Assembly: GCA_036514635.1 (NCBI GenBank)
Contig: DATBWU010000164.1
Location: forward strand, 337-64,336
Source of the DNA: Anaerolineae bacterium
GTDB lineage: Bacteria; Chloroflexota; Anaerolineae; Fen-1058
Direction of reading: 5' to 3'
Length of the DNA stretch: 64,000 bases
Part shown: positions 1 through 64,000 of the stretch, in pieces
How positions within the stretch are numbered: position 1 is the stretch's first letter
How the letters are laid out: every line of letters begins with the position of its first letter
The notes under the pieces: generated by a model
Databases searched by the model: none
Seen by the model: only the letters and a program-made list of their open reading frames with translations
Told to the model about the DNA's origin: nothing
Program-made: the position numbers and the translations under genes

Positions 1-127
1 CACGGCCCGAGGCATCGCGCCACACAAAGCGGCCTGCGCCGACCTTCGCCCAGGCCACGGCGATCGCGTCGAGCAGCGCCGCGTGTCGTGAAATGAATGT
101 CGCCAGTATCTCAGAGCGCTCGGTCAT
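1..127 (-). CDS. 5' end of an unidentified CDS running off the left edge (MTERSEILATFISRHAALLDAIAVAW...)
   Basis: ATG at 127..125 on the minus strand, and the frame stays open to position 1. It is absent from the ORF track because it has no stop in the window. No recognisable motif. Confidence 0.3.
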   Translation of the reverse strand, partial: MTERSEILATFISRHAALLDAIAVAWAKVGAGRFVWRDASGR

Positions 128-271
128 CGGGTCCACAACGATCCTCGCAACCGTCCAGGCTAATTGTAATCCGATCGATCGCGTCGTGTGAGTGACAACT
201 TGATGAAGAAAGCGCCGCACAGCGTGTGCCAATTCACGCCAAACGCCGATCAGTGTTTTTATCTGGAGCAG

Positions 272-300
272 ATTTAACACTGGGCAAACTGGATGTTCAA
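272..300 (-). promoter_or_regulatory. sigma70-like promoter candidate for the left-edge gene
   Basis: The minus strand reads TTGAAC-N17-TTAAAT (-35 at 300..295, -10 at 277..272), about 140 nt upstream of the ATG at 127. Confidence 0.25.
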
Positions 301-518
301 TTGGTTTGACACATGAAACGGGCAACGCTATAAACTGTAACGGGAGCGCGACACGACCACTCCATGCAACTGAAGCGGTCGCCTGGATCGAGTTTCTGGA
401 ATGTAAATGTGACGAGAACGGCGCGCCAGCCTGGTTTGTGGGATCGGGGGAATGAAGGGATATCGATGCCGTCGAACGCAGCCCCAGGCTGCGACAAAAA
501 CGAAATCGGGTTCCTCCG

Positions 519-1802
519 TCACTGTATCCGGTCGAGGAACTTGTACCCTAGCGCGACCAAGGGCAGGAACCATGGCCGGCCGTCATAGAGAGGTATCGCG
601 CGAAACTTCATTGCCCGGAAAGGATTCTGATCGTCTCTGCCCAACATCACGTCGGCCATCTTCGCGCCGAGATAGGTCGCCATCGCCACGCCGTGGCCGG
701 CGTAGCCTGCCGCGTAATAAACGCCGTTCTCGAACCGGCCCGCATGGGGCAGCCGGTCAAGCGTGAAGCACACGTTGCCGCTCCACACGTACTCGACGCG
801 GACATCACTCAACTCCGGAAATATGTGCAGCATGTCGCGGCGCAGAATCTCCGCGCTCTGGCGATCCGAGTCCGCTGTCGGCGGCACGAATGCGGCGCGC
901 CCGCCGAAAAGCAATCGGTTGTCGCTCGATAGACGGTAGTAGTGCAGGAAATTCTTTGAGTCCGATACGACCCGACGGTTCGGCAACAGCCGATCGGCGA
1001 TGTCGGAGCGCAGCGGCTCGGTGGCGATGATGTAGGAGCCGATGGGGATCACGCGGCGGCGCAGCGCGGGCAGGGCCGCATCGGTGTAGCCGTTCGTCGC
1101 GACCAGCACCGCGCCCGCTTCGATCGTTCCTCTGCCGGTCTCGACCTTGAAACGCGACCCGCTCCGCTCGATTGCACGTGCGGGGGTCTTCTCCAAGAAC
1201 GTGGCCCCGGCGCGCTCGGCGGCACGCGCCAGCCCGCGCACGTATTGTGTGGGATTCAGCCGTGCACTGTGCGGATCGACCATCAGGCCATAATAGGCAT
1301 CCGTGCCGATCTCGCGGCGCTGTTCGGCGCGCGGCACGATCTGGAAATGGCAATCGAACTCGCGCGCCAGCAGTTCCTGCGTGCGCTTGAAGCCCTCAAA
1401 GTGCTTCGACTTGCTGGCCGCGTCGATGTTGCCGCAACGCACGAACTCACACTCGATGCGCTCTTTGGCGATCAGGTCCTCGACAAACTGAATCGACTGC
1501 GTCGTCGAGGCGTACAAACGCTTGGCCGTGGGCAGCCCGTAGCGGGCAATCAGCGTCTGCACGCCGAGTTTCAATCCGGTGAGCACCTGCCCGCCGTTGC
1601 GCGAACTGGCGCCCCAGCCAATTGTCTCCTTCTCCAGCACGGCGACTGACGCGCCCGACTTCGCCAATTGCCGCGCCGCCGACAGGCCGGTGTATCCTCC
1701 GCCGATCACGACGGCATCCACGCGCGGCGGCAAAGGCCGAGCAGTGTAAGCCGGTAGCGCCGGGGCCGTGTCCCACCAGTAAACGGACGCCTTGAAGGTC
1801 AC
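519..1802 (-). CDS. FAD-dependent oxidoreductase (DadA / glycine-D-amino-acid oxidase-like)
   Basis: N-terminal dinucleotide-binding motif VVIGGGYTGLSAARQLAKSGASVAVLE. Likely start is the GTG at 1802, which forms a GTGA overlap with the stop of the upstream pabBC-like gene (1801..1799). The ORF track extends to 1838. Confidence 0.8.
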   Translation of the reverse strand: MTFKASVYWWDTAPALPAYTARPLPPRVDAVVIGGGYTGLSAARQLAKSGASVAVLEKETIGWGASSRNGGQVLTGLKLGVQTLIARYGLPTAKRLYASTTQSIQFVEDLIAKERIECEFVRCGNIDAASKSKHFEGFKRTQELLAREFDCHFQIVPRAEQRREIGTDAYYGLMVDPHSARLNPTQYVRGLARAAERAGATFLEKTPARAIERSGSRFKVETGRGTIEAGAVLVATNGYTDAALPALRRRVIPIGSYIIATEPLRSDIADRLLPNRRVVSDSKNFLHYYRLSSDNRLLFGGRAAFVPPTADSDRQSAEILRRDMLHIFPELSDVRVEYVWSGNVCFTLDRLPHAGRFENGVYYAAGYAGHGVAMATYLGAKMADVMLGRDDQNPFRAMKFRAIPLYDGRPWFLPLVALGYKFLDRIQ

Positions 1803-3613
1803 GCCGTTCCTCCAGCCTCCAGCACCGCATCGATCCACTTGCGCACCGAGTTGATCAGATACATCGTCTGGCCGTCCTTGATCTCCTCCAGCCGGATCAC
1901 TCGCTCGCGGATGACATTCTGTTCCAGAAGCCAGGCGCGGAATGTGCCCGGCAGTAATCCGCAGGTCACCGGCGGCGTGACGAGCGCCCCGTCCTTTTCG
2001 ACGACGATGTTGGCGATGGTCGATTCGGTGAGCTCGCCGCGCTCATTCCACACCAACACATCATCGTAGCCGGGTCGGGCTGCGCGAGCCGCTTCATAGG
2101 CCGGGCGGCGGGTCGTCTTGTGGTATAGAAAAGGATCGTTCGAGTCGATGGGCTGCGCGGCCAGCGCCACGCGCGCGGGCTGCCGGATTGGGATGCGGTC
2201 GAGCGGCGTGGCCCGTACATCCAATCGGCCCTGCCGAGACACAACCAATTGCACCTTGTGGTCGCAGCGATCCAGCGTTGGGCTTAATGCCGCGAGTCGC
2301 TCGCCAACACGCTGCACGTCGAGGGGGATGCCGAAGTACTCTGCCGAGTCGGCTAATCGCTGTGTGTGTCGATCGAGCAAGAAGTAGCCCGACTCCGGTG
2401 TCCATAACAGTGACTCCAACAGATCGAAGTCGCGCCGTGCCTGCGTCAGCACCTGGGCCTTCAACTGGCACTCGCGATATTCATCGGCTGCATCCGAATC
2501 CCATACGATCCCACCGCCTATGCCGTACTCGGCCGTCCCCGCCTTGCGATCGATCGTGACCGTGCGGATCGCGACATTGAACTGGGCGGTGCGTCCCGGC
2601 GCGAGGTAGCCGATGCAACCCGTGTAGACGCCGCGTGGTTCGGTCTCTAGCTCGGCGATGATGCGCATGGTGCGAACTTTCGGCGCGCCGGTGATCGACG
2701 CGCAGGGGAACAGCGCGGCCATGATCTGCCACCACGGCGCATCGGTCCTGGCTGTGGCGGTCGAAGTCATCTGCAATAGGGTGGGATAGCGTTCGATCGC
2801 AAACAGGGTCGGCACGCTCACCGATCCGATGTCGGCGATGCGCCCCATGTCGTTGCGGATCATGTCGACGATCATCACGTTCTCGGCGCGGTTCTTCTCG
2901 GAGTTTCGCAACCACTCCTGCTGAGCGCGGTCTTCGGCGAGCGTCCGGCCCCGTGCCGCCGTGCCCTTCATCGGCTTCGATATCAGGTCGCGCCCCTCCA
3001 GGCGAAAGAAGAGTTCGGGCGAGACGGAGCAGATCACGTGCGGCCCGGTATCGACAAAGGCGGAGTAGCTCGCCTGTTGCGCGCCGACCAGCCGTAGAAA
3101 AAGGTTCCACGGGTCGCCGCGGAATTGGGCGCGCAGACGGTAGGTGTAGTTGACCTGATAGGTATATCCATCGGCAATGTCTTGCTTGATTCGAGCAATG
3201 GCTTGCGCGTACCCGATCCAATCGATCGAGGGCGTCCATTCACCGAGGGAGTAAGCCGAGGGTTCGGAAGGTGACGGCAGATCGATGGGGGCCACACGAT
3301 CATACAGGCCGAACCACATTAACGGCAGTGACTTTGGCGCGCGAACGGCCAGTGCCGGGTCGAACGCCGGCGCGGCTTCATACGACACGAAGCCCGCCGC
3401 GTGCAGGCCGCGCTGGGTGACAGCCTGTTCCACGTACCTCAATTGCGGCAGAACGCTGTCGAGGTTATCCGCCATGACGATCTCGACCGGATCGCGAAAG
3501 CGAAGCCAGCCGAGTTGTTCGCCCCGGCGCAGGACGACTTGACCGGCCCCACCGCTCACCCCACTGCGCGGCGCATGTGTTGCCGGCGGAATGGCTGAAT
3601 GGGGCGGGGGCAC
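1799..3613 (-). CDS. pabB: aminodeoxychorismate synthase component I fused to a class IV aminotransferase / ADC lyase-like domain (PabB-PabC fusion)
   Basis: Chorismate-binding enzyme motifs SPELFFRLEG...KPMKGTAARG and PCASITGAPK...EPRGVYTGCIGY. The C-terminal ~270 aa resemble a class IV aminotransferase (LLESLLW...FLYHKTT...NERGELTESTIANIV). Confidence 0.8.
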   Translation of the reverse strand: MPPPHSAIPPATHAPRSGVSGGAGQVVLRRGEQLGWLRFRDPVEIVMADNLDSVLPQLRYVEQAVTQRGLHAAGFVSYEAAPAFDPALAVRAPKSLPLMWFGLYDRVAPIDLPSPSEPSAYSLGEWTPSIDWIGYAQAIARIKQDIADGYTYQVNYTYRLRAQFRGDPWNLFLRLVGAQQASYSAFVDTGPHVICSVSPELFFRLEGRDLISKPMKGTAARGRTLAEDRAQQEWLRNSEKNRAENVMIVDMIRNDMGRIADIGSVSVPTLFAIERYPTLLQMTSTATARTDAPWWQIMAALFPCASITGAPKVRTMRIIAELETEPRGVYTGCIGYLAPGRTAQFNVAIRTVTIDRKAGTAEYGIGGGIVWDSDAADEYRECQLKAQVLTQARRDFDLLESLLWTPESGYFLLDRHTQRLADSAEYFGIPLDVQRVGERLAALSPTLDRCDHKVQLVVSRQGRLDVRATPLDRIPIRQPARVALAAQPIDSNDPFLYHKTTRRPAYEAARAARPGYDDVLVWNERGELTESTIANIVVEKDGALVTPPVTCGLLPGTFRAWLLEQNVIRERVIRLEEIKDGQTMYLINSVRKWIDAVLEAGGTA

Positions 3614-3617
3614 GTCT

Positions 3618-3827
3618 CTACGCCTTGATCTTTGGCTGTAGTGTCATCAGATGCTCGGCGGCCTCTCGAACTGTGACCTTGCCATCCGCCAGCATTTGCT
3701 TCAAGGCATAATCCTGTGCCGTCGTCAATGGATACCCTTGATCGATCTCGACATCGAGGCGCAATTCGGTCGCGTAACGCGGCTGCGCATTTAGACGCCT
3801 CTTCGCATTTCGTATCTTGATGGGCAT
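3618..3827 (-). CDS. small hypothetical protein (69 aa, MPIKIRNAKRRLNAQPRY...)
   Basis: Internal ATG at 3827 preceded by GGAG at about 6 nt. Lies between the CBS and pabB genes on the same strand. No recognisable family. Confidence 0.35.
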   Translation of the reverse strand: MPIKIRNAKRRLNAQPRYATELRLDVEIDQGYPLTTAQDYALKQMLADGKVTVREAAEHLMTLQPKIKA

Positions 3828-3953
3828 GGGTATCTCCGACGGTTGAATTGCCTGACAATTATAGCCGATCCAGAAACGAGGCCGCGCGCCCGCGCGACCT
3901 CGTTGTGTGATTACCAACCCACCCACAGACTTCAGAGCCTAAGGGTGGAGCTT

Positions 3954-4394
3954 CTACTCGCTGAGCAAGTTGATGAAGCACTGCAACACGTCGGTCTCGG
4001 TGACGATGCCGACCAGCCGGCTGCCTTCGACAACGGGGATGCCGCCGAACTTGCGATCGTGCATCACGCGCACGGCGTCGAGCACTGAGGCGTCGGGCGC
4101 TAGCGTGACTGGATTGGGCGTCATGCACGCGGCGATCAGCACGCTATCGAGCAGCGCCTGATCCTCCCGGCGCTCACGCATGATGAACGGCGAGTTCAGC
4201 GCCAGGCGCACGTCGCGGTCGGAGACAATGCCGACTAGTTTGTCGCCGTCAACCACGGGCAGGCGGCGGCATTGATGCTGGCGCATGACCTCGGTCGCCA
4301 CGCGCAGCGGATCGTCGGATCGAACCGTCACCGGATTGCGGGTCATGATCTCGGAGAGGCGTGGGGGCTTCATCTTGCGAGCATCCGTGTGCAT
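3954..4394 (-). CDS. CBS domain pair protein
   Basis: Two CBS repeats (IMTRNPVTVRSDDPL...RRLPVVDGDKLVGIVSDRDV and CMTPNPVTLAPDASV...GGIPVVEGSRLVGIVTETDV). The ATG at 4394 overlaps the receiver gene stop by 1 nt (TGATG). Confidence 0.8.
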   Translation of the reverse strand: MHTDARKMKPPRLSEIMTRNPVTVRSDDPLRVATEVMRQHQCRRLPVVDGDKLVGIVSDRDVRLALNSPFIMRERREDQALLDSVLIAACMTPNPVTLAPDASVLDAVRVMHDRKFGGIPVVEGSRLVGIVTETDVLQCFINLLSE

Positions 4395-4765
4395 CAAGGC
4401 TCGGCCATGCTGTGGCCGAGGATCGCTTCGGCCAGCCGGTTCGAGTCGATGTCCTTGAGCAGATAGTCTTCTGCGCCCGCGTTTAGTGCGACCTGGCGCT
4501 CAAAATCGTCCAGATATGACGTGAGTGCGATCACGCGCACCGATGGACTCTCGGCGCGGATCGTGCGCAAGGCCTCCATTCCTCTGCCGTCGTTCGACTT
4601 CGGTTCGAGCAGCACGACATCGGGCCGTAAGGTGCGCACCTGGGCGATGCCCTGGCGGCTGTCGCCGGCCATTCCAACGACGTTGATCCCCGGCACGCGG
4701 CTCAGGCGCAAGGCCAATGCCTGCCGCGTCGATGTGTGACTGTCAATGATAAATAGCGTGGTCAC
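4394..4765 (-). CDS. stand-alone receiver-domain protein, atypical (Glu at the expected phospho-acceptor position)
   Basis: CheY-like fold signature (LTSY Thr, YLLKD Lys). The acidic pocket reads IIDSH, and the acceptor position reads DVVLLEP where NarL-type receivers have LLD. No output domain. Confidence 0.75.
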   Translation of the reverse strand: MTTLFIIDSHTSTRQALALRLSRVPGINVVGMAGDSRQGIAQVRTLRPDVVLLEPKSNDGRGMEALRTIRAESPSVRVIALTSYLDDFERQVALNAGAEDYLLKDIDSNRLAEAILGHSMAEP

Positions 4766-4954
4766 GGCACAAAATGTTTTCCCCGCTCTCGCACAGCACG
4801 GCTTATCCCTGGCTGGATGTCACGAGTATAGAGGCTGGGCTGAGGGGCTTTGGAGTGACATTCGTCCCCGTTCGTGCCTGACGGATGTAAGAGAGTGTCT
4901 TGATGGCCTACGGAGCGAGGTGAGGCCACCTTGTCTCCAAGCCGCCAGGCCCTA

Positions 4955-6646
4955 TCAGGCATCGGCCAGTGTGAATGGCATGCGCACCTGGATGCGTGTG
5001 CCGTTGCCCGATGCGCTATCGACAAGCCATTCGCCATTCAACACCCGCGCGCGCTCCTCCATATTGCGCATGCCGTGACCGGCGATTTTATTCACCGTGG
5101 CTACGTCGAAGCCACGACCATCGTCTTTCAACTCCAGCACCAGGTGTTCGTCTTCGTAGCTCAACGACAATTTGACGTTGCGCGCGCGAGCGTGCTTGGC
5201 GATGTTCGCCAGTCCTTCCTGCACGATGTGGAACAAGCCGTTCGCTAATCCCGGCCCGATCAGCGCGCTCAGCCTCCGGTCGATCGCCAGATCGACGTTG
5301 ACGAAGGTGTTGGCCCGGAACGCCCGCACCAGTTCGAGCAGGCCGGTCGCCAGGTCTTTGCCCTCAAAGCGCTGCGGGCGCATGTCCAGGATGTAGGAGC
5401 GGAGGTCGCGGATCGCTTCGTTCAGGCCGTCGATCGCCTGGCCCAGGCGCTCGCGCGTCACCTGGGGTTGCTCGTCGAGCATGAGCGAAGCGTATTCGAG
5501 CGTCAGCCCGACGGCGTAGATCGACTGGATGATGCCATCGTGGAGTTCCATGCCGATGCGGGCACGCTCTTCGATCACGGCCAGCCGCCGCACCTCGCTA
5601 TACAGGCGCGCATTCTCCACCGCCACGGCGATCTGCTGGCCGATCGCTTTCAGCAGGATCAGATTTCGCTCATCGAATTCTCTGGCGCGGCGCAATCCCA
5701 GCAGCAGTACGCCGATCACGCGCTCTTTCAGCAGCAGCGGGACACAGACAATCGACTTGATGCCGGCGCGGACGACCTCTTTGCGCGCGAAGCGAGTATC
5801 CTGGCTCAGGTCGGAGGTGATCAGCGGCTCGCCGGTTTCGGCGACGATGCCCGGATACCCCACGCCGCGCTCGAAGCGGGTCTCCGCGTAGAACGCATCG
5901 GCCAGATTGCCGCGATGCATGGCGCGCACCATGTCGCCGGTTGGGTCGTCGCGCAGGAACACCTCGCCCGCGTCGGCTTCCATCATCAACAGCAGCTTGT
6001 CGAGCGTGTCGCGCAGCAGCGAATCGAGGTCGAGCGACTGGGCGGCCGTGGTCGCGACGGTGTTCAGCGTTTCCAGCTCGCGATTGCGTTGGGCCAGTTG
6101 CCGCCCGCGCTCCACGGTCTCTTGCATCAAGCGCGCGTTGTCGATGGCGATGGCCGCGTGCGACGCGAGCATCACGATCAGCCGCTCGTCGTCTTCGCTG
6201 AATTCGGGCGCGTCGATCTTGTCGGCGAGATACAGGTTGCCCAGCAGCCGCCCGCGCGACAGGATCGGCACGCCCAGGAACGAGTGCATGCGGGGATGGT
6301 TGAGGCAAAAGCCGGCGGAGCGCGGATCGGCGGATATTTCCTGCACGCGGATCGCATGCGGCTCGCGCAGCAGCACGCCCAGCAAGCCCTCGCCGCGCGG
6401 CAGGTGAGCGATTCGCCCTGCTTGTTCAGGCGTCATTCCCGAATAGATGAACTGCTCCAGCCCGCCCTTCCCGTCGGGCACGCCCAACGCGCCGTACTTC
6501 GCGCCGACTAGCTCGCGCGCCAGATCGACGATGCGTTGAAGAACGCGGTCCAATCCCAGTTCGGCGGTGATCGCGATCGTCGCTTCGTTCAGCGCTTCCA
6601 ACTGCGCGCGCAGTTTGCGCTCGGTCGATTCTTGTCGAGACAGCAT
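4955..6646 (-). CDS. GAF-GAF sensor histidine kinase, HisKA_3 (NarX/LiaS-like) type
   Basis: Two GAF-like regions. H-box RIGMELHDGIIQSIYA. HATPase motifs NIAKHARARN, DDGRGFD and GHGMRNMEERA. Confidence 0.85.
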   Translation of the reverse strand: MLSRQESTERKLRAQLEALNEATIAITAELGLDRVLQRIVDLARELVGAKYGALGVPDGKGGLEQFIYSGMTPEQAGRIAHLPRGEGLLGVLLREPHAIRVQEISADPRSAGFCLNHPRMHSFLGVPILSRGRLLGNLYLADKIDAPEFSEDDERLIVMLASHAAIAIDNARLMQETVERGRQLAQRNRELETLNTVATTAAQSLDLDSLLRDTLDKLLLMMEADAGEVFLRDDPTGDMVRAMHRGNLADAFYAETRFERGVGYPGIVAETGEPLITSDLSQDTRFARKEVVRAGIKSIVCVPLLLKERVIGVLLLGLRRAREFDERNLILLKAIGQQIAVAVENARLYSEVRRLAVIEERARIGMELHDGIIQSIYAVGLTLEYASLMLDEQPQVTRERLGQAIDGLNEAIRDLRSYILDMRPQRFEGKDLATGLLELVRAFRANTFVNVDLAIDRRLSALIGPGLANGLFHIVQEGLANIAKHARARNVKLSLSYEDEHLVLELKDDGRGFDVATVNKIAGHGMRNMEERARVLNGEWLVDSASGNGTRIQVRMPFTLADA

Positions 6647-6771
6647 TCCCCCATCCTAATAAAGTCAACAACCTGCGAGCCGGGTCGGGAATCCGGCCCG
6701 ATCCAGATCCAAGGTATTGCCTGAGAGCATATTCGAAGCGGTCTATGGACAAGTATAGCATAAGCGAGCGG

Positions 6772-6800
6772 TTGACCAAGCGCACTCGCTTGATTATACT
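6772..6800 (+). promoter_or_regulatory. sigma70-like promoter candidate for the R-M operon
   Basis: TTGACC (6772-6777), a 17-nt spacer, then TATACT (6795-6800). It sits about 55 nt upstream of the methylase ATG in an AT-rich spacer. Confidence 0.4.
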
Positions 6801-6855
6801 AAGGCCTGCTTTTCCACACCGGCTTTGACATTTCATACGCTTGAGTCGTACTCCT

Positions 6856-8895
6856 ATGGCTAGAAGAGTCTTGAAGGAAGTTCGCCAACTGGCGCTTGAT
6901 GAGATGTTTCGCGCCCCGGCTACAGGCGATACGGTCGCCATTGACTTTGCGTTCCCCGAACGATTTGCCGATCGGTTAGCCCAGCAGGAAACCTTTAACA
7001 AACATCTCTTTCGGCCTAACACCTATCTTCATAAATGGTGGGCGCGGCGCTGCGGGACGACGTTCCGGGCTATCTTGAAGCAATTCGTGCCCGATCCTGA
7101 GCGTCGCGATTTCTATACGCCAGGCGGCCTGGAAGGCAAGACCGTTCTTGATCCAATGATGGGCGGCGGCACAACGCTGCACGAGGCCATTCGTCTGGGC
7201 GCGAAAGTGATCGGTGCTGATATAGACCCCATCCCGGTGGTCCAGGCGCGAGCCTCGCTGACGCAGGCTTCGCTCAAGGAACTGCGCGAGGCTTTTGATG
7301 GGTTCTTGGGGGACTTGTATTGCCGGGTCGGTCATTATTTCCAGACCGAGTGCCCACACTGCGGGAAGACTCTTGATGCGCAGTACATCCTTCACGGCTT
7401 GCTCAAACGATGTGCTTGTGGAGAGGCTGTCCAAATCGATCAGTATGAACTGCGTCAAGAGGCAGACCGGACCCTTCGCATCTCACCGGATAATTGGGAA
7501 ATCACTGAAAACGAAGAGCCTATAAAAGCGGGAACCAAGAAAGTATTGCGCCTTATCGTCAAAGGTGAAACGGTCTGTCTCAATTGTGATCAGAAGTTTC
7601 AAGAACGGCTAGACCTCCCGTTTTACGCCCGCTATGTCCCTATTGCTATTGTGGGCAAGTGCGATGTGCATGGCGTTTTCTTCCGCGCGCCTGGCTCCTC
7701 TGATCGGGATCGCATTCGCGAAGCTGATCGGCAACGATCCGCGCTCGATTTCGCTCCGGTGGAGCACTTCGCTGTGAAGGACGGCCCGAAGTCCAGCGAT
7801 CTCCTTTCGAAAAACATTCAATCCTATCTCGATGTCTTTTCTTCGCGCCAGCTTCTCTATTTATATCATTCCATTCAGCTCCTCCGCGATTATCAAAGTG
7901 TAACCAAACTCAACCTCGCTATGCTCGTGTCGACATCGCTTGAGTTCAACTCGATGCTCTGCGGCTATAAAGGATGGTTCAAGCGCCGGCCCGGGGCGAT
8001 TCGGCATGTGTTTGCCCTGCACGCCTATGCCTTTCAGTATACCGTCGCTGAGAATAATCCTGTGAACCGCGAAAAATCTTCGGGTAATCTACAACTCCTT
8101 TTTCGAGACCGTATCGAGCGTGGGCGCAAATGGGCCATAGCGCCTGTCGAGCGCAAGATTGATCGTGCCGGTAAGATACAGGTTGTGAAGGTTCCCGGTG
8201 AGCTGGATGGAGGTATTGAGGTTCACGATCAGATGTCTTTGATGGCCGCCGAGCGCCAGGCTTTCTGGCTGATTCATGGTGATTCACGCCAGTTACCTGT
8301 TGATGATCATTCTGTCGATTTCGTCGTCACCGATCCACCTTACTACGATAACGTACAATACAGCAACCTGGCCGCCTTCTTTCGAGTCTGGTTGGCGCAC
8401 CTGCTGCCGTCGGACGTCAACTGGGCCTATGATGAGGCTCAGAGCGCCGTGGCGACGAAAGCGACGGACGACGACTCTGGTTTTATGAGAGTGATTTCAG
8501 GCATCTTTCGAGAAAGCGGGCGCGTCCTCAAACGGCGCACGGGCCGGCTGGTCTTTACTTTTCATCACTGGGATCCCAATGCCTGGGCTGAGCTAACCAT
8601 CGGCTTGAAGAGGGCCGGCTTCAAACTGACTAACTATTACGTTGTGTCCTCAGAGCACCCGGTTTCAGTGCATATCAACAACCTCAACGCGATTAAGCAT
8701 GATGCGATCTTGGTGCTTGCTCTGGACGGGGATTCACCGACTGCGCACTGGCCGTCTCTGACCACAATCGACACAACGAAAAGCGAAAGATTCTGCCAGC
8801 AGTGTAGCGCAACACTAGGCTGGTTATTGGAAAGCCCGCACTCGGCTGTAGAGATTCGGACGCTCTGGAAGAGTCTCATCCAGGAGCGAAGCTAA
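6856..8895 (+). CDS. DNA methyltransferase, DUF1156/COG1743-like (amino-MTase with Zn-ribbon insert)
   Basis: DUF1156-like signature LHKWWARRCGTTFRAIL. SAM-binding VLDPMMGGGTTLHEAIRLGAKVIGADIDP. CxxC...CxC ribbon (ECPHCGK...CACGE). Catalytic motif IV VVTDPPYYDNV near the C-terminus. The ORF track starts at TTG 6841; ATG 6856 is preferred. Confidence 0.8.
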   Translation: MARRVLKEVRQLALDEMFRAPATGDTVAIDFAFPERFADRLAQQETFNKHLFRPNTYLHKWWARRCGTTFRAILKQFVPDPERRDFYTPGGLEGKTVLDPMMGGGTTLHEAIRLGAKVIGADIDPIPVVQARASLTQASLKELREAFDGFLGDLYCRVGHYFQTECPHCGKTLDAQYILHGLLKRCACGEAVQIDQYELRQEADRTLRISPDNWEITENEEPIKAGTKKVLRLIVKGETVCLNCDQKFQERLDLPFYARYVPIAIVGKCDVHGVFFRAPGSSDRDRIREADRQRSALDFAPVEHFAVKDGPKSSDLLSKNIQSYLDVFSSRQLLYLYHSIQLLRDYQSVTKLNLAMLVSTSLEFNSMLCGYKGWFKRRPGAIRHVFALHAYAFQYTVAENNPVNREKSSGNLQLLFRDRIERGRKWAIAPVERKIDRAGKIQVVKVPGELDGGIEVHDQMSLMAAERQAFWLIHGDSRQLPVDDHSVDFVVTDPPYYDNVQYSNLAAFFRVWLAHLLPSDVNWAYDEAQSAVATKATDDDSGFMRVISGIFRESGRVLKRRTGRLVFTFHHWDPNAWAELTIGLKRAGFKLTNYYVVSSEHPVSVHINNLNAIKHDAILVLALDGDSPTAHWPSLTTIDTTKSERFCQQCSATLGWLLESPHSAVEIRTLWKSLIQERS

Positions 8896-9750
8896 ATGGC
8901 TTCACGCTCAAGCAGTCGCCCGGCCGAGATATTTGGATATCCCATCGACAATCGTTCCGAGGAAGCACAGCGCGTGCGCACACAGCACGAGTGCCCGTTT
9001 GTAAATCAGGCTTGCATCAAAAAGAGCCGCCTGATCGATTACCCCTTCGGTGTCTGCTCAGCTGAGCATCAAGGCAGAATTAACACGCTCTGCCCACGGC
9101 GCTTTGAGGAACGAGGGTCGATTGAGGGGATACCGCGCGTCCTTGAGGATGTCGCCTTACACTATTTTGGCAGCTTCAACAATGTTATCCCCTTCTCGGA
9201 AGTGAAGCTTCCTAAAATCGGCTCGATAGACTATGTTCTGGTAAAACACAAGCCGATGAAGGCTGCGGTCGAAGACTTTGTGTCGGTAGAGTTTCAAGCA
9301 GATTCAACTACAGGCACCGGAGGGCTTGTACAGGGAATCAAGGACTTTGTCGCAGGTCAGGACATTGAGGAACGCCGCTATCCTTTTGGAATGAACACGT
9401 ATGACACGATCAAACGATCCGTCACGCAATTGCTCAATAAAGGCATGGCCTATGAAGCCTGGGGGATAAAAGGCTACTGGGTCATTCAAGAATACATCTA
9501 CGCCAACCTGGTCAACCGATACGGATTGAAGCCCGAAGGCTATTCCCCGGAACAGGCTTCACGGTTCGCACTCTACAACCTCGTGAGAAAGGGCGACCGT
9601 CTCAATCTGATGCTGAGTCGTTTTGTGTCAACTTCTGTGGACGAAGTGTACGAGGCCATGCGCCGTAATCGTGATCTGCCTAGCAAGGATAGGTTCGTGA
9701 ACGCGCTCAATACAAAGCTTCAGGCCAGACTGAGCATCCGATTCGATTAA
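8896..9750 (+). CDS. NotI-family type II restriction endonuclease (putative)
   Basis: The N-terminus AEIFGYP...ECPFVNQACIKK...GVCSAE...LCPRRFE mirrors the Cys4 metal cluster region of NotI as I recall it (AEFFGH...CPF...C.K...GVC...CPNR). IDYVLV...VEFQADS matches the NotI PD...E-x-Q core (LEIQT). The ATG directly abuts the methylase stop (TAAATG). Confidence 0.65.
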   Translation: MASRSSSRPAEIFGYPIDNRSEEAQRVRTQHECPFVNQACIKKSRLIDYPFGVCSAEHQGRINTLCPRRFEERGSIEGIPRVLEDVALHYFGSFNNVIPFSEVKLPKIGSIDYVLVKHKPMKAAVEDFVSVEFQADSTTGTGGLVQGIKDFVAGQDIEERRYPFGMNTYDTIKRSVTQLLNKGMAYEAWGIKGYWVIQEYIYANLVNRYGLKPEGYSPEQASRFALYNLVRKGDRLNLMLSRFVSTSVDEVYEAMRRNRDLPSKDRFVNALNTKLQARLSIRFD

Positions 9751-9787
9751 AGGATTGGAGTTCTCCAGGCACAGATCCCCCACGGAA

Positions 9788-10951
9788 TTATTGCGCGCGA
9801 TGGTACGCCGCCTGCGCCGCCGCAGCACCCAGGCCCATCTCGATCAGATAGCCGGCGTCTTTGAGCGCTGCTTCGATCGCCGCGACCGTCTGCCGAATCT
9901 CGGCGTCGCCGACGATGCCCATGTGTCCGACGCGGAAATACTTGCCGCGTAGAGCGGGATGAAGGCCGCCCGCGATCGCCACGCCGTGCTGCCCCACACT
10001 GCCGATGAGCTTGTCGTCCACGCCATCAGGATAGTAGACCGTGGTCAGGGTATCGGAAACCAGTTCGGATCGAACGGGAACCAGGCGCAGGCCGAGCGCC
10101 TGCATCGCGGCGCGCATTGCCGCACCCAGCCGCCGATGCCGCGCCCAGCGCATCTCCATCCCTTCTTTCAGCATCTGCTTCACCGACTCGTTCAACGCGA
10201 CGATCAGATTCGTCGCCGGTGTGGCGAAATACGCCGGCCTGCGCTCCTGGTACGCGCGCATGATCGGCAGCCACGCGCCCCAGTCGCAGTAGTACGATGC
10301 GACCGGCTGCTTGCGCGCCTTGAACGCCTCCAGCGCGCGAGGCCGCGCTACCACTAGCGCCAACCCGACGGGCACAGCCAGCGCTTTCTGTGACGCGGTC
10401 AGGCACAGGTCCACATCCCACTTCGCCATCTCGAACTCTTCACCGCCCAGCGCGCACACGCCGTCGACGATCGCCAGCGCGTTGGCGCGGCGGGCCAGCG
10501 CGGCCAGTTCCGGCACCGGCGCGAGGACGCCCGTCGACGTATCGACGTGGGTGATCGCCAGCGCTTTCGCGCCGGTTTTCAGCGCCGACTCAACCGCTTC
10601 CAGCGATGGGCAATCGCCCGCAGGGGCAGTGACTACGTCGACGCGCGCGCCGTGGCGCATCAGGACATCGACCATGCGCCGCGCGAAGTAGCCGGTGTCG
10701 ACGACGATCGCGCGGTCGCCCGGCTCGATCACATTCGCGACGGCCATCTCCATCGCCAGTGTGCCGGAACCGGCGATGACGAACGGCTGGCCGTCGGGCG
10801 CGCGGAACACCTGGCTCAGCGCGTCCAGGCATTCGCCGAAGATTTCGAGGAACGCCAGCGAGGTGTGGCCGAGCGGCGGCTGCGCCAGCGCCGACAACAC
10901 ACCTTCATCGACTTCGACGGGTCCGGGGATCATCAATAGAGGTCGAGACAT
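9788..10951 (-). CDS. class V aminotransferase (alanine-glyoxylate / serine-pyruvate aminotransferase family)
   Basis: MIPGPVEVDEGVL N-terminus and PLP-lysine motif TASQKALAVPVGLA. Starts 16 nt downstream of the lpd stop, so probably the same operon. Confidence 0.85.
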   Translation of the reverse strand: MSRPLLMIPGPVEVDEGVLSALAQPPLGHTSLAFLEIFGECLDALSQVFRAPDGQPFVIAGSGTLAMEMAVANVIEPGDRAIVVDTGYFARRMVDVLMRHGARVDVVTAPAGDCPSLEAVESALKTGAKALAITHVDTSTGVLAPVPELAALARRANALAIVDGVCALGGEEFEMAKWDVDLCLTASQKALAVPVGLALVVARPRALEAFKARKQPVASYYCDWGAWLPIMRAYQERRPAYFATPATNLIVALNESVKQMLKEGMEMRWARHRRLGAAMRAAMQALGLRLVPVRSELVSDTLTTVYYPDGVDDKLIGSVGQHGVAIAGGLHPALRGKYFRVGHMGIVGDAEIRQTVAAIEAALKDAGYLIEMGLGAAAAQAAYHRAQ

Positions 10952-10966
10952 GGTTCACTCCATCAT

Positions 10967-12370
10967 CTAAATGTGAATCGCCTGCCCCTCGACCGCGTGC
11001 GCGGCTTCCATCATCACCTCGCCCAGCGTCGGGTGCGCGTGCACTGAGCGCGCCACCTCGTTCGGCGTCAGTTCGGCGTTGCGCGCCAGCGCCCATTCGG
11101 GCAGCAACTCGGTGACTTCAGGCCCGATCATGTGTACGCCGAGAATCTCGCCGTACTTCGCATCGGCGATGACTTTGACGAAGCCGTAGTTCTCGCCGAG
11201 GCCGAGCGCCTTGCCGTTGGGCTGGAACGGGAACTTGCCGACCTTCAGCGTGTGGCCCTGCTCCTTAGCCTGCTTCTCGGTCAGACCCATCGACGCGATC
11301 TGCGGGACGCAGTAGGTGCAGCGTGGCAGCGCCAGGTAATCGAGGTCCGGCGGGTTGTGCCCGGCGATTGCCTCGGCGGCGACGATGCCCTGCGCCGACC
11401 CGACGTGGGCCAGCATCAACTTGCCGTTCACATCGCCGATGGCGTAGACATTCGGAACGTTGGTGCGATATTTGCCATCGACCACAATCGCCCGCCGCTC
11501 GACCTTGATGCCGAGCGTCTCCAGCCCGACGTTCTCGGTATTCGGCGTGGTGCCGATCGCGATCAGGGCTTTGTCGGCTTTGATCGTCTGCCCGCCGGCT
11601 TTCACTTCCACGCCACCATCGACCTTGCTGATCGATTCGACCTTCGTGCCGGTCATGATCTTGATGCCCATCTTGGTGAACGCTTTAGCGAGCTCGGCGC
11701 TGACCTCTTCATCCTCAAGCGGAGCGACGGTGGGCAGCATCTCGATGAGCGTGACTTCGGCTCCGTAAGCGCGGAAGACGTAGCTGAACTCCAGTCCGAT
11801 CGGCCCGGTTCCCACCACCGCGACCGACTTGGGCGCTTCGGTCAGCTCCAGCGCCTGCCGGTAGGTGATGATCGATTGCCCGTCGATCGGCACGCCGGGA
11901 ATCAGCGAAGCGCGCGCGCCGGCGGCGATGATGATGTTCTTGGCGTCGAGCACGCCGTCGAATTTCTGGCCGTTGACGGCGGGCGCATCCGGCGCGGACT
12001 TCACTTCGATCGTGTTAGGCGATTTGAGCGTGCCGTTGCCTTGATACACGTCGATCTTGTTCTTCTTCATCAAGAACTGCACGCCCTTCACCAGCCGATC
12101 ACTGACCTGCCGGCTGCGCTTTTGGGCCACGGCGTAATCGAGTTTCAGGTTGTCGAACGAGAAGCCGAACTCCTTGCCGCGATGCAGCAGTTCGGCGATC
12201 TCGGCATTGCGCAGCAGGGCCTTGCTGGGGATGCATCCCCAATTCAGGCAGATGCCGCCCATGTGCTCGCGCTCGACCACGGCGACCTTCAGTCCCAGTT
12301 GCGCCGCTCGGATGGCGGCGACGTAGCCGGCCGGCCCGCCGCCGATGACCGTCACATCATAGTTAGGCAT
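10967..12370 (-). CDS. lpdA: dihydrolipoyl dehydrogenase (E3)
   Basis: YDVTVIGGGPAGYVAA FAD motif, redox disulfide GGICLNWGCIPSK, and C-terminal HAHPTLGE. Confidence 0.95.
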   Translation of the reverse strand: MPNYDVTVIGGGPAGYVAAIRAAQLGLKVAVVEREHMGGICLNWGCIPSKALLRNAEIAELLHRGKEFGFSFDNLKLDYAVAQKRSRQVSDRLVKGVQFLMKKNKIDVYQGNGTLKSPNTIEVKSAPDAPAVNGQKFDGVLDAKNIIIAAGARASLIPGVPIDGQSIITYRQALELTEAPKSVAVVGTGPIGLEFSYVFRAYGAEVTLIEMLPTVAPLEDEEVSAELAKAFTKMGIKIMTGTKVESISKVDGGVEVKAGGQTIKADKALIAIGTTPNTENVGLETLGIKVERRAIVVDGKYRTNVPNVYAIGDVNGKLMLAHVGSAQGIVAAEAIAGHNPPDLDYLALPRCTYCVPQIASMGLTEKQAKEQGHTLKVGKFPFQPNGKALGLGENYGFVKVIADAKYGEILGVHMIGPEVTELLPEWALARNAELTPNEVARSVHAHPTLGEVMMEAAHAVEGQAIHI

Positions 12371-12394
12371 TCTATCTCCTAATCAGGAAGATCA

Positions 12395-12462
12395 TAAACC
12401 GCAGAGAGCGCAAAGAACGCAGAGCAAAATCATCTTTGCGCTCTCCGCGTCCTCTGCGGTTA
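12395..12462. repeat. palindromic word repeat of the AACCGC...GCGGTT family in the lpd-E2 spacer
   Basis: aaccgcagagagcgcaaagaacgcagagc ... ctttgcgctctccgcgtcctctgcggtt. Related copies lie at 16269-16338, 27383-27442, 40091-40201 and inside mutS (42761-42853). Confidence 0.7.
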
Positions 12463-12464
12463 AA

Positions 12465-13772
12465 TTATCCCCAGTTCTCCAGCGCGTGCTTGAGCGTCGC
12501 CATGAAGTTGTCCGCCGAGTTGCCGTCGAGGATGCGATGATCGAACGTCAGGCCGACGTACACCATCGGCTTGATCGCGATCGAATCGACGCCGTTCTGC
12601 GTCATCACGACGACACGCTTCTCGATCTTACCCACACCCAAGATGGCGCACTGCGGCTGGTTGATGATCGGCGTGGCGAACAGGCTGCCCGACGTGCCGT
12701 GATTGGTCAGGGTGAACGTGCCGCCCTGCACGTCGTCCGGCTTGAGCATCTTGCGCCGCGCGCGATCGGTCAGATCGCTCACCACGCGCGCCAGACCCAA
12801 CAGGTTCATCGAGTCGGCGTTCTTGATCACCGGCACGATCAGGCCCTCGTCGCCCAACGATACGGCGACGCCGATGTTGACCGGCCGGTGCAGAACGATG
12901 CCGCCGTCACTCCACGACGAGTTGACCATCGGGTGCTGCTTGAGCGCGGCGACGCTCGCCGCGACGAAATACGGCGAGAAAGTCAGGTTCGCGCCGTCGC
13001 GCTCGAAAGCGGCTTTGTTCGCGTTGCGATGCGCCGCCACGCGCGACAGATCGACCTCGAAGACGGTCGTCACGTGCGGGCTGATCTGCTTGGAGCGCAG
13101 CATGTGCTCGGCGATCGACTTGCGCATCGAAGAAAGTGCGACGGTCTCGCCAGGGAGGGCGGAAGGCGCAGGCGCAGGTGCGGGAGCCGGGGCGAGCCTG
13201 GCGAAGACCTCCTCGGTCGGGCGGAACAACTCGCCCAGGCCGGGCTGCTCCCAGGGCGCGAGTTCCTTCAACCCCGGCCCTGCCGGGAGAGACACGCCGC
13301 CTTTCTCGATATAAGCCAGGATGTCCTTTTTGGTGACGCGCCCGCCTTCGCCGGTGCCTTTGATCAGCGAGACATCGACGTTGTGCTCAGAGGCGATACG
13401 TGCCACGACCGGCGAGATGCGTTGCGCGACCGAGGGTTGGGCAACCGCAGCGGGAGCGGCGACGGCCGCCGTCATCGCGTGCGCCGGTTCGACGGCGTGC
13501 ACGTCGAACTTGCCGCCAAGCGGTGGTGTATCGCCCGGCTGGCCGATGTACGCGATCAACGTCCCTGCCTGCACGACATCGCCTTCATTGAAGTACAGTT
13601 TCAACAACGTGCCCTCGCCCGCCGCTGTGACTTCGGTCGTCACTTTATCGGTCTCGACTTCGAGGATCGGCTCGTACAGTTTGATCGGCTCGCCGACTGT
13701 CTTCAGCCACTTGCTGATCTTGCCCTCGACGATACTCTCGCCGAGTTGGGGCATGACGACGTTGGTTCCCAT
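12465..13772 (-). CDS. 2-oxoacid dehydrogenase E2 (dihydrolipoamide acyltransferase)
   Basis: Lipoyl motif LEVETDKVTTEV, APAPAPAP linker, peripheral-subunit binding region (SPVVARIASEHNVD), and catalytic DHRILDG. Confidence 0.9.
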   Translation of the reverse strand: MGTNVVMPQLGESIVEGKISKWLKTVGEPIKLYEPILEVETDKVTTEVTAAGEGTLLKLYFNEGDVVQAGTLIAYIGQPGDTPPLGGKFDVHAVEPAHAMTAAVAAPAAVAQPSVAQRISPVVARIASEHNVDVSLIKGTGEGGRVTKKDILAYIEKGGVSLPAGPGLKELAPWEQPGLGELFRPTEEVFARLAPAPAPAPAPSALPGETVALSSMRKSIAEHMLRSKQISPHVTTVFEVDLSRVAAHRNANKAAFERDGANLTFSPYFVAASVAALKQHPMVNSSWSDGGIVLHRPVNIGVAVSLGDEGLIVPVIKNADSMNLLGLARVVSDLTDRARRKMLKPDDVQGGTFTLTNHGTSGSLFATPIINQPQCAILGVGKIEKRVVVMTQNGVDSIAIKPMVYVGLTFDHRILDGNSADNFMATLKHALENWG

Positions 13773-13834
13773 CGATCTTCTCTCTCCCGCAAAACGTAAA
13801 GCGTAACGCTCTTAACGGGTTTCAATGAGGCATG

Positions 13835-13907
13835 TCATGCTGAGGAGCGAAGCGACGAAGCATCTCGCCAGTTTGCGGCGAGACCCTTCGCTTCGCTCAG
13901 GGTGACA
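13835..13907. repeat. palindromic repeat (gtcatgctgaggagcgaagcgacgaagc ... cttcgcttcgctcagggtgac) in the E2-E1b spacer
   Basis: Long imperfect inverted repeat read directly. A related element (cgacgaagcaat...attgcttcg) lies at 55314-55380. Confidence 0.6.
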
Positions 13908-13938
13908 AGCCACCTCCTTGAATCAGCCATAGAGTCAA

Positions 13939-13972
13939 GCGTAAAACGTAAGCGCGCCTTTACGTTTTACGC
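13939..13972. repeat. CGTAAAACG-type palindrome
   Basis: gcgtaaaacgtaa-gcgcgcc-tttacgttttacgc. The same word family occurs at 36797-36835 and 37959-38008. Confidence 0.7.
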
Positions 13973-13980
13973 ATCACGTT

Positions 13981-14982
13981 TTAGTAGGCTGCCAGCTTGC
14001 GCATCGCCTCTGCAATCTTCTGCGTGTTCGGCATGAACCAGTCCTGCAACGCGTGGCTGTACGGGACGCCGGGCACGTCGGGGCCGGCCAGCCGCATGAT
14101 CGGCGCGTCCATGTAGTGGAATGCTTCGTCGGCCAGAATCGCCGCGATCTCCGCGCCGTAGCCCAGGAACCGGTTGTCCTCGTAGACGATCAACGCTTTG
14201 CCGGTCTTCTTGAACGAGTCGAGCACCGTCTCTCTATCGAGCGGGTTGAGCGTGCGCAGATCGACCAACTCGACGCCGATGCCTTCTTTCGCCACTTCGT
14301 CGGCGGCCTGCCTGCAGTAGAAGTGCATGATGCCGTAGGCGTACACCGTGATGTCCGTGCCTTCGCGCGTGATGCTGGCCGTCCCGAGTGGAACGGTGTA
14401 ATCACCGGCGGGAATCTCACCCTTGATCAGGCGATAGCCTTTCTTGGGTTCGAGGAACAACACCGGGTTGTTGTCGCGGATGGCCGACTTGAGCAGGCCC
14501 TTCGCGTCTTTCGGATTCGACGGCACGACGACCTTGAGGCCTGGCACGTGCGCAAACGTGGCTTCGATCGACTGCGAGTGATACAGCCCGCCGCCGATGC
14601 CGCCGCCGTACGGCGTGCGAATGACCATCGGCACGCAGTACGCGCCGCCGGTGCGATACATCATGCGCGCGGCCTCGTTGACGATCTGGTTGTAGGCGGG
14701 ATGGATGAAATCGGCGAATTGAATTTCGCACACGGGGCGCATGCCGTTCATCGCCGCGCCGATGCCGATCGCGACGATCGACGACTCGGCCAGCGGCGAG
14801 TCGATGATACGGGTTGGGCCGTATTTGTCGAACAGACCCAGCGTCGCGCGGAACACGCCGCCGCGCGGGCCAACGTCCTCGCCGGTGATGAACACCGCCG
14901 GATCGCGCGCCAGTTCCTCGTCGAGCGCCTCGCGGATGCCTTCGATGAGAGTCTTCTCGGCCATGTGCATTTCCCGAACCAT
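13981..14982 (-). CDS. 2-oxoacid dehydrogenase E1 beta subunit
   Basis: Typical N-terminus MAEKTLIEGIREALDEEL and transketolase-like Pyr/C-terminal domains. The start may be the ATG at 14964 rather than 14982. Confidence 0.9.
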   Translation of the reverse strand: MVREMHMAEKTLIEGIREALDEELARDPAVFITGEDVGPRGGVFRATLGLFDKYGPTRIIDSPLAESSIVAIGIGAAMNGMRPVCEIQFADFIHPAYNQIVNEAARMMYRTGGAYCVPMVIRTPYGGGIGGGLYHSQSIEATFAHVPGLKVVVPSNPKDAKGLLKSAIRDNNPVLFLEPKKGYRLIKGEIPAGDYTVPLGTASITREGTDITVYAYGIMHFYCRQAADEVAKEGIGVELVDLRTLNPLDRETVLDSFKKTGKALIVYEDNRFLGYGAEIAAILADEAFHYMDAPIMRLAGPDVPGVPYSHALQDWFMPNTQKIAEAMRKLAAY

Positions 14983-14999
14983 TGCTGAGGTTTCAATTC

Positions 15000-15068
15000 A
15001 CGACGAATGACCAACGACGAATGACCAACTGCTGTCGTCCTTTGTCCTTCGTCGTTCGTCATTGGTCA
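15000..15068. repeat. palindromic word repeat (acgacgaatgaccaa x2 ... ttcgtcgttcgtcattggtca) in the E1a-E1b spacer
   Basis: Direct duplication of acgacgaatgaccaa, followed by its complement. The right arm overlaps the E1a stop codon. Confidence 0.7.
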
Positions 15069-16070
15069 GTCGCAAAACACCGGCCCTGCGCCCCATGCCA
15101 CCTCAGGGAGTGGCGCGCTCTCGGCGAAGCGCTGCGCCTCGTCGATTTCGGCCAGCGCGCGATCTTCGATCGCTTTCGCCTGCGCTTCGGCCAGCACGCC
15201 TTGATCGATGAGCAGGTGCCGGAACGGCGGAAGTGGGTCTTTCATTTTCAGCGTGGCCTTGTCTTCCGGCTTGCGATAGGTGGTGTCGTCGTCGTCCGAC
15301 GAGTGCGGCGTGAGCCGGGCCACGCGCACTTCCAGCAGCGTCGTCCCGCCGCCCGATCGCGCGAGGTCGATCGCTTCCTTCGCCGCGGCGTACGAGGCGA
15401 GCACGTCCAATCCATCGACCGTCACCCCGCGCACGCCGTAGGCCGCCGCGCGATCGGAGACGCGCTCGATCGCCATTTGCAGGTGCATCGGCACGGAGAT
15501 GGCGTACTCGTTGTTCTCGACGACGACGACGAGTGGCAGTGTGTGAACGCCGGCCCAGCACAGCGCCTCGTGAAAGTCGCCCTCGCTGGTCGAGCCTTCG
15601 CCCAGGCAGGTGACGACGACGCGGTCGCCGCCTTTGAGTTTTTCGGCCAGCGCCATGCCCGCCGCCTGCGGAACCTGCGTGGCGACCGGGCTGGACACGC
15701 TGAATAGGTTGCCGGGCTTATACGAGTAATGCTCCGGCATCTGTCGCCCGCCCGAACCGGGATCGTCCCGCCGGCCGTACACGCCGAGCAGGATGTCGCG
15801 CGGCGTCAGGCCCAGCGCAACGGCCATCGACATATCGCGGTAATACGGGTGCAGCAGGTCGTAGCCCCGGCGCATGGCGAACGCGACGCCGACTTGCGCC
15901 GCTTCGTGCCCCATGCCGGAAATGTGGAACGCGATCTTGCCCTGGCGGTGCAAAAGCCAGCAGCGCTCGTCGAGCTTGCGCGTGCGCAGCATGATGGTGA
16001 ACATCTCGACGAGCAGCTCTTTTGTGGGCGCGGCTGTGGTGTGTGCAAGCGTGGGTGTCACAACATCCAT
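15066..16070 (-). CDS. 2-oxoacid dehydrogenase E1 alpha subunit (TPP-dependent)
   Basis: TPP-binding region CLGEGSTSEGDFHEAL...VVVVENNEYAIS. The preferred start is the ATG at 16070, preceded by GGAGGAGG. The ORF-track extension to 16166 encodes a basic low-complexity tail. Confidence 0.9.
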   Translation of the reverse strand: MDVVTPTLAHTTAAPTKELLVEMFTIMLRTRKLDERCWLLHRQGKIAFHISGMGHEAAQVGVAFAMRRGYDLLHPYYRDMSMAVALGLTPRDILLGVYGRRDDPGSGGRQMPEHYSYKPGNLFSVSSPVATQVPQAAGMALAEKLKGGDRVVVTCLGEGSTSEGDFHEALCWAGVHTLPLVVVVENNEYAISVPMHLQMAIERVSDRAAAYGVRGVTVDGLDVLASYAAAKEAIDLARSGGGTTLLEVRVARLTPHSSDDDDTTYRKPEDKATLKMKDPLPPFRHLLIDQGVLAEAQAKAIEDRALAEIDEAQRFAESAPLPEVAWGAGPVFCD

Positions 16071-16268
16071 CGACGTCCTCCTCCGTGGCGGTGTGGAATT
16101 GCGTTTGGATGTCGGCTGCGCGGTTGGACGTGATTGAGTGAATGTCCGCTTGGCTGTGGTCTTCATCGGACTGCAAATGGAGTATACCGCAGGTCAATGG
16201 GAATGTCGATGAGGGCAACGGATACAGACCGAATAAACGAATGTGGGCGCGGCTTCCGGCTTCATTTT

Positions 16269-16338
16269 CACCGCCAAGACGCAAAGAGCGCGAAGGTTTT
16301 TCCTGGGTCTTCTTAGCGCACTTGGCGCCTTCGCGGTG
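16269..16338. repeat. AACCGC/GCGGTG-family palindromic word repeat
   Basis: caccgccaagacgcaaagagcgcgaagg ... cttagcgcacttggcgccttcgcggtg. Confidence 0.6.
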
Positions 16339-16364
16339 CAAATCCGGGGTTTCTCAGTGGACTC

Positions 16365-16746
16365 CTAGATCAGCGCCGGCTCGCCGCTGCCGACGACGTA
16401 CCCCAGACGCCGCAGATCGTTCACAAAGCCGGCCTGCGCGGCGGCTTGATTGAAGATCACGTACAGCATCTGCTGTTTCTCGCTGGCGTCTTTGTAGTAG
16501 AAGCGCACCGCTATGCGGCAGGATAAAACGCGGTGCCCGACACGCTTATGAAAGGGTCCTGTTCCCCTCTGTTGCTCTGCAACGAAAGGCGGGGACAAGG
16601 GCGAGGTTCTGCATGATGGCGAGTTTCGCTTGGGCGCAGTAGACGTCCACGATGAATCGACCGACGGCGTGCTGCCTGCGAAATTGCGCGCCATTCAGTT
16701 GCCCATCCCGAATGCGCGCCCAGAGTTTCCTTTCGGCGGAGGTCAT
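16365..16746 (-). pseudogene. DUF559 (Vsr-like endonuclease domain) gene, frameshifted
   Basis: MTSAERKLWARIRDGQLNGAQFRRQHAVGRFIVDVYCAQAKLAI matches the DUF559 N-terminal half, then the frame breaks. A second frame continues to 16365. The ATG overlaps the stop of the Fe-S gene (ATGA at 16746..16743). Confidence 0.5.
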
Positions 16747-18806
16747 AACGCCTCTGCCACAATCTCCGCCACATCCTTCACCTGCATCTCGCTCTTCTCG
16801 GCTTTGGCCGCGTCGGTGAGCATGATCATGCAGAACGGACAGGCGACGGCGAGCGTCGGCTTGCCGGTCGTCATCGCCTCGCGGAAGCGGTTCGCGCTGA
16901 CGCGCTCCGTCCCATGTTCTTCTTCCTTCCACATCTGCGCACCGCCCGCGCCGCAGCAGAACGATTGACTGCGATTGCGCGGCAGCTCGGCGACGAGGAC
17001 GTTGGCCTGCACCAGCGCGTTGCGTGGCGCGTCGTAAACGCCGTTGTGCCGGCCGAGGTAGCATGGATCATGGAAGGCCACTTCGGGCTGCCGGTGCGGA
17101 TCGAGATGGAGCCTGCCCAGCAGGAGCAGTTCTTCAATCAATTGCGTGTGATGGATCACGTCGTAGTGGCCGCCAAACGCGGGATATTCGTTTTTCAATG
17201 TGTGCAGACAGTGCGGGCACGTCGTGACGATGCGAGTCGGGGCAGACCTATTGTTTGCCCTTACAACCTCGTTCAGCGTTTCGACGTTGGTCGTGGCAAG
17301 CTCGAAGAACAACGCTTCGTTGCCGGATCGCCGCGCCGAGTCGCCCGTGCAGCGTTCCCTCTTGCCCAGCACGGCGAAGTTCACGCCCGCCGCGATGAGA
17401 ATTCTGGCGAAGTCGCGCGCCGTCTTCTGCGCATGAGCATCGGTCGCGGGCGCGCAGCCGACCCACCACAAGATGTCCGGTTCCGGGTTCTGCTCGATGG
17501 TCGGCACGGCGAGACCCTTCGCCCAGTCGAGGCGCGCGTCGGGCGCAATGCCCCACGGGTTGCCCTGCCGTTCCATCCCGCGAAATGCCGGCTGCCACTG
17601 CGGCGGGAACGTGTTGTCCATCAGCACCTGGCTGCGCCGGATATCGAGGATGTCGCGCATCGGCTCGTTGTTGACCGGGCAGACCTCGACGCACGCGCCG
17701 CACGTCGTGCAGGCCCACACCGCTTCGGCGCTGATCGCAAAATCGAGCAGGCCGACCTGCGATTCTTTCCCCGCCGCCAACGCCGCGCCTTCCTGATTGA
17801 GATGATAGCGCTTGTTGATCTCCAGCGCCGCGGGCGAGAGCACCTTGCCGGTGGCGAAAGCCGGGCAGGCATCCTGGCAGCGATTGCACATGATGCACGC
17901 ATACGCATCCAACAACTGCGCCTTCGATAGATGCTCCAGTTTCGACGCGCCGAATTGCGTCAGGCTCTCGTCGTCGAAGTCGATCTTGTCCAGCTCGCCG
18001 ATCGATTTGCGCCCGGGCTTGACCAGGAAGTTGAGCGGGGCGGTGATGAGATGGATGTGCTTCGAGTACAGGAAATACGGAATGAACAACAGGATCGATC
18101 CAATCGCGCCCCACCAGAAGACGTGTTGCATCGCGACGATGGTCTCTGGAGCCAGGCCCGACCATAGGCCGCCGACCGCGGAAGCGAACGGCCGCCACGC
18201 ATCCGTGCCGGATTCGGCGACGTGAAAACTATCGCCGAGGAAACGCGATCCGACGTGCAGCAAGATGAACCCGCCGACGATCAGCGAGTCGCGCTTGATG
18301 CCGAATTCGGCTTTCGGGTGAATCGGCGAGCCGCTGCGGAAGCTCCAGATGTTGCGCCCGACGATCGCCCGGCGCAGCAGCAGGGACACCATGCCGCTCA
18401 GCGCGGCGACGCTCAGCACATCGATGATCAGCCGATAGAGCCGGCCAATCGTGTCTTCGCCCGGAAAGGGAAACTCGGCGAAGAAGCCGTGCAGACCATC
18501 GACGACGTTGACGACAAGGTAGAGGACAAACGCCAAAGCGACCGCCGCGTGCGCGAGTGTCGCTAGCGGGCGCCGCTTCCAGGTGGGGTATTGCGTGACG
18601 AAGACGATGGCGGCTTTGCCCAGGCGAAGCAGCAGGTGATCGGTTGCGAGTGTGCCCGTGCCGCGACAGATGATGCGGCGAATGCGGTCGAACGTGCGAT
18701 AAGCGGCGTACAGCGAAGCGAGGGCCAGCAGCACAAACACGATCTTTTCAATTGTGGTCAGCATGGTTCTTGCCTCGGGGAGAGTGGTTGCCAACCACAA
18801 AGGCAC
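16743..18806 (-). CDS. membrane-anchored (Fe-S)-binding CCG-domain oxidoreductase (HdrD/DsrK/GlpC-like fused to a multi-TM domain)
   Basis: N-terminal ~260 aa are hydrophobic helices. Two ferredoxin motifs CIMCNRCQDACP and CTTCGACVEVCP. CCG-type cysteine motifs (CPHCLHT..., SFCCGAGG). The start may be the ATG at 18764. Confidence 0.8.
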   Translation of the reverse strand: MPLWLATTLPEARTMLTTIEKIVFVLLALASLYAAYRTFDRIRRIICRGTGTLATDHLLLRLGKAAIVFVTQYPTWKRRPLATLAHAAVALAFVLYLVVNVVDGLHGFFAEFPFPGEDTIGRLYRLIIDVLSVAALSGMVSLLLRRAIVGRNIWSFRSGSPIHPKAEFGIKRDSLIVGGFILLHVGSRFLGDSFHVAESGTDAWRPFASAVGGLWSGLAPETIVAMQHVFWWGAIGSILLFIPYFLYSKHIHLITAPLNFLVKPGRKSIGELDKIDFDDESLTQFGASKLEHLSKAQLLDAYACIMCNRCQDACPAFATGKVLSPAALEINKRYHLNQEGAALAAGKESQVGLLDFAISAEAVWACTTCGACVEVCPVNNEPMRDILDIRRSQVLMDNTFPPQWQPAFRGMERQGNPWGIAPDARLDWAKGLAVPTIEQNPEPDILWWVGCAPATDAHAQKTARDFARILIAAGVNFAVLGKRERCTGDSARRSGNEALFFELATTNVETLNEVVRANNRSAPTRIVTTCPHCLHTLKNEYPAFGGHYDVIHHTQLIEELLLLGRLHLDPHRQPEVAFHDPCYLGRHNGVYDAPRNALVQANVLVAELPRNRSQSFCCGAGGAQMWKEEEHGTERVSANRFREAMTTGKPTLAVACPFCMIMLTDAAKAEKSEMQVKDVAEIVAEAL

Positions 18807-18827
18807 AAAGACACGAAGTCCACTGCC

Positions 18828-18908
18828 CGACTATCCGACTACTTGACTATCGGACTACCTGACTATTCGACTATTTGACTCCATTTGACTCCTCGACTAT
18901 CGACTACT
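18828..18908. repeat. degenerate tandem 8-9-nt repeat YYGACTAY (about 9 units)
   Basis: ccgactat ccgactac ttgactat cggactacc tgactat tcgactat ttgactcc atttgactcc tcgactat cgactac. All units are direct. The tract overlaps the kinase stop codon. Confidence 0.7.
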
Positions 18909-20355
18909 GGCACCACGTCTTGAGGTACTCGATCGTCGTTGAGTAGAGCGCGGGGCCGAGGTCGGTGGCGCGAATCTCAAGTGCGACCCGATTCGTTTTG
19001 ATCGGATCCGGTGCCGGGCCGCAATCGACGATCAAAGTCACGTGGAGCAGTTGCGTGCCCGACGACACCTGCGCGCCGATGCGCGTCGTCACCAGCGGAT
19101 CGACCTCTGGCACGAAGGCGAACAGTTGCCCGAACGGCCCGCCGGTGGGCGGTTGAACGACGGCATCGAAAAACAAGTCGAGCCGATCGCGGTAGTCGAT
19201 GCGCGTGGGCGGTTCTTTCAGCTTCAGCGAGATCACGCTGAAAAGCGGCGTCGGCGTTCGATTGACGACTGTGGTGGCCGTGAGCACTCGCGTTGGTGAA
19301 ACGCTCGGCGTGGGCGTGCCGGTAGCGGCGCGAGTCGGGGTCGAGGTGCGCGTGCGGGTAGGCGCAGGTGTGGAGGAGTTTGCGGCTGTGGACGCGGGCG
19401 TGTGCGTGCGAGTGGGTGTTGAAGTGAAGGAATCTGCAATTGTCGGACTAGGAGTCGCTGAGGCGACGGTGGCCGGGGTAATCGATCCATTTGCGGCCAT
19501 GAGTGCGCCGATCACGATCAAGATGCCAATCGCGCCGAGCGCGATCCAGCGCAACAGCGGCGAGCGAGGCACAGCCGTGGCCTGCTCGCCCGGCACGGAC
19601 TGCATCGCTTCGGCGAAGGCGTCGGCCAGCGCGCCGGGCGTCGCGTAGCGCGCGTCCGGGTTAATCGACAGGGCGCGCATCACTACATCCTCAATGGATT
19701 TCGGGATGGCGCTGCGAATCGATCGCGGCGCGGACAGATCGACCGGTCGCCGGTTGACCTTGTCCTCGCCGTGCGAGCGGCGGGCGACCGGCGCGCGCCC
19801 GGTAAGCAACTCGTACAACACCGCGCCCAGGCCGTAGACATCCGCGCGCGCATTGACCGGGCCGTTGCGCCCCACCTCCGGCGCAGTGTACGGCGAATCG
19901 AGTTGAGGCGGGATTCCAAAATCGGCGACGAAGGCGTTGCCCGGGTGATCGATCAGGATGTTCGCCGGCTTGAGGTTGAGGTGCAGCAGGCCGTGATGGT
20001 GGGCGTGATCGAGCGCCGCCGCCACCTGTGGGAGAATGCGCGCGATGTCGCTCAACGGGGCCGCACTGGGCCAGCGCGACTTGAGCGAGCCGACGGGCAT
20101 CAGGCGCATCGCCACGTACGCCCGGCCCTGGTGCACGCCGAATCCATACACCGGCAGCACGTTGGCCTGCGTCAGCGCCTCGACCGAATCGACCGCGCGC
20201 TGAACGACATCGGGATCCGCCGAGTCGTCGTACACCTTGACGGCCACGCTTCGATCGGCAGGTAACTGGCGCGCGCGATACACGCTGGCGCGCGGGCCTC
20301 GACTGATCAAGCCCTGCAGTTGAAAGTCGCCCAAAGTCTGGCCGGAGAGGTTCAT
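18904..20355 (-). CDS. Ser/Thr protein kinase-like protein with TM helix and P/T-rich extracellular region (probable pseudokinase)
   Basis: VAVKV, DFG (VADFGIP) and APE (YTAPEV) are present, but the catalytic loop reads HLNLKPAN instead of HRDLKPxN. TM segment LRWIALGAIGILIVIGALMA, followed by a PT-rich linker. Confidence 0.8.
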   Translation of the reverse strand: MNLSGQTLGDFQLQGLISRGPRASVYRARQLPADRSVAVKVYDDSADPDVVQRAVDSVEALTQANVLPVYGFGVHQGRAYVAMRLMPVGSLKSRWPSAAPLSDIARILPQVAAALDHAHHHGLLHLNLKPANILIDHPGNAFVADFGIPPQLDSPYTAPEVGRNGPVNARADVYGLGAVLYELLTGRAPVARRSHGEDKVNRRPVDLSAPRSIRSAIPKSIEDVVMRALSINPDARYATPGALADAFAEAMQSVPGEQATAVPRSPLLRWIALGAIGILIVIGALMAANGSITPATVASATPSPTIADSFTSTPTRTHTPASTAANSSTPAPTRTRTSTPTRAATGTPTPSVSPTRVLTATTVVNRTPTPLFSVISLKLKEPPTRIDYRDRLDLFFDAVVQPPTGGPFGQLFAFVPEVDPLVTTRIGAQVSSGTQLLHVTLIVDCGPAPDPIKTNRVALEIRATDLGPALYSTTIEYLKTWCQ

Positions 20356-20535
20356 GTTTCAAACGACTTTAACCACTGATGACACGGATGGCACTGGGGT
20401 TGAGTGAATGAATCTTCATCCGTGGCATCTGTGCAATTCGTGGTTCCATACAGGCTGCGGTCACGATCTCGTCCATCAATTCCTCGCAGGGCTTGACGAA
20501 CGACGAAGGGCAGACGACGAATCGGGCATCACGTA

Positions 20536-21987
20536 TCACGGCGTCGGGCTAGGCGTGGGTGCAGGCGTCAGCAGCAACTGGACGCCCAGCCCGGAAGCGA
20601 AATCGTTCCCCAACACGATGCGCACGTCGACACCATCTCCGTTAGCGGCGGCGGTGCGAATGGCCGTCGGCGGCAAATTCAGTGCTGAGGCCAGCTTGGC
20701 GACCGTGAGTGGCTTGTTGGAATGATCGATGATCACCGTCGAGGCATGATCGGTCAGGCCGTCATAGGCATCGCCGAATGAAGCGACCGTGAAGCCCTGC
20801 TGGGCCAAGAAGTCGCGGGTGCGTGAGGCCAGCCCAACCGTCAGTGTGCCGTTCTCGACGCGAATGAGGGCGGCTTCGGCGGCCAGGCGCGTCGCGTCGT
20901 CCGCGCCTTCGGGCACACTCGATGCAGCCGAACCGGCGTTGAGCAGCCGATCGCGCAGCTTGCGAATCTCGTCGCGGATCGGAACCAGGACGTACTGCGG
21001 CGGATCGGTGGGGGCCAGATACGATACCGTCATCGATGGGTCGATGACGAGCGATTGAATCTTGTCCAGGTCGATCTTGGAGGCGAGACTCGCCAGGCGG
21101 ATGAGTTGATCGGGCGCGAAGTCGGTTTTGACCGAATCGCCCAGCGTCTCCAGCAGCGGCCCGGCCTGCCCGATGAGCGTGGGCAGCATCTCGGCCTGCA
21201 TCACCTCGTCGCGCACCGCCAGGATCACCTGCTGCTGGCGGCGGGCGCGGTCGAAATCGCCCAGCTCGGTGTGGCGCGTGCGGGCGTACTTCAGCGCGAG
21301 CCGGCCATTCATCACCTGGCAGCCTGCGTCGATGTGCAGCGGCTCGAAGCCGAAGCCGGAATCGGGATACTGCGGATCGTCGATGGGCTGATCGACGCAG
21401 ATTTCGACGCCGCCGATCAGATCGATCAGCCTCTCGAACCCGGTGAAGTTGAGGCGGATGTAGTATTGAACCGGGATGCCGAAGTTGTACTGCACGGTCG
21501 CCATCGCCAGCGCCGGACCGCCGCCGGGGTAGTTCTGCGCGTCGCCGATGAAGTGCGCCGTGTTGATTTTGCCTTCGATGTCGTAGCCGTAAATCGGCAC
21601 CCACAGGTCGCGCGGGATCGACAACATGCCGGCGGTCTTGGTCGCCGGGTCAATCGTCAACAGGATCAGCGTATCGGTGCGCCACGGGCCTTCTTCCACT
21701 TCGCGCTCGTCGATGCCGAGGAGGAGAATGTTCACTCGCTCGACGCCGGTCCACTCCGGGATCGTGACCGGGCTGGGTGTGCCTGAGGCATTGGCCTCGA
21801 CGGGCCGCGCGATGGGGATGTCAAATGGCAAATCACGCACGATGCCGCGCACCGTGTTGAACACGGCGACCGACGCCGCGCCGCTCATCACCAGAAATAC
21901 GGCAATCACGATGATCCATCGCCGGCTGGGCAAGCGTCGGGGCGTGGCCCCCAGACCCCATGACATGCGGTGACCTCGATCGGGCAA
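20536..21987 (-). CDS. LCP (LytR-CpsA-Psr) family protein with C-terminal LytR_C-like domain
   Basis: N-terminal TM helix, LCP core NILLLGIDERE...RTDTLILLTIDP...SIPRDL, and a C-terminal VENGTLTVGLASRTRDFLAQQGF region. Confidence 0.85.
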   Translation of the reverse strand: MPDRGHRMSWGLGATPRRLPSRRWIIVIAVFLVMSGAASVAVFNTVRGIVRDLPFDIPIARPVEANASGTPSPVTIPEWTGVERVNILLLGIDEREVEEGPWRTDTLILLTIDPATKTAGMLSIPRDLWVPIYGYDIEGKINTAHFIGDAQNYPGGGPALAMATVQYNFGIPVQYYIRLNFTGFERLIDLIGGVEICVDQPIDDPQYPDSGFGFEPLHIDAGCQVMNGRLALKYARTRHTELGDFDRARRQQQVILAVRDEVMQAEMLPTLIGQAGPLLETLGDSVKTDFAPDQLIRLASLASKIDLDKIQSLVIDPSMTVSYLAPTDPPQYVLVPIRDEIRKLRDRLLNAGSAASSVPEGADDATRLAAEAALIRVENGTLTVGLASRTRDFLAQQGFTVASFGDAYDGLTDHASTVIIDHSNKPLTVAKLASALNLPPTAIRTAAANGDGVDVRIVLGNDFASGLGVQLLLTPAPTPSPTP

Positions 21988-22036
21988 AGTGCCGACCGCG
22001 TGCAGCGACGGGATCGGCGCGTGGATTATAGCACGC

Positions 22037-22477
22037 CTAAGCCAATTGCGAGGTGCAATTCGGGCAGCGCGTGGCCTTGATCGAAACCGTCGTGAAGCAG
22101 TAGGGGCAATCCTTCGTCGTCGGCTGGGCAGGCGCGGCTTCCGGTTGCCTCCTCATGCGATTCGCGCTGCGCACGATCAAGAAGATGGCGAATGCGATGA
22201 AGAGGAAGTTAATCACGGTGTTGAGGAACAGGCCGACGTTGACGGTGACCGCGCCGGCAGCCTGCGCATCGGCCAGCGTGGTGTACGGCCCGCCACCCGA
22301 GAGAACGATGAAGAGATTGGTGAAATCGACTTTGCCGAGCAGCAGGCCCAGGATCGGCGTCAGGATGTCCTTGACCAGCGAACTGACGATCGCTCCGAAC
22401 GCCACGCCGATGATCACGGCGACGGCCAGGTCGAGCACGTTTCCACGCATCATGAAGACTTTGAATTCTTTCCACAC
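22037..22477 (-). CDS. mscL: large-conductance mechanosensitive channel MscL with C-terminal Zn-ribbon tail
   Basis: (V)WKEFKVFMMRGNVLDLAVAVIIGVAFGAIVSSLVKDILTP is a canonical MscL N-terminus. GTG start at 22477 is preceded by GGGGGAA. The C-terminus is CPYCFTTVSIKATRCPNCTS. Confidence 0.85.
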   Translation of the reverse strand: MWKEFKVFMMRGNVLDLAVAVIIGVAFGAIVSSLVKDILTPILGLLLGKVDFTNLFIVLSGGGPYTTLADAQAAGAVTVNVGLFLNTVINFLFIAFAIFLIVRSANRMRRQPEAAPAQPTTKDCPYCFTTVSIKATRCPNCTSQLA

Positions 22478-22742
22478 AGGTGGTTCCCCCAAATGGTGTA
22501 TCACCGCGTCAAGATGCGGCCGGTTGCGCAATAGTATAGCCCAATAGCGAAATGAGTTTTCTTGGCTCCATGGCGAGATGCGAACGGCCACCGGTGTGTG
22601 TCAGTGATTGCACACAAATGCTCCAGGCCCGCGTCTCGCGGGCCGTCCGCGTCCTCGCGGACGGAGAGCCATCGAGATGTGAACAATCACCAGGTATGCG
22701 TCCATTGACACGCGGCGGGCTTCACCCTAGAATCTCGCCACT

Positions 22743-24599
22743 ATGCTCCCTCGCCCGATCGCACTGATCGCTGCCATTCTGATTGTCGTGATGCTGATGC
22801 TCGCAACGGCCAGGGCATTGGTCGCATTCGAGCCATCGGCCCGTTGGCCCGCCGCACTTGCCAAGATTCAAGCATCTGACCGCGCAGCGATCCTGATCGA
22901 TCTGCTCGACGGCGAGGCTTCGTTCCTAATCGTCCTCGATCGGCAAGCCGATCTGCGCGCCGCGTCGGGCCTGCATGGCAAGACCGCCAGAGGCCACTTT
23001 GTGTTCGACGCGCTGCGGAACGTCGCCGCGCAGACGCAGCCCGACCTGCTCGACGCGCTCCGCGCGCGTGGCGTGCGCGTGCGACCCTTCATCATCGTCA
23101 ACGCCATCGCCGTGCGCGGCACTCTCCAAGCGCTGCTCACCTCGGCCGAGTCTGCTCACACCGCATACATCGTCGCCGACACGCCTGCCCGAGCCAACCT
23201 GCCCGCGCTGGACTCTTCACTTCATCCTTCATCCTTCATCCCTCATCCTTCATCCGTTGAATGGAGCGTGAATGCCATCTACGCGCCTGCCGTGTGGTCG
23301 ATGGGATACACCGGCACGGGTATCATCGTCGGCGGACAGGACACCGGGGTGCGCTGGGACCACGACGCGCTCAAGAGTCATTATCGGGGATGGAACGGCG
23401 TCGGCGCGGATCACAACACCAACTGGCACGATTCCATCCACTCCGATCTCGACGGCAACTCGACGAACCCGTGCGGCTTTAGTGCGAGCGCGCCGTGCGA
23501 TGACGACGGGCACGGCACGCACACCGTCGGCACGATCGTGGGCGATGACGGCGCGGGGAACCAGATCGGCGTCGCGCCGGGCGCGCAGTGGATCGCCTGC
23601 CGCAACATGGACGAGGGCTGGGGCGCACCGTCGTCTTACCTGGAATGCTTCGAGTGGTTCCTGGCCCCTTACCCCATCACCGGCACGATCGCCGATGGCG
23701 ATCCGGCCGAAGCGCCGCACATCATCAACAACTCGTGGGGCTGCCCGACTTACGAAGGCTGCGTGACCGGCCAGGAAGTGATCAGCGGCGTGCTGGCGAT
23801 GCGCGCCGCCGGCATTCTCACCGTCGTTTCAGCGGGCAACCACGGGCCGTCGTGCTCATCGGTGAACGATCCGCCAGCGCTCTACGCCGAATCGTTCTCG
23901 GTCGGCGCGTTTGACAGCGGCGGCAACATCGCCTCCTTCAGCAGTCGCGGGCCGGTGCTGCTCGATGGCAGTGGCCGGCTGAAACCGGACCTCGCCGCGC
24001 CGGGCGTGAGCGTGCGATCGGCCACCAACACTTCGACCAACAGTTACACCTGGTCGAGCGGCACGTCGATGGCTGGGCCGCACGCCGCTGGCGCGGCGGC
24101 GCTATTGTTGAGCGCTGCGCCGTATCTGATCGGCGATGTCGAGCTGACCGAGTGGGTGCTGCGCCTGAACGCGACGCCGGCGTTCACGACGCAAGGCTGC
24201 GGCGGCGATACGCCCGCATCGCGCCCGAATAATATGTGGGGCTGGGGCAAAGTCGATGCGCTGGCTGCCGTCAGTGCGACGTTCAGTCTGACCCCGACCG
24301 CTGTACTGACCTCCTTCCACCCTTCGACAGGCACGTTCGTCCTCGACGCCTCAGCCTCGACCGATCCCGAATCGCCCGCTGATCAACTGCTGGCGCGCTG
24401 GGATTTCTGGAGCGATGGCGTCTGGGACACGCCGTGGTCGCCGAGCAAAGTCGTGACGGGTGATCTGGCGACGATCGGTGTAACGGCTGCCGTTCAGATT
24501 GCCGATCCGGGCGGGCGAACCGACCTCGCCACCGTGCAGGTGGTTGACCTGGATCGAAGATACTACTTCCCGATCGTGCTCCGGTCGAGTCAGCCTTAG
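22743..24599 (+). CDS. secreted S8 (subtilisin-like) serine peptidase with N-terminal propeptide and C-terminal extension
   Basis: Catalytic triad contexts GGQDTGV (Asp), DDGHGTHTVG (His) and SGTSMAGPHAAG (Ser), plus oxyanion NNSWG. N-terminal signal/TM segment. Confidence 0.9.
   Translation: MLPRPIALIAAILIVVMLMLATARALVAFEPSARWPAALAKIQASDRAAILIDLLDGEASFLIVLDRQADLRAASGLHGKTARGHFVFDALRNVAAQTQPDLLDALRARGVRVRPFIIVNAIAVRGTLQALLTSAESAHTAYIVADTPARANLPALDSSLHPSSFIPHPSSVEWSVNAIYAPAVWSMGYTGTGIIVGGQDTGVRWDHDALKSHYRGWNGVGADHNTNWHDSIHSDLDGNSTNPCGFSASAPCDDDGHGTHTVGTIVGDDGAGNQIGVAPGAQWIACRNMDEGWGAPSSYLECFEWFLAPYPITGTIADGDPAEAPHIINNSWGCPTYEGCVTGQEVISGVLAMRAAGILTVVSAGNHGPSCSSVNDPPALYAESFSVGAFDSGGNIASFSSRGPVLLDGSGRLKPDLAAPGVSVRSATNTSTNSYTWSSGTSMAGPHAAGAAALLLSAAPYLIGDVELTEWVLRLNATPAFTTQGCGGDTPASRPNNMWGWGKVDALAAVSATFSLTPTAVLTSFHPSTGTFVLDASASTDPESPADQLLARWDFWSDGVWDTPWSPSKVVTGDLATIGVTAAVQIADPGGRTDLATVQVVDLDRRYYFPIVLRSSQP
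23215..23255 (+). repeat. CTTCATC heptanucleotide tract inside the S8 peptidase CDS
   Basis: cttca-cttcatc-cttcatc-cttcatc-cctcatc-cttcatc encodes SSLHPSSFIPHPSS, between the propeptide and the VEWSV...catalytic domain. Confidence 0.8.
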
Positions 24600-24722
24600 A
24601 GCCTGTCTTAAAACTCACCACTTCGACATGAGCCAGGTTTTCTTGGTGTCGCTTGCCCCGCATCTTTCTGCGGGGTCGAGACTTGGTGGTTAACCATCGA
24701 ACCTTTTCAGACAGGCTCCTAG
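24596..24722. mobile_element. MITE-like element with GCCTGTCT(G/T)AAAA terminal inverted repeats
   Basis: Left end ttagaGCCTGTCTTAAAAC, right end CCTTTTCAGACAGGCtcctaga. It starts within the stop codon context of the S8 gene. The same TIRs occur at 46888-46983. Confidence 0.55.
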
Positions 24723-24792
24723 ACGGTGTGGTATTATTGAGTTGTCCTCCTCGCGGGAGGAGGATGATTACCTGTCATGCGGAGGATTTTCA

Positions 24793-26586
24793 GTGGACAA
24801 TGGCAAATACCAACCCACGCGTTGGACCTTATCCGAACTTCTCTCGTCGCACGGAGGCCCGGAGCTTGAAGCGTACCTGGCTCAGTTCGAGCAGCAGGTG
24901 AAAGACTTTGAGGAAATCCGCCCGCAATTGCGGCCGGACATCAACCCGGCCGAGTTCGTCGAAATCGTTCAGGGCTACGAGACCTTAGAGGCCGCTGGCC
25001 GGCGGGTGGGCGCGTATGCGCAGTTGTGGTTCACGGAAGACACGCAGTCACAAGCCGCGCTGGCTTTCCTGGGTCGCATCGATCAGCTCAGCGCGGAAGT
25101 CGCCAACCGCATGCTGTTCTTCAGCCTGTGGTGGAAGAGCCTCGACGACGAGACGGCCAATCGGCTGATGGCCGCGTCGGGCGATTACCGCTATTGGCTA
25201 GAAAGCCTGCGCCGCTTCAAGCCACACACGCTCTCGGAATCCGAAGAGAAGATCGTCAACCTGAAAGACGTCAATGGCATGAACGCCCTGTTGACGCTGT
25301 ACGACGTGATCACCAACGCCTTCACGTTCGAGCTGGAGATCGACGGCCGGAAGAAGAAGATGACGCGCGCCGAACTGTCGGCCTATGTCCGGCATCCCAA
25401 TCCCGACGTGCGCGCGGCGGTCTATCAAGAGATGTTGGGCCGAGTGTTCAAGGAACATGCCAACACGCTGGGACAGATTTACATGTATCGCGTGCGCGAT
25501 TGGTTCTCGGAGAACATTCAACTGCGCAAGCACGCCTCGCCGCTGGCCGTGCGCAACTTGAGCAACGACATCCCCGACGCCGCCACCGACGCGCTGCTGG
25601 AAGTCTGCCGCCGCAACACCGACCTGTTTCAACGCTACTTCCGGCTCAAGGCGCGCTGGCTGGACATCCCTTCGGGCAAGCTGCGCCGATACGACGTGTA
25701 CGCACCGATCGTCGCCTCGGACAAGGCATATCCCTACTCGGACGCAGTGGGCATGGTGCTGGATAGCCTGCATCACTTCTCATCCCAGATCAGCGAGCAC
25801 GCCCGCCGCGTCTTCGCCGACCATCACATCGATTCGGAAATCCGGCCTGGCAAGCAAGGCGGCGCGTTCTGCGCCAGCATCCTGCCGGGCCTGACGCCTT
25901 ACGTCCTGCTCAACTACACGGGGCGCGCCCGCGACGTGGCGACGATGGCGCACGAGCTCGGCCACGCCATTCACGCGATGATGGCCGCGCACCACTCGAC
26001 GCTGACGTTCCACTCGTCGCTGCCGCTGGCCGAGACGGCCTCGGTGTTCAGCGAGATGATCCTGAACGATCGGCTGCTAGCGACGGAAACCGATCCGGCG
26101 GTTCGGCGCGACATCCTCGCCACCCAGATCGACGATGCCTACGCCACGGTGATGCGCCAGGCGTATTTCGTGTTGTTCGAGCGCGAGGCGCACGAGCGCA
26201 TTTTGAAGGGCGCGACAACCGACGAGTTAGCCGAGGCGTATCTGGCGAACCTGCGCGAGCAGTTCGGCGATTCGCTGGAACTGGCCGACGAATTCCGTTG
26301 GGAGTGGGTGAGCATTCCGCACATCTACCAAACGCCGTTCTATTGTTACGCTTATTCGTTCGGGCAACTGCTGGTGCTATCGCTATATCGCCGCTATAAG
26401 GCCGAGGGCGAATCCTTCAAGCCGAAATACTTGAAGATTCTGGCTTACGGCGGCTCGGAAAGCCCGGCCAAAATCCTGCGCGAGGCCGGTATCGACATGG
26501 CCTCGCCCGACTTCTGGCAAGGTGGTTTTGACGTGATCAAAGAGATGATTGACGAATTGGAGAAGATGGAAGCGGTAAAAGCGTAA
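24793..26586 (+). CDS. pepF: M3 family oligoendopeptidase F
   Basis: HELGHAIH zinc motif and a typical PepF length. GTG start at 24793 is preceded by GGAGG at 7 nt. The ORF track begins at TTG 24742. Confidence 0.85.
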   Translation: MDNGKYQPTRWTLSELLSSHGGPELEAYLAQFEQQVKDFEEIRPQLRPDINPAEFVEIVQGYETLEAAGRRVGAYAQLWFTEDTQSQAALAFLGRIDQLSAEVANRMLFFSLWWKSLDDETANRLMAASGDYRYWLESLRRFKPHTLSESEEKIVNLKDVNGMNALLTLYDVITNAFTFELEIDGRKKKMTRAELSAYVRHPNPDVRAAVYQEMLGRVFKEHANTLGQIYMYRVRDWFSENIQLRKHASPLAVRNLSNDIPDAATDALLEVCRRNTDLFQRYFRLKARWLDIPSGKLRRYDVYAPIVASDKAYPYSDAVGMVLDSLHHFSSQISEHARRVFADHHIDSEIRPGKQGGAFCASILPGLTPYVLLNYTGRARDVATMAHELGHAIHAMMAAHHSTLTFHSSLPLAETASVFSEMILNDRLLATETDPAVRRDILATQIDDAYATVMRQAYFVLFEREAHERILKGATTDELAEAYLANLREQFGDSLELADEFRWEWVSIPHIYQTPFYCYAYSFGQLLVLSLYRRYKAEGESFKPKYLKILAYGGSESPAKILREAGIDMASPDFWQGGFDVIKEMIDELEKMEAVKA

Positions 26587-26611
26587 GGTGAATATGGGGC
26601 TACGAGAGAAG

Positions 26612-26655
26612 AAGCCCTCTCGCGGGCGGTGTGTCTGGCGAGAGGGCTTTTCGCT
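26612..26655. terminator. intrinsic terminator hairpin between convergent pepF and hup (possibly bidirectional)
   Basis: aagccctctcgc-N14-gcgagagggctt followed by TTTTCGCTT on the plus strand. The complement gives the same stem followed by ttcttctctc. Confidence 0.6.
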
Positions 26656-26671
26656 TCAAGTTGGAAGGGGT

Positions 26672-26959
26672 CTACATCTGCGCGGCGACGGCGTCCTTGG
26701 CTTCTTTGGACAAGCGGAATTTCAGGGCGCGCTTGGCCGGAATCTGGATCGGCTCGCCGGTCTTGGGATTGCGGCCCATGCGCGCGGCGCGATCGACAAC
26801 CACCAGCTTGCCGAAGCCGGGCACCGGGAAGCCATTCTTGGCCTCGCCATAAGCCAGTGTCGCCAGTTCATCAAGCACCTGCGCGATCTGTTTCTTGCTC
26901 AGTTCGGTCTTCTCGGCCAGGAGATCGATGATCTGGGACTTCGTCATACCTTTAGCCAT
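26672..26959 (-). CDS. hup: HU/IHF family DNA-binding protein
   Basis: MTKSQIIDLLAEKTELSKKQ...GFGKLVVVDRAARMGRNPKTGEPIQIPAKRALKFR is the canonical HU arm. Confidence 0.9.
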   Translation of the reverse strand: MAKGMTKSQIIDLLAEKTELSKKQIAQVLDELATLAYGEAKNGFPVPGFGKLVVVDRAARMGRNPKTGEPIQIPAKRALKFRLSKEAKDAVAAQM

Positions 26960-27140
26960 GTTTGTCCTCCTATTGTGCTGGTGAAAGATACTGATTTTGC
27001 TTGGTTTTCGGGGGTCTCCAGACCACCGATTGGGCTTTAGAGTACCACACTCTCAAAAATCCGCAAATTTGGGCTTTTTCGGGCTTGGGCCATCGAAAAC
27101 CCTTGAAAATCCAATGCCCGTCGCCCAGAGTTCAAACTCC

Positions 27141-27213
27141 GGGCTGAAGGCGTGGAAATCGGCTGAGCCGATTGGCCGGCGGCCCGGTTGACCGGGCTTC
27201 CACGCTTTCAGCC
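27141..27213. repeat. nested GC-rich hairpin element
   Basis: The outer stem gggctgaaggcgtggaa / ttccacgctttcagcc encloses atcggc-tga-gccgat and gcccgg-ttga-ccgggc. Confidence 0.6.
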
Positions 27214-27382
27214 GGACGGTTCACCCTCCGGCGTTCCCGGTCAAGCGGCAACGCCCGACTTTGGGAAAGCCCCGCTTGTGCCTGCCGCTGATTCTATGCT
27301 AAACTCCCGCAATAGCGTTTTCAACGACTTATGCAGTTGAGGCGGATTTCACCGTAACCCTGCAAACGGCAGCCGGACAGGC

Positions 27383-27442
27383 GGCGCGAAGAACGCGAAG
27401 AAAATCCATAGAAGTCTTTGCGCTCTTGGCGTCTTCGCGGTT
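27383..27442. repeat. AACCGC/GCGAAG-family palindromic word repeat
   Basis: gcgcgaagaacgcgaagaaaatcc ... gtctttgcgctcttggcgtcttcgcggtt. Confidence 0.6.
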
Positions 27443-27486
27443 CAAGTGCGTAACTCCTATTTTCATCGAATTGAGGCCGATTGAGT

Positions 27487-29007
27487 ATGCTGGCTAGAGT
27501 GTACACCTGCGCCATCATTGGGCTGGAAGGCCAGACGGTTGAAGTCGAGGTCGATACCGGGCGCGGTCTGCCCTCGTTCTTTCTCGTTGGCCTGCCCGAC
27601 GCCGCGGTGAAAGAATCGAGCGAGCGCATTCGGTCGGCTATCAAAAACAGCGGCCTGCACATGCACGGCGGGCGCGTGACCGTCAACCTGGCGCCTGCCG
27701 ACCTGCGCAAGGCCGGCCCCGCGTACGATTTGCCGATCGCCGTTGGCATCCTCGCCGCGACCGAGCAAGTCCCGGCCGATCGTCTTGATCGGGCGCTGTT
27801 CGTGGGCGAGTTGTCGCTCGATGGATCGGTGCGGCATGTGCGCGGCATATTGCCCGTGGCGGCTTTCGCCGCCGCTCGCGGCTTCTGTACGCTGTACCTT
27901 CCGATCGATGATGGGGTCGAGGCCGCGTTGATCCCCGGCATCGATGTCATCCCCGTCGGCTCGCTAGCCGAACTGGTCAATCATCTGCACGGCATCGCCC
28001 CGATTTCGCCTCAGGCCACCACACGATTTGATGCACTGCCCCCCGCGTCCACCTGCACCGATTTCCGGGAGATCAAGGGGCAAGAGCACGTCAAGCGTGC
28101 GATGGAGGTCGCAGCGGCCGGGGGGCATAACGTAATCATGGTTGGGCCTCCCGGCGCAGGCAAAACGCTGATCGCGCGAGCGCTGCCGGGCATCCTACCG
28201 CCGTTGATGGTCGAAGAAGCGCTCGACGTGACGCACATCTATTCCGTCGCCGGGGTGCTGCCGTCCGAAACCCCGATGATTCGTGAGCGGCCATTCCGCG
28301 CGCCGCACCACACGATAAGCCATGCCGGGCTGGTCGGCGGCGGCAAGTTGCCGCGACCGGGCGAAATCTCACTGGCGCACCGGGGCGTGCTGTTCCTGGA
28401 CGAGCTGCCGGAGTTCGACGAGCGCTCGCTGGAAGCGATGCGCCAACCGCTGGAAGATCACGTCGTGACCATCTCACGCGCTGGAGGAACGCTGACGTTC
28501 CCTGCGAACTTTCAATTGATTGCCGCGATGAACCCGTGTCCTTGCGGCTATTGGGGCGATCCGACGCACAACTGCACCTGCACCTCGGCGATGGTCACGC
28601 GCTATCAGAAACGCATCAGCGGTCCCCTGCTCGACCGCTTCGACATCCACGTTGAAGTTCCTCGTGTGGAGTACGACAAACTCGCCTCGGACCGAACCGG
28701 CGAGCCGAGTGAAACGATTCGCTGCCGGGTGACGACCGCGCGCGAACGTCAACGGGCGCGCTTCAACGCCACGCCGCTGACCTGCAACGCCGACATGGGG
28801 CCGGCGCACATCCGCGAGCATTGCGAAGTGGATGAAGCGGGCAAGTCGCTGATGCGCGCGGCGATGCAGCAGCTGGGCATGAGTGCGCGATCGTTTCACC
28901 GGGTGCTGAAGCTGGCGCGGACGATTGCGGATTTGGCGGGCGCACAGAAAGTCCAGCCGGCGCATCTGGCCGAAGCGTTACAATATCGACCGAGGCGGCA
29001 GGCATAG
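27487..29007 (+). CDS. comM: YifB/ComM family Mg-chelatase-like AAA+ ATPase
   Basis: N-terminal MLARVYTCAIIGLEG, Walker A MVGPPGAGKT, Walker B VLFLDELPEF, and C-terminal HRVLKLARTIADL. Confidence 0.9.
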   Translation: MLARVYTCAIIGLEGQTVEVEVDTGRGLPSFFLVGLPDAAVKESSERIRSAIKNSGLHMHGGRVTVNLAPADLRKAGPAYDLPIAVGILAATEQVPADRLDRALFVGELSLDGSVRHVRGILPVAAFAAARGFCTLYLPIDDGVEAALIPGIDVIPVGSLAELVNHLHGIAPISPQATTRFDALPPASTCTDFREIKGQEHVKRAMEVAAAGGHNVIMVGPPGAGKTLIARALPGILPPLMVEEALDVTHIYSVAGVLPSETPMIRERPFRAPHHTISHAGLVGGGKLPRPGEISLAHRGVLFLDELPEFDERSLEAMRQPLEDHVVTISRAGGTLTFPANFQLIAAMNPCPCGYWGDPTHNCTCTSAMVTRYQKRISGPLLDRFDIHVEVPRVEYDKLASDRTGEPSETIRCRVTTARERQRARFNATPLTCNADMGPAHIREHCEVDEAGKSLMRAAMQQLGMSARSFHRVLKLARTIADLAGAQKVQPAHLAEALQYRPRRQA

Positions 29008-29017
29008 GGAGCGAGTC

Positions 29018-29296
29018 ATGCGTGAACTACGCGCACTGCGGGAAGGATGGGAAACAGTCGAGGTCAATGCAACACGCTTGCTACGCCGCTTGACCACCCA
29101 AGAAAGCATCCGCCAATGGTTGGTTTTGCAACGATCTTTTGAAGCCCAGTTGCAGCAGACCGCAACGCTATTCAGGCCAGAACGGCGGGCTGCGCTGGCC
29201 CAATTGCAAGCCCGGCTACGCCGCATGGCTGAATGGCAGGAACAACATGGAGAATCTGCTCCCGTCCATCGCAGCGCTTCAGCAACGCCTGAGTGA
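29018..29296 (+). CDS. small helical hypothetical protein (92 aa)
   Basis: ATG at 29018 preceded by GGGAG at 7 nt. No recognised family. Overlaps the following NTase fragment. Confidence 0.3.
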   Translation: MRELRALREGWETVEVNATRLLRRLTTQESIRQWLVLQRSFEAQLQQTATLFRPERRAALAQLQARLRRMAEWQEQHGESAPVHRSASATPE

Positions 29297-29384
29297 CGCC
29301 GGTATCCCATCTATGGTGATCGGCGGCGTCGCGGTCGCCGCCTGGGGCGATCCGGATAGACGCCCGCGTGGACGCGGGCTTTGA
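29247..29384 (+). pseudogene. truncated nucleotidyltransferase-fold gene fragment
   Basis: MENLLPSIAALQQRLSDAGIPSMVIGGVAVAAWGDP resembles the start of minimal NTases (hhGG.A...G). The frame terminates about 10 codons later, before any catalytic DxD. Confidence 0.3.
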
Positions 29385-29494
29385 GCAGCCCAAAGCGCAA
29401 CATGTGACCGCGCGCAGTCTATCATGGCGGTAGCCAGGTCACCTGTCACGTTCCCACGCATCCCTTCATCTAGTAAAGAAACCCTCCCGCAGGG

Positions 29495-31339
29495 TTGAGA
29501 ACCGGCGGGAGGGTCTGTTGCCCTGGAGGATTTGTGGCGCACAAGAGCGAGTTCAGAGTCGAGAACGCCTATCCCTACAACCACAGCACGACGACGCGCT
29601 GGATCATCTCGCACGTCCTGCGCTACAAAGGATTCCTGCTCATCGGTGTCGTGCTGACGATCACCAGCCTGGCCTCGTATTCCTCTGCGCCGCTGCTGAT
29701 TGGCCGCGCGGCGGAAGCGATCCTCAACCCCGCCGCCGGGAAACTCCTGCCGGTGCTGTCGCTGGCGATTATGGGCGTGTTGGCGCTCGACGGCGTCGCG
29801 AACCTGCTGGCGTATCGCTGCTTCGAGAACATCGCCAAGCGCTTCCAGGCCGACGCACGCGAGGAACTGTACCTCAGCCTGCTGGGCAAGAGCCAGACCT
29901 TTCACGACCGCCAGCGCGTGGGCGACATCATGGCCCGCGCGACCGACGACGTGAGTCTATTGAGTGACTTGATCGTGCCAGGGGCGAGCCTGATCTTCGA
30001 GACCGTGCTGGCGATCGTCATTCCGCTCGCCTACATCGCCACGATCCACTTCGAGTTGCTGCTGGTGCCTGTCGCCTTCATCGTCGTCTACATCTTCGCC
30101 GTGCGCGCCTACAATCGCCGCCTCCGGCCGGTGGCCGTGCGCCAGCGCGAAGAGTACGGCAAGATGAATGCCGGGCTGGAAGAGACGGTATCGGGCATCG
30201 AGGTCGTCAAGGCCAGCGCGCAGGAAGCCTTCGAGCGGGGCAAGTTCCGGTGCGCGGCGCGCATCAACCGCGACGTCTTTGTCAAGCAGGGCCAGATCGA
30301 GGCGCGCTACCTGCCGGTGCTGCTGTACGCGTTCGCGCTGGGGCTGACGTTCCTCCACGCGCTGATGCTTCACCAGCAGGGCCGCGCGACGATCGCCGAC
30401 ATCATCGGCGTGATGGGGTTGATGCGCGTGCTGCACTTCCCGACCTTCATCTCGATCTGGACCTTCTCGGTGGTGCAGGCCGGTGTGGCGAGCGCGAACC
30501 GCATCCTGCGCATCATCCGCGCCGAGACCGAACTCGACGAGAACCCCGGCGGCCACACCGCGCCGATGCGCGGCGACATCGTCTTTGAGAACGTGAGTTT
30601 CGGTTACGAGGATCGCCCGTTGCTCGACCGGGTGTCGTTTCACGTCAGGCCCGGCCAGACGGTTGCCATCGTCGGGCAGACCGGGTCGGGCAAGAGCACG
30701 CTGACGCAGCTAGTCAACCGCACCTACGACACCCGGCAGGGCCGCGTTCTGATCGACGGGGTGGACGTGCGCGAGTGGAGCCTGGCTGCGCTGCGCTCGC
30801 AAATCTCGAAGATCGAGCAAGACGTGTTCCTGTTCTCGCGGACGATCGCGGAGAACATCGCGTTTGGCATGCCGGGTGCGATGCAGGAGCCGATCGAAGA
30901 AGCCGCGCGCGCGGCGCAGGCGCACGAGTTCATCGGGTCGTTCGAGAAAGGCTATCAAACGGTGATCGGCGAGCGCGGGGTGACGCTGAGCGGCGGGCAG
31001 CGGCAGCGCCTGGCCCTGGCGCGCGCTTTCCTGAGCGACCCGCGCATCCTGATCCTGGACGACTCGACCAGCGCGATCGACAGCGGGACCGAGGATGAGA
31101 TTCAAAAGGCGATCCGGAAGATTCAGCGCGGGCGGACAACGCTGTTGATCACGCACCGGCTGTCCCAGATCCGGTGGGCCGATCACATCCTGGTGCTCGA
31201 TCGCGGCCGGCTGGTTGCCAGCGGCACGCACGAGGAGCTCTTGCGCCGCTCACCGCACTACCGGCGCATCTTTGCGCGATACGAGATTGTGCTTCCTTTG
31301 TGTACTGCTTCCCCATCTTGCCGCAAATATCCCAGCTGA
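29495..31339 (+). CDS. ABC exporter, fused permease/ATPase (MsbA/MdlB-like half transporter)
   Basis: Six-TM ABC_membrane region, Walker A GQTGSGKST, signature LSGGQRQR and Walker B ILILDDSTSAID. The start may be the GTG at 29534. Confidence 0.9.
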   Translation: MRTGGRVCCPGGFVAHKSEFRVENAYPYNHSTTTRWIISHVLRYKGFLLIGVVLTITSLASYSSAPLLIGRAAEAILNPAAGKLLPVLSLAIMGVLALDGVANLLAYRCFENIAKRFQADAREELYLSLLGKSQTFHDRQRVGDIMARATDDVSLLSDLIVPGASLIFETVLAIVIPLAYIATIHFELLLVPVAFIVVYIFAVRAYNRRLRPVAVRQREEYGKMNAGLEETVSGIEVVKASAQEAFERGKFRCAARINRDVFVKQGQIEARYLPVLLYAFALGLTFLHALMLHQQGRATIADIIGVMGLMRVLHFPTFISIWTFSVVQAGVASANRILRIIRAETELDENPGGHTAPMRGDIVFENVSFGYEDRPLLDRVSFHVRPGQTVAIVGQTGSGKSTLTQLVNRTYDTRQGRVLIDGVDVREWSLAALRSQISKIEQDVFLFSRTIAENIAFGMPGAMQEPIEEAARAAQAHEFIGSFEKGYQTVIGERGVTLSGGQRQRLALARAFLSDPRILILDDSTSAIDSGTEDEIQKAIRKIQRGRTTLLITHRLSQIRWADHILVLDRGRLVASGTHEELLRRSPHYRRIFARYEIVLPLCTASPSCRKYPS

Positions 31340-31416
31340 TTTCATACAATCACTCGCAATGCAAATGGTATAGTAGCGTACCACCGCCATTGCGTCTCCA
31401 CGACCTGCGATAGCGC

Positions 31417-31580
31417 GTGCATTTCAAGTTAGTGGCAAGGGTCGCGCGGCGGTCAACCGCCGCGCTCAGCGAACGAAGCCCGCGCAGCGGGCTAGCCTCG
31501 AAGAGGCTTCGTTCGTTCAGCCCGACGGTTCAGTCGGGCGCGGCTGGGCCGATAGCAGTCGCCACTTTTCTGAAATGCAC
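31417..31580. repeat. TIR-bounded, multi-hairpin element (MITE-like or structured RNA)
   Basis: The ends gtgcatttcaagttagtggc and gccacttttctgaaatgcac are inverted (16/20 match). The interior has perfect stems gcgcggcgg-tcaa-ccgccgcgc, cgaacgaagcc...ggcttcgttcg and cccgac-ggttca-gtcggg. Confidence 0.55.
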
Positions 31581-31771
31581 TGCGCGACAGCCAGGCGCAG
31601 GCTGGAGCGCCGACCCGATACCCGGCTAGCTGAATAACTTCTAGGCGACCGGCACTTCCAAAGTGCCGGTCACCTCGGACCAGGAGTCAGTCTATATATC
31701 GCGACAACGCGTCGTATGCGCTCTTCTCCCGCATTCGTTTCGCCCTCGCCGCTGCTCTGCTGATCAGTCTG

Positions 31772-32170
31772 GTGCTGTCGCTGGGTTTGGCCGACGTCAG
31801 TCGGGCGGCAGGGACTGTTCGCGTTACCAGCACGATCGACGCAGTCAGCGCCGACGGACTGTGCACCCTGCGTGAGGCGATCCTCGTCGCCAACAAAGAT
31901 AAGGCGCTCAGCAGCGTTCCCGGCGAGTGCCCGGCAGGCAGCGGCGCGGACACGATCATCTTGCCGGCCGGCGCCTACACGTTGACGCGCACTGACTACG
32001 GCAAAGACGGCCACGGCAACGGCCGTGTGTATCACATCTTCTTCACGGCCACCGACGGGCGCGGCGGATCGTGCTCGGGTGAGGTGAAGGTCGGCGTGGT
32101 TCACGATCAAGGCGGCTCGCTCGATGCCATCGACGGCGGCCCGTTGTACGACTCGACAAGGGCACACTAG
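31772..32170 (+). CDS. short secreted-protein remnant (N-terminal CTLREAI-type module joined to a C-terminal VHDQG-type module)
   Basis: The frame is open from 31634 and encodes a signal-like RIRFALAAALLISLVLSLGLA, but the only ATG (31716) is out of frame. The body joins ...DGLCTLREAILVAN...GADTIILPAG directly to GRVYHIFFTATDGRGGSCSGEVKVGVVHDQG. Confidence 0.35.
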   Translation: MLSLGLADVSRAAGTVRVTSTIDAVSADGLCTLREAILVANKDKALSSVPGECPAGSGADTIILPAGAYTLTRTDYGKDGHGNGRVYHIFFTATDGRGGSCSGEVKVGVVHDQGGSLDAIDGGPLYDSTRAH

Positions 32171-32177
32171 CGAACCT

Positions 32178-32360
32178 GTCAACGGATTGGAAACGGACAA
32201 GCGGACTGTAACGGATACCTGCGGCGAAGCGGACGGCTATCAACGGATTGGAAACGGACAAACGAACTGAAGCGGATGCGGACATTATCCGTTTCTATCC
32301 GTTTGTCCGTTTAAGCATCCGTTGATCACCGTTTGTCCGTTTAAGTATCCGTTGATCACC
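32178..32360. repeat. AACGGAT/AACGGAC word-repeat block with inverted arms and a 30-nt tandem duplication
   Basis: caacggattggaaacggacaa occurs twice (32178-, 32241-). ccgtttgtccgtttaag(c/t)atccgttgatca occurs in tandem at 32299-32328 and 32329-32358. The arms are mutually complementary. Confidence 0.7.
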
Positions 32361-32452
32361 GCTTGCGCCGTGTCACATCTGAGCGATAATACCGATGTTC
32401 CTCCACGCGAAGGCCCAGCCATCTTCGCGCAATCGAAACCGTTTGGCAGAAC

Positions 32453-33181
32453 ATGACCACCGATCGAAAACTGATCCTGAAAACCGTCGGTCTCTTTACG
32501 GAGACTCCCCACGAGACGCTGGCTGAAGTGGCCGATCTGCTCGAGGAGATCGAGGCGAAGCCAGGCCAGGTCGTGTTCCACAAAGGCGACCCGGGTGACT
32601 CGCTGTATATCATCGCCGAAGGGCGCGTGCGCGTGCACGACGGCGATCTCACGCTGAATTTCTTGGGCAAGCGCGACGTGTTCGGCGAGATGGCTGCGCT
32701 CGATCCGGAGCCGCGCAGTGCAACGGTGACTGCGGTCGAGGACACGCTGCTCTTGCGCCTCGATCAAAAGACGCTGTACGATTTGATCGCAAAGCGCCCC
32801 GAAGTCGCGCGCCGGATCATCCAGGTGCTCAGCCGGCACCTCCGAGCGCGCATGCACGACATGGCCGAGGATTACCAATACATGCGGCAATTCGCCAAAG
32901 TCACGGCGGCAGCGGTCGCCGTCGAGGCCGGTGTCTATGAGCCGGACAGCCTGAACGAGGTCGCGCAGCGGACGGACGAGCTGGGTCAGCTCGCGCGTGT
33001 CTTCCAGCGCGCGATCCACGAAGTGTACGCGCGCGAGCAGCGCCTGAAGCAACAAGTGGCCGAGCTGCGGATCGAGATCGATCAGGTCCACCAGGCGCGG
33101 CAGGTCGCCGAGATCACCGAGACGGAGTATTTTCAGCAATTGCGTAAGCGCGCGGGCGAACTCCGCTCTGCGCGGGAATGA
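32453..33181 (+). CDS. cyclic nucleotide-binding domain protein with C-terminal coiled coil
   Basis: The cNMP-binding cassette GDSLYIIAEGRVRV...FGEMAALDPEPRSATVTA is followed by a helical EQRLKQQVAELRIEIDQ region. Confidence 0.8.
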   Translation: MTTDRKLILKTVGLFTETPHETLAEVADLLEEIEAKPGQVVFHKGDPGDSLYIIAEGRVRVHDGDLTLNFLGKRDVFGEMAALDPEPRSATVTAVEDTLLLRLDQKTLYDLIAKRPEVARRIIQVLSRHLRARMHDMAEDYQYMRQFAKVTAAAVAVEAGVYEPDSLNEVAQRTDELGQLARVFQRAIHEVYAREQRLKQQVAELRIEIDQVHQARQVAEITETEYFQQLRKRAGELRSARE

Positions 33182-33413
33182 TCCACGAACACACACGTGC
33201 ACCGCGCTTGTCCCTTCGGGACAGCGCAAGTGCAGGTGTGCGGTGCAATGCTCCCGTCTTCACGAATTCACACGAATCAGAATATTGGACATGGACACCT
33301 GCACCCACCTGCGGTGTTCGCAGGTGCGGTGTGAACACGGACAAACACGGATCAGAATCAGTGTTCATCTGTGTTCATCCGTGTCCCATAATTTGGTTGC
33401 TGCGGAGCCGCCT

Positions 33414-34163
33414 ATGTCACTGATCATTTCCATTCACTCTTTCCGGGGCGGCACGGGCAAGTCGAACACCGTCGCCAATCTCGCGGCGTTGATGGCGAGC
33501 GCAGGCCGACGTGTGGGCGTGGTGGACACCGACATCGCGTCGCCCGGCATTCACGTTCTGTTCGGCCTGGACGTGGAGCAGGTGACGTTCTCGCTCAACG
33601 ATTACCTGTGGGGCCGCTGCGAAATCCGGCAGGCGACGTACGACGTGACGCCGGTTGGCGTAATGGGCCGCATTTTCCTGATCCCGTCCAGCATCAAGGC
33701 GGGCGAGATCGCGCGCGTCCTGCGCGAAGGCTACGACGTGGGCCTGCTCAACGATGGTTTTCATCGCCTGATCGACGATTTGCGCCTGGATGTGCTGATG
33801 ATCGACACGCATCCCGGCCTGAACGAAGAAACGCTGCTGTCCATCGCCGTCTCCGATGTGCTCACCGTCATCCTGCGCCCCGATCAGCAAGACTATCAAG
33901 GAACCGGCGTCGCGGTCGAGGTGGCGCGCAAGCTGGACGTGCCGCGCATGGTGATCGTCGTCAATAAGACGCCGCAGGTGTTCGACCCGGCCGAAGTGAA
34001 AGCGCGCGTCGAGCAGGCGTACGGCTGCGAAGTCGCCGCCGTGTTGCCGCATTCGGATGAGATGATGATACTCGCCAGCGGCGGCATCTTCGTCCTGCGT
34101 TATCCTGAGCATCCGATTACCTCGGCGCTGAAGCAGGTCGTGGCGAGGCTGATGGCCCAATGA
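33414..34163 (+). CDS. MinD/ParA-family P-loop ATPase
   Basis: Deviant Walker A SFRGGTGKSNTVANLA and Walker B-like VLMIDTHPG. The ATG at 33414 is preceded by GCGGAG. The ORF-track extension to 33243 runs through a repeat block. Confidence 0.85.
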   Translation: MSLIISIHSFRGGTGKSNTVANLAALMASAGRRVGVVDTDIASPGIHVLFGLDVEQVTFSLNDYLWGRCEIRQATYDVTPVGVMGRIFLIPSSIKAGEIARVLREGYDVGLLNDGFHRLIDDLRLDVLMIDTHPGLNEETLLSIAVSDVLTVILRPDQQDYQGTGVAVEVARKLDVPRMVIVVNKTPQVFDPAEVKARVEQAYGCEVAAVLPHSDEMMILASGGIFVLRYPEHPITSALKQVVARLMAQ

Positions 34164-34948
34164 ATGGAAACTCCCATCGCCTACATCCCAAGCGATCGAT
34201 TGAAGGCGTTGGCGCGCGGGGACTCGCTGCCCGATCGGACGCGCGGCGCGGCGCGGAAGAGATCACCCGCCAGCTCAACGCCGTGTACGACGCGCTGATC
34301 GACGATCTACACGGCTATGGCGGTAGCGTCATCGGCGATCCGGGCATCCAACTCATCGACGCATTGGCCGGATCGATTCTCGATCAACTGATCGCCGCCG
34401 GGCGCCACGCCGGCAAAGGCGAAGTGGTGCTGGCACCCTCGGCCGATCGCCGCGCTAGGCGATCAGGTTCACATCGCAGCCTGGCGCGACGATGAGGAGT
34501 TCGGCCAGCGTTTCGGTGTCGTCGATGCGCTGAGTGTGCCGGTTGAGCCGGAACCTCAGCCGGCGCTCCCGCCCAACTCCTTAAGCGATGAGCAAATCCG
34601 CCCGTGGCCGCTGACGCCGGTTTACGAGCGCCTGCATAGCGGTCAAGGCGAGTTTCTGGCCGAGCTGCGCCCGGCGGTCGCGCTCTTTTTGCGTTTCAGG
34701 GGGATCGACTTCGATGGCGACGATGCGGCGGGCTGGAGGCCTTGCAGGGTCGGGCCGCGCGAGCGTTCCGCCTGATCGGCGCGCCGCTGTCGCCCGCCGA
34801 AAAGGCCAAACTCGATCGCATTCTCGAAGCGGCGCGGCAGTCGTTCGGCGAAGACGCAATTGCCTTGGCGCTGGCCGAGGGTCGGGCGATGTCGCTGGAT
34901 CGGGCCACCACGTACGCGCTGGAAGATGGAAATGACTCAAGGATGTGA
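34164..34948 (+). pseudogene. collapsed remnant of a large adenylate/guanylate-cyclase-domain AAA-ATPase regulator
   Basis: Four out-of-frame fragments are each recognisable. (1) METPIAYIPSDRLKALARGDSLPDRTRGAA. (2) GAEEITRQLNAVYDALIDDLHGYGGSVIG. (3) VYERLHSGQGEFLAELRPAVALFLRFRGIDFDGDDAAG. (4) The C-terminal LAEGRAMSLDRATTYALE. The expected FADISGFT / GDA catalytic segments and the whole ATPase/TPR body are missing. Confidence 0.55.
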
Positions 34949-34954
34949 GAGCCT

Positions 34955-35296
34955 ATGCTGACACTCTTCGAACGCGGCGTGGTGGCTCACCTCGTCGCCG
35001 ATTGGCTGCTGCAGAACGACTGGATGGCGAGGAACAAGACGAATCTGCGGCATCCGGCGGGATGGGTGCATTCGGCGATTCACGTGGTGCTGCTTGGCTT
35101 GGCGCTGGGCTGGCAGGCCGGACTGGTGCTCGGCCTGGTACACATGGTGATCGACACGCGCCAGGTGATGAAGCGGTGGCAGCGCTTCTACCGCCAGACA
35201 ATGGATGGGCCGAATGCTATCCACGTGGCGATCTGGGCCGATCAGGTGCTGCACATCGCCGTGATCGCGGCGTGGGTGCAATTCGTGCGCGTCTGA
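34955..35296 (+). CDS. DUF3307-like small membrane protein
   Basis: AHLVADWLLQNDWMA matches the H-x-x-x-D-[FW]-x-x-Q signature. Three hydrophobic helices. Confidence 0.55.
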   Translation: MLTLFERGVVAHLVADWLLQNDWMARNKTNLRHPAGWVHSAIHVVLLGLALGWQAGLVLGLVHMVIDTRQVMKRWQRFYRQTMDGPNAIHVAIWADQVLHIAVIAAWVQFVRV

Positions 35297-35305
35297 AAAT
35301 CATTT

Positions 35306-36781
35306 CTAATCCAACCGCCGCCGCTCGCCGCCAGCCGGCCCGTGACTGAATAGCACCCGGCCTTGCTCTTCGACCTTCGTCTCGATGCGGACGGGCCGGC
35401 CCCACAGCGTGTACAGGTTCTTCAGCGTGTCCTGTGCGAAGGGAACGTCGAGATCGATGCCTTCGTGGCGATGCATGAGGTATAGCTCGCCACGGTTTTC
35501 GTAGTTGCCATCCACGACCTCGATGATCGGCTGGCCGAAGTTCGTCAACTGGAACAGCAGGCGGCGCTTGACGTCCTGGAACTTGCGGCTGGAGATTTCG
35601 TACACGTTATCGTCCGCGTTGTAGTCGAAGGTGAACAGTCGGTGCTCGCGGGCGAAGTCTTCGGTTAAGAACTCGTCGATGAAGCCGATGTCGTTGTAGA
35701 CGCGCCGCACCTCGAAGACCTTCTGGCGGCCCAACCCCAGCTTCTTGTCCCACTCGCGGCGAGCCTGGAGGTTCTCGCATGCTTCGTACTCCGGCCCGAA
35801 CGTGCCCCGGTTCCAGCGGTCTTCGATGTCGCGATACAGCTCCAGGCCGAGCTTGTAAGGATTGAGCTGGCCGGAATGCACGGCGACCGTGCCGGAGTGG
35901 TGCTCGGCGTAGGCGATCAGCTCGTTCGGCTCTAGCGCGTGCTCGGTCATAATGTGGGTGTGCGCGAAACTGGCCCAGCCTTCATTCATGATCTTCGTCT
36001 GGCGCTGCGGCGCGAAGTAATACGCTTCTTCGCGCACGATGTCGAGGAGGTCGTGCTGCCAGTTTTCGAGCGGCGCGTGTTCGAGCAGGAAGAGCAGCAC
36101 GTCGCGCTCCGGCTCTTCCGGGAAGCGCTTGCGCTGCTGCTCGGCTTCCTCTAATCGGCGCTGCTGCTCGGCCAGGAACTCCGGCGGATTGATGAAGGAG
36201 TCCATGTAACCCTTCGCCGGTAACTTGCGCACCGTCTCGCGCTCTTCGGTTTCCGGGATCGGCGCGGCGCGGCGCTGAATGCCCACTGCGTGGATGTCGA
36301 TCAGGTTGTCGAGCGAGAGGGACGCGTCGAGAAAGTCCTCGACGCAGTCCAGCCCGTGCCGTTCGATGTGTCGCCGAATGCGGGCGGCGTGGTTTGCCAT
36401 CTCGTCGAGCATCTTGCGATTGGTGTGCGCGAACCACAGGTTGTTCTTGAAGAAGTCGCCGTGGCCGTAGACGTGCGCCATCACGAGTTTTTGATCCACC
36501 CGATCGTTGCTCGCCAGCAGGTAGGCGTAGCACGGAATGGTGTTGATCACCATCTCGTAGATGCGGTGCAGGCCGTAGGCGTAAGACTTCGACAGGCGCT
36601 CGTATTCCATGCCGAAGCGCCAGTACGGGTAGCGCGTGGGGAAGCCGTCGTAGGCGGCGACCTGGTTCATCATGCGATAGTCGAGCATGACGAAGCGCAC
36701 CTCGAAGAAGTCGAGGCCGAAGTCGCGCGCGTAACCTTCGATGACCGATTGAAGCATTTCGAGATCGGGTGAGAGTGACAT
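35306..36781 (-). CDS. spoVR: SpoVR family protein
   Basis: Length and sequence fit SpoVR/YcgB (FEVRFVMLDYRMMNQVAAYDGFPTRYPYWRFGMEYE, MNEGWASFAH). It is the third gene of the prkA operon. Confidence 0.9.
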   Translation of the reverse strand: MSLSPDLEMLQSVIEGYARDFGLDFFEVRFVMLDYRMMNQVAAYDGFPTRYPYWRFGMEYERLSKSYAYGLHRIYEMVINTIPCYAYLLASNDRVDQKLVMAHVYGHGDFFKNNLWFAHTNRKMLDEMANHAARIRRHIERHGLDCVEDFLDASLSLDNLIDIHAVGIQRRAAPIPETEERETVRKLPAKGYMDSFINPPEFLAEQQRRLEEAEQQRKRFPEEPERDVLLFLLEHAPLENWQHDLLDIVREEAYYFAPQRQTKIMNEGWASFAHTHIMTEHALEPNELIAYAEHHSGTVAVHSGQLNPYKLGLELYRDIEDRWNRGTFGPEYEACENLQARREWDKKLGLGRQKVFEVRRVYNDIGFIDEFLTEDFAREHRLFTFDYNADDNVYEISSRKFQDVKRRLLFQLTNFGQPIIEVVDGNYENRGELYLMHRHEGIDLDVPFAQDTLKNLYTLWGRPVRIETKVEEQGRVLFSHGPAGGERRRLD

Positions 36782-36796
36782 GGTTATTCCATAAAA

Positions 36797-36835
36797 CGTG
36801 ACGCGTAAAACGTAATTACGTTTTACGTTTCACGC
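36797..36835. repeat. CGTAAAACG-type perfect palindrome in the yeaH-spoVR spacer
   Basis: cgtgacgcgtaaaacgtaattacgttttacgtttcacg. The core cgtaaaacgtaattacgttttacg is perfectly self-complementary. Confidence 0.75.
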
Positions 36836-37930
36836 TCACACTCCCTTCCCTAAAAACGTCTTGATCGCCGCATAAATGTCGTCGTCCGTGTCGATGCGAG
36901 CCCGGGCCAGTTTCTCGTCGCTCACCTCGTCGAGCGCGTCCATGAACTGCCGCCGCGATTCGCTCTGAACCTGGCCGTAACAGAACAGATTCATCGGCGG
37001 CAGCAGTTCCCGCTTCAGCAGCGCGACGCAGCGATCATCGTCATCGTCACCGAAGTTCTCGCCATCGGAAAAGTGCAGCGCGTATAAGTTCCAATCTTCC
37101 ACGGGATAATCCCTGCGGAGGATGTCGCGGCACATCTCGTAGGCCGCCGAGATGCGCGTGCCGCCGCTCTCGCGAACGTGATAGAACGTGTGCTGATCGA
37201 CTTCGTGCGCGACGGCGTCGTGGACGATGTAGCGCGTCACCAGATTCTTGTAGTGCGCGCGCAGCCAGCTATCGATCCAGAACGCCGTCAGCCGGACGAG
37301 GTGCTTCTTGCGCTGAGTCATGCTGCCCGACACGTCCATCATGTATAGGACGACGGCGTTGTTGTCCGGGCGCGGGTAGACTTTCCAGGAGCGGTAGCGT
37401 TTGTCGTCGCGGATCGGAATGATGGCCGGGCGCTCGGGGTCGTACGTGCCGGAGACGAGTTGTCGCTTGAGCGTTTCGCGATACGTGCGCTTGAAGTGCC
37501 GCAGGCCCTCCGGGCCGACGCGCCGGATGCCGGTGTACCGGGTGATCTCGCCTTCGACGCGATTCTTGCTCTTGGGTTGGATGCGCGGCAGACCGAGTTC
37601 TTCGCCGAGCAATTCGACCAGCTCTTGCAGCGTCAGCTCGACTTCGAGGATGTGGTTGCCGGGCTGATCGCCTGCCGGGCCGCTGCCGTCGTCCGGATCG
37701 CCTCGACCGATGGGCGTACCTACTTCGCCCGGCCCTTGCCCGACGCCGCCTTGCTTCCCGCCGAAGCGGAAGTGCGGCAGCTCGATCTCCGGGATGGGGA
37801 TGCTCACCAAGTCTTTTCCCTGCCGGCCGATCAACTCGCCGTTGGATATGTATTTCCGCAGGTTCTGCTTGATCCGGCCCCGGACGATCTGCCGGAAGCG
37901 GCTGGTGTCTTGTTCGATGGAGAGAATCAT
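36836..37930 (-). CDS. yeaH: DUF444 (YeaH/YhbH) family protein
   Basis: SRFRQIVRGRIKQNLRKYI N-terminus and a vWA-like C-terminal half (VVLYMMDVSGSM). The ATG at 37930 is preferred over 37948. Confidence 0.9.
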   Translation of the reverse strand: MILSIEQDTSRFRQIVRGRIKQNLRKYISNGELIGRQGKDLVSIPIPEIELPHFRFGGKQGGVGQGPGEVGTPIGRGDPDDGSGPAGDQPGNHILEVELTLQELVELLGEELGLPRIQPKSKNRVEGEITRYTGIRRVGPEGLRHFKRTYRETLKRQLVSGTYDPERPAIIPIRDDKRYRSWKVYPRPDNNAVVLYMMDVSGSMTQRKKHLVRLTAFWIDSWLRAHYKNLVTRYIVHDAVAHEVDQHTFYHVRESGGTRISAAYEMCRDILRRDYPVEDWNLYALHFSDGENFGDDDDDRCVALLKRELLPPMNLFCYGQVQSESRRQFMDALDEVSDEKLARARIDTDDDIYAAIKTFLGKGV

Positions 37931-37958
37931 AGGCACACCCTTTAACAATGGCTATGAA

Positions 37959-38008
37959 GCGTGAAACGTAAAACATGAAACGTAATTACGTTTTACGCAT
38001 CACGTTTT
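37959..38008. repeat. CGTAAAACG-type palindrome in the prkA-yeaH spacer
   Basis: gcgtgaaacgtaaaacatgaaacgtaattacgttttacgcatcacgttttac. The right end overlaps the prkA stop. Confidence 0.7.
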
Positions 38009-40049
38009 ACTGCCTCGCCGTGTCGCCGCGCGCGAAAATGCTGGCGACGTAGTTCAGCACGTCGGTCGCGCACACGTCGCAGTAGCCCATGTTCTTGATC
38101 ATGCGACTCTTGACGACCTCGATCTTCTCCTGCGTCTCGCTGTCGATCACGTTGGAGACCAGGCTGGTGAGCTTGATCGAGTCTTTCTGATCTTCGAACA
38201 GCTTCAGCTCGAGCGCGCGGCGCAGGCGATCGTTGGAGTCCCACGCGAAGGTCTTGCCCTCCAGCGCCAGTGCGCCGATGTAATTCATGATCTCGCGCCG
38301 GAAATCGTCCTTCCGGCTCTCCGAGATTTCGATCTTCTCTTCGATCGAGCGCATCAGCCGCTCGTCGGGCGGCTCGTCCTGGCCGGTGTACGGATTGCGC
38401 ACCTTTTGCTTCTGCGTGTAGGCCTTGATGTTGTCGATGTAGTTGGCGGACAAACGCTTGATGGCCGCTTCGTCGGCGGTGATTGCGCGTTGGACTTCGT
38501 TCTTGATGATTTCGTCGTACTCGGCGCGCGCCACGGCCAGCAGTTCGCGGAAGCGCTTGCGCTGCTCTTCGCTGGTAATCAGCGAGTGGTGGCGCAGGCC
38601 GCCCTCCAGTTCGCGCATCAGCAAGAAGGGGTTGATGCAAGTGCGGCTCTGATCGCTGACGAGCGCATTGGATAACTTGTCCTGGATGTAGCGCGGCGAA
38701 ATGCCGATCATGCCTTCCTGCTTGGCCTCGGCCTGCAACTCCATCACGCTGTCCTCGGTGAAGCCAGGCAACGAGCGGCCGTCGTATAGCTTCAGCTTCT
38801 GGAGCAGTGTCAATCCGGCGTGCTTCGGTTCTTCGAGCCGGGTCAGCACGGCCCACAGCGCGGCGATCCCCAGCGTGTGCGGCGCGATGTGCTTGCCGAC
38901 CACGCGCCGCTCGTTGAAGTCGCGCTCGTAGATTCTCACTTCGTCGCTGTAACGAATGACGTAGGGGATGTCGATCTTGATCGTCCGATCGCGTAGCGCC
39001 TCCATATACTCGTTGCCGAGCAGACGGCGGTACTCGGCCTCGTTGGTGTGGCCGAGGATGACTTCGTCGATGTCGGTATGGGCGAATTTCTTAGGCTTGA
39101 TCTTGTGTTCCTGCGAAGCCGTGAGCAGGTCGTAGAGGAAGGCCACGTCGAGCTTGAGGATTTCGATGAACTCGACCAGTCCGCGATTGGCGATGTTCAA
39201 TTCGCCATCGAAGTTGAAGGCGCGCGGGTCGGAGTCCGAGCCGTACTCGGCGATCTTGCGGTAGTTGATGTCGCCGGTCAGCTCGGTCGAGTCCTGGTTC
39301 TTCTCATCCTTCGGCTGGAACGTGCCGATGCCGACGCGGTCTTTTTCGGACAGCAGCAGCCGCTTCACGCGCACCTGGCGCACCACGTCCAGCCAGTTGC
39401 CGCCGGCCTTTTCCAGCAGGCGGTTGAACACGAATCGACACGCCGGGCATAGATCGCCTTCGATCTCGATGTGTTGCACGCCGTCGTGGCCCGTGTTCAA
39501 TTCTGCCATGATCGTCGATCGGAACTCGTAGGGGATCAGGTGGAGCGGCTCTTCGTGCATCGGGCAGTCCATGCGTTCGCCGTCGTCGGGCTGCCAGTAG
39601 AACGTGTACACGCGGCCCGCATCGGTGCGCGTGTAGGCTTCCAGGCCTTTCTTGAGCAGGCGGACGATCGTGCTTTTGGCCGTGCCGACGGGGCCGTGCA
39701 GCAACAGCACGCGCCGCTCGGTTCCGTAGCGGCGAGCCGCCGATTGGAAGACGCGCACCAGTTCCATCAACGGCTTATCCAGCCCGAAGACGGCATCTTT
39801 GCCGCTCTCAAAGGGGTCGTCGAAGAAGCGATAGTGGATGAGCGCCTCGCGGTAGCGGGTGTATTCGTCGCTGCCATAGGAGACGATCATGTCGTACATT
39901 CGCTGGAAAGCCGTGCGCGCGACTCGGGGATCGTGGCGCACGATTTCGAGGTAATCCTCGAGGCTCCCCTCCCAGTGCAGGCCGCGGAACCCGGACGTAT
40001 CTTGCATCCGCTCGATCTTATTCAGCAGGGTATCCGTCCCGCTCATCAC
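38007..40049 (-). CDS. prkA: PrkA family serine protein kinase (AAA-type)
   Basis: Walker [13 protein letters not shown], PrkA AAA and C-terminal domains, and a typical length (680 aa). Confidence 0.95.
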
Positions 40050-40090
40050 ACACCTCCGCGCGTCGCTTCAGATATAGGCGTTACGCACTT

Positions 40091-40201
40091 GAACCGCAAC
40101 CCCGCACACGGCACGCGGGGCAGGCGACGCCAAGAAAAACTCAATTCAACTTCGCACCCGCACCGCCCCGCGTCTTTTTGCGGGGTTGCGCCTTCGCGGT
40201 G
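40091..40201. repeat. AACCGC...GCGGT-family palindromic element
   Basis: gaaccgcaaccccgcacacggcacgcggggcaggcg ... tgcggggttgcgccttcgcggtg. The left ~35 nt are nearly identical to 42771-42805 inside mutS. Confidence 0.7.
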
Positions 40202-40603
40202 AGATCAATCCCAACCGCGTAAGTCCTCAGGCAAATAAGTCGTGGCTCTTTACAGATTTCAAGGAGGTGGGCCGCTTGCCCCAAAACCAATTGCGGTGAA
40301 TTGGGTCGAGGCAGCGGATGGGCAACGGATAAACGAATCTGCGACAGGTATACTGCGCGCGGTCACAAGTTGCGCTTTTTGTTGCTGAAAGCCCGCGTCC
40401 ACGCGGGCGTCTGCCCTGATCGACCGCGAGGACGCGGGCGGTGAGCAAAACCGCAGATTGTTCCCGCGTCGAGTAGTCGAGTATATGAGCCGGCGCAAAC
40501 CGCATCCGTTTATCCGGTGTGGATTCGTTGCATCGACCTCCTTGAAGCACCTCTTGAGCGTAAGTTGTTAATCTTGAGAGCATTCGGTAATTCGCGGGCA
40601 GCG

Positions 40604-40716
40604 CCCGGTGATGAATCACCGGGCTGAAAAAGCGAAGCCTGCTGAAGCAGGCTGCTGGCCGCTTCAGCCGGATTGATCCGGCTTTTCTTGATTAGCCCGA
40701 CGATTCATCGTCGGGC
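40604..40716. repeat. array of perfect GC-rich hairpins with 4-nt loops
   Basis: cccggtga-tgaa-tcaccggg; ggctgaa...agcctgc-tgaa-gcaggct...cttcagcc; agccgga-ttga-tccggct; gcccgacga-ttca-tcgtcgggc. Confidence 0.65.
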
Positions 40717-40923
40717 GACAGGCGCAAGGCAATTGCCGAACGCTCTCACCTTTGATAAATGAGACGACCTGAGGGGAGGGTGTTCTTACGGGGGATTTGG
40801 TAGGAACTTTGTCAGATGCGATCATGGCCTAAAAATCATCCCCGGCAATACTTGAGGAACTTTGCCAGGGATGAATGGAAAGAACAGGTGGATTGGGTGT
40901 ACAGTGATTCGAATGGCTCGCGA

Positions 40924-41250
40924 TCAATTGGACTCGACGACCCGGATCGTCTCTTCCACTTCGGATGCCGGAGTCTCCTCGAACTGCGCCAGGCTTTCTT
41001 CGACTTGCGGAAGCCGGCCGCGCGCCTCCAATTCGGCGACTGCCCGCAGGCCTTCGTACTCCTCGGCGCAATCCGGGCACTGTGCCAGATGCGCCCGGAT
41101 CGGCGCGGCACGGCTCCCTAGATCGCGCCCGGCAATTTCCTCATCGACGTAAACTGCCAGAACCGCCTGGAGCTGCTCACAGTCGATTTCGCCTTCGCCG
41201 GTCGCATAGATGTGCTCGAGCCAGCGAATGAAGTGTTGTCGATCCAACAT
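40924..41250 (-). CDS. putative zinc-finger anti-sigma factor
   Basis: Lies immediately downstream of the ECF sigma gene. HLAQCPDCAEEYEGL is a zf-HC2-like H-x3-C-x2-C motif. Confidence 0.6.
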   Translation of the reverse strand: MLDRQHFIRWLEHIYATGEGEIDCEQLQAVLAVYVDEEIAGRDLGSRAAPIRAHLAQCPDCAEEYEGLRAVAELEARGRLPQVEESLAQFEETPASEVEETIRVVESN

Positions 41251-41317
41251 GGCCTCCTATTTGGTCTAGCAGAGCCAAGAGGTAAGACGCTCCGGCTGCT
41301 TGATTTCTTACGATCTT

Positions 41318-41968
41318 TCAATCCTGGAACGCGGCCAGGATGTCGCCCTCGCTCAGGTGGCGGGCCTGTAACCGCGCCCTCAGGCGCTTGCGCGCATCGT
41401 GCAGCAGTTTGTAGAGCGCGTTGCGCGTGAGACCCAGGCCGGCCGCCACGTCATCCATCGATCGACCTTGCCAGTGCACGCCGATGAACGCCGCCCGCTG
41501 GCGCTCGCTCAACTCGGTCTCGACGATCTCGCGCAGCAGCGCCAAGTAGTAACGCCGCTCGGCCAGTTGCTCAGGATCGACCTTGTCTTTATCACCGAGG
41601 ACGGCCTGAAAGACGGCCGGCTCTTCGTCGCGCAATCGATCGAGCGACTGGTTCTGATACCGCTGTCGGCGCAGCTCGCTGGCCGCCCGGTTGATGACGA
41701 AGCGATAAGCCCACGTGGTGAACTTGGATTCGCCCCGAAAAGTATCCAGGTGCGCGCGGATGTCCAGGAGTGCTTCCTGGGCCAGGTCTTCCGCCAGATG
41801 ATGAATGGCCTGCCGGCTCCAGCCGGTCAACTCGCCGCGATGCAGCGAGATGTAGACCAGCACGGCGCGCAGCAAAAAGTCGCGCAGGTCTTGCAGCGCC
41901 TCGGCTTGAGCCTCGCCGGGCCGCTCGGAAAGTGTCTGTAGCCAGTCGTCGTTCGAGCGATCAGCCAT
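41318..41968 (-). CDS. RNA polymerase sigma-70 family (ECF-type) sigma factor
   Basis: Region 2 FTTWAYRFVINRAASELRR. Region 4 RQRAAFIGVHWQGRSMDDVAAGLGLTRNALYKLLHDARKRLR. The ATG at 41968 is preferred over the ORF-track start at 42100. Confidence 0.85.
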   Translation of the reverse strand: MADRSNDDWLQTLSERPGEAQAEALQDLRDFLLRAVLVYISLHRGELTGWSRQAIHHLAEDLAQEALLDIRAHLDTFRGESKFTTWAYRFVINRAASELRRQRYQNQSLDRLRDEEPAVFQAVLGDKDKVDPEQLAERRYYLALLREIVETELSERQRAAFIGVHWQGRSMDDVAAGLGLTRNALYKLLHDARKRLRARLQARHLSEGDILAAFQD

Positions 41969-42116
41969 GTTGCCGAGACTGCCTCGGGTAAAGTGAAGAG
42001 CCGGTTCCCCGATAAACAATATACCATAAACAATATACCACGTTCGGCAACAAGGGTACGAGATCACCGGGGTCACAGGCCGCGTTTGAAATCCGGCCAA
42101 ATAGGTAACTACTCAG

Positions 42117-42234
42117 CCTCACCCCCCGGCCTCCTCTCCCGAAGTGGAACGGCGCACTTCGAGAGAGGGGGAGTGGGTTCTCCCCTCTCCTGACGACGGG
42201 TGTTGGGTCGTCAGGAGAGGGGCTGGGGGTGAGG
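42117..42234. repeat. composite palindromic element with CCTCACCCCC...GGGGGTGAGG arms
   Basis: The arms cctcaccccccggcctcctctcc / ggagaggggctgggggtgagg enclose three perfect hairpins (cgaagtg..cacttcg, gagaggggga..tctcccctctc, cctgacgac..gtcgtcagg). Confidence 0.75.
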
Positions 42235-42354
42235 CAGCCTGAGCAATTACCCAAACAGGTGGACTTGCGACAGCGCCACTGGCGGCAGGTATCTTCTTTG
42301 CCGATTCCTGTCTATAATTGGTGTACCTCAGCGACACGGATTGCGAAGAAATAC

Positions 42355-45177
42355 ATGGACACCGAACGCATGACGCCGATGCTGGCGCAGTATCGGCACA
42401 TCAAGGCGCGGTTCCCCGATGCGATCGTGCTGTTCCGCCTCGGCGACTTTTACGAGACGTTCGACAGCGACGCCAAAACGGCCGCGCGCGAGCTGGAGCT
42501 GGTGCTGACCTCGCGCTCATTCGCGAAGGGCGTGCGCCTGCCGATGGCCGGCGTGCCGCACCACCACGTGCAGTCGTACATCGCCAAGCTGATCGAGCGC
42601 GGCTACAAGGTCGCCCTGGTCGAGCAACTCGAAGACCCGAAGAAGGTTAAGCGGCTGGTGAAGCGCGACGTGATTCGCGTGATCACGCCAGGCACAGTCG
42701 TCGAAGATGCGTTGCTGCGCGCGAATAGCGAGAACTACTTAGCCGCAATTGTCAGTGACTTAACCGCAAAGAACGCAACCCCGCAAACAGACGCGGGGCA
42801 GGCGGGCGCAGAGAATAAATCAACAAACTCCGCGCTCTCTGTGCCCTCTGCGGCGAGTTATGGCCTCTCGATCATCGATCTCTCCACGGGCGAATTTGCG
42901 ACGACGCAGATCGAAGGCGCGGACGCGGAAGCCAGGTTGCTGGACGAGTTGCAGCGCGTGCAGGCCAGCGAATACGTGCTGCCGCCTGCGTTGATGAATG
43001 ACGAGCGTTTCGTCGCCCACCTCCAGGCGATTCGCCCGGCGCGGCTGTCGCCCGTCGACGAGCACGTGTGCGAGGTCGAGACGGCGCGGCGAGTTTTGAC
43101 CGGGCACTTCCGCGTGGCGACGCTCGACGGCTTTGGCTGCGAGCACCTGCCGCTGGCTGTGTCGGCGGCGGGCAGCGCGCTGCATTACCTCCTCGGCAAC
43201 CAGCCCGGCGGCGCGAGCGCCTCACCGCTGCTGCACCTCAATCATCTCTGGACGTTTTCGCTCGCCGAGTACATGACGCTCGATGTGGCGACGCGCCGCA
43301 ACCTGGAACTGATTGCGTCGCTTCCTTCTCCCTTTCAGGGAGAGGGGCCGGGGGTGAGGACTTCGCCGCGCAGCCTGTTCGGCGTGCTCGATGAGACCGT
43401 GACGGCGATGGGCGCGCGGCTGCTCAAGCGCTGGATTCAACAGCCGCTCCTCGACCTGGCCCAAATTCACGCCCGGCTCGACGCCGTAGACGAGCTGCAT
43501 GGTGATGCGTTCTTGCGCGAGGACCTGCGCCGGCTGCTCGACGGCCTGTACGATGTCGAGCGGCTGGTGGGACGCATCGGGTTCGGAAATGCCAATGCGC
43601 GCGACGTGATTGCGTTGAAGCACACGCTCGCCCGCCTGCCGCACATCAAGGCGCGGCTCGCGCAGGTCGAAGCGGCGCGCCTGCGCGAATTGGAGCGCAA
43701 CCTGGACGAATCGCACGCTTCGCACGTCACGCACCTGATCGACCAGGCGATCGTCGACAATCCGCCGATTCTCGTTCGCGAGGGCGGCCTGATCAAGCGC
43801 GGCTACGATGCCACGCTCGACGCGCTGCGCGATCAGGCTGCGCGCGGCAAGCAGTGGTTGAATGAGCTAGAAGAGAAAGAGCGCGAGCGAACCGGCATTA
43901 AGAATCTGCGTGTGCGTTACAACGAGGTGTTCGGTTTTTTCATCGAGGTGCCGCGCAGCGCCGCGCACTTGATCCCGAAAGACTACGAGCGCCGCGCGAC
44001 GATCACGCACGCCGAGCGTTACGTCACACCGGAACTCAAGGCGAAAGAGACGCACATCCTGGCAACCGAAGATCGCGTGAAGGACCTGGAATACGATTTG
44101 TTCGTTCAGCTTCGCAGCACGCTCGCCCAACACGCGATGCAGTTGCAGACGATGGCGCGGATTCTGGCGCAGCTCGACGTGCTCGTCGCGCTGGCCGAAG
44201 TCGCCGCGCGCTGCGCCTACACCAAACCGATCGTGGATGACGGCGACGCGATCGAAATTCGCGAGGGCCGGCATCCGGTCGTCGAGCGGTTCTTGCGCGA
44301 CGAGCCCTTCGTGCCGAACGATGTGCGGCTCGACGGCGAGTCGCAGCGCGTGATCATCCTCACCGGGCCGAACATGTCGGGCAAGAGTGTGTTCGTGCGG
44401 CAGGTGGCGCTGATCGTCTTGATGGCGCAGATCGGCAGCTTCGTCCCGGCGAGCTTCGCGCGCATCGGGTTGACCGATCGCATCTTCACGCGCGTCGGCG
44501 CGAGCGACGACATCGCCCAGGGCCGCTCGACGTTCCTGGTCGAGATGAGCGAGGCCAGCCACATCTTGCGGCACGCCACGCCGCGCAGCCTGGTCGTGCT
44601 CGACGAGGTGGGGCGGGGCACGTCGACCTACGACGGCATCTCGCTGGCGTGGGCGATTGCCGAAGAACTGCACAACGCTGTCGGCGCGAAGACGCTGTTC
44701 GCCACGCACTATCACGAATTGACGCAGCTCGAATCGTCCGACTCGATCCGCGAGCGCGGCGGCGCGATCAAGAATTTCACGATGGCGGTGAAGGAGCAAG
44801 GCCGCGAAGTGGTTTTCCTGCGGCAAGTGATTCCGGGCGGCGCGGAGAAAAGTTTCGGCATTCACGTCGCACGGCTGGCGGGACTGCCGTCGCGCGTGGT
44901 TGATCGGGCGGAGGAGATGCTGCAACGGCTGGAGGAGAGCAGGCAAAGAGAGACTGGGAGCGAGGGGGAAGAGGAGTATGCGCTTTCGATGGATGCGCAG
45001 GGGATCGTGAAGGAAGAGCGCGCCGTGTACGACACGCGAATCGAAGCCTGGCGAGGTATTCTTCAGCAACTACTGACCGTGGATATTGCGAACATGACGC
45101 CGCTCCAGGCGTTGAATCTGCTGAACGACGTTCAGGTGAGGATCAGGGCGTTGGGTGATCGGGTGCGTGAAGATTAA
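42355..45177 (+). CDS. mutS: DNA mismatch repair protein MutS
   Basis: MTPMLAQYRHIKARFPDAIVLFRLGDFYE, Walker A GPNMSGKS, and STFLVEMSE. The ATG at 42355 is preferred because the ORF-track start at 42229 lies inside the upstream repeat. Confidence 0.95.
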   Translation: MDTERMTPMLAQYRHIKARFPDAIVLFRLGDFYETFDSDAKTAARELELVLTSRSFAKGVRLPMAGVPHHHVQSYIAKLIERGYKVALVEQLEDPKKVKRLVKRDVIRVITPGTVVEDALLRANSENYLAAIVSDLTAKNATPQTDAGQAGAENKSTNSALSVPSAASYGLSIIDLSTGEFATTQIEGADAEARLLDELQRVQASEYVLPPALMNDERFVAHLQAIRPARLSPVDEHVCEVETARRVLTGHFRVATLDGFGCEHLPLAVSAAGSALHYLLGNQPGGASASPLLHLNHLWTFSLAEYMTLDVATRRNLELIASLPSPFQGEGPGVRTSPRSLFGVLDETVTAMGARLLKRWIQQPLLDLAQIHARLDAVDELHGDAFLREDLRRLLDGLYDVERLVGRIGFGNANARDVIALKHTLARLPHIKARLAQVEAARLRELERNLDESHASHVTHLIDQAIVDNPPILVREGGLIKRGYDATLDALRDQAARGKQWLNELEEKERERTGIKNLRVRYNEVFGFFIEVPRSAAHLIPKDYERRATITHAERYVTPELKAKETHILATEDRVKDLEYDLFVQLRSTLAQHAMQLQTMARILAQLDVLVALAEVAARCAYTKPIVDDGDAIEIREGRHPVVERFLRDEPFVPNDVRLDGESQRVIILTGPNMSGKSVFVRQVALIVLMAQIGSFVPASFARIGLTDRIFTRVGASDDIAQGRSTFLVEMSEASHILRHATPRSLVVLDEVGRGTSTYDGISLAWAIAEELHNAVGAKTLFATHYHELTQLESSDSIRERGGAIKNFTMAVKEQGREVVFLRQVIPGGAEKSFGIHVARLAGLPSRVVDRAEEMLQRLEESRQRETGSEGEEEYALSMDAQGIVKEERAVYDTRIEAWRGILQQLLTVDIANMTPLQALNLLNDVQVRIRALGDRVRED
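42761..42853 (+). repeat. AACCGC-family repeat copy embedded in frame in mutS
   Basis: taaccgcaaagaacgcaaccccgcaaacagacgcggggcaggcg...ctccgcgctctctgtgccctctgcgg is about 93 nt and encodes DLTAKNATPQTDAGQAGAENKSTNSALSVPSAA. Confidence 0.7.
43321..43362 (+). repeat. GGAGAGGGGC(C/T)GGGGGTGAGG repeat arm embedded in frame in mutS
   Basis: cagggagaggggccgggggtgagg (43336-43359) matches caggagaggggctgggggtgagg at 42212-42234. It encodes PSPFQGEGPGVR. Confidence 0.7.
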
Positions 45178-45221
45178 ATGTCATTCGCGCTTCGTCACCT
45201 CCAATCAACAATCCAAATTCC

Positions 45222-46862
45222 ATGATCCATATTCTCCACAAATCTGTCGCCGAGCGCATTGCGGCGGGCGAGGTGGTCGAGCGGCCCGCCTCGGTGGTGA
45301 AGGAATTGATCGAGAACGCGATCGATGCGGGCGCGCACGCGATTGCGATCGAGATTCGGCAGGGAGGCGTGCCGCTGATCCGCGTGAGCGACAACGGCAG
45401 CGGCATGTCGCGCGAGGATGCGCCGCTATCCGTCGAGCGTTTTGCCACGAGCAAAATCGCGACGGCAGACGACCTGGACGTGATTCGGTCGCTCGGCTTT
45501 CGGGGCGAGGCGCTGCCGTCCATCGCCAGCGTGTCGCAGTTGGAGATTGTGACGCGAACACGCGACGAGATCGAAGGCACGCGAGTGCGCGTGATCGACG
45601 GTCAGGCGCAGATCGGGGCCGCCGGTGCACCGATCGGCACGCAGGTGACCGCGCGCGATCTGTTCTACAACGCGCCTGCACGGCGTAAGTTTCTCAAGTC
45701 GCCGCTGCGCGAAACCGAGTTGATCCAGAAACAGGTGATGACGTACGCGCTGGCATATCCGGACATCGCGTTTCGACTCGTCGTGGATGGGCGGGAGAGC
45801 GCGGGTTGGGTGGCGGCGGCTCCATTGGAGCGAATCGGCGCGGCCTGGGGACGCGAGATCGCGGCGGAGATGGTCGAGGTCGACCAGACCAGTGTTGACC
45901 TGCGCGTGCAGGGATTCGTGTCACGGCCCACACTCGCGCGCGCAAGCCGCGAGTGGCAGATGTTCTTCGTCAACCGCCGCCCGATTCGGTCGGGTCTCCT
46001 CGCCGTGATGCTGGAGCGCCCGTATGCCGGGCGCTTGCCGCTGAATCGCCATCCACTCGCCGTGATTCAGATCGACCTTGACCCGCGTCTGGTAGATGTG
46101 AACGTGCATCCGCGCAAGGCGGAGGTCCGGTTCTACCAGGAGCGCGCGATCTACAACGCCGTCACACACGCCGTCGAGCAGGCGCTGCGCGGTTTTCCGC
46201 TGCTCCAGCCTGCTACAACCGATTGGTCATTCGCCGATGTTGCAGGCCCAGAGCCCGGTTCCGCGCCCGACCCGTACACTTTGCGCGAATCGCGCGTGGA
46301 GTATGGATCGGGGCCGTGGCGCGCGGTCGGGCAGGTTCACAATACGTACATTCTCGCGCAGAGCGCAGACGGCCTGGTGATCGTCGATCAGCACGCGGCG
46401 CAAGAGCAGGTCTTTTACGAGCGACTGACCGGAGGCAGTAATCAGAAATCAGTCATCAGCCGCCAGGTGCAGGTGATGCCGCAAGAAGCCGATCGATTGC
46501 TCGCGCATTTAGAGGAGTATCGGTCGCTGGGGATCGATATCGAGCCGTTCGGGGAGAACACGTTCCGGGTGCTGAGCCTCCCGGCATTCATCCGGGTCGA
46601 TCCGGCGGAACTGATTACCGCACTCTTACAAGAGCACGAGCGCTATCGCGCGCTGGAAGGCGACGCGCTGCGCGACAGACTCGCTTCGAAAGCGGCTTGC
46701 CTCAGCGCGATCAAAGCGGGCGATGTTTTAGATTCTGCTCAACAGCAGGCGCTCTTGGACGAGTTGCTTCAGGCGTATTCCCCGGCGACCTGCCCGCATG
46801 GCCGCCCGGTGTTCGTGACGCTGAGACTGGAGGAACTGGAACGTAGGTTAGGCCGGCGCTAG
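45222..46862 (+). CDS. mutL: DNA mismatch repair protein MutL
   Basis: IAAGEVVERPASVVKELIENAIDAG, DNGSGM, C-terminal dimerisation domain, and a terminal CPHGRP motif. Confidence 0.95.
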   Translation: MIHILHKSVAERIAAGEVVERPASVVKELIENAIDAGAHAIAIEIRQGGVPLIRVSDNGSGMSREDAPLSVERFATSKIATADDLDVIRSLGFRGEALPSIASVSQLEIVTRTRDEIEGTRVRVIDGQAQIGAAGAPIGTQVTARDLFYNAPARRKFLKSPLRETELIQKQVMTYALAYPDIAFRLVVDGRESAGWVAAAPLERIGAAWGREIAAEMVEVDQTSVDLRVQGFVSRPTLARASREWQMFFVNRRPIRSGLLAVMLERPYAGRLPLNRHPLAVIQIDLDPRLVDVNVHPRKAEVRFYQERAIYNAVTHAVEQALRGFPLLQPATTDWSFADVAGPEPGSAPDPYTLRESRVEYGSGPWRAVGQVHNTYILAQSADGLVIVDQHAAQEQVFYERLTGGSNQKSVISRQVQVMPQEADRLLAHLEEYRSLGIDIEPFGENTFRVLSLPAFIRVDPAELITALLQEHERYRALEGDALRDRLASKAACLSAIKAGDVLDSAQQQALLDELLQAYSPATCPHGRPVFVTLRLEELERRLGRR

Positions 46863-46880
46863 TCCTTGCCAGCGGTCGCC

Positions 46881-46992
46881 TCTAAGCGCCTGTCTGAAAA
46901 GCCTGGGCGCACCGGCTTCAGCCGGTCAAAATGCCGACTTTAGTCGGCGATCCGGCTGCAATCCTCCTGCTTTTCAGACAGGCTCTAAGCGC
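46881..46992. mobile_element. MITE-like element with GCCTGTCTGAAAAG TIRs, flanked by the direct repeat TCTAAGC(GC)
   Basis: Left: tctaagcGCCTGTCTGAAAAGC. Right: GCTTTTCAGACAGGCtctaagcgc. The interior has accggc-ttca-gccggt and gccgac-ttta-gtcggc hairpins. Confidence 0.6.
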
Positions 46993-47286
46993 TTCTCCCC
47001 TGTCGATCCTCACCCCCAAGCCCAATTTCCGCATCGACTCCCGCCGGGCACTTGCGCCGCGCTGGGCGCAGCGCCGCGCGATGTGAATAATCCGGCGAGT
47101 CGGGCGCGGCGGTTGCTGAATTTTCGCGTCTTGCCGACACACCCTTGATGGCCCTGCTACAGAGTATTGCTCCGTTGCAGCGACATTACCAGACGCCGTG
47201 ACATAGGCTATAATTTTTAAGGCGGAAGACACGATCATTCGCCAGAATCGCAGCCCGGCAGCTTCGCCCCTAGAAAGGCAGGGAAC

Positions 47287-49872
47287 ATGCGCAGTAGTAT
47301 TCGTAAGCGATCAACCGTAGCTTTCATCGGTCTGGCCGTCGGCCCTTTGTTGCTGGTCGGGGTGATTTTGGCATGGCGAAGCTTTGCCACTGAACAGGAG
47401 CCAGCGCTCAACACGGTGCTCATCACCCTGGCCCCCGTCGTGGCGATGTTAGTGTTATCCGGTACGTTGGGTTTCGGGGTTGTGCGCCGGCTGGAACAAC
47501 AAGTCGCCGAGCGCGAGCGCGCCGAGGAGTCATTAAGACGGACGAACGAAACCCTCGCCGGGCTGGCTGAATTCCCCGCCGAGAATCCCAATCCTGTGCT
47601 GCGGATCATGCGAGACGGCCTCATCAACTATGCCAACCCAGCCAGCGCGGCTGTGCTGGACGCTTGGGGATGCCAGGCGGGGGAGTGCGTGCCGGACGAG
47701 TGGCGCGAGCTTGTCCAGGCCACGTTGGACTCCGGTTCCAGCAGGCGCGTCGAGACGAGTGTCCAGGAGCGTACCTTTTCCTGGACGCTCGCGCCGGTGG
47801 TGGATGCCGACCACGCCAATCTGTATGGACTTGACATCACCGAGCGCAAGCAGATGGAGGCGGCCCTGCGGGAGAGCGAAGAGCGGTATCGCCAGTTGTT
47901 CGAATTGGAATCAGATGTGATCTTTCTGATTGACAATGAGACTGGCCGCATTCTGGAAGCGAATAGTGCGGCGTCAGAGGTGTATGGATACAGTCGCGAA
48001 GAGTTGTTGACCAAAAAGAATACGGACTTGTCGGCAGAGCCGGAAGATACCCAACGGGTCACTCGGACGACGCCGCCCGTCCTCGATCAGGTCGTGAACA
48101 TTCCGTTGCGTTTCCATCGCCGAAAGGATGGGACCGTCTTTCCTGTAGAAATTACCGGTCGCTTTTTCCTCTGGCGAGGACGGTCGGTTCACATCGCAGC
48201 AATCCGCGACATCACTGAGCGCAGGCGCGCGGGAAAGGCGCTGCAGATGTTTCAGCTCTGCATCGAACAGGCAGCGGATGCGGTGTTCTGGTTGGACCAA
48301 GAGGGGAGGTACACATACGTCAATGAAGAGGCCTGCCGCTCTCTCGGCTACACCCGCGACGAACTGATGCACATGCACCTGTGGGACGTGGACCCTGTCT
48401 TTCCAAGAGAGCGCTATGCCGAGGAATGGGCGCAATTCCAGAAGGGCGAACTCGGCACACAACTTATCGAGACCCGGCACCGGCGCAAGGACGGCGTCAT
48501 CTTTCCCGTCGAGGTTTCGTATTGGCAAATCTGGCTCGGTGATACCGAATTGCACGTAGCCTACGTGCGGGACATCACCGAGCGTAAGCGCGCAGAAGCC
48601 GAGCTAGCGGCCAAGCGTGAAGCGGAACGGCAATTCTCAGAGCAGCTTGCCACCCTCGTCGCTGTAACGAACGAACTTTCCAAGGCGCAAACACTTGACG
48701 AACTCTGCCGCCGCGCGGTTGAAGCGGGGCGCAACCGACTGGGATTCGATCGCCTCGCGTTGTGGTTCGTTACTGAAGATGGTACGACCATGCTGGGAAC
48801 CTATGGCACCAGCGTTGACGGGCAAACTACAGATGAACGGCATACGCGGCATGCCATTGACCACCTTTCACGTTTGCGGCCGATTGTGGAGGGCCGTGTA
48901 GCGCTGCAATCCTATGAAGATGCGCCGTTGTATCAGGCCGATGGCAAACAGGTTGGATGGGGCAGGCGGGTGGCAGCTGGCCTATGGGATGGCGAAACAG
49001 TTATCGGCTTTTTAAGCATCGATAATTTCATCCGCCAGCAGCCTTTTACCGACCACGATCGCGAGCTTATGCGCTTGTACGCCTCGGCTCTGGGGCATTT
49101 ATGCACTCTCAAACGTGCGCAGGAGAAGCTGGTTCAGCTTGCCGAAGCGTTGGACCAGCGCGTGACCGAGCGTACAGCGGAGTTGGAGGCAGCCAACCAG
49201 GAACTGGAAGCCTTCGCCTATTCCGTCTCGCACGACCTGCGCGCGCCGCTGCGGGCCATCGACGGGTTCACGCGCATTCTTGTGGAAGACTACGAGCCAT
49301 CCCTGGGGGCCGAGGGCAAGCGGGTGTGTGCTGTCGTGCGTGACGAGGCCCGGCGCATGGCCGAGTTGATTGACGATCTGCTGGCCTTCTCCCGCCTCAG
49401 CCGCGCCGAGATGCAGGCTTCCCCGATCGACATGGAGTCGTTGGCCATCTCAGTATTTTACGAATCGATGATGCCTGAAAGCCGGGAGCGCATTGATTTC
49501 CATGTTGACGCCTTGCCGCCGGCGGTGGGCGACCCGATATTGATCCGGCAGGTGTGGATGAACCTGCTCGCCAACGCCGTCAAGTTCTCGTCCAGCCGGG
49601 AGCGGGCGACCATCGAGGTGGGCAGCCGGCAGGATGCCGGCGAAACCATCTACTGGGTGCAAGACAACGGCGCTGGCTTTGACATGCAGTACGCGCACAA
49701 ACTCTTTGGCGTGTTCCAGCGCCTGCACAGTGAGAGAGAATTCGAAGGCACCGGCGTCGGCCTGGCGATCGTGCAGCGCATCATTCACCGCCATGGCGGG
49801 CGCGTCTGGGCGGAAGGCGCAGTGGATCGCGGCGCCACGTTTTACTTCGCTCTTCCCCGGAACGGAGATTAA
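47287..49872 (+). CDS. membrane-anchored multi-PAS/GAF sensor histidine kinase
   Basis: Two N-terminal TM helices, an ENPNPVLR sensor module, two PAS domains (ITERK/ITERR boundaries) and a GAF-like region. H-box [10 protein letters not shown]. HATPase motifs [16 protein letters not shown] and GTGVGLA. Confidence 0.9.
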
Positions 49873-49874
49873 CC

Positions 49875-50318
49875 GTGAACCACCTGAATGCCGTGGACAT
49901 CTTGCTGGTCGAGGATAACCCTCAGGACGCCGAGTTGACCGTCCGGGTGCTCAAGAAACGCAACCTCGCCCACCGGCTGTTTGTGGCGGAGGATGGGGCG
50001 GAAGCGCTGGATTTCATCTTCAGCCGGGGCCAGTATGCGCGGCCAAAGATCGTGCCTTCCCCGAAGGTAGTGCTGCTCGACCTGAAACTGCCCAAGGTGA
50101 ACGGCCTGGAAGTGCTGCGGGCACTCAAATCGAATGAACGGACGCGCACGATTCCGGTCGTGATATTGACCTCTTCGCGCGAGGCCCCGGACATCCGGGC
50201 TGCCTACGAATTGGGGGCCAATAGCTACGTGGTGAAGCCGGTGAACTTCGATGCCTTTCAGGAGGCTGTGAGCCATCTCGGCCTGTACTGGCTGCTGGTG
50301 AATCAGGCTCCTACCTGA
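49875..50318 (+). CDS. single-domain response regulator (CheY-like)
   Basis: Canonical [19 protein letters not shown] and VVKP motifs. It starts 3 nt after the kinase stop. Confidence 0.9.
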
Positions 50319-50335
50319 CGCAACCGATTCGCCGC

Positions 50336-51949
50336 TTGAGGAGAAATCCTATGGACGAATCCATTCGCATCCTGATCGTTGAAGATGTGCGCACCGACGC
50401 CGAACTGGCCGAACGGGAAATCCACAAGACGCTCCAGGCGTGCGTCTTCCGGCGGGTGGAAACGCGCGAGGATTATCTGGCGGCGCTGGAGACGTTCCAA
50501 CCCGACCTCATCATCTCGGACTATCACCTGCCGCGTTTTGATGGCTTGACGGCGCTGAAACTGGCGCTGGAGCGCGCGCCACTCACGCCGGTCATCATCT
50601 GGACCGGCTCGATCAATGAAGACACCGCCGTCGAGTGCATGAAAGCGGGCGCGACGAACTACGTCATCAAGGAGCACATCAAGCGGCTGGGGCCGGCCGT
50701 GGTCCACGCGCTCGAGGAGCAACAACTGCGCCAGGAGCGCTTCTGGGCAGAGGAAGCCCTGCGCGAGAGCGAAGAGCGTTATCGCACGGTTTCTGAACTC
50801 ACCTCCGATTTTGCCTACGCGCTGCGTATCGAGCCTGACGGTTCGTTTACACCCGAATGGATGACGGAAGCCTTCAGCCGTATTACCGGCTACGACCTGG
50901 ATGCCAGCATGGATGGCCGCGCGGCCTGGATGAGCATCCTCCACCCCGGCGATGGGGCGGTTGCATTCCAACACCTGCAGGCCAACTTGTCCGGCAAGAC
51001 GCACGTCGCGGAGTACCGAATCGTCGACAAGAGTGGGCAGGTGCACTGGGTGCGCGACTATGGACGCCCGATATGGGATGCAACACAGAATCGCGTGACG
51101 CGAGTGATTGGAGCCGCGCAAGACATCACCGAGCGCAGGCAGGCCGAAGAAGCGGTGCGCCAGCTCAACGCCGAACTGGAGCAGCGTGTGCGCGAGCGCA
51201 CCGCCCAGCTCGAAGCCGCGAACCAGGAGCTTGAAACAGCCAACGCACGGCTGGAAGCCCTCGGCCGCGTCAAGGATGAGTTTGTCTCAAACGTCTCGCA
51301 CGAGCTGCGCACCCCCCTGGCGAACTTCAAGCTGTATCTGGGCTTATTGGCCCTCCGTCCTGAAAAGTACGACACCTACGTCGCTACGCTCGAACGCGAA
51401 ACAACGCGATTGACGAACCTGGTCGAAGGATTGCTCGTTCTATCGCGCCTGGACCAGAATCGCCAGACCCTGAACCTCACGTCGCTTGATCTGAATGCGC
51501 TGATTAGGGAGTACGTAACCGACCGGTCGTCGCTCGCCGAAAGCAAAGGTCTGACTTTGGTGTTCAATCCAGAGACGGCATTGCCTGCCGTGCAAGCCGA
51601 TCCGAATCTCCTGGGCCAGGCGTTAAGTATCTTGCTGACCAACGCGTTCAACTACACGCCGGCCGGTGGCCGGGTGACTGTGAGCGCGCAGGCCCGCCAC
51701 TTCGACGGCCGACAATGGCTCGGATTCAGTCTCAGCGATACCGGTCCCGGCATCGCGCCGGAAGAGCAAGCCGAACTCTTCACGCGGTTCTTTCGAGGGA
51801 AAGCGGGGCGCGAGTCAGGCGTGCCGGGCACCGGCCTGGGGCTGGCGATTGTCAAGGAGATCGTCGAGCGACATCATGGCCGGGTCGCAGTCGAGAGCGA
51901 AGGCGTACCGGGAAAGGGCGCGACCTTCAGCATCTGGCTGCCTGCTTGA
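50336..51949 (+). CDS. receiver-PAS-histidine kinase hybrid
   Basis: N-terminal receiver (LIVEDV, LIISDYHLP, VIKE), a PAS domain, H-box NVSHELRTPL, and HATPase motifs (DTGPGI, GTGLGLA). Confidence 0.9.
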   Translation: MRRNPMDESIRILIVEDVRTDAELAEREIHKTLQACVFRRVETREDYLAALETFQPDLIISDYHLPRFDGLTALKLALERAPLTPVIIWTGSINEDTAVECMKAGATNYVIKEHIKRLGPAVVHALEEQQLRQERFWAEEALRESEERYRTVSELTSDFAYALRIEPDGSFTPEWMTEAFSRITGYDLDASMDGRAAWMSILHPGDGAVAFQHLQANLSGKTHVAEYRIVDKSGQVHWVRDYGRPIWDATQNRVTRVIGAAQDITERRQAEEAVRQLNAELEQRVRERTAQLEAANQELETANARLEALGRVKDEFVSNVSHELRTPLANFKLYLGLLALRPEKYDTYVATLERETTRLTNLVEGLLVLSRLDQNRQTLNLTSLDLNALIREYVTDRSSLAESKGLTLVFNPETALPAVQADPNLLGQALSILLTNAFNYTPAGGRVTVSAQARHFDGRQWLGFSLSDTGPGIAPEEQAELFTRFFRGKAGRESGVPGTGLGLAIVKEIVERHHGRVAVESEGVPGKGATFSIWLPA

Positions 51950-52350
51950 GCACTCCCGCAGCGGCTCAGTCTGTGACCTTCGCCGAACAACAGGCTTGAC
52001 CGTCGATAACGGCGAATCGCGGCAGCGCTACACGTTCGACCTGTCACCCCAAGCCGGAGTGCCGATTTTAGTCGGCGTGGTTAAACAGGTTGACCCCACT
52101 CTCCGCTTGCCCATGTCGGCCACTGTGCGGCGGCGGGCTGCCAGGCGCGCTACGGGGGCAAGTGAGCCTGCACTCCGATGCTTACCGCTTGCGAGGACGC
52201 GCTTGGTGAGCGATAAACCCTCTTCGATCGATATACTAATTCTAACAAAATTGATTAACTAAAGTGTCAAATTCCATGATATTATCTGCAACAGACTGAC
52301 ATCAAGGATATTTGAACCACGGGAGGCTATCTAAGAGCTAGTCGATAAGA

Positions 52351-52378
52351 TTGACAGGCTTTGCTTCGAACTTAGAAA
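52351..52378 (+). promoter_or_regulatory. weak sigma70-like promoter candidate at the island edge
   Basis: TTGACA (52351-52356)-N16-TAGAAA (52373-52378) in the most AT-rich stretch of the window, about 40 nt upstream of the small ORF at 52420. Confidence 0.25.
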
Positions 52379-52419
52379 TCTGCTATGCCCGAGTAGTTAC
52401 CCTTTCGCAAGGAGCGACA

Positions 52420-52527
52420 TGTGCGCGACTTGCGGAAATGAAATACCAGCCGAGTTCCGCTCTCAACGTTCCTCGGCTGGTAGTGGTGAAGATAAGCGCA
52501 TCATGTGCGCTCGTCTTCGTTATTAAT
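52420..52527 (+). CDS. candidate 35-aa Cys-containing small ORF (MCATCGNEIPAEFRSQRSSAGSGEDKRIMCARLRY)
   Basis: ATG preceded by AAGGAG (4-nt spacer). CxxC at the N-terminus. Below the ORF-track length cut-off. It could equally be the stump of a zinc-ribbon gene. Confidence 0.2.
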
Positions 52528-52892
52528 TATACCAGAAATCTTCGCCATAATGCAATGGCTCAAAAGTTAAGAAATCGTTTCCGGCTTAGGGCCCAATCGC
52601 TGCCAATCATGTATCTCCTGCCCGACCAGAATGATCCTTGCGATGTTCGCCGTCTTCGCCCTGTGGGCGCTGCTGGCAAGCCTCGGGCTGTTGTTCCCCG
52701 ACTCGCCCTCTGGCACTCAAGCGGAGGGGATGCGAGTTGACTCGAGCGCACCGCCGGTATTGCGTCTGCGTCGCTGCCGGCGCTTGCGCGCAGGTCTACC
52801 TCCATAGGGTATGGGTACACGCGCGACAACTACCGTGATGATCCCGCCTACGACGACTATCCGGTCATGAGCGTAGTGAAGGTAGTTGGTCT

Positions 52893-53103
52893 AGGTCACA
52901 TGTCCTGATCATCAATGCCCGTCCGGATGCTGAGACGTAGGGGCTGGCGGGACGATCCTCAGGCATGTAACGAGAGGCGACGCCGTGCACGTCTTGATCC
53001 TGACCGACGGCGTGATGGCGCGCCATAGCCAAGTGGACCGGCAGAAAGCGGCTGCATGGCAGGTGTGCCTGGCTCTGGCATTAGCTTCGGAACGGCCGAC
53101 ACG
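52893..53103 (+). pseudogene. fragment of a PIG-L/LmbE-family deacetylase gene
   Basis: VLIINARPDAET* resembles the hhhhxAHPDDxE motif with an in-frame stop. After a frameshift, RGDAVHVLILTDGVMARHSQVDRQKAAAW resembles the G-x-V-x-V-h-h-LT-x-G segment. Only about 70 of the expected ~230 aa remain. Confidence 0.35.
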
Positions 53104-54597
53104 ATGATAGTGGCTAAGGATAGCGTTACAAAAGGGCAGTCAACTTGTGGTCTCGTCTACCAGCTCTGCCAGATCTTGAAGGCAGAAGGTGTCGTCTATT
53201 GCCATTGGAAGAGCAATGTCGCACTCGATCGTTCAGCCAGAGGCGACGCCGATCTCGATCTCCTGGTCAGTCGCGCTAGTGTGAGGCAGTTCACGGACAT
53301 TCTGTATCGGTTGGGTTTTAAGGAAGCGCGGGCGTTGTCGAGACAAAAGATGCCAGGTGTTCTGGATTACTACGGGTACGATGAGGCGGTCGATCAGCTC
53401 ATTCACGTTCACGCCCATTATCAGCTCATACTGGGCGACGACATGACGAAGAATTACCGACTTCCTATCGAGAGGCCGTTCCTTGAATCGGCGGCTCAAG
53501 GCGACTTGTTCAAGATCCCTGCACCTGAATTCGAACTTATCGTGTTCGTGATTCGGATGGTGCTGAAACATTCAACCTGGGATGCTATTCTGAGCGGACA
53601 GGGAGCCTTGCCCACTGCGGCGCGGCGAGAGCTGGAGTACTTGCGAGCACAGGTTAACCCAGGCCGCATGTACGACATCTTGCGGGAACACTTGCCCTGT
53701 ATCGATGCGTCACTGTTCGATCGCTGCCTGCAGTCGTTACAACCGGATTGTCTGCTTTGGACTCGCGTCAAGACGGGACAGCAGCTTCAGGGCGCGTTAA
53801 AGGCTCATGCGCGCCGATCATACGTTTCCGATGTTGGTTTGAAGTTCGGGCGTCGGGTTACTGGGCTGATTCGACATCGAATTTTGGGGCGGCGGAGTAA
53901 AAGACGTCTGGCGAGCGGCGGCGCGATCATCGCCCTCGTCGGGGGAGATGGCGCTGGCAAGTCAACGGCCGTCAAGAATGTCTACGCCTGGCTTTCAACC
54001 TTCGACACGATCAAAGTGCATATGGGTAAACCGCCCCAGTCATTAGCGACTTTCGCTGTTAGAGGAATATCGAAGGTCACCAGCTGGCTTGGCATATTGC
54101 TGAAGCGGAATTGGTCTGTTCAAGCTGGAGCGGAGGCCGGGTCCTCTGCATTCTTCAAATACCTTTGGTTATTGCGACGTGTTCTGATAGCCCGTGACCG
54201 TTATCGGACTTACGCCAGGGCGCGCCGTTTCGCGACAAATGGCGGACTGGTGGTCTGCGATCGGTATCCCGTCCCTGAAGTCAAATTGATGGATGGGCCG
54301 CAATCTGACCGCGTAAACAAGACCGGTCAGACGAATCGACTTGTCGAGTCTTTGATCCAGTCGGAAAAGAGATACTATCAGCAAATGATGCCCCCCGACC
54401 TGCTGATCGTGTTGCGAATCGACCCCGAGATTGCTGTTCAACGCCGGGCGGATGAGGAAGCAGCCTTTATTCGAGCGCGTTGCCGGGAGATATGGGAGAT
54501 AGGCTGGGGGCATACGCGCGCCCACGTTATTGATGCCAGCCGATCAATAGCAGATGTGCTGTCTGATATGAAGTCTCTGGTATGGACACATCTCTAA
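53104..54597 (+). CDS. two-domain protein A: N-terminal NTase-like domain fused to a C-terminal P-loop (dTMP-kinase-like) domain
   Basis: N-terminal: VVYCHWKSN...GDADLDLLVSRASVRQFTDILYRLGFKE...HVHAHYQL. C-terminal: Walker A ALVGGDGAGKST, then LVVCDRYP and a lid-like RRADEE. The start at 53104 is chosen because it aligns with paralog A' (32 vs 31 residues before CHWKSN). Confidence 0.7.
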   Translation: MIVAKDSVTKGQSTCGLVYQLCQILKAEGVVYCHWKSNVALDRSARGDADLDLLVSRASVRQFTDILYRLGFKEARALSRQKMPGVLDYYGYDEAVDQLIHVHAHYQLILGDDMTKNYRLPIERPFLESAAQGDLFKIPAPEFELIVFVIRMVLKHSTWDAILSGQGALPTAARRELEYLRAQVNPGRMYDILREHLPCIDASLFDRCLQSLQPDCLLWTRVKTGQQLQGALKAHARRSYVSDVGLKFGRRVTGLIRHRILGRRSKRRLASGGAIIALVGGDGAGKSTAVKNVYAWLSTFDTIKVHMGKPPQSLATFAVRGISKVTSWLGILLKRNWSVQAGAEAGSSAFFKYLWLLRRVLIARDRYRTYARARRFATNGGLVVCDRYPVPEVKLMDGPQSDRVNKTGQTNRLVESLIQSEKRYYQQMMPPDLLIVLRIDPEIAVQRRADEEAAFIRARCREIWEIGWGHTRAHVIDASRSIADVLSDMKSLVWTHL

Positions 54598-55313
54598 CGC
54601 AAGTTTCAGCTGAAAACGCGTTTGCGGAGAGATTACCGCTCATCGCGGAAGTCGTCGGCCCGGCGGGCGCAGGCAAGACCACGCTTGTGCTGGCCCTGAG
54701 CCAACGCAATGAAAGAATCCGGACGGTGTTTAGCCTCCGCAGAGTAAGGTACATTCCGTCCTTCGTCGGTCACGCTTTTTCGCTGCTGCCAACGTTTCTT
54801 CGCCAGTCCCGAAATGGCAGCGGGTTTACCTGGCAAGAGATAAGGCTGATGACACATCTCGAGGCGATGCAGCATGCTTTTGGGCGAACGGCGCCGAATT
54901 ATCGCGGGGTGACGATTCTGGATCAAGGGCCAGTCTATATGCTGGCTCGGCTGCATAGTTTTGGTTTCGGGAACGTGAGGGGCCGGAGCCTTGCGCAATG
55001 GTGGAGTGATCTACTCGACCGATGGGCGGCTAATTTGGATATGCTCATTTGGCTTGATGCATCGGACATGACCCTGGTGGACCGTATTCACGCACGCGGC
55101 AAGTGGCACTCTGTAAAGGAGAAACCTGAGCAAGAGGCACTTCAATTCCTGGCGGGTTTCCGCGCATCTTGTGAGCAGATCATCGCTCGATTGACGGCTC
55201 ACGGCGGCCCGAGGGTGCTTTATTTCAATACCGATCGGGAAGCGCCGGATCAGATTGTGGCTGAGATTCTGGCTGAATTTGATTCAAAAAGAGTATGGGG
55301 TAGGCGAGCGTAG
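54582..55313 (+). CDS. small P-loop NTPase/kinase-like protein B
   Basis: Walker A VVGPAGAGKTT, Walker-B-like TILDQGPV, and IWLDASDMTLVDRIHARG (nucleotide-kinase-like). Overlaps the end of A by 16 nt. Confidence 0.65.
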   Translation: MDTSLTQVSAENAFAERLPLIAEVVGPAGAGKTTLVLALSQRNERIRTVFSLRRVRYIPSFVGHAFSLLPTFLRQSRNGSGFTWQEIRLMTHLEAMQHAFGRTAPNYRGVTILDQGPVYMLARLHSFGFGNVRGRSLAQWWSDLLDRWAANLDMLIWLDASDMTLVDRIHARGKWHSVKEKPEQEALQFLAGFRASCEQIIARLTAHGGPRVLYFNTDREAPDQIVAEILAEFDSKRVWGRRA

Positions 55314-55380
55314 CGTGCGACGAAGCAATTCCTCGCTGACCGCCGCAGAGATTGCTTCGCAAAAAGCGCTCGCCATGACG
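55314..55380. repeat. palindromic repeat (gcgacgaagcaatt ... agattgcttcgc ... cgctcgccatgacg)
   Basis: Inverted cgaagcaat/attgcttcg core, related to the element at 13835-13907. Confidence 0.55.
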
Positions 55381-55402
55381 AATCTAACATAGTCGAACGA
55401 TT

Positions 55403-56974
55403 ATGCTCAAGACATTGCCCAACATCAAAACTTTATCCAGGTATCTCTCCGGCGAGAGTCTGACCCAGAAAGCTTCTCTAAACGCGCTGGCCGCAGCCCT
55501 GGACTATGGGGCGCGATTAGTGACGGGCTTTCTGCTGAACCCTTTGCTGCTGGCCGGATTGGGCAATTATCTGTATGGCGCGTGGCAGGTGCTGGTGCGC
55601 TTGATCGGGTACATCTCAGCCGCAAGTGGCCGCCCGACTCAGACTCTCAAATGGACCATCGCGAATCAGCAGGCCTCGACCAATTACGAAGAGAAGCGCC
55701 GAAATGTCGGCAGCGCCATCGTTGTCTGGTTTCGGTTCCTGCCGATCCTTGCGGCAATTGGAGGATTACTCGCTTGGTTTGCACCTGACTGGCTCAATGC
55801 ACCGGCGGAATTCGTCTGGTTCGTGCGCTTGGCCGCGGGGGTGCTTGTAGTAGACCTGATTGTGACCAATTTGGTTGATGTGCCGGAGTCGGTGCTACGG
55901 GGTGAAAACCTGGGATACAAGCGCATGGGCCTTACCACACTCCTGGTGTTCGTGCAAGGGGGAGTGATTGCTGCGGCTGTGTACTTTAAGACGGGCATTA
56001 TCGGCGTGGCCGTGGCTGTGCTTCTGGATACCGTATTGACCGGTGTGTTATTTCTGTACATCGTCCGTTCCTACGTCCCCTGGTTCGGCATTGCCAGGCC
56101 CTCAGCTGCAGCGGTGCACCGTTTTTTTGGGCTAAGCTGGTGGTTTCTGATCTGGCGACTGATCATGCAACTGATGATGGCCAGCGACGTGGTCGTGCTG
56201 GGTATGCTCGACTCGGTTGAGAAAGTGACAACCTATACACTCACAAAGTATGTCCCGGAAGCGCTGATCAGTTTGGTGGCCATTGTGGTGAGCGGGGTCA
56301 CGCCTGGGCTGGGCGGCATGATCGGGGCCGGAAAGTTGGCAAAGGCAGCGCATATACGAAGCGAGATTATGGCGGCAACGTGGCTTATCGCGACTGCTGC
56401 GGGAACGACGATGCTGTTGTGGAGTCGTGCGTTTGTTCAGCTGTGGGTGGGGGCAGAGTACCATGCGGGGTCCATATCCACCTTGTTCATCATGTTGATG
56501 ATGATGCAGTTCGTTCTCATTCGGAACGATGCCACGTTCATCGATCTGACGCTTAACTTGCGCCGCAAAGTGCTCATAGGCATAGTATCGGCGGCTATAT
56601 CTCTCGTCTTGGCTGGAGTCTTGGTGGGGCACTTCAATCTGGGCATCATCGGTCTGTGCTTGGGGCTCATGGCGGGTCGTTCCATTCTCAGCCTGGGCTA
56701 CCCCTGGCTCATTGGACGGTTGCTTGGAGTTTCGTTCGCTTCTCAGCTCAAGAGCGGGCTCAGGCCCGCATTCGTCACGGCTGTTTTCTTCGCATTCACG
56801 CTAGGCGTAAGCGACCTGTTGGCCGCGGACAATTGGATTGACCTTATTCTCTCGGCCGGGGTGACGGTGGTCTTGGCGTCGCTACTGGCATTCTACGCCG
56901 GCTTAACGGGTGATCAGCGCAAGCGTGTGTTGCATCGAGTACAAGCAGTCACGCGGCCCGCTGCGACAGATTGA
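55403..56974 (+). CDS. MOP/PST-family oligosaccharide flippase (Wzx-like)
   Basis: 523 aa, about 12-14 predicted TM helices, and a typical N-terminal SLTQKASLNALAAALDYGARLVTGFLLNPLL. Confidence 0.75.
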   Translation: MLKTLPNIKTLSRYLSGESLTQKASLNALAAALDYGARLVTGFLLNPLLLAGLGNYLYGAWQVLVRLIGYISAASGRPTQTLKWTIANQQASTNYEEKRRNVGSAIVVWFRFLPILAAIGGLLAWFAPDWLNAPAEFVWFVRLAAGVLVVDLIVTNLVDVPESVLRGENLGYKRMGLTTLLVFVQGGVIAAAVYFKTGIIGVAVAVLLDTVLTGVLFLYIVRSYVPWFGIARPSAAAVHRFFGLSWWFLIWRLIMQLMMASDVVVLGMLDSVEKVTTYTLTKYVPEALISLVAIVVSGVTPGLGGMIGAGKLAKAAHIRSEIMAATWLIATAAGTTMLLWSRAFVQLWVGAEYHAGSISTLFIMLMMMQFVLIRNDATFIDLTLNLRRKVLIGIVSAAISLVLAGVLVGHFNLGIIGLCLGLMAGRSILSLGYPWLIGRLLGVSFASQLKSGLRPAFVTAVFFAFTLGVSDLLAADNWIDLILSAGVTVVLASLLAFYAGLTGDQRKRVLHRVQAVTRPAATD

Positions 56975-56986
56975 GGCACACCCACA

Positions 56987-58294
56987 ATGCAGACTTACTT
57001 CAATCCTTCATCTTCAAGCGTCGGCTCGCGCCATCCCGCCCTCGATCCGGTGAATGTGCTGTTTCTGATTGGCGCATTCTTAGCCCCTTGGGATTTGAGC
57101 TTAGGCGGGAGCGGCTTCACGGCCTACGATGTTGTGCTGGTGGTTGTGGCGTTCATGATGCTCGCTACTCGTCGACGATGGCAGTTCTTATCCTTCCAAT
57201 TCACAGCGGCAGTCTATGTGTTTATCCTGTTCGCCGTGTTAAGTACATTTCGTGCGCCTCAGCCAGTCGAATCATTGACCCAGATTGTGCAGTTCATCTT
57301 CATTTTCTTTGTCCAGATTCCGATCATTTTCACTTTAGTCAAATCTCAATGGCTGTTCCGCATGAGCCTGCTCATGTTTGTGAGCGGGATGTTGGTAGGA
57401 GTGATCTCGTCTCTTGCTGTTGAACGTTTTCAGGGCGCAGGGCGTACGCTCGCATTTTACAGCGAAAATCCTAATCGGCTCGGCTATACGACCGCGTACT
57501 TTCTTCCGTTTGTGCTGCATCTATTGTTCGAGGCCTGGCGCACGAGGCGCACGCTAGCCGTTATTCTGGCATCGGGCGCGCTCCTGCTCATGATCTGGGC
57601 GCTGCTTGCCTCCGGTTCGCGCAGTGCGACAGTAGGGACGCTGGTCACGGCCGTGGTCTTTCTAACCTTTTATCGTGGGTTCGAGATCAATCTGAAAACC
57701 ATGCTTCGATTGCTCTTGGTTGTGGCGGTAATCGGATTGGTGAGTTACTGGTTCTATCAGTCTGATTTCTTTCCGGCCACGCTGCGCCACCGCATCGAAC
57801 GCACGCTGATGCAGGAGGCCAGCCTGACTCGGGATCGAACGAGCCTGGCTGAAGCGGGTTGGCTCGCCTTTCTGGATTCGCCTTTCATCGGCGTGGGGTT
57901 CGATAACTTTCGATACGTGGCCGGCCAATACGTGTTTATGACCCATCAACTCCCACACAACATGTGGCTCCAGTTCCTGGCGCAAATCGGCCTTGTTGGA
58001 ACCTTGGCGTTTTTTGCCCTGCTCGTGCGCTGGTTCGTGCCGATGTTCCGGGCGCAAGGCGCGATCGAAGATCGTTCGCAGCGCGAGCTGATGTGGGCGT
58101 TTATCGCCTCTATGATCGGGATCATTACGATCTACATGTTTGTGCCGTTGATGATCCAGCGACAATACTGGTTGATCTACGGACTGGGGCTGGTGCTGGC
58201 GAACGGCTTGCGCGAAGGGCAAGCACGGAGCATGCCAGAGTCGCATCAGCTTCCGGGGATTCTTTCCCGGCAGGGCACGGCCTTGAGCGCCTGA
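56987..58294 (+). CDS. O-antigen ligase/polymerase family membrane protein (Wzy-like)
   Basis: Polytopic. Wzy_C-like loop SGSRSATVG and FIGVGFDNFRY...HNMWLQFLAQIG. Confidence 0.75.
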   Translation: MQTYFNPSSSSVGSRHPALDPVNVLFLIGAFLAPWDLSLGGSGFTAYDVVLVVVAFMMLATRRRWQFLSFQFTAAVYVFILFAVLSTFRAPQPVESLTQIVQFIFIFFVQIPIIFTLVKSQWLFRMSLLMFVSGMLVGVISSLAVERFQGAGRTLAFYSENPNRLGYTTAYFLPFVLHLLFEAWRTRRTLAVILASGALLLMIWALLASGSRSATVGTLVTAVVFLTFYRGFEINLKTMLRLLLVVAVIGLVSYWFYQSDFFPATLRHRIERTLMQEASLTRDRTSLAEAGWLAFLDSPFIGVGFDNFRYVAGQYVFMTHQLPHNMWLQFLAQIGLVGTLAFFALLVRWFVPMFRAQGAIEDRSQRELMWAFIASMIGIITIYMFVPLMIQRQYWLIYGLGLVLANGLREGQARSMPESHQLPGILSRQGTALSA

Positions 58295-58339
58295 ACTATC
58301 CTCCCAACTCGCCGGGGCCTGCAACGGAAAAGGGATTCG

Positions 58340-59467
58340 ATGCAAGAAGGAAATTCGCCGAGTATGTCCAATAAGCCGAAGGAGCGCCTGGCTGTGTTGC
58401 AAATCCTGCTCTCGATAACCGAGACCAGTGGTGCATACAATCAGCATTGTCTTGCAATGCCTGATAAGCGTGACATTACGATATGCACCTACTTCAGACC
58501 GAGCATGGCCGTCCCCAAAGAACTCACCTTGCTTGCGGGCGATAACTCGCTTATCGGCTTCTTGCGTACCCTGAAAGCGGCCCTGGCCGAGAAAAAATTC
58601 GACATCATCCATGCTCACTCGCCGCATGTGGGGTTTTTGTTCGTGGTGTTCGACCTGCCGAGGCTGCGGAAATTCAAGCGCAGCACAGTCTATAACGTGC
58701 AAAACTCATATCAGAACTACAAACTGAGAAACAAGTTGCTGATGATTCCGGTCTTCGCTTATTTTCAACGAGTGGTTTGTTGCAGCCAGGCCTGTCTTGA
58801 GAGCTTTCCGCGCTTCTACAAATGGTTGGCCGGTGACAGGCTTTGCGTCATTCCCAATGGGCTGGATGTGGATCGGGTCGATCGGATCATGGCCTATTCA
58901 CCGCGGCTTCATCAGAATGGTACCTTTATCGTGGCCTCGGTAGGACGGCTGATCGAGATCAAGAATCCTTTTGCCATCTTAAGCGCATTTCAGCAAAGCG
59001 ATGATCAACTCAGCCGCTTGATGTTTATCGGCGAAGGACATTTGCGCGACTCGCTCGCGACGGAAATCGAAGCCCGTGGCCTGTGCGAACGGGTCGAGCT
59101 GACGGGGTTGATACCAAGAGACAAGGTCTTCGAGAACTTGAGTAAAGCGGATGTCGTCGTTTCTGCTTCTCGGGGGGAAGGGCTGCCGGTGGCTGTGATC
59201 GAGGCGATGGCCTGCCGCTGCCCGGTGATTCTGTCTGATATAGAACCCCATCGAGAGATTGCGGCCGGCGCCGACTTTATTCCTCTCATTCATCCCGATG
59301 ACGTCTCCGGATTTGCTCGAGGCATCGAGAGGTTTAGACAGATGTCAGCCTCGGAGAGAGCAGAGATCGGCGAGAAATGCAGAAGACTCGCCGAGGAGCG
59401 CTATGGCCTGACGGCGATGCACAGGGGATACCAAGAAGTCTATACCCAAGTGCTTGGCAAACATTGA
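58340..59467 (+). CDS. GT4-family (GT-B) glycosyltransferase
   Basis: E-x7-E region SASRGEGLPVAVIEAMACRCPVILSDI. N-terminal Rossmann half with HAHSPH. The start may be the internal ATG at 58364. Confidence 0.85.
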   Translation: MQEGNSPSMSNKPKERLAVLQILLSITETSGAYNQHCLAMPDKRDITICTYFRPSMAVPKELTLLAGDNSLIGFLRTLKAALAEKKFDIIHAHSPHVGFLFVVFDLPRLRKFKRSTVYNVQNSYQNYKLRNKLLMIPVFAYFQRVVCCSQACLESFPRFYKWLAGDRLCVIPNGLDVDRVDRIMAYSPRLHQNGTFIVASVGRLIEIKNPFAILSAFQQSDDQLSRLMFIGEGHLRDSLATEIEARGLCERVELTGLIPRDKVFENLSKADVVVSASRGEGLPVAVIEAMACRCPVILSDIEPHREIAAGADFIPLIHPDDVSGFARGIERFRQMSASERAEIGEKCRRLAEERYGLTAMHRGYQEVYTQVLGKH

Positions 59468-59483
59468 CACGGGGAGCCTTCAC

Positions 59484-60293
59484 GTGCACGCCATGCAGAT
59501 CGAGTTAATCGGTTGTACCGGTGCGGGCAAATCGACTTTGGCTGAGGGCATGTTGCTGGCCTCCCGCCGGCAGGGAATTGACATGCTCATGGGCGACACC
59601 TTTGTGCTGAAGCAACACCGGCTGGATTGGATTTCGAGCAAACCGGCGCGGACGCTGCTGATCGATCTCTTTTCGCTGTGGACCTGTCTGGTCACCTGGC
59701 GGCGAAATTCTGAGTTTTACACTTTTGCACTCCGGATCATTTTTCGGCTGCCAGTGGGCTGGCTTGAAAAGCTTAATCTGGCCAGGAATGTTCTGAAGAA
59801 AATTGGAATCTATGAAATCATTCGGCGCCACGGCCGTGACCGGCAAATCATACTGGTCGATGAGGGAACATTGCATGCGGCCCACAATCTGTTTGTCCAT
59901 GTGTCCGTTCGGCCGAATGCCGACGACCTGGCAACCTTCGTCAGATTGGTGCCCCGGCCAGAGTGGGCTATCTACGTGATGCACAGCGAGTCGGTCTTAA
60001 TCGAGAGGACTCTCCAGCGCGGGCATAAGCGCATCCCCGATCGCTCGTATGCCAATGTAGAGCTTTTCGTCAAGCGGGCGGTGGAGATATTCGATGGACT
60101 GCGCCGGCAACCGGAGCTCGAAGGAAGATTACTGGCGATAGATCGTCAGCAGGATCTGATCGTCAGTTCTCATGATCCCGGCGATCCATTCTTGGCAGAC
60201 ATCTTGAGCATCATTCGGGCCGGTATGGAGACTGACCTGGTGAACAACGCGGCCCGGCCCGGCCTGCGACAAGACGCGGCGGTGTCCGTATGA
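59484..60293 (+). CDS. small P-loop NTPase/kinase-like protein B'
   Basis: Walker A LIGCTGAGKST, Walker-B-like ILVDEGTLH, and IYVMHSESVLIERTLQRGHKR. The GTG at 59484 follows GGGGAG by 7 nt. The ATG at 59493 is an alternative start. Confidence 0.65.
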   Translation: MHAMQIELIGCTGAGKSTLAEGMLLASRRQGIDMLMGDTFVLKQHRLDWISSKPARTLLIDLFSLWTCLVTWRRNSEFYTFALRIIFRLPVGWLEKLNLARNVLKKIGIYEIIRRHGRDRQIILVDEGTLHAAHNLFVHVSVRPNADDLATFVRLVPRPEWAIYVMHSESVLIERTLQRGHKRIPDRSYANVELFVKRAVEIFDGLRRQPELEGRLLAIDRQQDLIVSSHDPGDPFLADILSIIRAGMETDLVNNAARPGLRQDAAVSV

Positions 60294-61804
60294 TTTCGGA
60301 ACTGAAGCGGCGAAGCGCCGACATGACAATGGCACTGATCGATTGTCTGGTCGATACGCTTCAGCGCGAAGCGATTACCTTTTGCCACTGGAAAAGCAAC
60401 TTCCATTTGAAAGAGGCTCTGGCGAAAGGCGGGGACCTGGATTTGCTCGTGGCGCGTAAGGATGCCGAGCGGTTCGAGGGTGTCCTGGCCGCTCTGGGCT
60501 TCAAACGCGCTGTCGATTCAGTGCAGGGCTCCATTCCTTCCGTTCTGCACTTCTATGGTCTGGATCACGGGAGCGGTGAATGGGTCCATCTGCATGTGTA
60601 TTATCGAGTCGTGACCGGCGAAAGCCTATTGAAGAACTATCACTTTCCTGTCGAAGAACTGTTGCTACAGAATCCTGGGCAGGTAGGGGGCATGCCTGTA
60701 CCACACCAGCCTTCAGAATTGATGCTGTTTGTGATACGCACCATGCTCAAGCATGCCTCATTCCTCGAGTACCTGCTCCTCCGGCGCCTCGACGGGGCCG
60801 GTTATACGGCGGTACGGGGGGAATTAGAGTCTCTGCTGGCAGATGATTCCGCGGCCAGGTGTTCGGAGTTGCTTGCCCAGTGGCTGCCGTCTGTGGAGCG
60901 CGATCTTTTCCACGAATGCATTCATGCCCTCCAAACGGATGCCTCCTTCCTGCGTCGTTTTTGGTTGGCGACGAGACTGCGCAGACAGCTCAAGACATAC
61001 AACCGGTATTCGTTCGTGTCGGCGACGTTGTTACGGGCGACGCTCTTTCTCAAGCTAACCCTCCGGCGCTTGCAGGGCGGTAAGAAACCTAAGCAGCCGG
61101 CGTCGGGCGGTGCACTGATTGCATTTGTAGGCCCCGAAGCGACAGGCAAATCGACTTTGGTGAAGGAAACGGCGGACTGGCTGGGGCAGGTTTTCGATGT
61201 CCGTTCGGCTCATTTGGGAAAGCCGCCATCGACTTGGTTAACTTTCCTGCCCAATCTCACTGTGCCGCTCGTGCGCAGATTGGCTCCGCGGCATCGAACG
61301 AGCCGGGTGGAGAATGACTTAGACGACCGAAAGACTCGCAGCGTCTCTCTGCTATATGGTCTTCGTTCAGTCCTGGTTGCCTGGGATCGGCGCGCGCTGG
61401 CCATGAAATTGCGTCGGACGGCAACCCATGGCGGCATCGTCATCTGCGACCGTTATCCCTCTGCGACGATTGGCGCTATGGACAGTGCCCGATTGCAGGT
61501 TCCGGCAGACCGGAGCGTGCGTGGCCGATTGCTCGGCTCCTGGGCCAGGCTGGAGAACCGGCTGTATCGACAAATACCGCCGCCGGATGTCGTGATTCGA
61601 GTGACGGTTCCGGTCGATGTTGCCATTGAACGTAACCGGGAGCGGCAAAAGAATGGCAAAGAGAACGATGCGTACGTGCTGCGCAGGCACATGACCAGCC
61701 TGGTTCCCGAGTTTCTGACAGCCAGAACTTTCGATCTGGACTCGAATCAACCCATAGCGCAGACCGTCAGTTCTGTGCGCCAAATCGTGTGGGACGTTCT
61801 ATAA
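60290..61804 (+). CDS. two-domain protein A' (paralog of A): NTase-like N-terminal domain plus P-loop dTMP-kinase-like C-terminal domain
   Basis: ITFCHWKSN...GGDLDLLVARKDAERFEGVLAALGFKR...HLHVYYRV. Walker A AFVGPEATGKST. IVICDRYP. Collinear with A throughout. ATGA overlap with B'. Confidence 0.7.
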   Translation: MISELKRRSADMTMALIDCLVDTLQREAITFCHWKSNFHLKEALAKGGDLDLLVARKDAERFEGVLAALGFKRAVDSVQGSIPSVLHFYGLDHGSGEWVHLHVYYRVVTGESLLKNYHFPVEELLLQNPGQVGGMPVPHQPSELMLFVIRTMLKHASFLEYLLLRRLDGAGYTAVRGELESLLADDSAARCSELLAQWLPSVERDLFHECIHALQTDASFLRRFWLATRLRRQLKTYNRYSFVSATLLRATLFLKLTLRRLQGGKKPKQPASGGALIAFVGPEATGKSTLVKETADWLGQVFDVRSAHLGKPPSTWLTFLPNLTVPLVRRLAPRHRTSRVENDLDDRKTRSVSLLYGLRSVLVAWDRRALAMKLRRTATHGGIVICDRYPSATIGAMDSARLQVPADRSVRGRLLGSWARLENRLYRQIPPPDVVIRVTVPVDVAIERNRERQKNGKENDAYVLRRHMTSLVPEFLTARTFDLDSNQPIAQTVSSVRQIVWDVL

Positions 61805-61820
61805 AAAGGAGAGCGCCATC

Positions 61821-64000
61821 ATGCCCGCTAAACGGGGAAAGCAGCTGTTAAGCCATTCGCTGGTGATCATAGGAATCGTTGCGCTCTTCGCATCAGCGCT
61901 GCGTTCAGTCAGCTCAGCGCAAGAACGGCCCGATGACCTGCACTCGACTGTACATCAGCAGGTGTTCCTTCCCTTAATCATTGCCAGTTCTGAGCAAGCG
62001 CAGTCCGATTACTACAGGCACGTTCGCACGATCGAGACCGACCGCATGGGCATTCCCCGTCCCGCGGGCGTGGCCTACTCTCCCGCGACCGATACCTTCC
62101 TCATTGTGCAGACCCGCGACCCGGAGCAGTCTCAGCCAGGAACAACTAACCTCTTCATGCTCACGCAGTTGGAAGAACTGGCTGGCTCAGTCAGCATCGC
62201 TGCGACGATTCCTGACTCGCTAAACATCACGTATAACGGCAAGGCCAATCGTTTGCTGCTCTTGAATGCCGCGACCAACGAGCTACTTGAGATCGAGACG
62301 GGGCCGACACGCGCGCTCGATCCCGCAACACTCACGCGGTTCGATGTCCGTCAGTTTGGCCTCCAAACCCCCCGAGGCATGACGCTTGATCCACAGAGCG
62401 GCCGCTTGTTCATCCTGGATAGTGCGGCGCACCAGATTGTGTGGGTGGACCCCGGCCCTGACCAGAGCTATGACGGCGCGGCGGCGCTACGCGATGGCCG
62501 CATCGGGCAGGTAGACCTGAAACCATTAGGGCTGGTCGATCTCCGGGGTCTGGCTTTCAACCCGATGAATGGTCACCTGTATGTGCTAAGCGCGGCCAAA
62601 GAATCGCTGTACGAACTCACTCAGACAGGCCAGCTGGTGGCGACGCGTGATCTGTCCAACTCCTCTGACTTTAGGCTGATTGACCCTCAAGGCATGGTCT
62701 TTGGCCCTAGCTTCGACCAGACTGATGACCCCAGCGTGATGAATCTGTATATCGTCGATCGCCGGCTGGGCGACCGGTGGCAACGGCAAGGCCAAATTGA
62801 GGAGTTGTCTCTCATCCAACCGGTCCGACCCAATCTCATCGGCGTAACCGCGGTTCAGGCGTCCCTCGTGCGGACGACCAACCTGAATACATGGTCGCCG
62901 CCCAGCCCCGACCCGATGGGCGCGGGTTACGACCCCGCCACGAATCGACTCGTGATCAGTGACTCTGAAGTCGAGGAAATGCCTCCGTACTGGGTGGGCG
63001 TCAACCTCTTTGTAGCGAATCTGGCAGGCGGTCTGATCGAGACCCACACGACCTCCCCATCCTACTCGGACGAGCCGACCGGGGTCGCTTTTAACCCGGT
63101 CAACGGGCACTGCTTTATTTCCGACGATGACAAGAAAGATGTCTTTGAACTGACCCCTGGGGCGGATGGCCAGTGCTTCACCTCAGATGACGTCAGGACG
63201 CAGTTTGACACAACCGCTGTCGGTATCGGAGATCCGGAAGGTCTTGCCTTTAACACCTGGAACGGGCACCTGCTTTTTGCAGGCGGGGAATTTGGAGAAT
63301 TTCACGACATCAATCCAGGCCCCAATGGCCGCTTCGACGGCGGGGGAGATGATATCGTGACCCAGTGGGACACCGCCAGCCTGGGTCTTCCGGATCCCGA
63401 AGGCATCGAATTCAACCCCGACACCGGTACGGTGTACCTCGCCGGTAGCGGCGGATTCATCTTGGAGACGACGACCGGTGGTGCCGTACTGAATGTGATT
63501 GACATTTCCTTTTTGAGCCCAGACTCCCCGTCGGGCCTGGCGTACGGTCCAAGCAGTGTGAACCCTGCGGAGAAATCTCTCTACATCGTTGATCGTGCGG
63601 TTGACAATAACTCTAACCCTAATGAAAACGACGGCAAATTGTACGAAATCTCGCTCGGCCCGACGGGTCCCACACCTACACCGAGCAACACACCCACACC
63701 GAGCAATACGCCGACGCCCGGCCCTACTCTCACGCCGAGCAACACGCCGACGTCGAGCAATACGCCGGGACCGACCAACACGCCGACCCCGACCGCCGCA
63801 CCCGGATCTACCCTGACCTTTGGTGCTGTCGCCGATGCACGCGTGAATGAGTCCAGCCCTAGCACGAATTATGGAACGGCCGCGGTGATCTATGTTGAGG
63901 GCGGTACCGATCCCGATTACGAAGGCTATTTCCGCTTCACGGTGACCGGCGTGGCAGGCGCGGTCCAGAATGCCAGGCTGCGGGTGTTCGCCAGTAATGG
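61821..64000 (+). CDS. secreted repeat (beta-propeller-like) protein with PT-rich linker and DNRLRE-like C-terminal domain, truncated by the window edge
   Basis: ATG at 61821 preceded by AAGGAGAG. Signal peptide LVIIGIVALFASALRSVSSA. About 9 repeats of the type P-x-G-h-a-h-x-P-x-x-G-x-L-h-h (PRGMTLDPQSGRLFILD, PEGLAFNTWNGHLLF...). PTPTPSNTPTPSNTPTPGPT linker. Then ADARVNESSPSTNYG...FRFTV. It has no stop in the window, so it is absent from the ORF track. Confidence 0.7.
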   Translation, partial: MPAKRGKQLLSHSLVIIGIVALFASALRSVSSAQERPDDLHSTVHQQVFLPLIIASSEQAQSDYYRHVRTIETDRMGIPRPAGVAYSPATDTFLIVQTRDPEQSQPGTTNLFMLTQLEELAGSVSIAATIPDSLNITYNGKANRLLLLNAATNELLEIETGPTRALDPATLTRFDVRQFGLQTPRGMTLDPQSGRLFILDSAAHQIVWVDPGPDQSYDGAAALRDGRIGQVDLKPLGLVDLRGLAFNPMNGHLYVLSAAKESLYELTQTGQLVATRDLSNSSDFRLIDPQGMVFGPSFDQTDDPSVMNLYIVDRRLGDRWQRQGQIEELSLIQPVRPNLIGVTAVQASLVRTTNLNTWSPPSPDPMGAGYDPATNRLVISDSEVEEMPPYWVGVNLFVANLAGGLIETHTTSPSYSDEPTGVAFNPVNGHCFISDDDKKDVFELTPGADGQCFTSDDVRTQFDTTAVGIGDPEGLAFNTWNGHLLFAGGEFGEFHDINPGPNGRFDGGGDDIVTQWDTASLGLPDPEGIEFNPDTGTVYLAGSGGFILETTTGGAVLNVIDISFLSPDSPSGLAYGPSSVNPAEKSLYIVDRAVDNNSNPNENDGKLYEISLGPTGPTPTPSNTPTPSNTPTPGPTLTPSNTPTSSNTPGPTNTPTPTAAPGSTLTFGAVADARVNESSPSTNYGTAAVIYVEGGTDPDYEGYFRFTVTGVAGAVQNARLRVFASN

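Follow-up and report, generated by a model that had tools for sequence, protein, structure and literature searches.

Translated palindromic repeats have been described in Rickettsia. According to the summary in PMC10969869, the Rickettsia palindromic elements (RPEs; Ogata et al. 2000) are dispersed palindromes of about 150 bp that lie in frame in unrelated housekeeping genes, where their translation adds peptide segments that the fold of the protein can accommodate. In some RPE families, nearly half of the copies are genic. In the free-living soil Chloroflexota studied here, a family of palindromes likewise stands in frame in the genes for MutS, MetH, GltB, a Mur ligase and a hydantoinase, and the MutS fold is kept in the structural model. 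The MutS copy occupies positions 42760-42855 of the window, i.e., of the whole 64,000-nt stretch of DNA that was analysed. With a probability of about 85%, this copy is a tolerated, near-neutral, RPE-like in-frame insertion of a gene-less word-hairpin element. The likeness to RPEs is limited to analogy and implies no sequence relation, because the host belongs to Chloroflexota and the architecture of the elements differs. In contrast to RPEs, a simple copy measures only 56-72 nt, consists of tandem 8-9-nt words and accepts nested modules; the genic copies are far fewer (about 6%), and relatives have different families in the same MutS loop.

REP/BIME sequences with their RAYT genes (REPtrons; PMC3733652) are likewise abundant, mostly extragenic hairpins forming mosaics, and, as in REPtrons, a few word-hairpin copies bracket a small, possibly mobilising gene. 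However, the termini here are AACCGC or CACCGC/GCGGT and not GTAG or CGTC heads, REPs are seldom translated, and the bracketed gene encodes a PDDEXK_3 nuclease-fold protein instead of a Y1 transposase. A REP/RAYT system was ruled out, as none of the six Y1 transposase genes (PF01797) is bracketed by family termini. MITEs with in-frame fusions (ERIC, BOX and Coxiella QMITE1; PMC10969869, PMC5896051, PMC3184786) are also small non-autonomous inverted repeats, sometimes intragenic and read through. Unlike MITEs, the word-hairpin elements have arms that are word arrays and not unique terminal inverted repeats. No parent insertion sequence or other transposase gene with family arms was found, only PDDEXK_3 genes between identical arms. 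Three filled-versus-empty comparisons, at the junctions in mutS, MetH and GltB, revealed no target-site duplication; the flanks there are diverged and the native residues partly replaced. The small dispersed repeats of cyanobacteria, as Elhai et al. reportedly found in Genome Research in 2008, nest in each other and occasionally lie inside genes. The word-hairpin elements resemble them in being very small, nesting and partly genic, but differ in sequence and phylum, and their nesting is directional, with the module entering only the left arms of the family.

The initial annotation had placed a repeat of intergenic type in frame in mutS at 42761-42853. The repeat was confirmed, and the full element (LTAKNATPQTDAGQAGAENKSTNSALSVPSAA; 42760-42855, + strand) is slightly longer, its 96 nt making up 32 codons for MutS residues 136-167; it is supported by family matches, fold and low pLDDT. 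All its parts are on the + strand. The left terminus and first word (TTAACCGCAAAGAA, 42760-42773) align with the family termini [A/C]ACCGC-NNAG. They are followed by a nested hairpin module CGCAACCCCGCAAACAGACGCGGGGCAGGCG (42774-42804), whose 31 nt replace one 7-nt word with a net gain of 24 nt, or 8 codons, and by the inner word of the left arm (GGCGCAGAGAA, 42805-42815), an AT-rich hairpin loop (TAAATCAACAAAC, 42816-42828) and the right arm (TCCGCGCTCTCTGTGCCCTCTGCGGCG, 42829-42855), translated as SALSVPSAA. In its left terminus, words, loop and right arm the mutS copy belongs to the family. To judge by the intact frame, the element is presumably read as a 32-residue loop; the peptide is rich in Ala, Ser, Thr, Glu and Gln. 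The tryptic peptide diagnostic of the translated insert would be NATPQTDAGQAGAENK.

Comparison of 42740-42875 with the whole 4.69-Mb genome by blastn-short yielded 33 other matches at E<=1e-3, the best of them covering 54 nt at 91% (E=2e-12), 50 nt at 92% (E=2e-12) and 37 nt at 97% (E=8e-12); the nucleotide similarity to intergenic copies is significant. The likeness to the copy upstream of prkA, pointed out earlier, was borne out over 32 nt at 90.6% (40095-40126) and over 26 nt at 96% for an inverted partner (40165-40190). This intergenic copy is a composite (40092-40200) with one nested module per arm. The match proposed to 12441-12460 is weak when taken alone (about 19/24 by eye). It nevertheless holds as one between family members, since a canonical intergenic element (AACCGCAGAG...CTCTGCGGTT) without the nested module stands at 12397-12461.

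The host gene, mutS (MutS-A paralog; 42355-45177, + strand), encodes 940 aa from the ATG at 42355, and its open frame begins upstream of this codon, with a GTG at 42229. All five MutS domains (Pfam MutS_I-V) were found, and the motifs GDFYE, Walker A GPNMSGKS and Walker B VLDEVGRGTS are intact; the mismatch-binding Phe-X-Glu motif together with Walker A/B and domains I-V marks the protein as MutS1 type. The mutL gene (45222-46862, + strand; Pfam DNA_mis_repair, MutL_C, HATPase_c_3) lies directly downstream, and the dN/dS of mutS against five orthologs is 0.15-0.20. A decaying pseudogene was ruled out by the intact domains and motifs, the adjacent mutL and this ratio; judged at the sequence level, mutS is an intact gene under purifying selection. 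Its description as essential was too strong, since the genome holds another mutS paralog, at C122. Furthermore, mutS carries a second in-frame repeat insertion (PSPFQGEGPGVR; 43324-43359, + strand) from a different hairpin family (CTCCCCTCTCC-loop-GGAGAGGGGCCGGGGGTGAGG), which has 24 further genome copies at E<=0.01, mainly intergenic, and is missing from the mutS orthologs of G001, G004, G017 and others.

Residues 5-135 were aligned by phmmer to E. coli MutS 9-139 and residues 167-283 to 141-248, so that the insert falls in the turn between E. coli residues 139 and 141, in connector domain II. The spacing at this site is 10 residues in 48/54 Chloroflexota homologs versus 40 here, in agreement with the initial annotation, which had put only a short turn at this point in canonical MutS. 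The AlphaFold2 model (mean pLDDT 88.5) matches the E. coli and Taq MutS structures, with a TM-score of 0.76 to 1e3m, normalised to query length. In this model, the extra loop has a pLDDT of about 55 and forms a coil between strands 128-134 and 168-175. The homologs from a contig scan, mainly 40-47% identical, were used only in the alignment for structure prediction. The insert is predicted to be a disordered surface loop on a preserved MutS fold.

The family is built of arms of tandem 8-9-nt CGCNNAG words around an AT-rich loop, with the termini [A/C]ACCGC ... GCGGT[T/G]. A structural census gave at least 169 elements in the 4.69-Mb genome versus 2 arm pairs in the reversed-genome control, and arm matches numbered 215 versus 0. 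All family counts are lower bounds, because both regex censuses miss the mutS copy itself; the strict census skipped it because its right terminus, GCGGCG, deviates from the family GCGGT by one mismatch. About 80% of the copies are intergenic, though the genome is about 85% coding, and only about 6% are genic, both classes depending on a home-made codon-usage gene caller. The genome is a bin of 417 contigs with an estimated contamination of 5.4%. The assignment of the family to intergenic spacers holds for most copies but not for all, as in-frame copies occur in at least five other conserved genes, including the four named above with mutS.

The nested GCRACC-hairpin-GGCAGGCG modules of the genome (68/68) all sit in left arms and are flanked by family words. 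The exact pattern of the module has 36 copies here versus 0-1 in 40 relatives. The module is missing from the mutS elements of G003 and G016; the same-genus ortholog is without it. This distribution indicates that the module was amplified almost only in this genome. Empty MetH and GltB sites were found in other genera, and in both proteins native residues are replaced, not merely interrupted, which fits gene conversion, or insertion with deletion, better than cut-and-paste. In hairpin strength, the genic copies vary between z -10.5 and z -0.4, and some lineages are thus losing the hairpin. A frame preference (the TA[EK]xAE...SAxSAV reading) is seen in about 7/10 genic copies and is only a tendency, because 39% of the intergenic copies are compatible with it too.

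In 120 homologs, this MutS loop is 7 to 81 residues long and carries differing repeat families; the MetH and GltB linkers follow the same pattern. The mutS genes of G003 and G016 share the element, minus the nested module, and related elements are found at the same site in G003, G016, L141 and L142. In G001, G004, G006 and G017 the loop holds a different palindrome, and distant orthologs have no repeat and a loop of 5-10 residues. DNA of two orthologs in the AACCGC state confirms the word-hairpin family. The genomes of G003 and G016 contain the family themselves, so the refuting condition of the initial annotation, the same segment in orthologs from genomes free of the family, does not apply to them. 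In a tree of 121 proteins, well-supported branches require the AACCGC state to have changed at least three times, and G016, with AACCGC, and G006, with another palindrome, are sisters at a support of 100/98; a single ancestral origin of this state in the loop is thus unsupported. Allele recombination may be an alternative source of these changes. As far as the sequences indicate, loop content is out of step with the gene tree, and the loop is a repeat hot spot. The view that a repeat had landed in mutS stands as regards an in-frame gain, but not as one clean event, since the site is a hot spot with successive families and received a second, nested insertion. Filled and empty alleles were not seen within one population, and the insertion event was not caught directly.

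The hairpin in the mutS-mutL message might act as a regulator that slows ribosomes or attracts RNases and sets the MutS and MutL levels, and hence the mutation rate. This is improbable. The sense RNA of the element folds into a hairpin of -45.7 kcal/mol (z -4.5), with 0/200 shuffles equally stable, and its arms are better conserved than the loop between G000 and G003. Neither the loop nor the synonymous divergence (dS about 0.5) would lead one to expect arms so similar, so some force, be it homogenisation, re-insertion or selection on the hairpin, keeps them alike. However, orthologs with the insert still in place show a decayed hairpin (z -1.0 in G016, z -0.4 in L142), which leaves a regulatory role unsupported. 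Relatives have unrelated repeats, or none at all, in the loop, the same elements occur in MetH and GltB without a regulatory logic common to mutS, and no Rfam family overlaps the mutS element at E<=1. The stem has no following U-run, and an intrinsic terminator was ruled out for this reason.

Somewhat less probable still is an adaptive role of the insert in the protein, as a loop on the connector domain recruited to serve a new interaction, e.g., with MutL or another partner. The connector domain of E. coli MutS reportedly participates in MutL loading, in the work on 5akb-5akd, and most MutS-A homologs have some extension at the insert loop. Against such recruitment, close relatives have loops without sequence relation to each other, loop length varies over the whole range given above, the insert is predicted to be disordered, and its composition is dictated by the DNA words. 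Furthermore, 2 of the 3 amino-acid differences among the near-identical alleles of the four assemblies that carry the insert fall inside it. It is highly improbable that a coding stretch of low complexity resembles GC-rich repeats by chance or composition, or that the 417-contig bin with its contamination was mis-assembled here: contigs are indeed often broken or mis-joined at repeats, and several contigs of orthologs stop at the insert loop, but E-values reach 2e-12 over 50-54 nt, the copies have the entire architecture in common (termini, words, nested module, loop and right arm) while the controls yield 0-2 matches, the flanks are continuous in-frame mutS, related elements stand at the same site in orthologs, and an assembly artefact is ruled out by the insert being whole in four separate assemblies from three sources.

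A tolerated in-frame insertion thus remains the preferred reading. The initial proposal of a mobile hairpin repeat tolerated as a surface loop is supported by family membership, insert-free orthologs, the AlphaFold2 coil, the intact gene and the four assemblies. A copy would have been fixed in frame in the beta-hairpin turn that opens connector domain II (E. coli residues 139-141), and later, in this lineage, one left-arm word would have been swapped for the 31-nt module. The element would be translated as a disordered loop, tolerated and not useful, and would persist because the site is structurally permissive. It seems to be frame-safe, with 9-nt words, a module of 24 nt net and few stops in any frame. 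Since the same loop in relatives holds other hairpin repeats, the case is, by analogy, one of Rickettsia-like selfish DNA inside genes, and not of a new function.

The copies may have spread by copy-in linked to small PDDEXK_3 (GxxExxY, PF13366) nuclease genes between identical arms, either through break and repair from another copy or through gene conversion between copies. Three of the eight PDDEXK_3 genes are bracketed by family termini within 80 nt (C40:4611, C379:6648 and C329:15788), with ACCGCNNAG <=80 nt upstream and CTNNGCGGT <=60 nt downstream; the chance of such bracketing is roughly estimated at about 2e-4 per gene. By this association, the genes are possible mobilisers of the family. 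It may be suggested, tentatively, that the MutS-A connector loop and the MetH and GltB linkers are landing pads for nuclease-associated, frame-safe word-hairpin elements, i.e., PDDEXK_3/GxxExxY cassettes and gene-less copies, which prefer hairpin-forming DNA and whose families nest in or overwrite each other. If so, such elements would still be driving much of the evolution of loops and linkers in the proteins of Anaerolineae, and a large uncharacterised nuclease family would gain a defined DNA partner.

On the preferred reading, the 9-nt and 24-nt arithmetic would explain how a repeat survives inside a working repair gene. Such inserts would make orthologs longer and more diverse, cause metagenome contigs to break off at the insertion site and mislead alignments. 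The mutS element joins a dated, lineage-specific burst of the module, a hot loop in 120 homologs and a candidate mobilising gene family. Translated selfish palindromes would thereby reach beyond Rickettsia and, in this free-living Chloroflexota lineage, would be part of the routine growth and turnover of protein loops and linkers.

The mutS gene occupies a long open frame at 42229-45177 on the forward strand, with ATG 42355 as the likely start of a 940-aa MutS protein, and is followed by mutL (45222-46862). MutS domains I to V are all present in the product (Pfam), which retains intact mismatch-binding and ATPase motifs. The dN/dS ratio against five orthologs is 0.15-0.20. The palindromic segment reported in the initial annotation sits within an in-frame stretch of 96 nt (42760-42855), exactly 32 codons, which we infer to be translated as residues 136-167, LTAKNATPQTDAGQAGAENKSTNSALSVPSAA. 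A blastn-short search of the window's own genome (G000; 4.69 Mb, 417 contigs, 62% G+C) with positions 42740-42875 gave 33 further matches at E<=1e-3, the best being 54 nt at 91% and 50 nt at 92% (each E=2e-12), followed by 37 nt at 97% (E=8e-12). The aligned copies share a terminus [A/C]ACCGC, 2-3 tandem CGCNNAG words with an 8-9-nt period, an AT-rich loop, complementary words and the terminus GCGGT[T/G]. In many of them, the left arm contains a small extra hairpin, GCRACC-CCGC...GCGG-GGCAGGCG. All these parts, including the extra hairpin, are found in the mutS copy, where the right terminus reads GCGGCG and the arm is interrupted. Judging from these matches and the common architecture, the segment is indeed a copy of this word-hairpin (AACCGC) repeat family. 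The two related copies named at the outset are also real: that near 12441-12460 is a plain element at 12397-12461, and that upstream of prkA is an element at ~40092-40200 with an extra hairpin in each arm. Each arm of the prkA-upstream spacer (40092-40200), a long composite hairpin, contains one nested module, and the spacer would form a branched (cruciform-like) structure.

The insert maps to the connector domain. In the phmmer alignment with E. coli MutS, residues 5-135 correspond to 9-139 and residues 167-283 to 141-248, which places the insert at E. coli positions 139/141; the Pfam MutS_II match begins at residue 166 (position 11 of the profile). The short turn expected of canonical MutS is borne out, the loop spacing being 10 residues in 48 of the 54 aligned Chloroflexota homologs versus 40 here. 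The AlphaFold2 model built from the alignment of these 54 homologs (mean pLDDT 88.5, pTM 0.85) shows the insert as a coil between strands 128-134 and 168-175, the blocks spanning residues 141-160 having pLDDT 54-56. Foldseek matched the model to E. coli MutS (1e3m, 3zlj) with a TM-score of 0.76 (query-length normalised) and E ~1e-26. From the alignments and the model, the insert is predicted to be an excursion at the beta-hairpin turn of this domain.

The complete insert is present in all four sequences (4/4) of the 90%-identity cluster of this MutS, which come from JGI, NCBI and ENA assemblies; two of the three variable residues in the cluster fall within the 32 residues (estimated chance ~0.003). 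The description of the host gene as essential was overstated, since a second MutS1-type gene, whose equivalent loop is short, is present in the same genome (C122:29640-30440, 869-aa open frame), and the window's type occurs in only 9/22 genomes of its family. Almost every relative has the second type; the window's type is distributed patchily.

A structural census (criteria: two words, inverted partner no more than 260 nt away, >=12/16 arm matches) detected at least 169 elements in the genome; on the reversed sequence it gave 2 arm pairs. Gene calls were made by a home-made codon-usage caller (3,791 genes, 85% coding). The family had been described as otherwise intergenic; this holds for most elements (136/169) but not exclusively, as 23 overlap an ORF end or lie no more than 90 nt from one, and 10 lie deep inside ORFs. 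The family is strongly depleted from coding DNA. Because of its interrupted arm and altered right terminus, the mutS copy is missed by both regex censuses, so that all counts are minimum values. According to Pfam, the ORFs with deep copies are genuine genes: GltB (glutamate synthase), MetH (methionine synthase), a Mur ligase, a hydantoinase and two membrane glycosyltransferase-like proteins. Arm matches number 215 in this genome versus 5-53 in same-genus genomes, and their counts are patchy elsewhere in the class.

In MetH, the element lies in an interdomain linker (G000:C239:31063-31126; compared with orthologs L114-L126). Four other genera have this linker conserved (KPKAREIEYAP) and free of any filling. 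A word-hairpin element fills it in G000, G004 and G002; in G003 and G001 the filling is a GEG-type palindrome, and in G014 a tandem array of AATTTCAA. The distribution of MetH fillings among genomes is unlike that of MutS. In GltB, the element adds 60 nt in G000 and 78 nt in G004 to the linker between the central and FMN domains (G000:C131:11291-11342; orthologs L128-L137); in nine relatives this site is empty and 69 nt long. Native residues are partly replaced at the filled sites of both genes, and no target-site duplication was seen on comparing filled and empty sites.

The MutS connector loop itself is a hot spot for repeat fillings. The word-hairpin family occupies it in G000, G003 and G016; another palindrome, CCCTCACCCC..CTCCCCTCTCCC-loop-GGGAGAGGGG..GGGGGTGAGGG, read as ...GEGxGVR, in G001, G004, G006 and G017; and a third palindrome in G032. 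Distant orthologs have no filling (5-6 residues). The mutS alleles of relatives bear out presence and absence of the insert, but not a single filling, as different families occupy one loop. G016 and G006, filled by different families, are sisters with 100/98 support in a small tree. Loop length varies between 7 and 81 residues across 120 database homologs, and many of the loops resemble translated word hairpins. When the loop is left out of the tree, branches with good support require three or more changes of AACCGC state, and the DNA of two homologs in that state contains clean elements at the identical site and frame. Very long fillings occur in some MutS-A homologs (P0005 and others), one of them of 81 residues with three tandem REGGEASPLLA units; other loops have TTDDGRR/SSVVRRP-type fillings resembling translated complementary arms.

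Other parts of MutS also carry insertions. A second in-frame repeat insertion in mutS, at 43324-43359 (PSPFQGEGPGVR), belongs to a different hairpin family with 24 other copies at E<=0.01, mostly intergenic. It is absent in the G001, G004 and G017 orthologs, and the G003 contig terminates within its equivalent. The G017 and G016 orthologs (L006, L005) have a lineage-specific domain II insert, NQP-TPT(PA)LPR(G/S)T(G/E)EG..., and a further insert, of 10 residues (LAVAQTEPQGLP), lies in domain III of G017; these inserts are possibly repeat-derived.

All 68 of the 68 GCRACC-hairpin-GGCAGGCG modules in the genome lie within left arms of the word-hairpin family, and only that of mutS is deep in a gene. 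The exact pattern occurs in 36 copies in G000, once each in G003 and G020, and in none of 38 other relatives. The mutS ortholog of G003, a same-genus relative, has the element at the identical nucleotide junction without the module, a difference of 24 nt (8 codons), and the degenerate G016 element also lacks it. It follows from these two elements that mutS acquired the module later, in the G000 lineage specifically. The module may have been inserted into the arm, or copied in by gene conversion from another module-bearing element.

A three-way structure with a folding energy of -45.7 kcal/mol is obtained for the sense RNA spanning 42755-42862 (z-score -4.5; 0/200 dinucleotide shuffles as stable). 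With mononucleotide shuffles, genic hairpins range from z -10.5 (G000 MetH) and -7.9 (G003 MutS) to -1.0 (G016 MutS) and -0.4 (L142 MutS); decay of the hairpin is thus compatible with retention of the insert. Such decay in insert-keeping orthologs argues against a conserved regulatory role. Between G000 and G003 the mutS arms are closer than the loops (9/15 by eye) and closer than synonymous divergence would suggest (dS ~0.5). In the G003 element, arm-to-arm DNA mismatches are mostly purine transitions giving G-U pairs in the sense RNA; as a result, the hairpin is better formed in RNA than the palindrome in DNA, possibly a sign of strand-specific selection or mutation bias.

Eight intact PDDEXK_3 (PF13366, GxxExxY) genes were found in the genome. 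Three are exactly bracketed by word-hairpin arms (C40:4611-4961, C379:6648-6998, C329:15788-16093), with the left terminus and CGCNNAG words upstream and an inverted arm downstream. For the other five (C53, C155, C409, C339, C12), the bracketing arms consist of different words: CACGAAG, ATCCGTG, CGCAGAT, AACGAAT and CGGACA. None of the six Y1 transposase genes is flanked by word-hairpin arms. A literature search for "GxxExxY" returned, among the matches listed, other subjects only. The arrangement points to an association of gene and arms that may bear on the spread of copies, not to a mechanism.

The behaviour of the family matches that of the Rickettsia palindromic elements (summarised in PMC10969869) and of in-frame MITE fusions. 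It differs from both in that the arms are built of words, the elements nest, the gene between the arms (PDDEXK_3) is a different one, and different families turn over at one protein site.

Follow-up and report, generated by a model that had tools for sequence, protein, structure and literature searches.

Recurrent nucleotidyltransferase-fold and P-loop kinase-like protein pairs beside a Wzx-like flippase in a putative surface-glycan operon of an Anaerolineae bacterium

Why would a locus that encodes a flippase, a polymerase, and a single glycosyltransferase also encode two pairs of proteins that resemble nucleotidyltransferases (NTases) and P-loop kinases? The question is raised by an operon near the end of the window, by which we mean the whole 64,000-nucleotide stretch of Anaerolineae DNA that was analysed. 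An earlier note, made from the sequence alone, had listed seven plus-strand genes here in the order A-B-wzx-wzy-GT4-B'-A' and presented them as a peculiar local island of no described pathway. All seven open reading frames were found in that order, and no description of the module turned up in Pfam, NCBIfam, PADLOC, the PDB, or the literature searched. The local island did not survive comparison with other genomes: the A family comprises approximately 1,577 clusters at 50% identity in at least eight phyla, and the locus is a pared-down version of a cassette with a wide distribution.

Organization of the operon and its flanks

The operon consists of eight co-directional genes on the plus strand, with every junction between −16 and +89 nt. 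At its 5' end, A (53104–54597, 497 aa) overlaps B (54582–55313, 243 aa) by 16 nt; further downstream, the stop codon of B' (59493–60293, 266 aa) and the start codon of A' (60290–61804, 504 aa) overlap as ATGA, in agreement with the overlaps noted earlier for each pair. Between the pairs lie wzx (55403–56974), wzy (56987–58294), and a GT4 glycosyltransferase gene (58340–59467). The seven genes are not a closed unit, as an eighth conserved gene that had been missed begins at 61821, 16 nt past A', and runs off the end of the window at 64000. Two starts deserve comment. The end of B' is as previously given, but among its candidate starts (59454, 59484, and 59493) the ATG at 59493, which yields MQIELIG as in homologs, is likelier than the 59484 chosen before. 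An alternative ATG for A at 53056 would give 513 aa and is the start used by NCBI (HEY4689446.1, hypothetical protein).

The G+C content of positions 53104–61804 is 55.5%, as compared with 61.7% upstream, and GC3 is 0.59–0.68 in the operon versus 0.71–0.86 in mutS, mutL, and prkA. The lower G+C noted earlier is therefore real, but neither a tRNA nor flanking repeats that might mark an island were found. The operon is preceded by a non-coding gap of 1.15 kb (51950–53103, G+C 56%), presumed to be a promoter or leader region, in which promoter-like sites are no commoner than in shuffled sequence. The decayed genes once suspected on this side could not be substantiated: the gap gave no match to Pfam, to Rfam, or in tblastn to the genes of related loci, and the open reading frames at 51849–52262 and 52351–52740 have no Pfam match. 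A scan of the approximately 40 larger open reading frames of the window revealed no priming transferase, Wzz/PCP chain-length regulator, or nucleotide-sugar gene, and the Pfam scan left GT4 as the sole glycosyltransferase of the operon, both in agreement with the first description.

Domains and motifs of the encoded proteins

A and A' are collinear paralogs that align end to end with 33% identity (E = 2e-81). Both carry the N-terminal signature CHWKSN...GD(A/L)DLDLLV...LGFK...H(V/L)H, followed by a Walker A motif and (V/I)CDRYP, and the assignment of the two halves to PF14907-type NTases and thymidylate kinases is upheld by profiles and by structural models. In A, the Pol-beta NTase-fold domain spans residues ∼15–260 and is a divergent relative of PF14907 with an invariant D50-x-D52; the thymidylate-kinase-fold P-loop domain (residues ∼265–497) contains the Walker A motif G280..G285-K286, D386-R387-Y, and R447. 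Asp50, Asp52, Lys286, Asp386, Arg387, and Arg447 are invariant across 38 A-family sequences, and each of PF14907 and PF02223 matches 30 of 38 family members at E ≤ 1e-3. The PF14907 scores of A and A' themselves are weak (20.2 and 20.4 bits, where the gathering score is 31.2); with PF02223, A reaches 29.9 bits, over the gathering score of 27, and A' 23.5 bits, under it. In the AF2 model of A (pLDDT 87.7, pTM 0.83), the C-domain matches thymidylate kinases in Foldseek (E = 4e-8, prob 1.0, TM 0.69). With the N-domain model (pLDDT 89.8), nearly all top Foldseek matches are Pol-beta NTases, none at E ≤ 1e-3 and with TM ∼0.5; the best compact ones are ANT(2'')-Ia (5kqj, 4wqk, 5cfs, and 4xje; prob 0.96–1.0) and LnuA (4fo1; prob 0.99), enzymes that nucleotidylate hydroxyls of small molecules. 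The motifs of A' are intact (GGDLDLLV, GPEATGKST, ICDRYP), and the protein is a member of a separate, ancient A' clade; its orthologs in that clade reach higher scores with A' (L089_491, 717 bits; L088_499, 396 bits) than with A (242 and 230 bits, respectively).

B and B' had been described as a pair of kinase-like P-loop proteins, a description that holds for each protein, while their mutual kinship is remote. B contains the Walker A motif GPAGAGKTT, an invariant D114-x-G116-P117, W-L-D159-A, and a lid R168-x3-R172-x3-H176, with weak Pfam matches to AAA_33, AAA_18, and dNK; the equivalent motifs of B' are GCTGAGKST, L-V-D-E-G-T, and a lid R-x3-R-G-H-K-R. Walker A, D-x-G, and lid Arg/His motifs are thus retained in both. 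The B and B' families number at least 372 and 419 proteins, respectively. By BLASTP the two share Walker A alone, and hhalign relates them at the profile level only (92.7%, E = 4e-7, 187 columns), much as it relates B to the C-domain of A as remote homologs (91.6%, E = 8e-7). Hydropathy analysis detected no transmembrane segments in A, B, B', or A'.

The product of wzx (523 aa) is a Wzx-like flippase of the MOP family with at least nine hydrophobic spans. Its Pfam matches are weak (Polysacc_synt and Polysacc_synt_3, 19.8 bits), yet it scores 578 bits against a homolog in locus L006, and its homologs are recorded as PF01943/PF13440. The wzx subfamily is specific, scoring 400–700 bits across phyla, and travels with A and B. 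The wzy product (435 aa, eight hydrophobic spans) is a Wzy-type polymerase or O-antigen-ligase-family membrane protein (PF04932 Wzy_C, 70 bits, E = 2e-19). GT4 (375 aa) matches Glycos_transf_1 (89.5 bits) and Glyco_transf_4 (48 bits), and its orthologs, at 380–473 bits, likewise precede B' in L008, L011, L016, L019, and L031. The eighth product, secreted or anchored, has a hydrophobic N-terminus (residues 6–33), an SdiA-regulated/NHL beta-propeller (PF06977, 39 bits; NHL, 31 bits), a Pro/Thr-rich linker with 18-nt repeats at 63661–63803, and the start of a CBM96 carbohydrate-binding module (33.9 bits). Large proteins of L050, L019, L035, and other loci share ∼40% identity with it along 600 aa; its homologs occur in 21 of 86 loci, in L089 immediately 3' of A'.

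Conserved neighborhoods and natural fusions

The gene association seen in the window recurs in other genomes. Among 69 A-centered loci, B is present in 52, a window-type wzx in 45, and GT4 in 52, and the gene directly after A is B in 36 and wzx in 16. Conversely, in loci seeded with wzx, B adjoins it in five of five and A lies upstream in three of three. The mirrored layout A-B...B'-A' is also real, recurring with the B'-A' pair kept in at least four independent loci (L011, L019, L088, and L089). What marks the cassette is an A-B-Wzx triad, to which a second pair of paralogs, B'-A', is often added. The strongest evidence for such a module comes from natural fusions: A with B in P0373, P0469, P0474, P0484, P0497, and P0498 (93–174 bits to the B profile), Wzx with A in P0440 and P0482 (Polysacc_synt_3, 257 and 249 bits), and a Wzx tail with A and B in P0475; P0493 joins a Bac_transf tail to A. 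Because phmmer did not link the flippase part of P0440 and P0482 to the window wzx at E ≤ 0.01, the Wzx-A fusions speak for the MOP superfamily and not for the exact wzx subfamily.

In fuller relatives the set is extended by a priming transferase and a PCP/tyrosine kinase, together with sulfotransferases and genes for PAPS. Wzy_C was counted in 33 further loci, a secreted Metallophos phosphoesterase in 16, and Bac_transf in 11; in Methylobacter marinus A45, Bac_transf lies directly 5' of A. Both this strain and Calothrix sp. NIES-2100 are carriers available in culture. PCP/BY-kinases (Wzz/GNVR/AAA_31 PCP-tyrosine kinases) stand beside A/B in 15 loci, in L072 immediately 5' of A. The frequent link of the relatives to sulfotransferases, found in 24 of the 69 loci, and to PAPS synthesis was not foreseen in the earlier note. 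In relatives from the Ardenticatenaceae and the Anaerolineae, translational coupling links A to a PK-PUA_2-ATP-sulfurylase fusion, and two sulfotransferases flank B. L008 has three sulfotransferases together with A, B, ATPS-APSK, and a CysQ-like phosphatase.

Possible roles of the A/B and B'/A' pairs

Taken together, the earlier observation is partly confirmed and its interpretation partly supported. The roles it put forward, either that a lipid-linked glycan is phosphorylated or nucleotidylated or that export is controlled, are strengthened by the Wzx-A and A-B fusions and are the leading candidates. We tentatively read the eight genes as a single operon that serves a Wzx/Wzy-dependent surface glycan, reduced from the undescribed cassette, and favor, with less than even confidence, a model in which A/B and B'/A' modify the lipid-linked repeat unit in the cytoplasm beside the flippase by phosphoryl and nucleotidyl-type transfer. 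Since relatives carry Bac_transf next to A, the repeat unit would be primed by a phosphoglycosyl transferase from another part of the genome and then extended by GT4; the window operon lacks such a gene, so the assumed substrate depends on genes outside it. Gene overlap, conserved adjacency, and the fusions show that A and B are associated with each other and with the flippase, and the two proteins may sit at the flippase as a complex on its cytoplasmic side. The kinase-type P-loops of B and the A C-domain would transfer phosphate from ATP to the glycan, and the ANT(2'')/LnuA-like domain would then attach a nucleotidyl or other phosphate-linked group to the phosphorylated site, with B'/A' acting likewise at a second position. 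The decorated unit would be flipped by Wzx and polymerized by Wzy, and the polymer may be bound or processed extracellularly by the secreted propeller/CBM96 protein. The usual substrate of thymidylate-kinase-type enzymes is a phosphate monoester (NMP to NDP) and not a sugar hydroxyl, so the kinase step could be of another kind, such as nucleotide recycling. In addition to folds and conserved catalytic motifs, the proposed chemistry draws on a precedent: the kinase PsmK and the 'uncharacterized NTase' PsmN work in tandem, and PsmN, which requires its D-x-D and puts a hexose onto phosphate, was modeled on the ANT(2'') structures 5cfs and 4xje (PMC6993621). The N-domain of A has these structural matches and the D-x-D in common with PsmN. 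Ppm phosphonate neighborhoods, which have a thymidylate kinase and a PF14907 protein on their flanks, offer a further precedent (PMC8942020).

The authors of the PsmN study also allow that PsmN could instead supply a host glycosyltransferase with a substrate (PMC6993621), and the flanking of PEP-mutase neighborhoods by a thymidylate kinase and PF14907 suggests activation of a small-molecule phosph(on)ate (PMC8942020). Such cases would suit soluble A/B and B'/A' pairs whose kinases phosphorylate a small molecule or sugar and whose NTase converts it to an NMP- or NDP-linked donor for another enzyme, a non-orthologous analogue of sugar-1-kinase and pyrophosphorylase, LicA/LicC, or ATP-sulfurylase/APS-kinase pairs. 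Joining a kinase to an NTase is the classic way of activating a donor (HldE, FKP, LicA/LicC, PAPS synthase), and none of the four proteins has a transmembrane segment. We nevertheless consider this route unlikely: the minimal operon offers no donor-using transferase beyond one ordinary GT4, the fusions to flippases and to a priming-transferase tail are hard to fit, and the NTases known to form donors differ in fold (Rossmann-like), whereas the structures nearest to the N-domain of A modify acceptor hydroxyls of finished molecules. The flippase fusions would fit a cytoplasmic domain with a regulatory role no less than a cargo-acting enzyme, and the pairs might instead be nucleotide-binding regulators of Wzx flipping or Wzy polymerization that leave the glycan untouched, perhaps as sensors of nucleotide pools or modifiers of the flippase, in analogy to export control by PCP/BY-kinases. 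The window contains four P-loops and lacks a PCP, and the unusual conservation of the wzx subfamily is expected of a co-evolving protein partner. Genuine PCP-tyrosine kinases co-occur with A/B, however, so A/B are no substitute for them; moreover, the full NTase and kinase catalytic motif sets are invariant, the closest structural relatives are small-molecule-modifying enzymes, and PADLOC and NCBIfam yield no regulator family. We likewise give gating only a small chance.

The sulfation genes of the relatives could imply that A/B handle APS, PAPS, or PAP, or are atypical P-loop sulfotransferases, the window holding a degenerate remnant from which the sulfotransferases have disappeared. Sulfotransferases and NMP kinases do share a fold, and the Ardenticatenaceae, Anaerolineae, and L008 arrangements fit, but this explanation is improbable, as in two thirds of the loci, the window included, neither a sulfotransferase nor a PAPS gene lies within 10 kb of A/B, and B, B', and the A C-domain have an ATP-type Walker A (GxxGxGK[ST]) and not the 5'-PSB motif of sulfotransferases. 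Where sulfation genes occur, canonical ATPS/APSK stand alongside A/B, so A/B are not needed for PAPS, and the characterized sulfated-EPS cluster xss, unlike this cassette, has no A/B-like genes (PMC8205485). Finally, JGI automatic annotation labels many members 'thymidylate kinase', 'shikimate kinase', or similar, as if nucleotide-salvage enzymes merely happened to occupy a polysaccharide locus. With 29 bits to the dTMP-kinase equivalog TIGR00041 against a cut-off of 83, wzx adjacency and fusions conserved across at least eight phyla, and four copies in the operon, this last explanation is effectively refuted.

On the favored model of glycan modification beside the flippase, many relatives would further add sulfate through their sulfotransferases and PAPS-synthesis genes, so that the shared theme may be a heavily anionic, variably decorated polysaccharide. 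An A/B pairing that recurs across phyla, sometimes fused to the flippase, points to an undescribed step in the textbook Wzx/Wzy pathway.

Operon structure and surroundings in the window

In the window, which derives from an Anaerolineae MAG, seven plus-strand open reading frames lie in the mirror order A-B-wzx-wzy-GT4-B'-A', in which A and A' are paralogs composed of a nucleotidyltransferase (NTase)-like N-domain and a thymidylate-kinase-type C-domain, and B and B' are their small P-loop kinase-like partners. All seven genes, each starting with ATG, are present as the earlier note had described, with corrections: A (53104-54597; labeled 'hypothetical protein' by NCBI, which places its start at an in-frame ATG at 53056), B (54582-55313), the wzx-like gene (55403-56974), the Wzy_C gene (56987-58294), GT4 (58340-59467), B' (59493-60293, the best start as judged against homologs), and A' (60290-61804). 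Junction spacing ranges from -16 to +89 nt; A and B overlap by 16 nt, and B' and A' share an ATGA. The operon extends beyond A' and so beyond the end coordinate given in the earlier note: an eighth plus-strand gene begins 16 nt further on at 61821 and continues off the window. Its product starts with a hydrophobic N-terminus, continues with an SdiA-regulated/NHL propeller region and a Pro/Thr linker, and reaches the first part of a CBM96 module. The linker, rich in Pro, Thr, Ser, and Asn (PTPSNT...), is encoded by an 18-nt periodic direct repeat in six overlapping copies (63661-63803) and is likely an extended, possibly glycosylated spacer ahead of CBM96.

The flippase and polymerase of a Wzx/Wzy system are both recognizable. 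The polymerase matches Wzy_C with 70 bits, and the flippase, which reaches 19.8 bits in Pfam, scores 578 bits against homologs recorded as PF01943/PF13440 and contains at least nine hydrophobic spans. A scan of the approximately 40 larger open reading frames in the 64-kb window yielded no priming phosphoglycosyl transferase, no polysaccharide co-polymerase (PCP) or other chain-length regulator, and no nucleotide-sugar enzyme, in agreement with the earlier note; sulfotransferase and PAPS-supply genes were likewise not found in the window.

The lower G+C content pointed out in the earlier note holds, at 55.5% for the seven genes versus 61.7% for the 52 kb upstream, and GC3 is 0.59-0.68 in the operon genes versus 0.71-0.86 in mutS, mutL, and prkA. 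Around the island there is no tRNA and there are no flanking direct or inverted repeats to mark a mobile element. The upstream flank is of housekeeping character (mutS, mutL, two-component sensors). The intervening 1.15-kb gap (51950-53103) gave no signal with Pfam, Rfam, or tblastn with all neighboring open reading frames, so the 'decayed genes' previously suspected on the 5' side are unsupported; promoter and terminator scans of the gap were equally empty.

Several other features of the window deserve mention. A second patch of lower G+C (54%, 7-10 kb) corresponds to a restriction-modification pair on the plus strand (6841-9750), in which the gene for a 684-aa DNA methylase (N6_N4_Mtase) precedes that for a NotI-like endonuclease. 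On the minus strand, a three-gene set encodes PrkA, DUF444, and SpoVR (35306-40049), a conserved trio tied to stress and sporulation. An LCP-family (LytR_cpsA_psr) glycopolymer ligase gene adjoins a Ser/Thr protein kinase gene (18904-21987, minus strand), and about 12 kb from it a ParA/AAA_31-type ATPase is encoded (33243-34163, plus strand) beside a Pfam-negative open reading frame (32285-33229). The LCP ligase and the ParA-type protein might work with the glycan operon from a distance, in cell-wall attachment or as a BY-kinase-like component.

Domain folds and motifs of A, A', B, and B'

The alignment of A and A' covers both proteins entirely (33% identity, E=2e-81), and the two fall into separate clades. 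Their N-domains match the uncharacterized NTase family PF14907 at 20.2 bits (A) and 20.4 bits (A'; E about 5e-4), below the gathering threshold of 31.2 bits and over only profile positions ~90-194 of 249. PF14907 is matched at E<=1e-3 by 30 of 38 family members (best 3.4e-7), and the top score among fusion proteins is 29.4 bits (P0482). The NTase assignment in the earlier note thus finds a sub-threshold profile signal, and by sequence the N-domain of A is a divergent relative of PF14907 that falls below the threshold for membership. The putative metal ligands of the [DE]-x-[DE] motif, Asp50 and Asp52, are conserved without exception in 38 sequences and belong to strand 2 (residues 51-55).

The AlphaFold model of full-length A has a pLDDT of 87.7 and a pTM of 0.83. 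Because matches of the C-domain to thymidylate kinases filled the entire Foldseek list for this model, the N-domain was modeled separately (pLDDT 89.8). Its top PDB matches are nearly all Pol-beta NTases (probability up to 1.0), including ANT(2''), LnuA, poly(A) polymerases, OAS, and CCA-adding enzymes. The best compact matches are ANT(2'')-Ia (5kqj, 4wqk, 5cfs, 4xje) and LnuA (4fo1), with probabilities of 0.96-1.0 and TM ~0.5. These are minimal Pol-beta NTases that nucleotidylate a hydroxyl of a sugar-like small molecule. They differ from A in sequence (11-15% identity, Foldseek E 4e-3 to 4e-2), in lacking an extra helical region of ~150 residues, and in an antibiotic-resistance context that is missing here. 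Structural comparison therefore bears out the two-domain assignment strongly for the C-domain, whereas the N-domain matches stay at TM ~0.5 with none at E<=1e-3.

The C-domain of A superimposes on solved thymidylate kinases (4dwj, 2plr, 4tmk; E=4e-8, probability 1.0, TM 0.69) and scores 29.9 bits against PF02223, above the gathering threshold of 27; A' scores 23.5 bits, and 30 of 38 relatives match at E<=1e-3. The elements of a P-loop NMP-kinase fold are invariant in 38 sequences, namely Walker A Gly285-Lys286, Asp386-Arg387, and Arg447. Thymidylate kinases (also 2pbr) and other NMP and deoxynucleoside kinases share with A the fold, Walker A, the D-R-[YF] motif, and the lid arginine. In contrast, identity to thymidylate kinases is only 16-22%, the segment from the P-loop to D-R-Y, the NMP site of those enzymes, has no sequence relationship to theirs, and the kinase domain of A is fused to the NTase domain in nearly all clusters and is linked to wzx. 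With 29.4 bits against the TIGR00041 dTMP-kinase equivalog (cut-off 83.25), the C-domain belongs to the thymidylate-kinase fold family and is not a dTMP-kinase equivalog. A large insertion behind the Walker A helix was considered and dropped, as the spacing from P-loop to DRY (~100 residues in A, 82 in B) is near that of ordinary thymidylate kinases.

B and B' belong to families of at least 372 and at least 419 proteins, respectively. BLASTP finds only Walker A in common between them, and profile comparison reveals a remote homology in which the motifs keep their order (hhalign 92.7%, E=4e-7, 187 columns); B is similarly related to the kinase domain of A (91.6%, E=8e-7). Both conserve Walker A, D-x-G-[PT], a hydrophobic strand ending in Asp, and an Arg/His-rich lid, a motif set that would fit small-molecule P-loop kinases. 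Compared with PDB chains, both by single sequence and by profile, A, B, and B' gave mainly P-loop matches such as RecA and ABC ATPases, and weak lid-region matches of B to the deoxynucleoside kinase 1j90 and adenylate kinase 4cvn and of A and B' to the thymidylate kinase tail; they were of no value for assigning function. No transmembrane segment was found in A, B, B', or A', nor any Pfam match to Wzz, GNVR, or an AAA_31/ParA-type domain. A defense-system reading was dropped because PADLOC models gave nothing beyond a P-loop-level match to mad8 (13.6 bits).

Distribution, gene neighborhoods, and natural fusions

A profile search with A against 1.84 billion representative proteins (E<=1e-30) defined a family of 1,577 clusters at 50% identity, nearly all of which span both domains. 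Genome loci were found in Chloroflexota, Acidobacteriota, Actinomycetota, Cyanobacteria (Calothrix sp. NIES-2100), Planctomycetota, Gemmatimonadota, and Proteobacteria (Methylobacter marinus A45 and a Nitrosomonas MAG). In 69 genome loci, the sequence extends at least 3 kb beyond the 3' end of A; B and GT4 are each present in 52 of these, the wzx subfamily of the window in 45, sulfotransferases in 24, and a second A-type gene in 16; the gene directly after A is B in 36 loci and wzx in 16. Co-directional neighbors include Wzy_C (33 further loci), a Wzz/GNVR/AAA_31 PCP-tyrosine kinase (15), epimerases (15), and a Bac_transf primer (11). Bac_transf is present in L031 and L088. The eighth gene has homologs in 21 of 86 loci. 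A metagenome scan seeded with wzx recovered just five close loci, a small sample in agreement with an A-B-wzx triad: B is adjacent in five of five and A lies upstream in all three that had DNA available.

The mirror layout recurs in L011, L019, L088, and L089. Locus L089 is close to the window, with the order NusG-like, A, B, wzx, GT4, wzy, deacetylase, GT4, B', A', followed by three SdiA-regulated/NHL/CBM96 proteins. In Calothrix sp. NIES-2100 (AP018178.1, ~4.99-5.01 Mb; positions 8477-12200 of locus L014), a direct tandem A'-A-B with two exoprotein homologs upstream indicates that mirror order is common and not obligatory. In M. marinus A45 (NZ_KB912877.1, ~2.718-2.731 Mb), a Bac_transf priming enzyme is encoded immediately 5' of A-B, followed by nucleotide-sugar epimerases, wzx, wzy, GT4, and B'. 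Since relatives carry sulfation modules and a Bac_transf primer, the window contains a reduced version of a widespread cassette. The wzx subfamily is conserved at 400-700 bits across phyla, unlike the variable glycosyltransferases and sulfotransferases, which fits a constant feature of the cargo or a constant protein partner.

Further genes recur beside the module. The NusG paralog of L089 (1123-1692; PF02357, 56 bits) lies directly 5' of A, where the window has no Pfam-positive open reading frame, and suggests a dedicated LoaP/RfaH-type antiterminator for the long operon of L089. A secreted calcineurin-like phosphoesterase with fibronectin-III domains (Metallophos+fn3) is encoded co-directionally in 16 loci (13751-15820 in L073 and 15 others; 2236-4020 in L004) and would fit extracellular processing of a phosphate-linked decoration. 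In L006, two families of ~310-325 aa that lack any Pfam match (17765-18691 and 19679-20653, both minus strand) flank a B'-type gene; the 324-aa family recurs in 13 genome loci. Genes for Bac_transf, WbqC, PIG-L, and a DegT aminotransferase lie 3' of B'-A' in L088 (13596-19683) and L090 (17744-20825). Such a set is typical for synthesis of amino-sugar repeat units (e.g., of N-acylated diamino sugars) and hints at the kind of sugar decorated.

Sulfation genes accompany some relatives, with PAPS genes in six loci. In L001 and L002, a pyruvate kinase-PUA_2-ATP-sulfurylase fusion, A, and an ATP sulfurylase-APS kinase gene are followed by sulfotransferases interleaved with B; L008 has the order ATP sulfurylase-APS kinase, CysQ-like phosphatase, A, B, wzx, wzy, methyltransferase, GT4, and three sulfotransferases. 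The fusion protein (~750 aa, with pyruvate kinase domain PF00224) is encoded immediately 5' of A at 7749-10004 in L001, where it overlaps A by 4 nt, at 7720-9984 in L004, and also in L011, L017, and L032. To our knowledge, a pyruvate-kinase domain joined to sulfate activation is no standard architecture.

Longer proteins among the representative matches to A were checked with hmmsearch and Pfam, revealing natural gene fusions. In six (P0373, P0469, P0474, P0484, P0497, and P0498), a B domain (93-174 bits) follows a full-length A; in P0440 and P0482, a flippase (Polysacc_synt_3, 257 and 249 bits) precedes a full-length A; and P0475 combines flippase tail, A, and B. A Bac_transf tail precedes A in P0493, a weak sub-gathering match (22.8 bits). 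By phmmer, the fused flippases are not linked to the wzx subfamily of the window, and share with it the MOP superfamily. These fusions are the strongest evidence suggesting that A and B act jointly on the cytoplasmic side of the flippase.

A proposed role in decorating lipid-linked glycans

Operon structure, folds, catalytic motifs, adjacency, fusions, and a polysaccharide-pathway context are direct observations on the module; its chemistry we infer. In the reading that we tentatively prefer, A/B and B'/A' would be enzymes associated with the flippase and would decorate the repeat unit while it is lipid-linked. The P-loop domains would transfer a phosphoryl group to the repeat unit, and the NTase-fold domain would then add a nucleotidyl or other phosphate-linked group. 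The interpretation of the earlier note is thereby partly supported and, through the comparison of loci, considerably extended. LicD, fukutin, and FKRP are NTase-fold phosphotransferases that add phospho-alcohols to glycans, and offer a conceptual likeness, in that an NTase-fold D-x-D enzyme decorates a glycan with a phosphate-linked group; the likeness is conceptual only, as Pfam scans at E<=0.1 gave no match to the LicD family. A precedent that makes the pairing of kinase and NTase plausible is the pseudomycoidin cluster, in which the kinase PsmK phosphorylates a serine and PsmN then adds a hexose onto the phosphate (PMC6993621). PsmN is an 'uncharacterized nucleotidyltransferase' that requires its D-x-D motif and was modeled on the ANT(2'') structures 5cfs and 4xje (PMC6993621), and is probably a functional example of PF14907. 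Both structures are among the matches of the A N-domain, which likewise retains D-x-D, matches PF14907, and has a kinase beside it. However, the NTase domain of A is joined to a P-loop kinase within one protein and belongs to a Wzx/Wzy glycan operon, whereas PsmN is partnered with an HPr-kinase-type enzyme in a RiPP (lasso-peptide) cluster. A second published observation that makes the pairing plausible is that a thymidylate kinase and a PF14907 protein border Ppm phosphonate neighborhoods (PMC8942020).

Other roles must be weighed against decoration. Activation of a precursor, in which kinase and NTase together make a nucleotide-linked donor, agrees with the domain logic; it accounts poorly for the flippase fusions and for a gene set with no transferase that would take up the donor, and is improbable. 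The same fusions would suit a regulatory or gating role, which we consider doubtful given the invariant catalytic sets and the co-occurrence with genuine PCP/BY-kinases. That co-occurrence (15 loci) also led us to reject, as the main reading, A/B as replacements for PCP/BY-kinases of the PCP-2a (Wzc) type, with which they share a P-loop and a place at the cytoplasmic face of Wzx/Wzy loci, and from which they differ in lacking the Wzz, GNVR, and AAA_31/ParA-type domains. A housekeeping dTMP kinase placed here by chance is contradicted by scores (29 versus 83 bits for TIGR00041) and gene context to the point of being negligible.

The strong sulfation context of some relatives was the reason to consider A as an alternative PAPS synthase and B as a sulfotransferase; this was rejected as a general role because the Walker A motifs are of the canonical ATP type and sulfation genes are missing from most loci. 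A sulfation-specific role of any kind, although in agreement with one third of the loci, is at odds with the majority, with the window itself, and with those motifs, and is very unlikely. The described clusters for sulfated polysaccharides, synechan xss of Synechocystis and wps-1 of Actinoplanes, have Wzx, Wzy, and GT4 in common with the window (PMC8205485; PMC13390465), and relatives of the window share their sulfotransferases, PAPS genes, PCP, and priming transferase as well. Unlike the module, these clusters contain no A-, B-, or B'-type genes, and unlike them the window has no sulfotransferase.

A bolder and rather unlikely extension of the preferred decoration reading is that A/B (and B'/A'), as a complex docked on Wzx, put a phosphate-linked or nucleotidyl mark on the lipid-linked unit that the dedicated Wzx needs for translocation, as a 'ticket'. 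The secreted phosphoesterase of 16 relatives might later remove or remodel such a mark. If true, this would give at least eight phyla a new enzymatic checkpoint in a textbook pathway, and ~1,600 clusters of 'hypothetical' or misnamed 'thymidylate kinase' proteins a first function.

O-antigens, capsules, and exopolysaccharides are made chiefly by Wzx/Wzy-dependent assembly, whose core steps count as established. Within this frame, the A/B module contains a functionally uncharacterized protein family and may amount to a new step. It has no curated family name in Pfam, NCBIfam, or PADLOC and no sequence-close solved structure, and a literature search (PF14907; thymidylate kinase, NTase, and flippase; sulfated exopolysaccharides in Chloroflexi) did not find a description of the cassette. 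Annotation pipelines misname A 'thymidylate kinase' or leave it hypothetical, yet operon structure and gene fusion tie it to a flippase. The computational evidence behind the finding is consistent and independent, and the inferred chemistry can be tested directly in cultured carriers such as M. marinus A45 and Calothrix sp. NIES-2100. Recent papers still present bacterial sulfated polysaccharides as essentially cyanobacterial (PMC13390465). Many relatives add PAPS synthesis and several sulfotransferases to the module, and belong to phyla hardly studied for such polymers, so that the cassette could mark producers of anionic or sulfated exopolysaccharides in soils, sludge, and mats. If A/B modify or gate lipid-linked cargo, they would constitute a new biochemical step and possibly a new type of glycan decoration, and would explain a role for the orphan PF14907 fold outside RiPP clusters.
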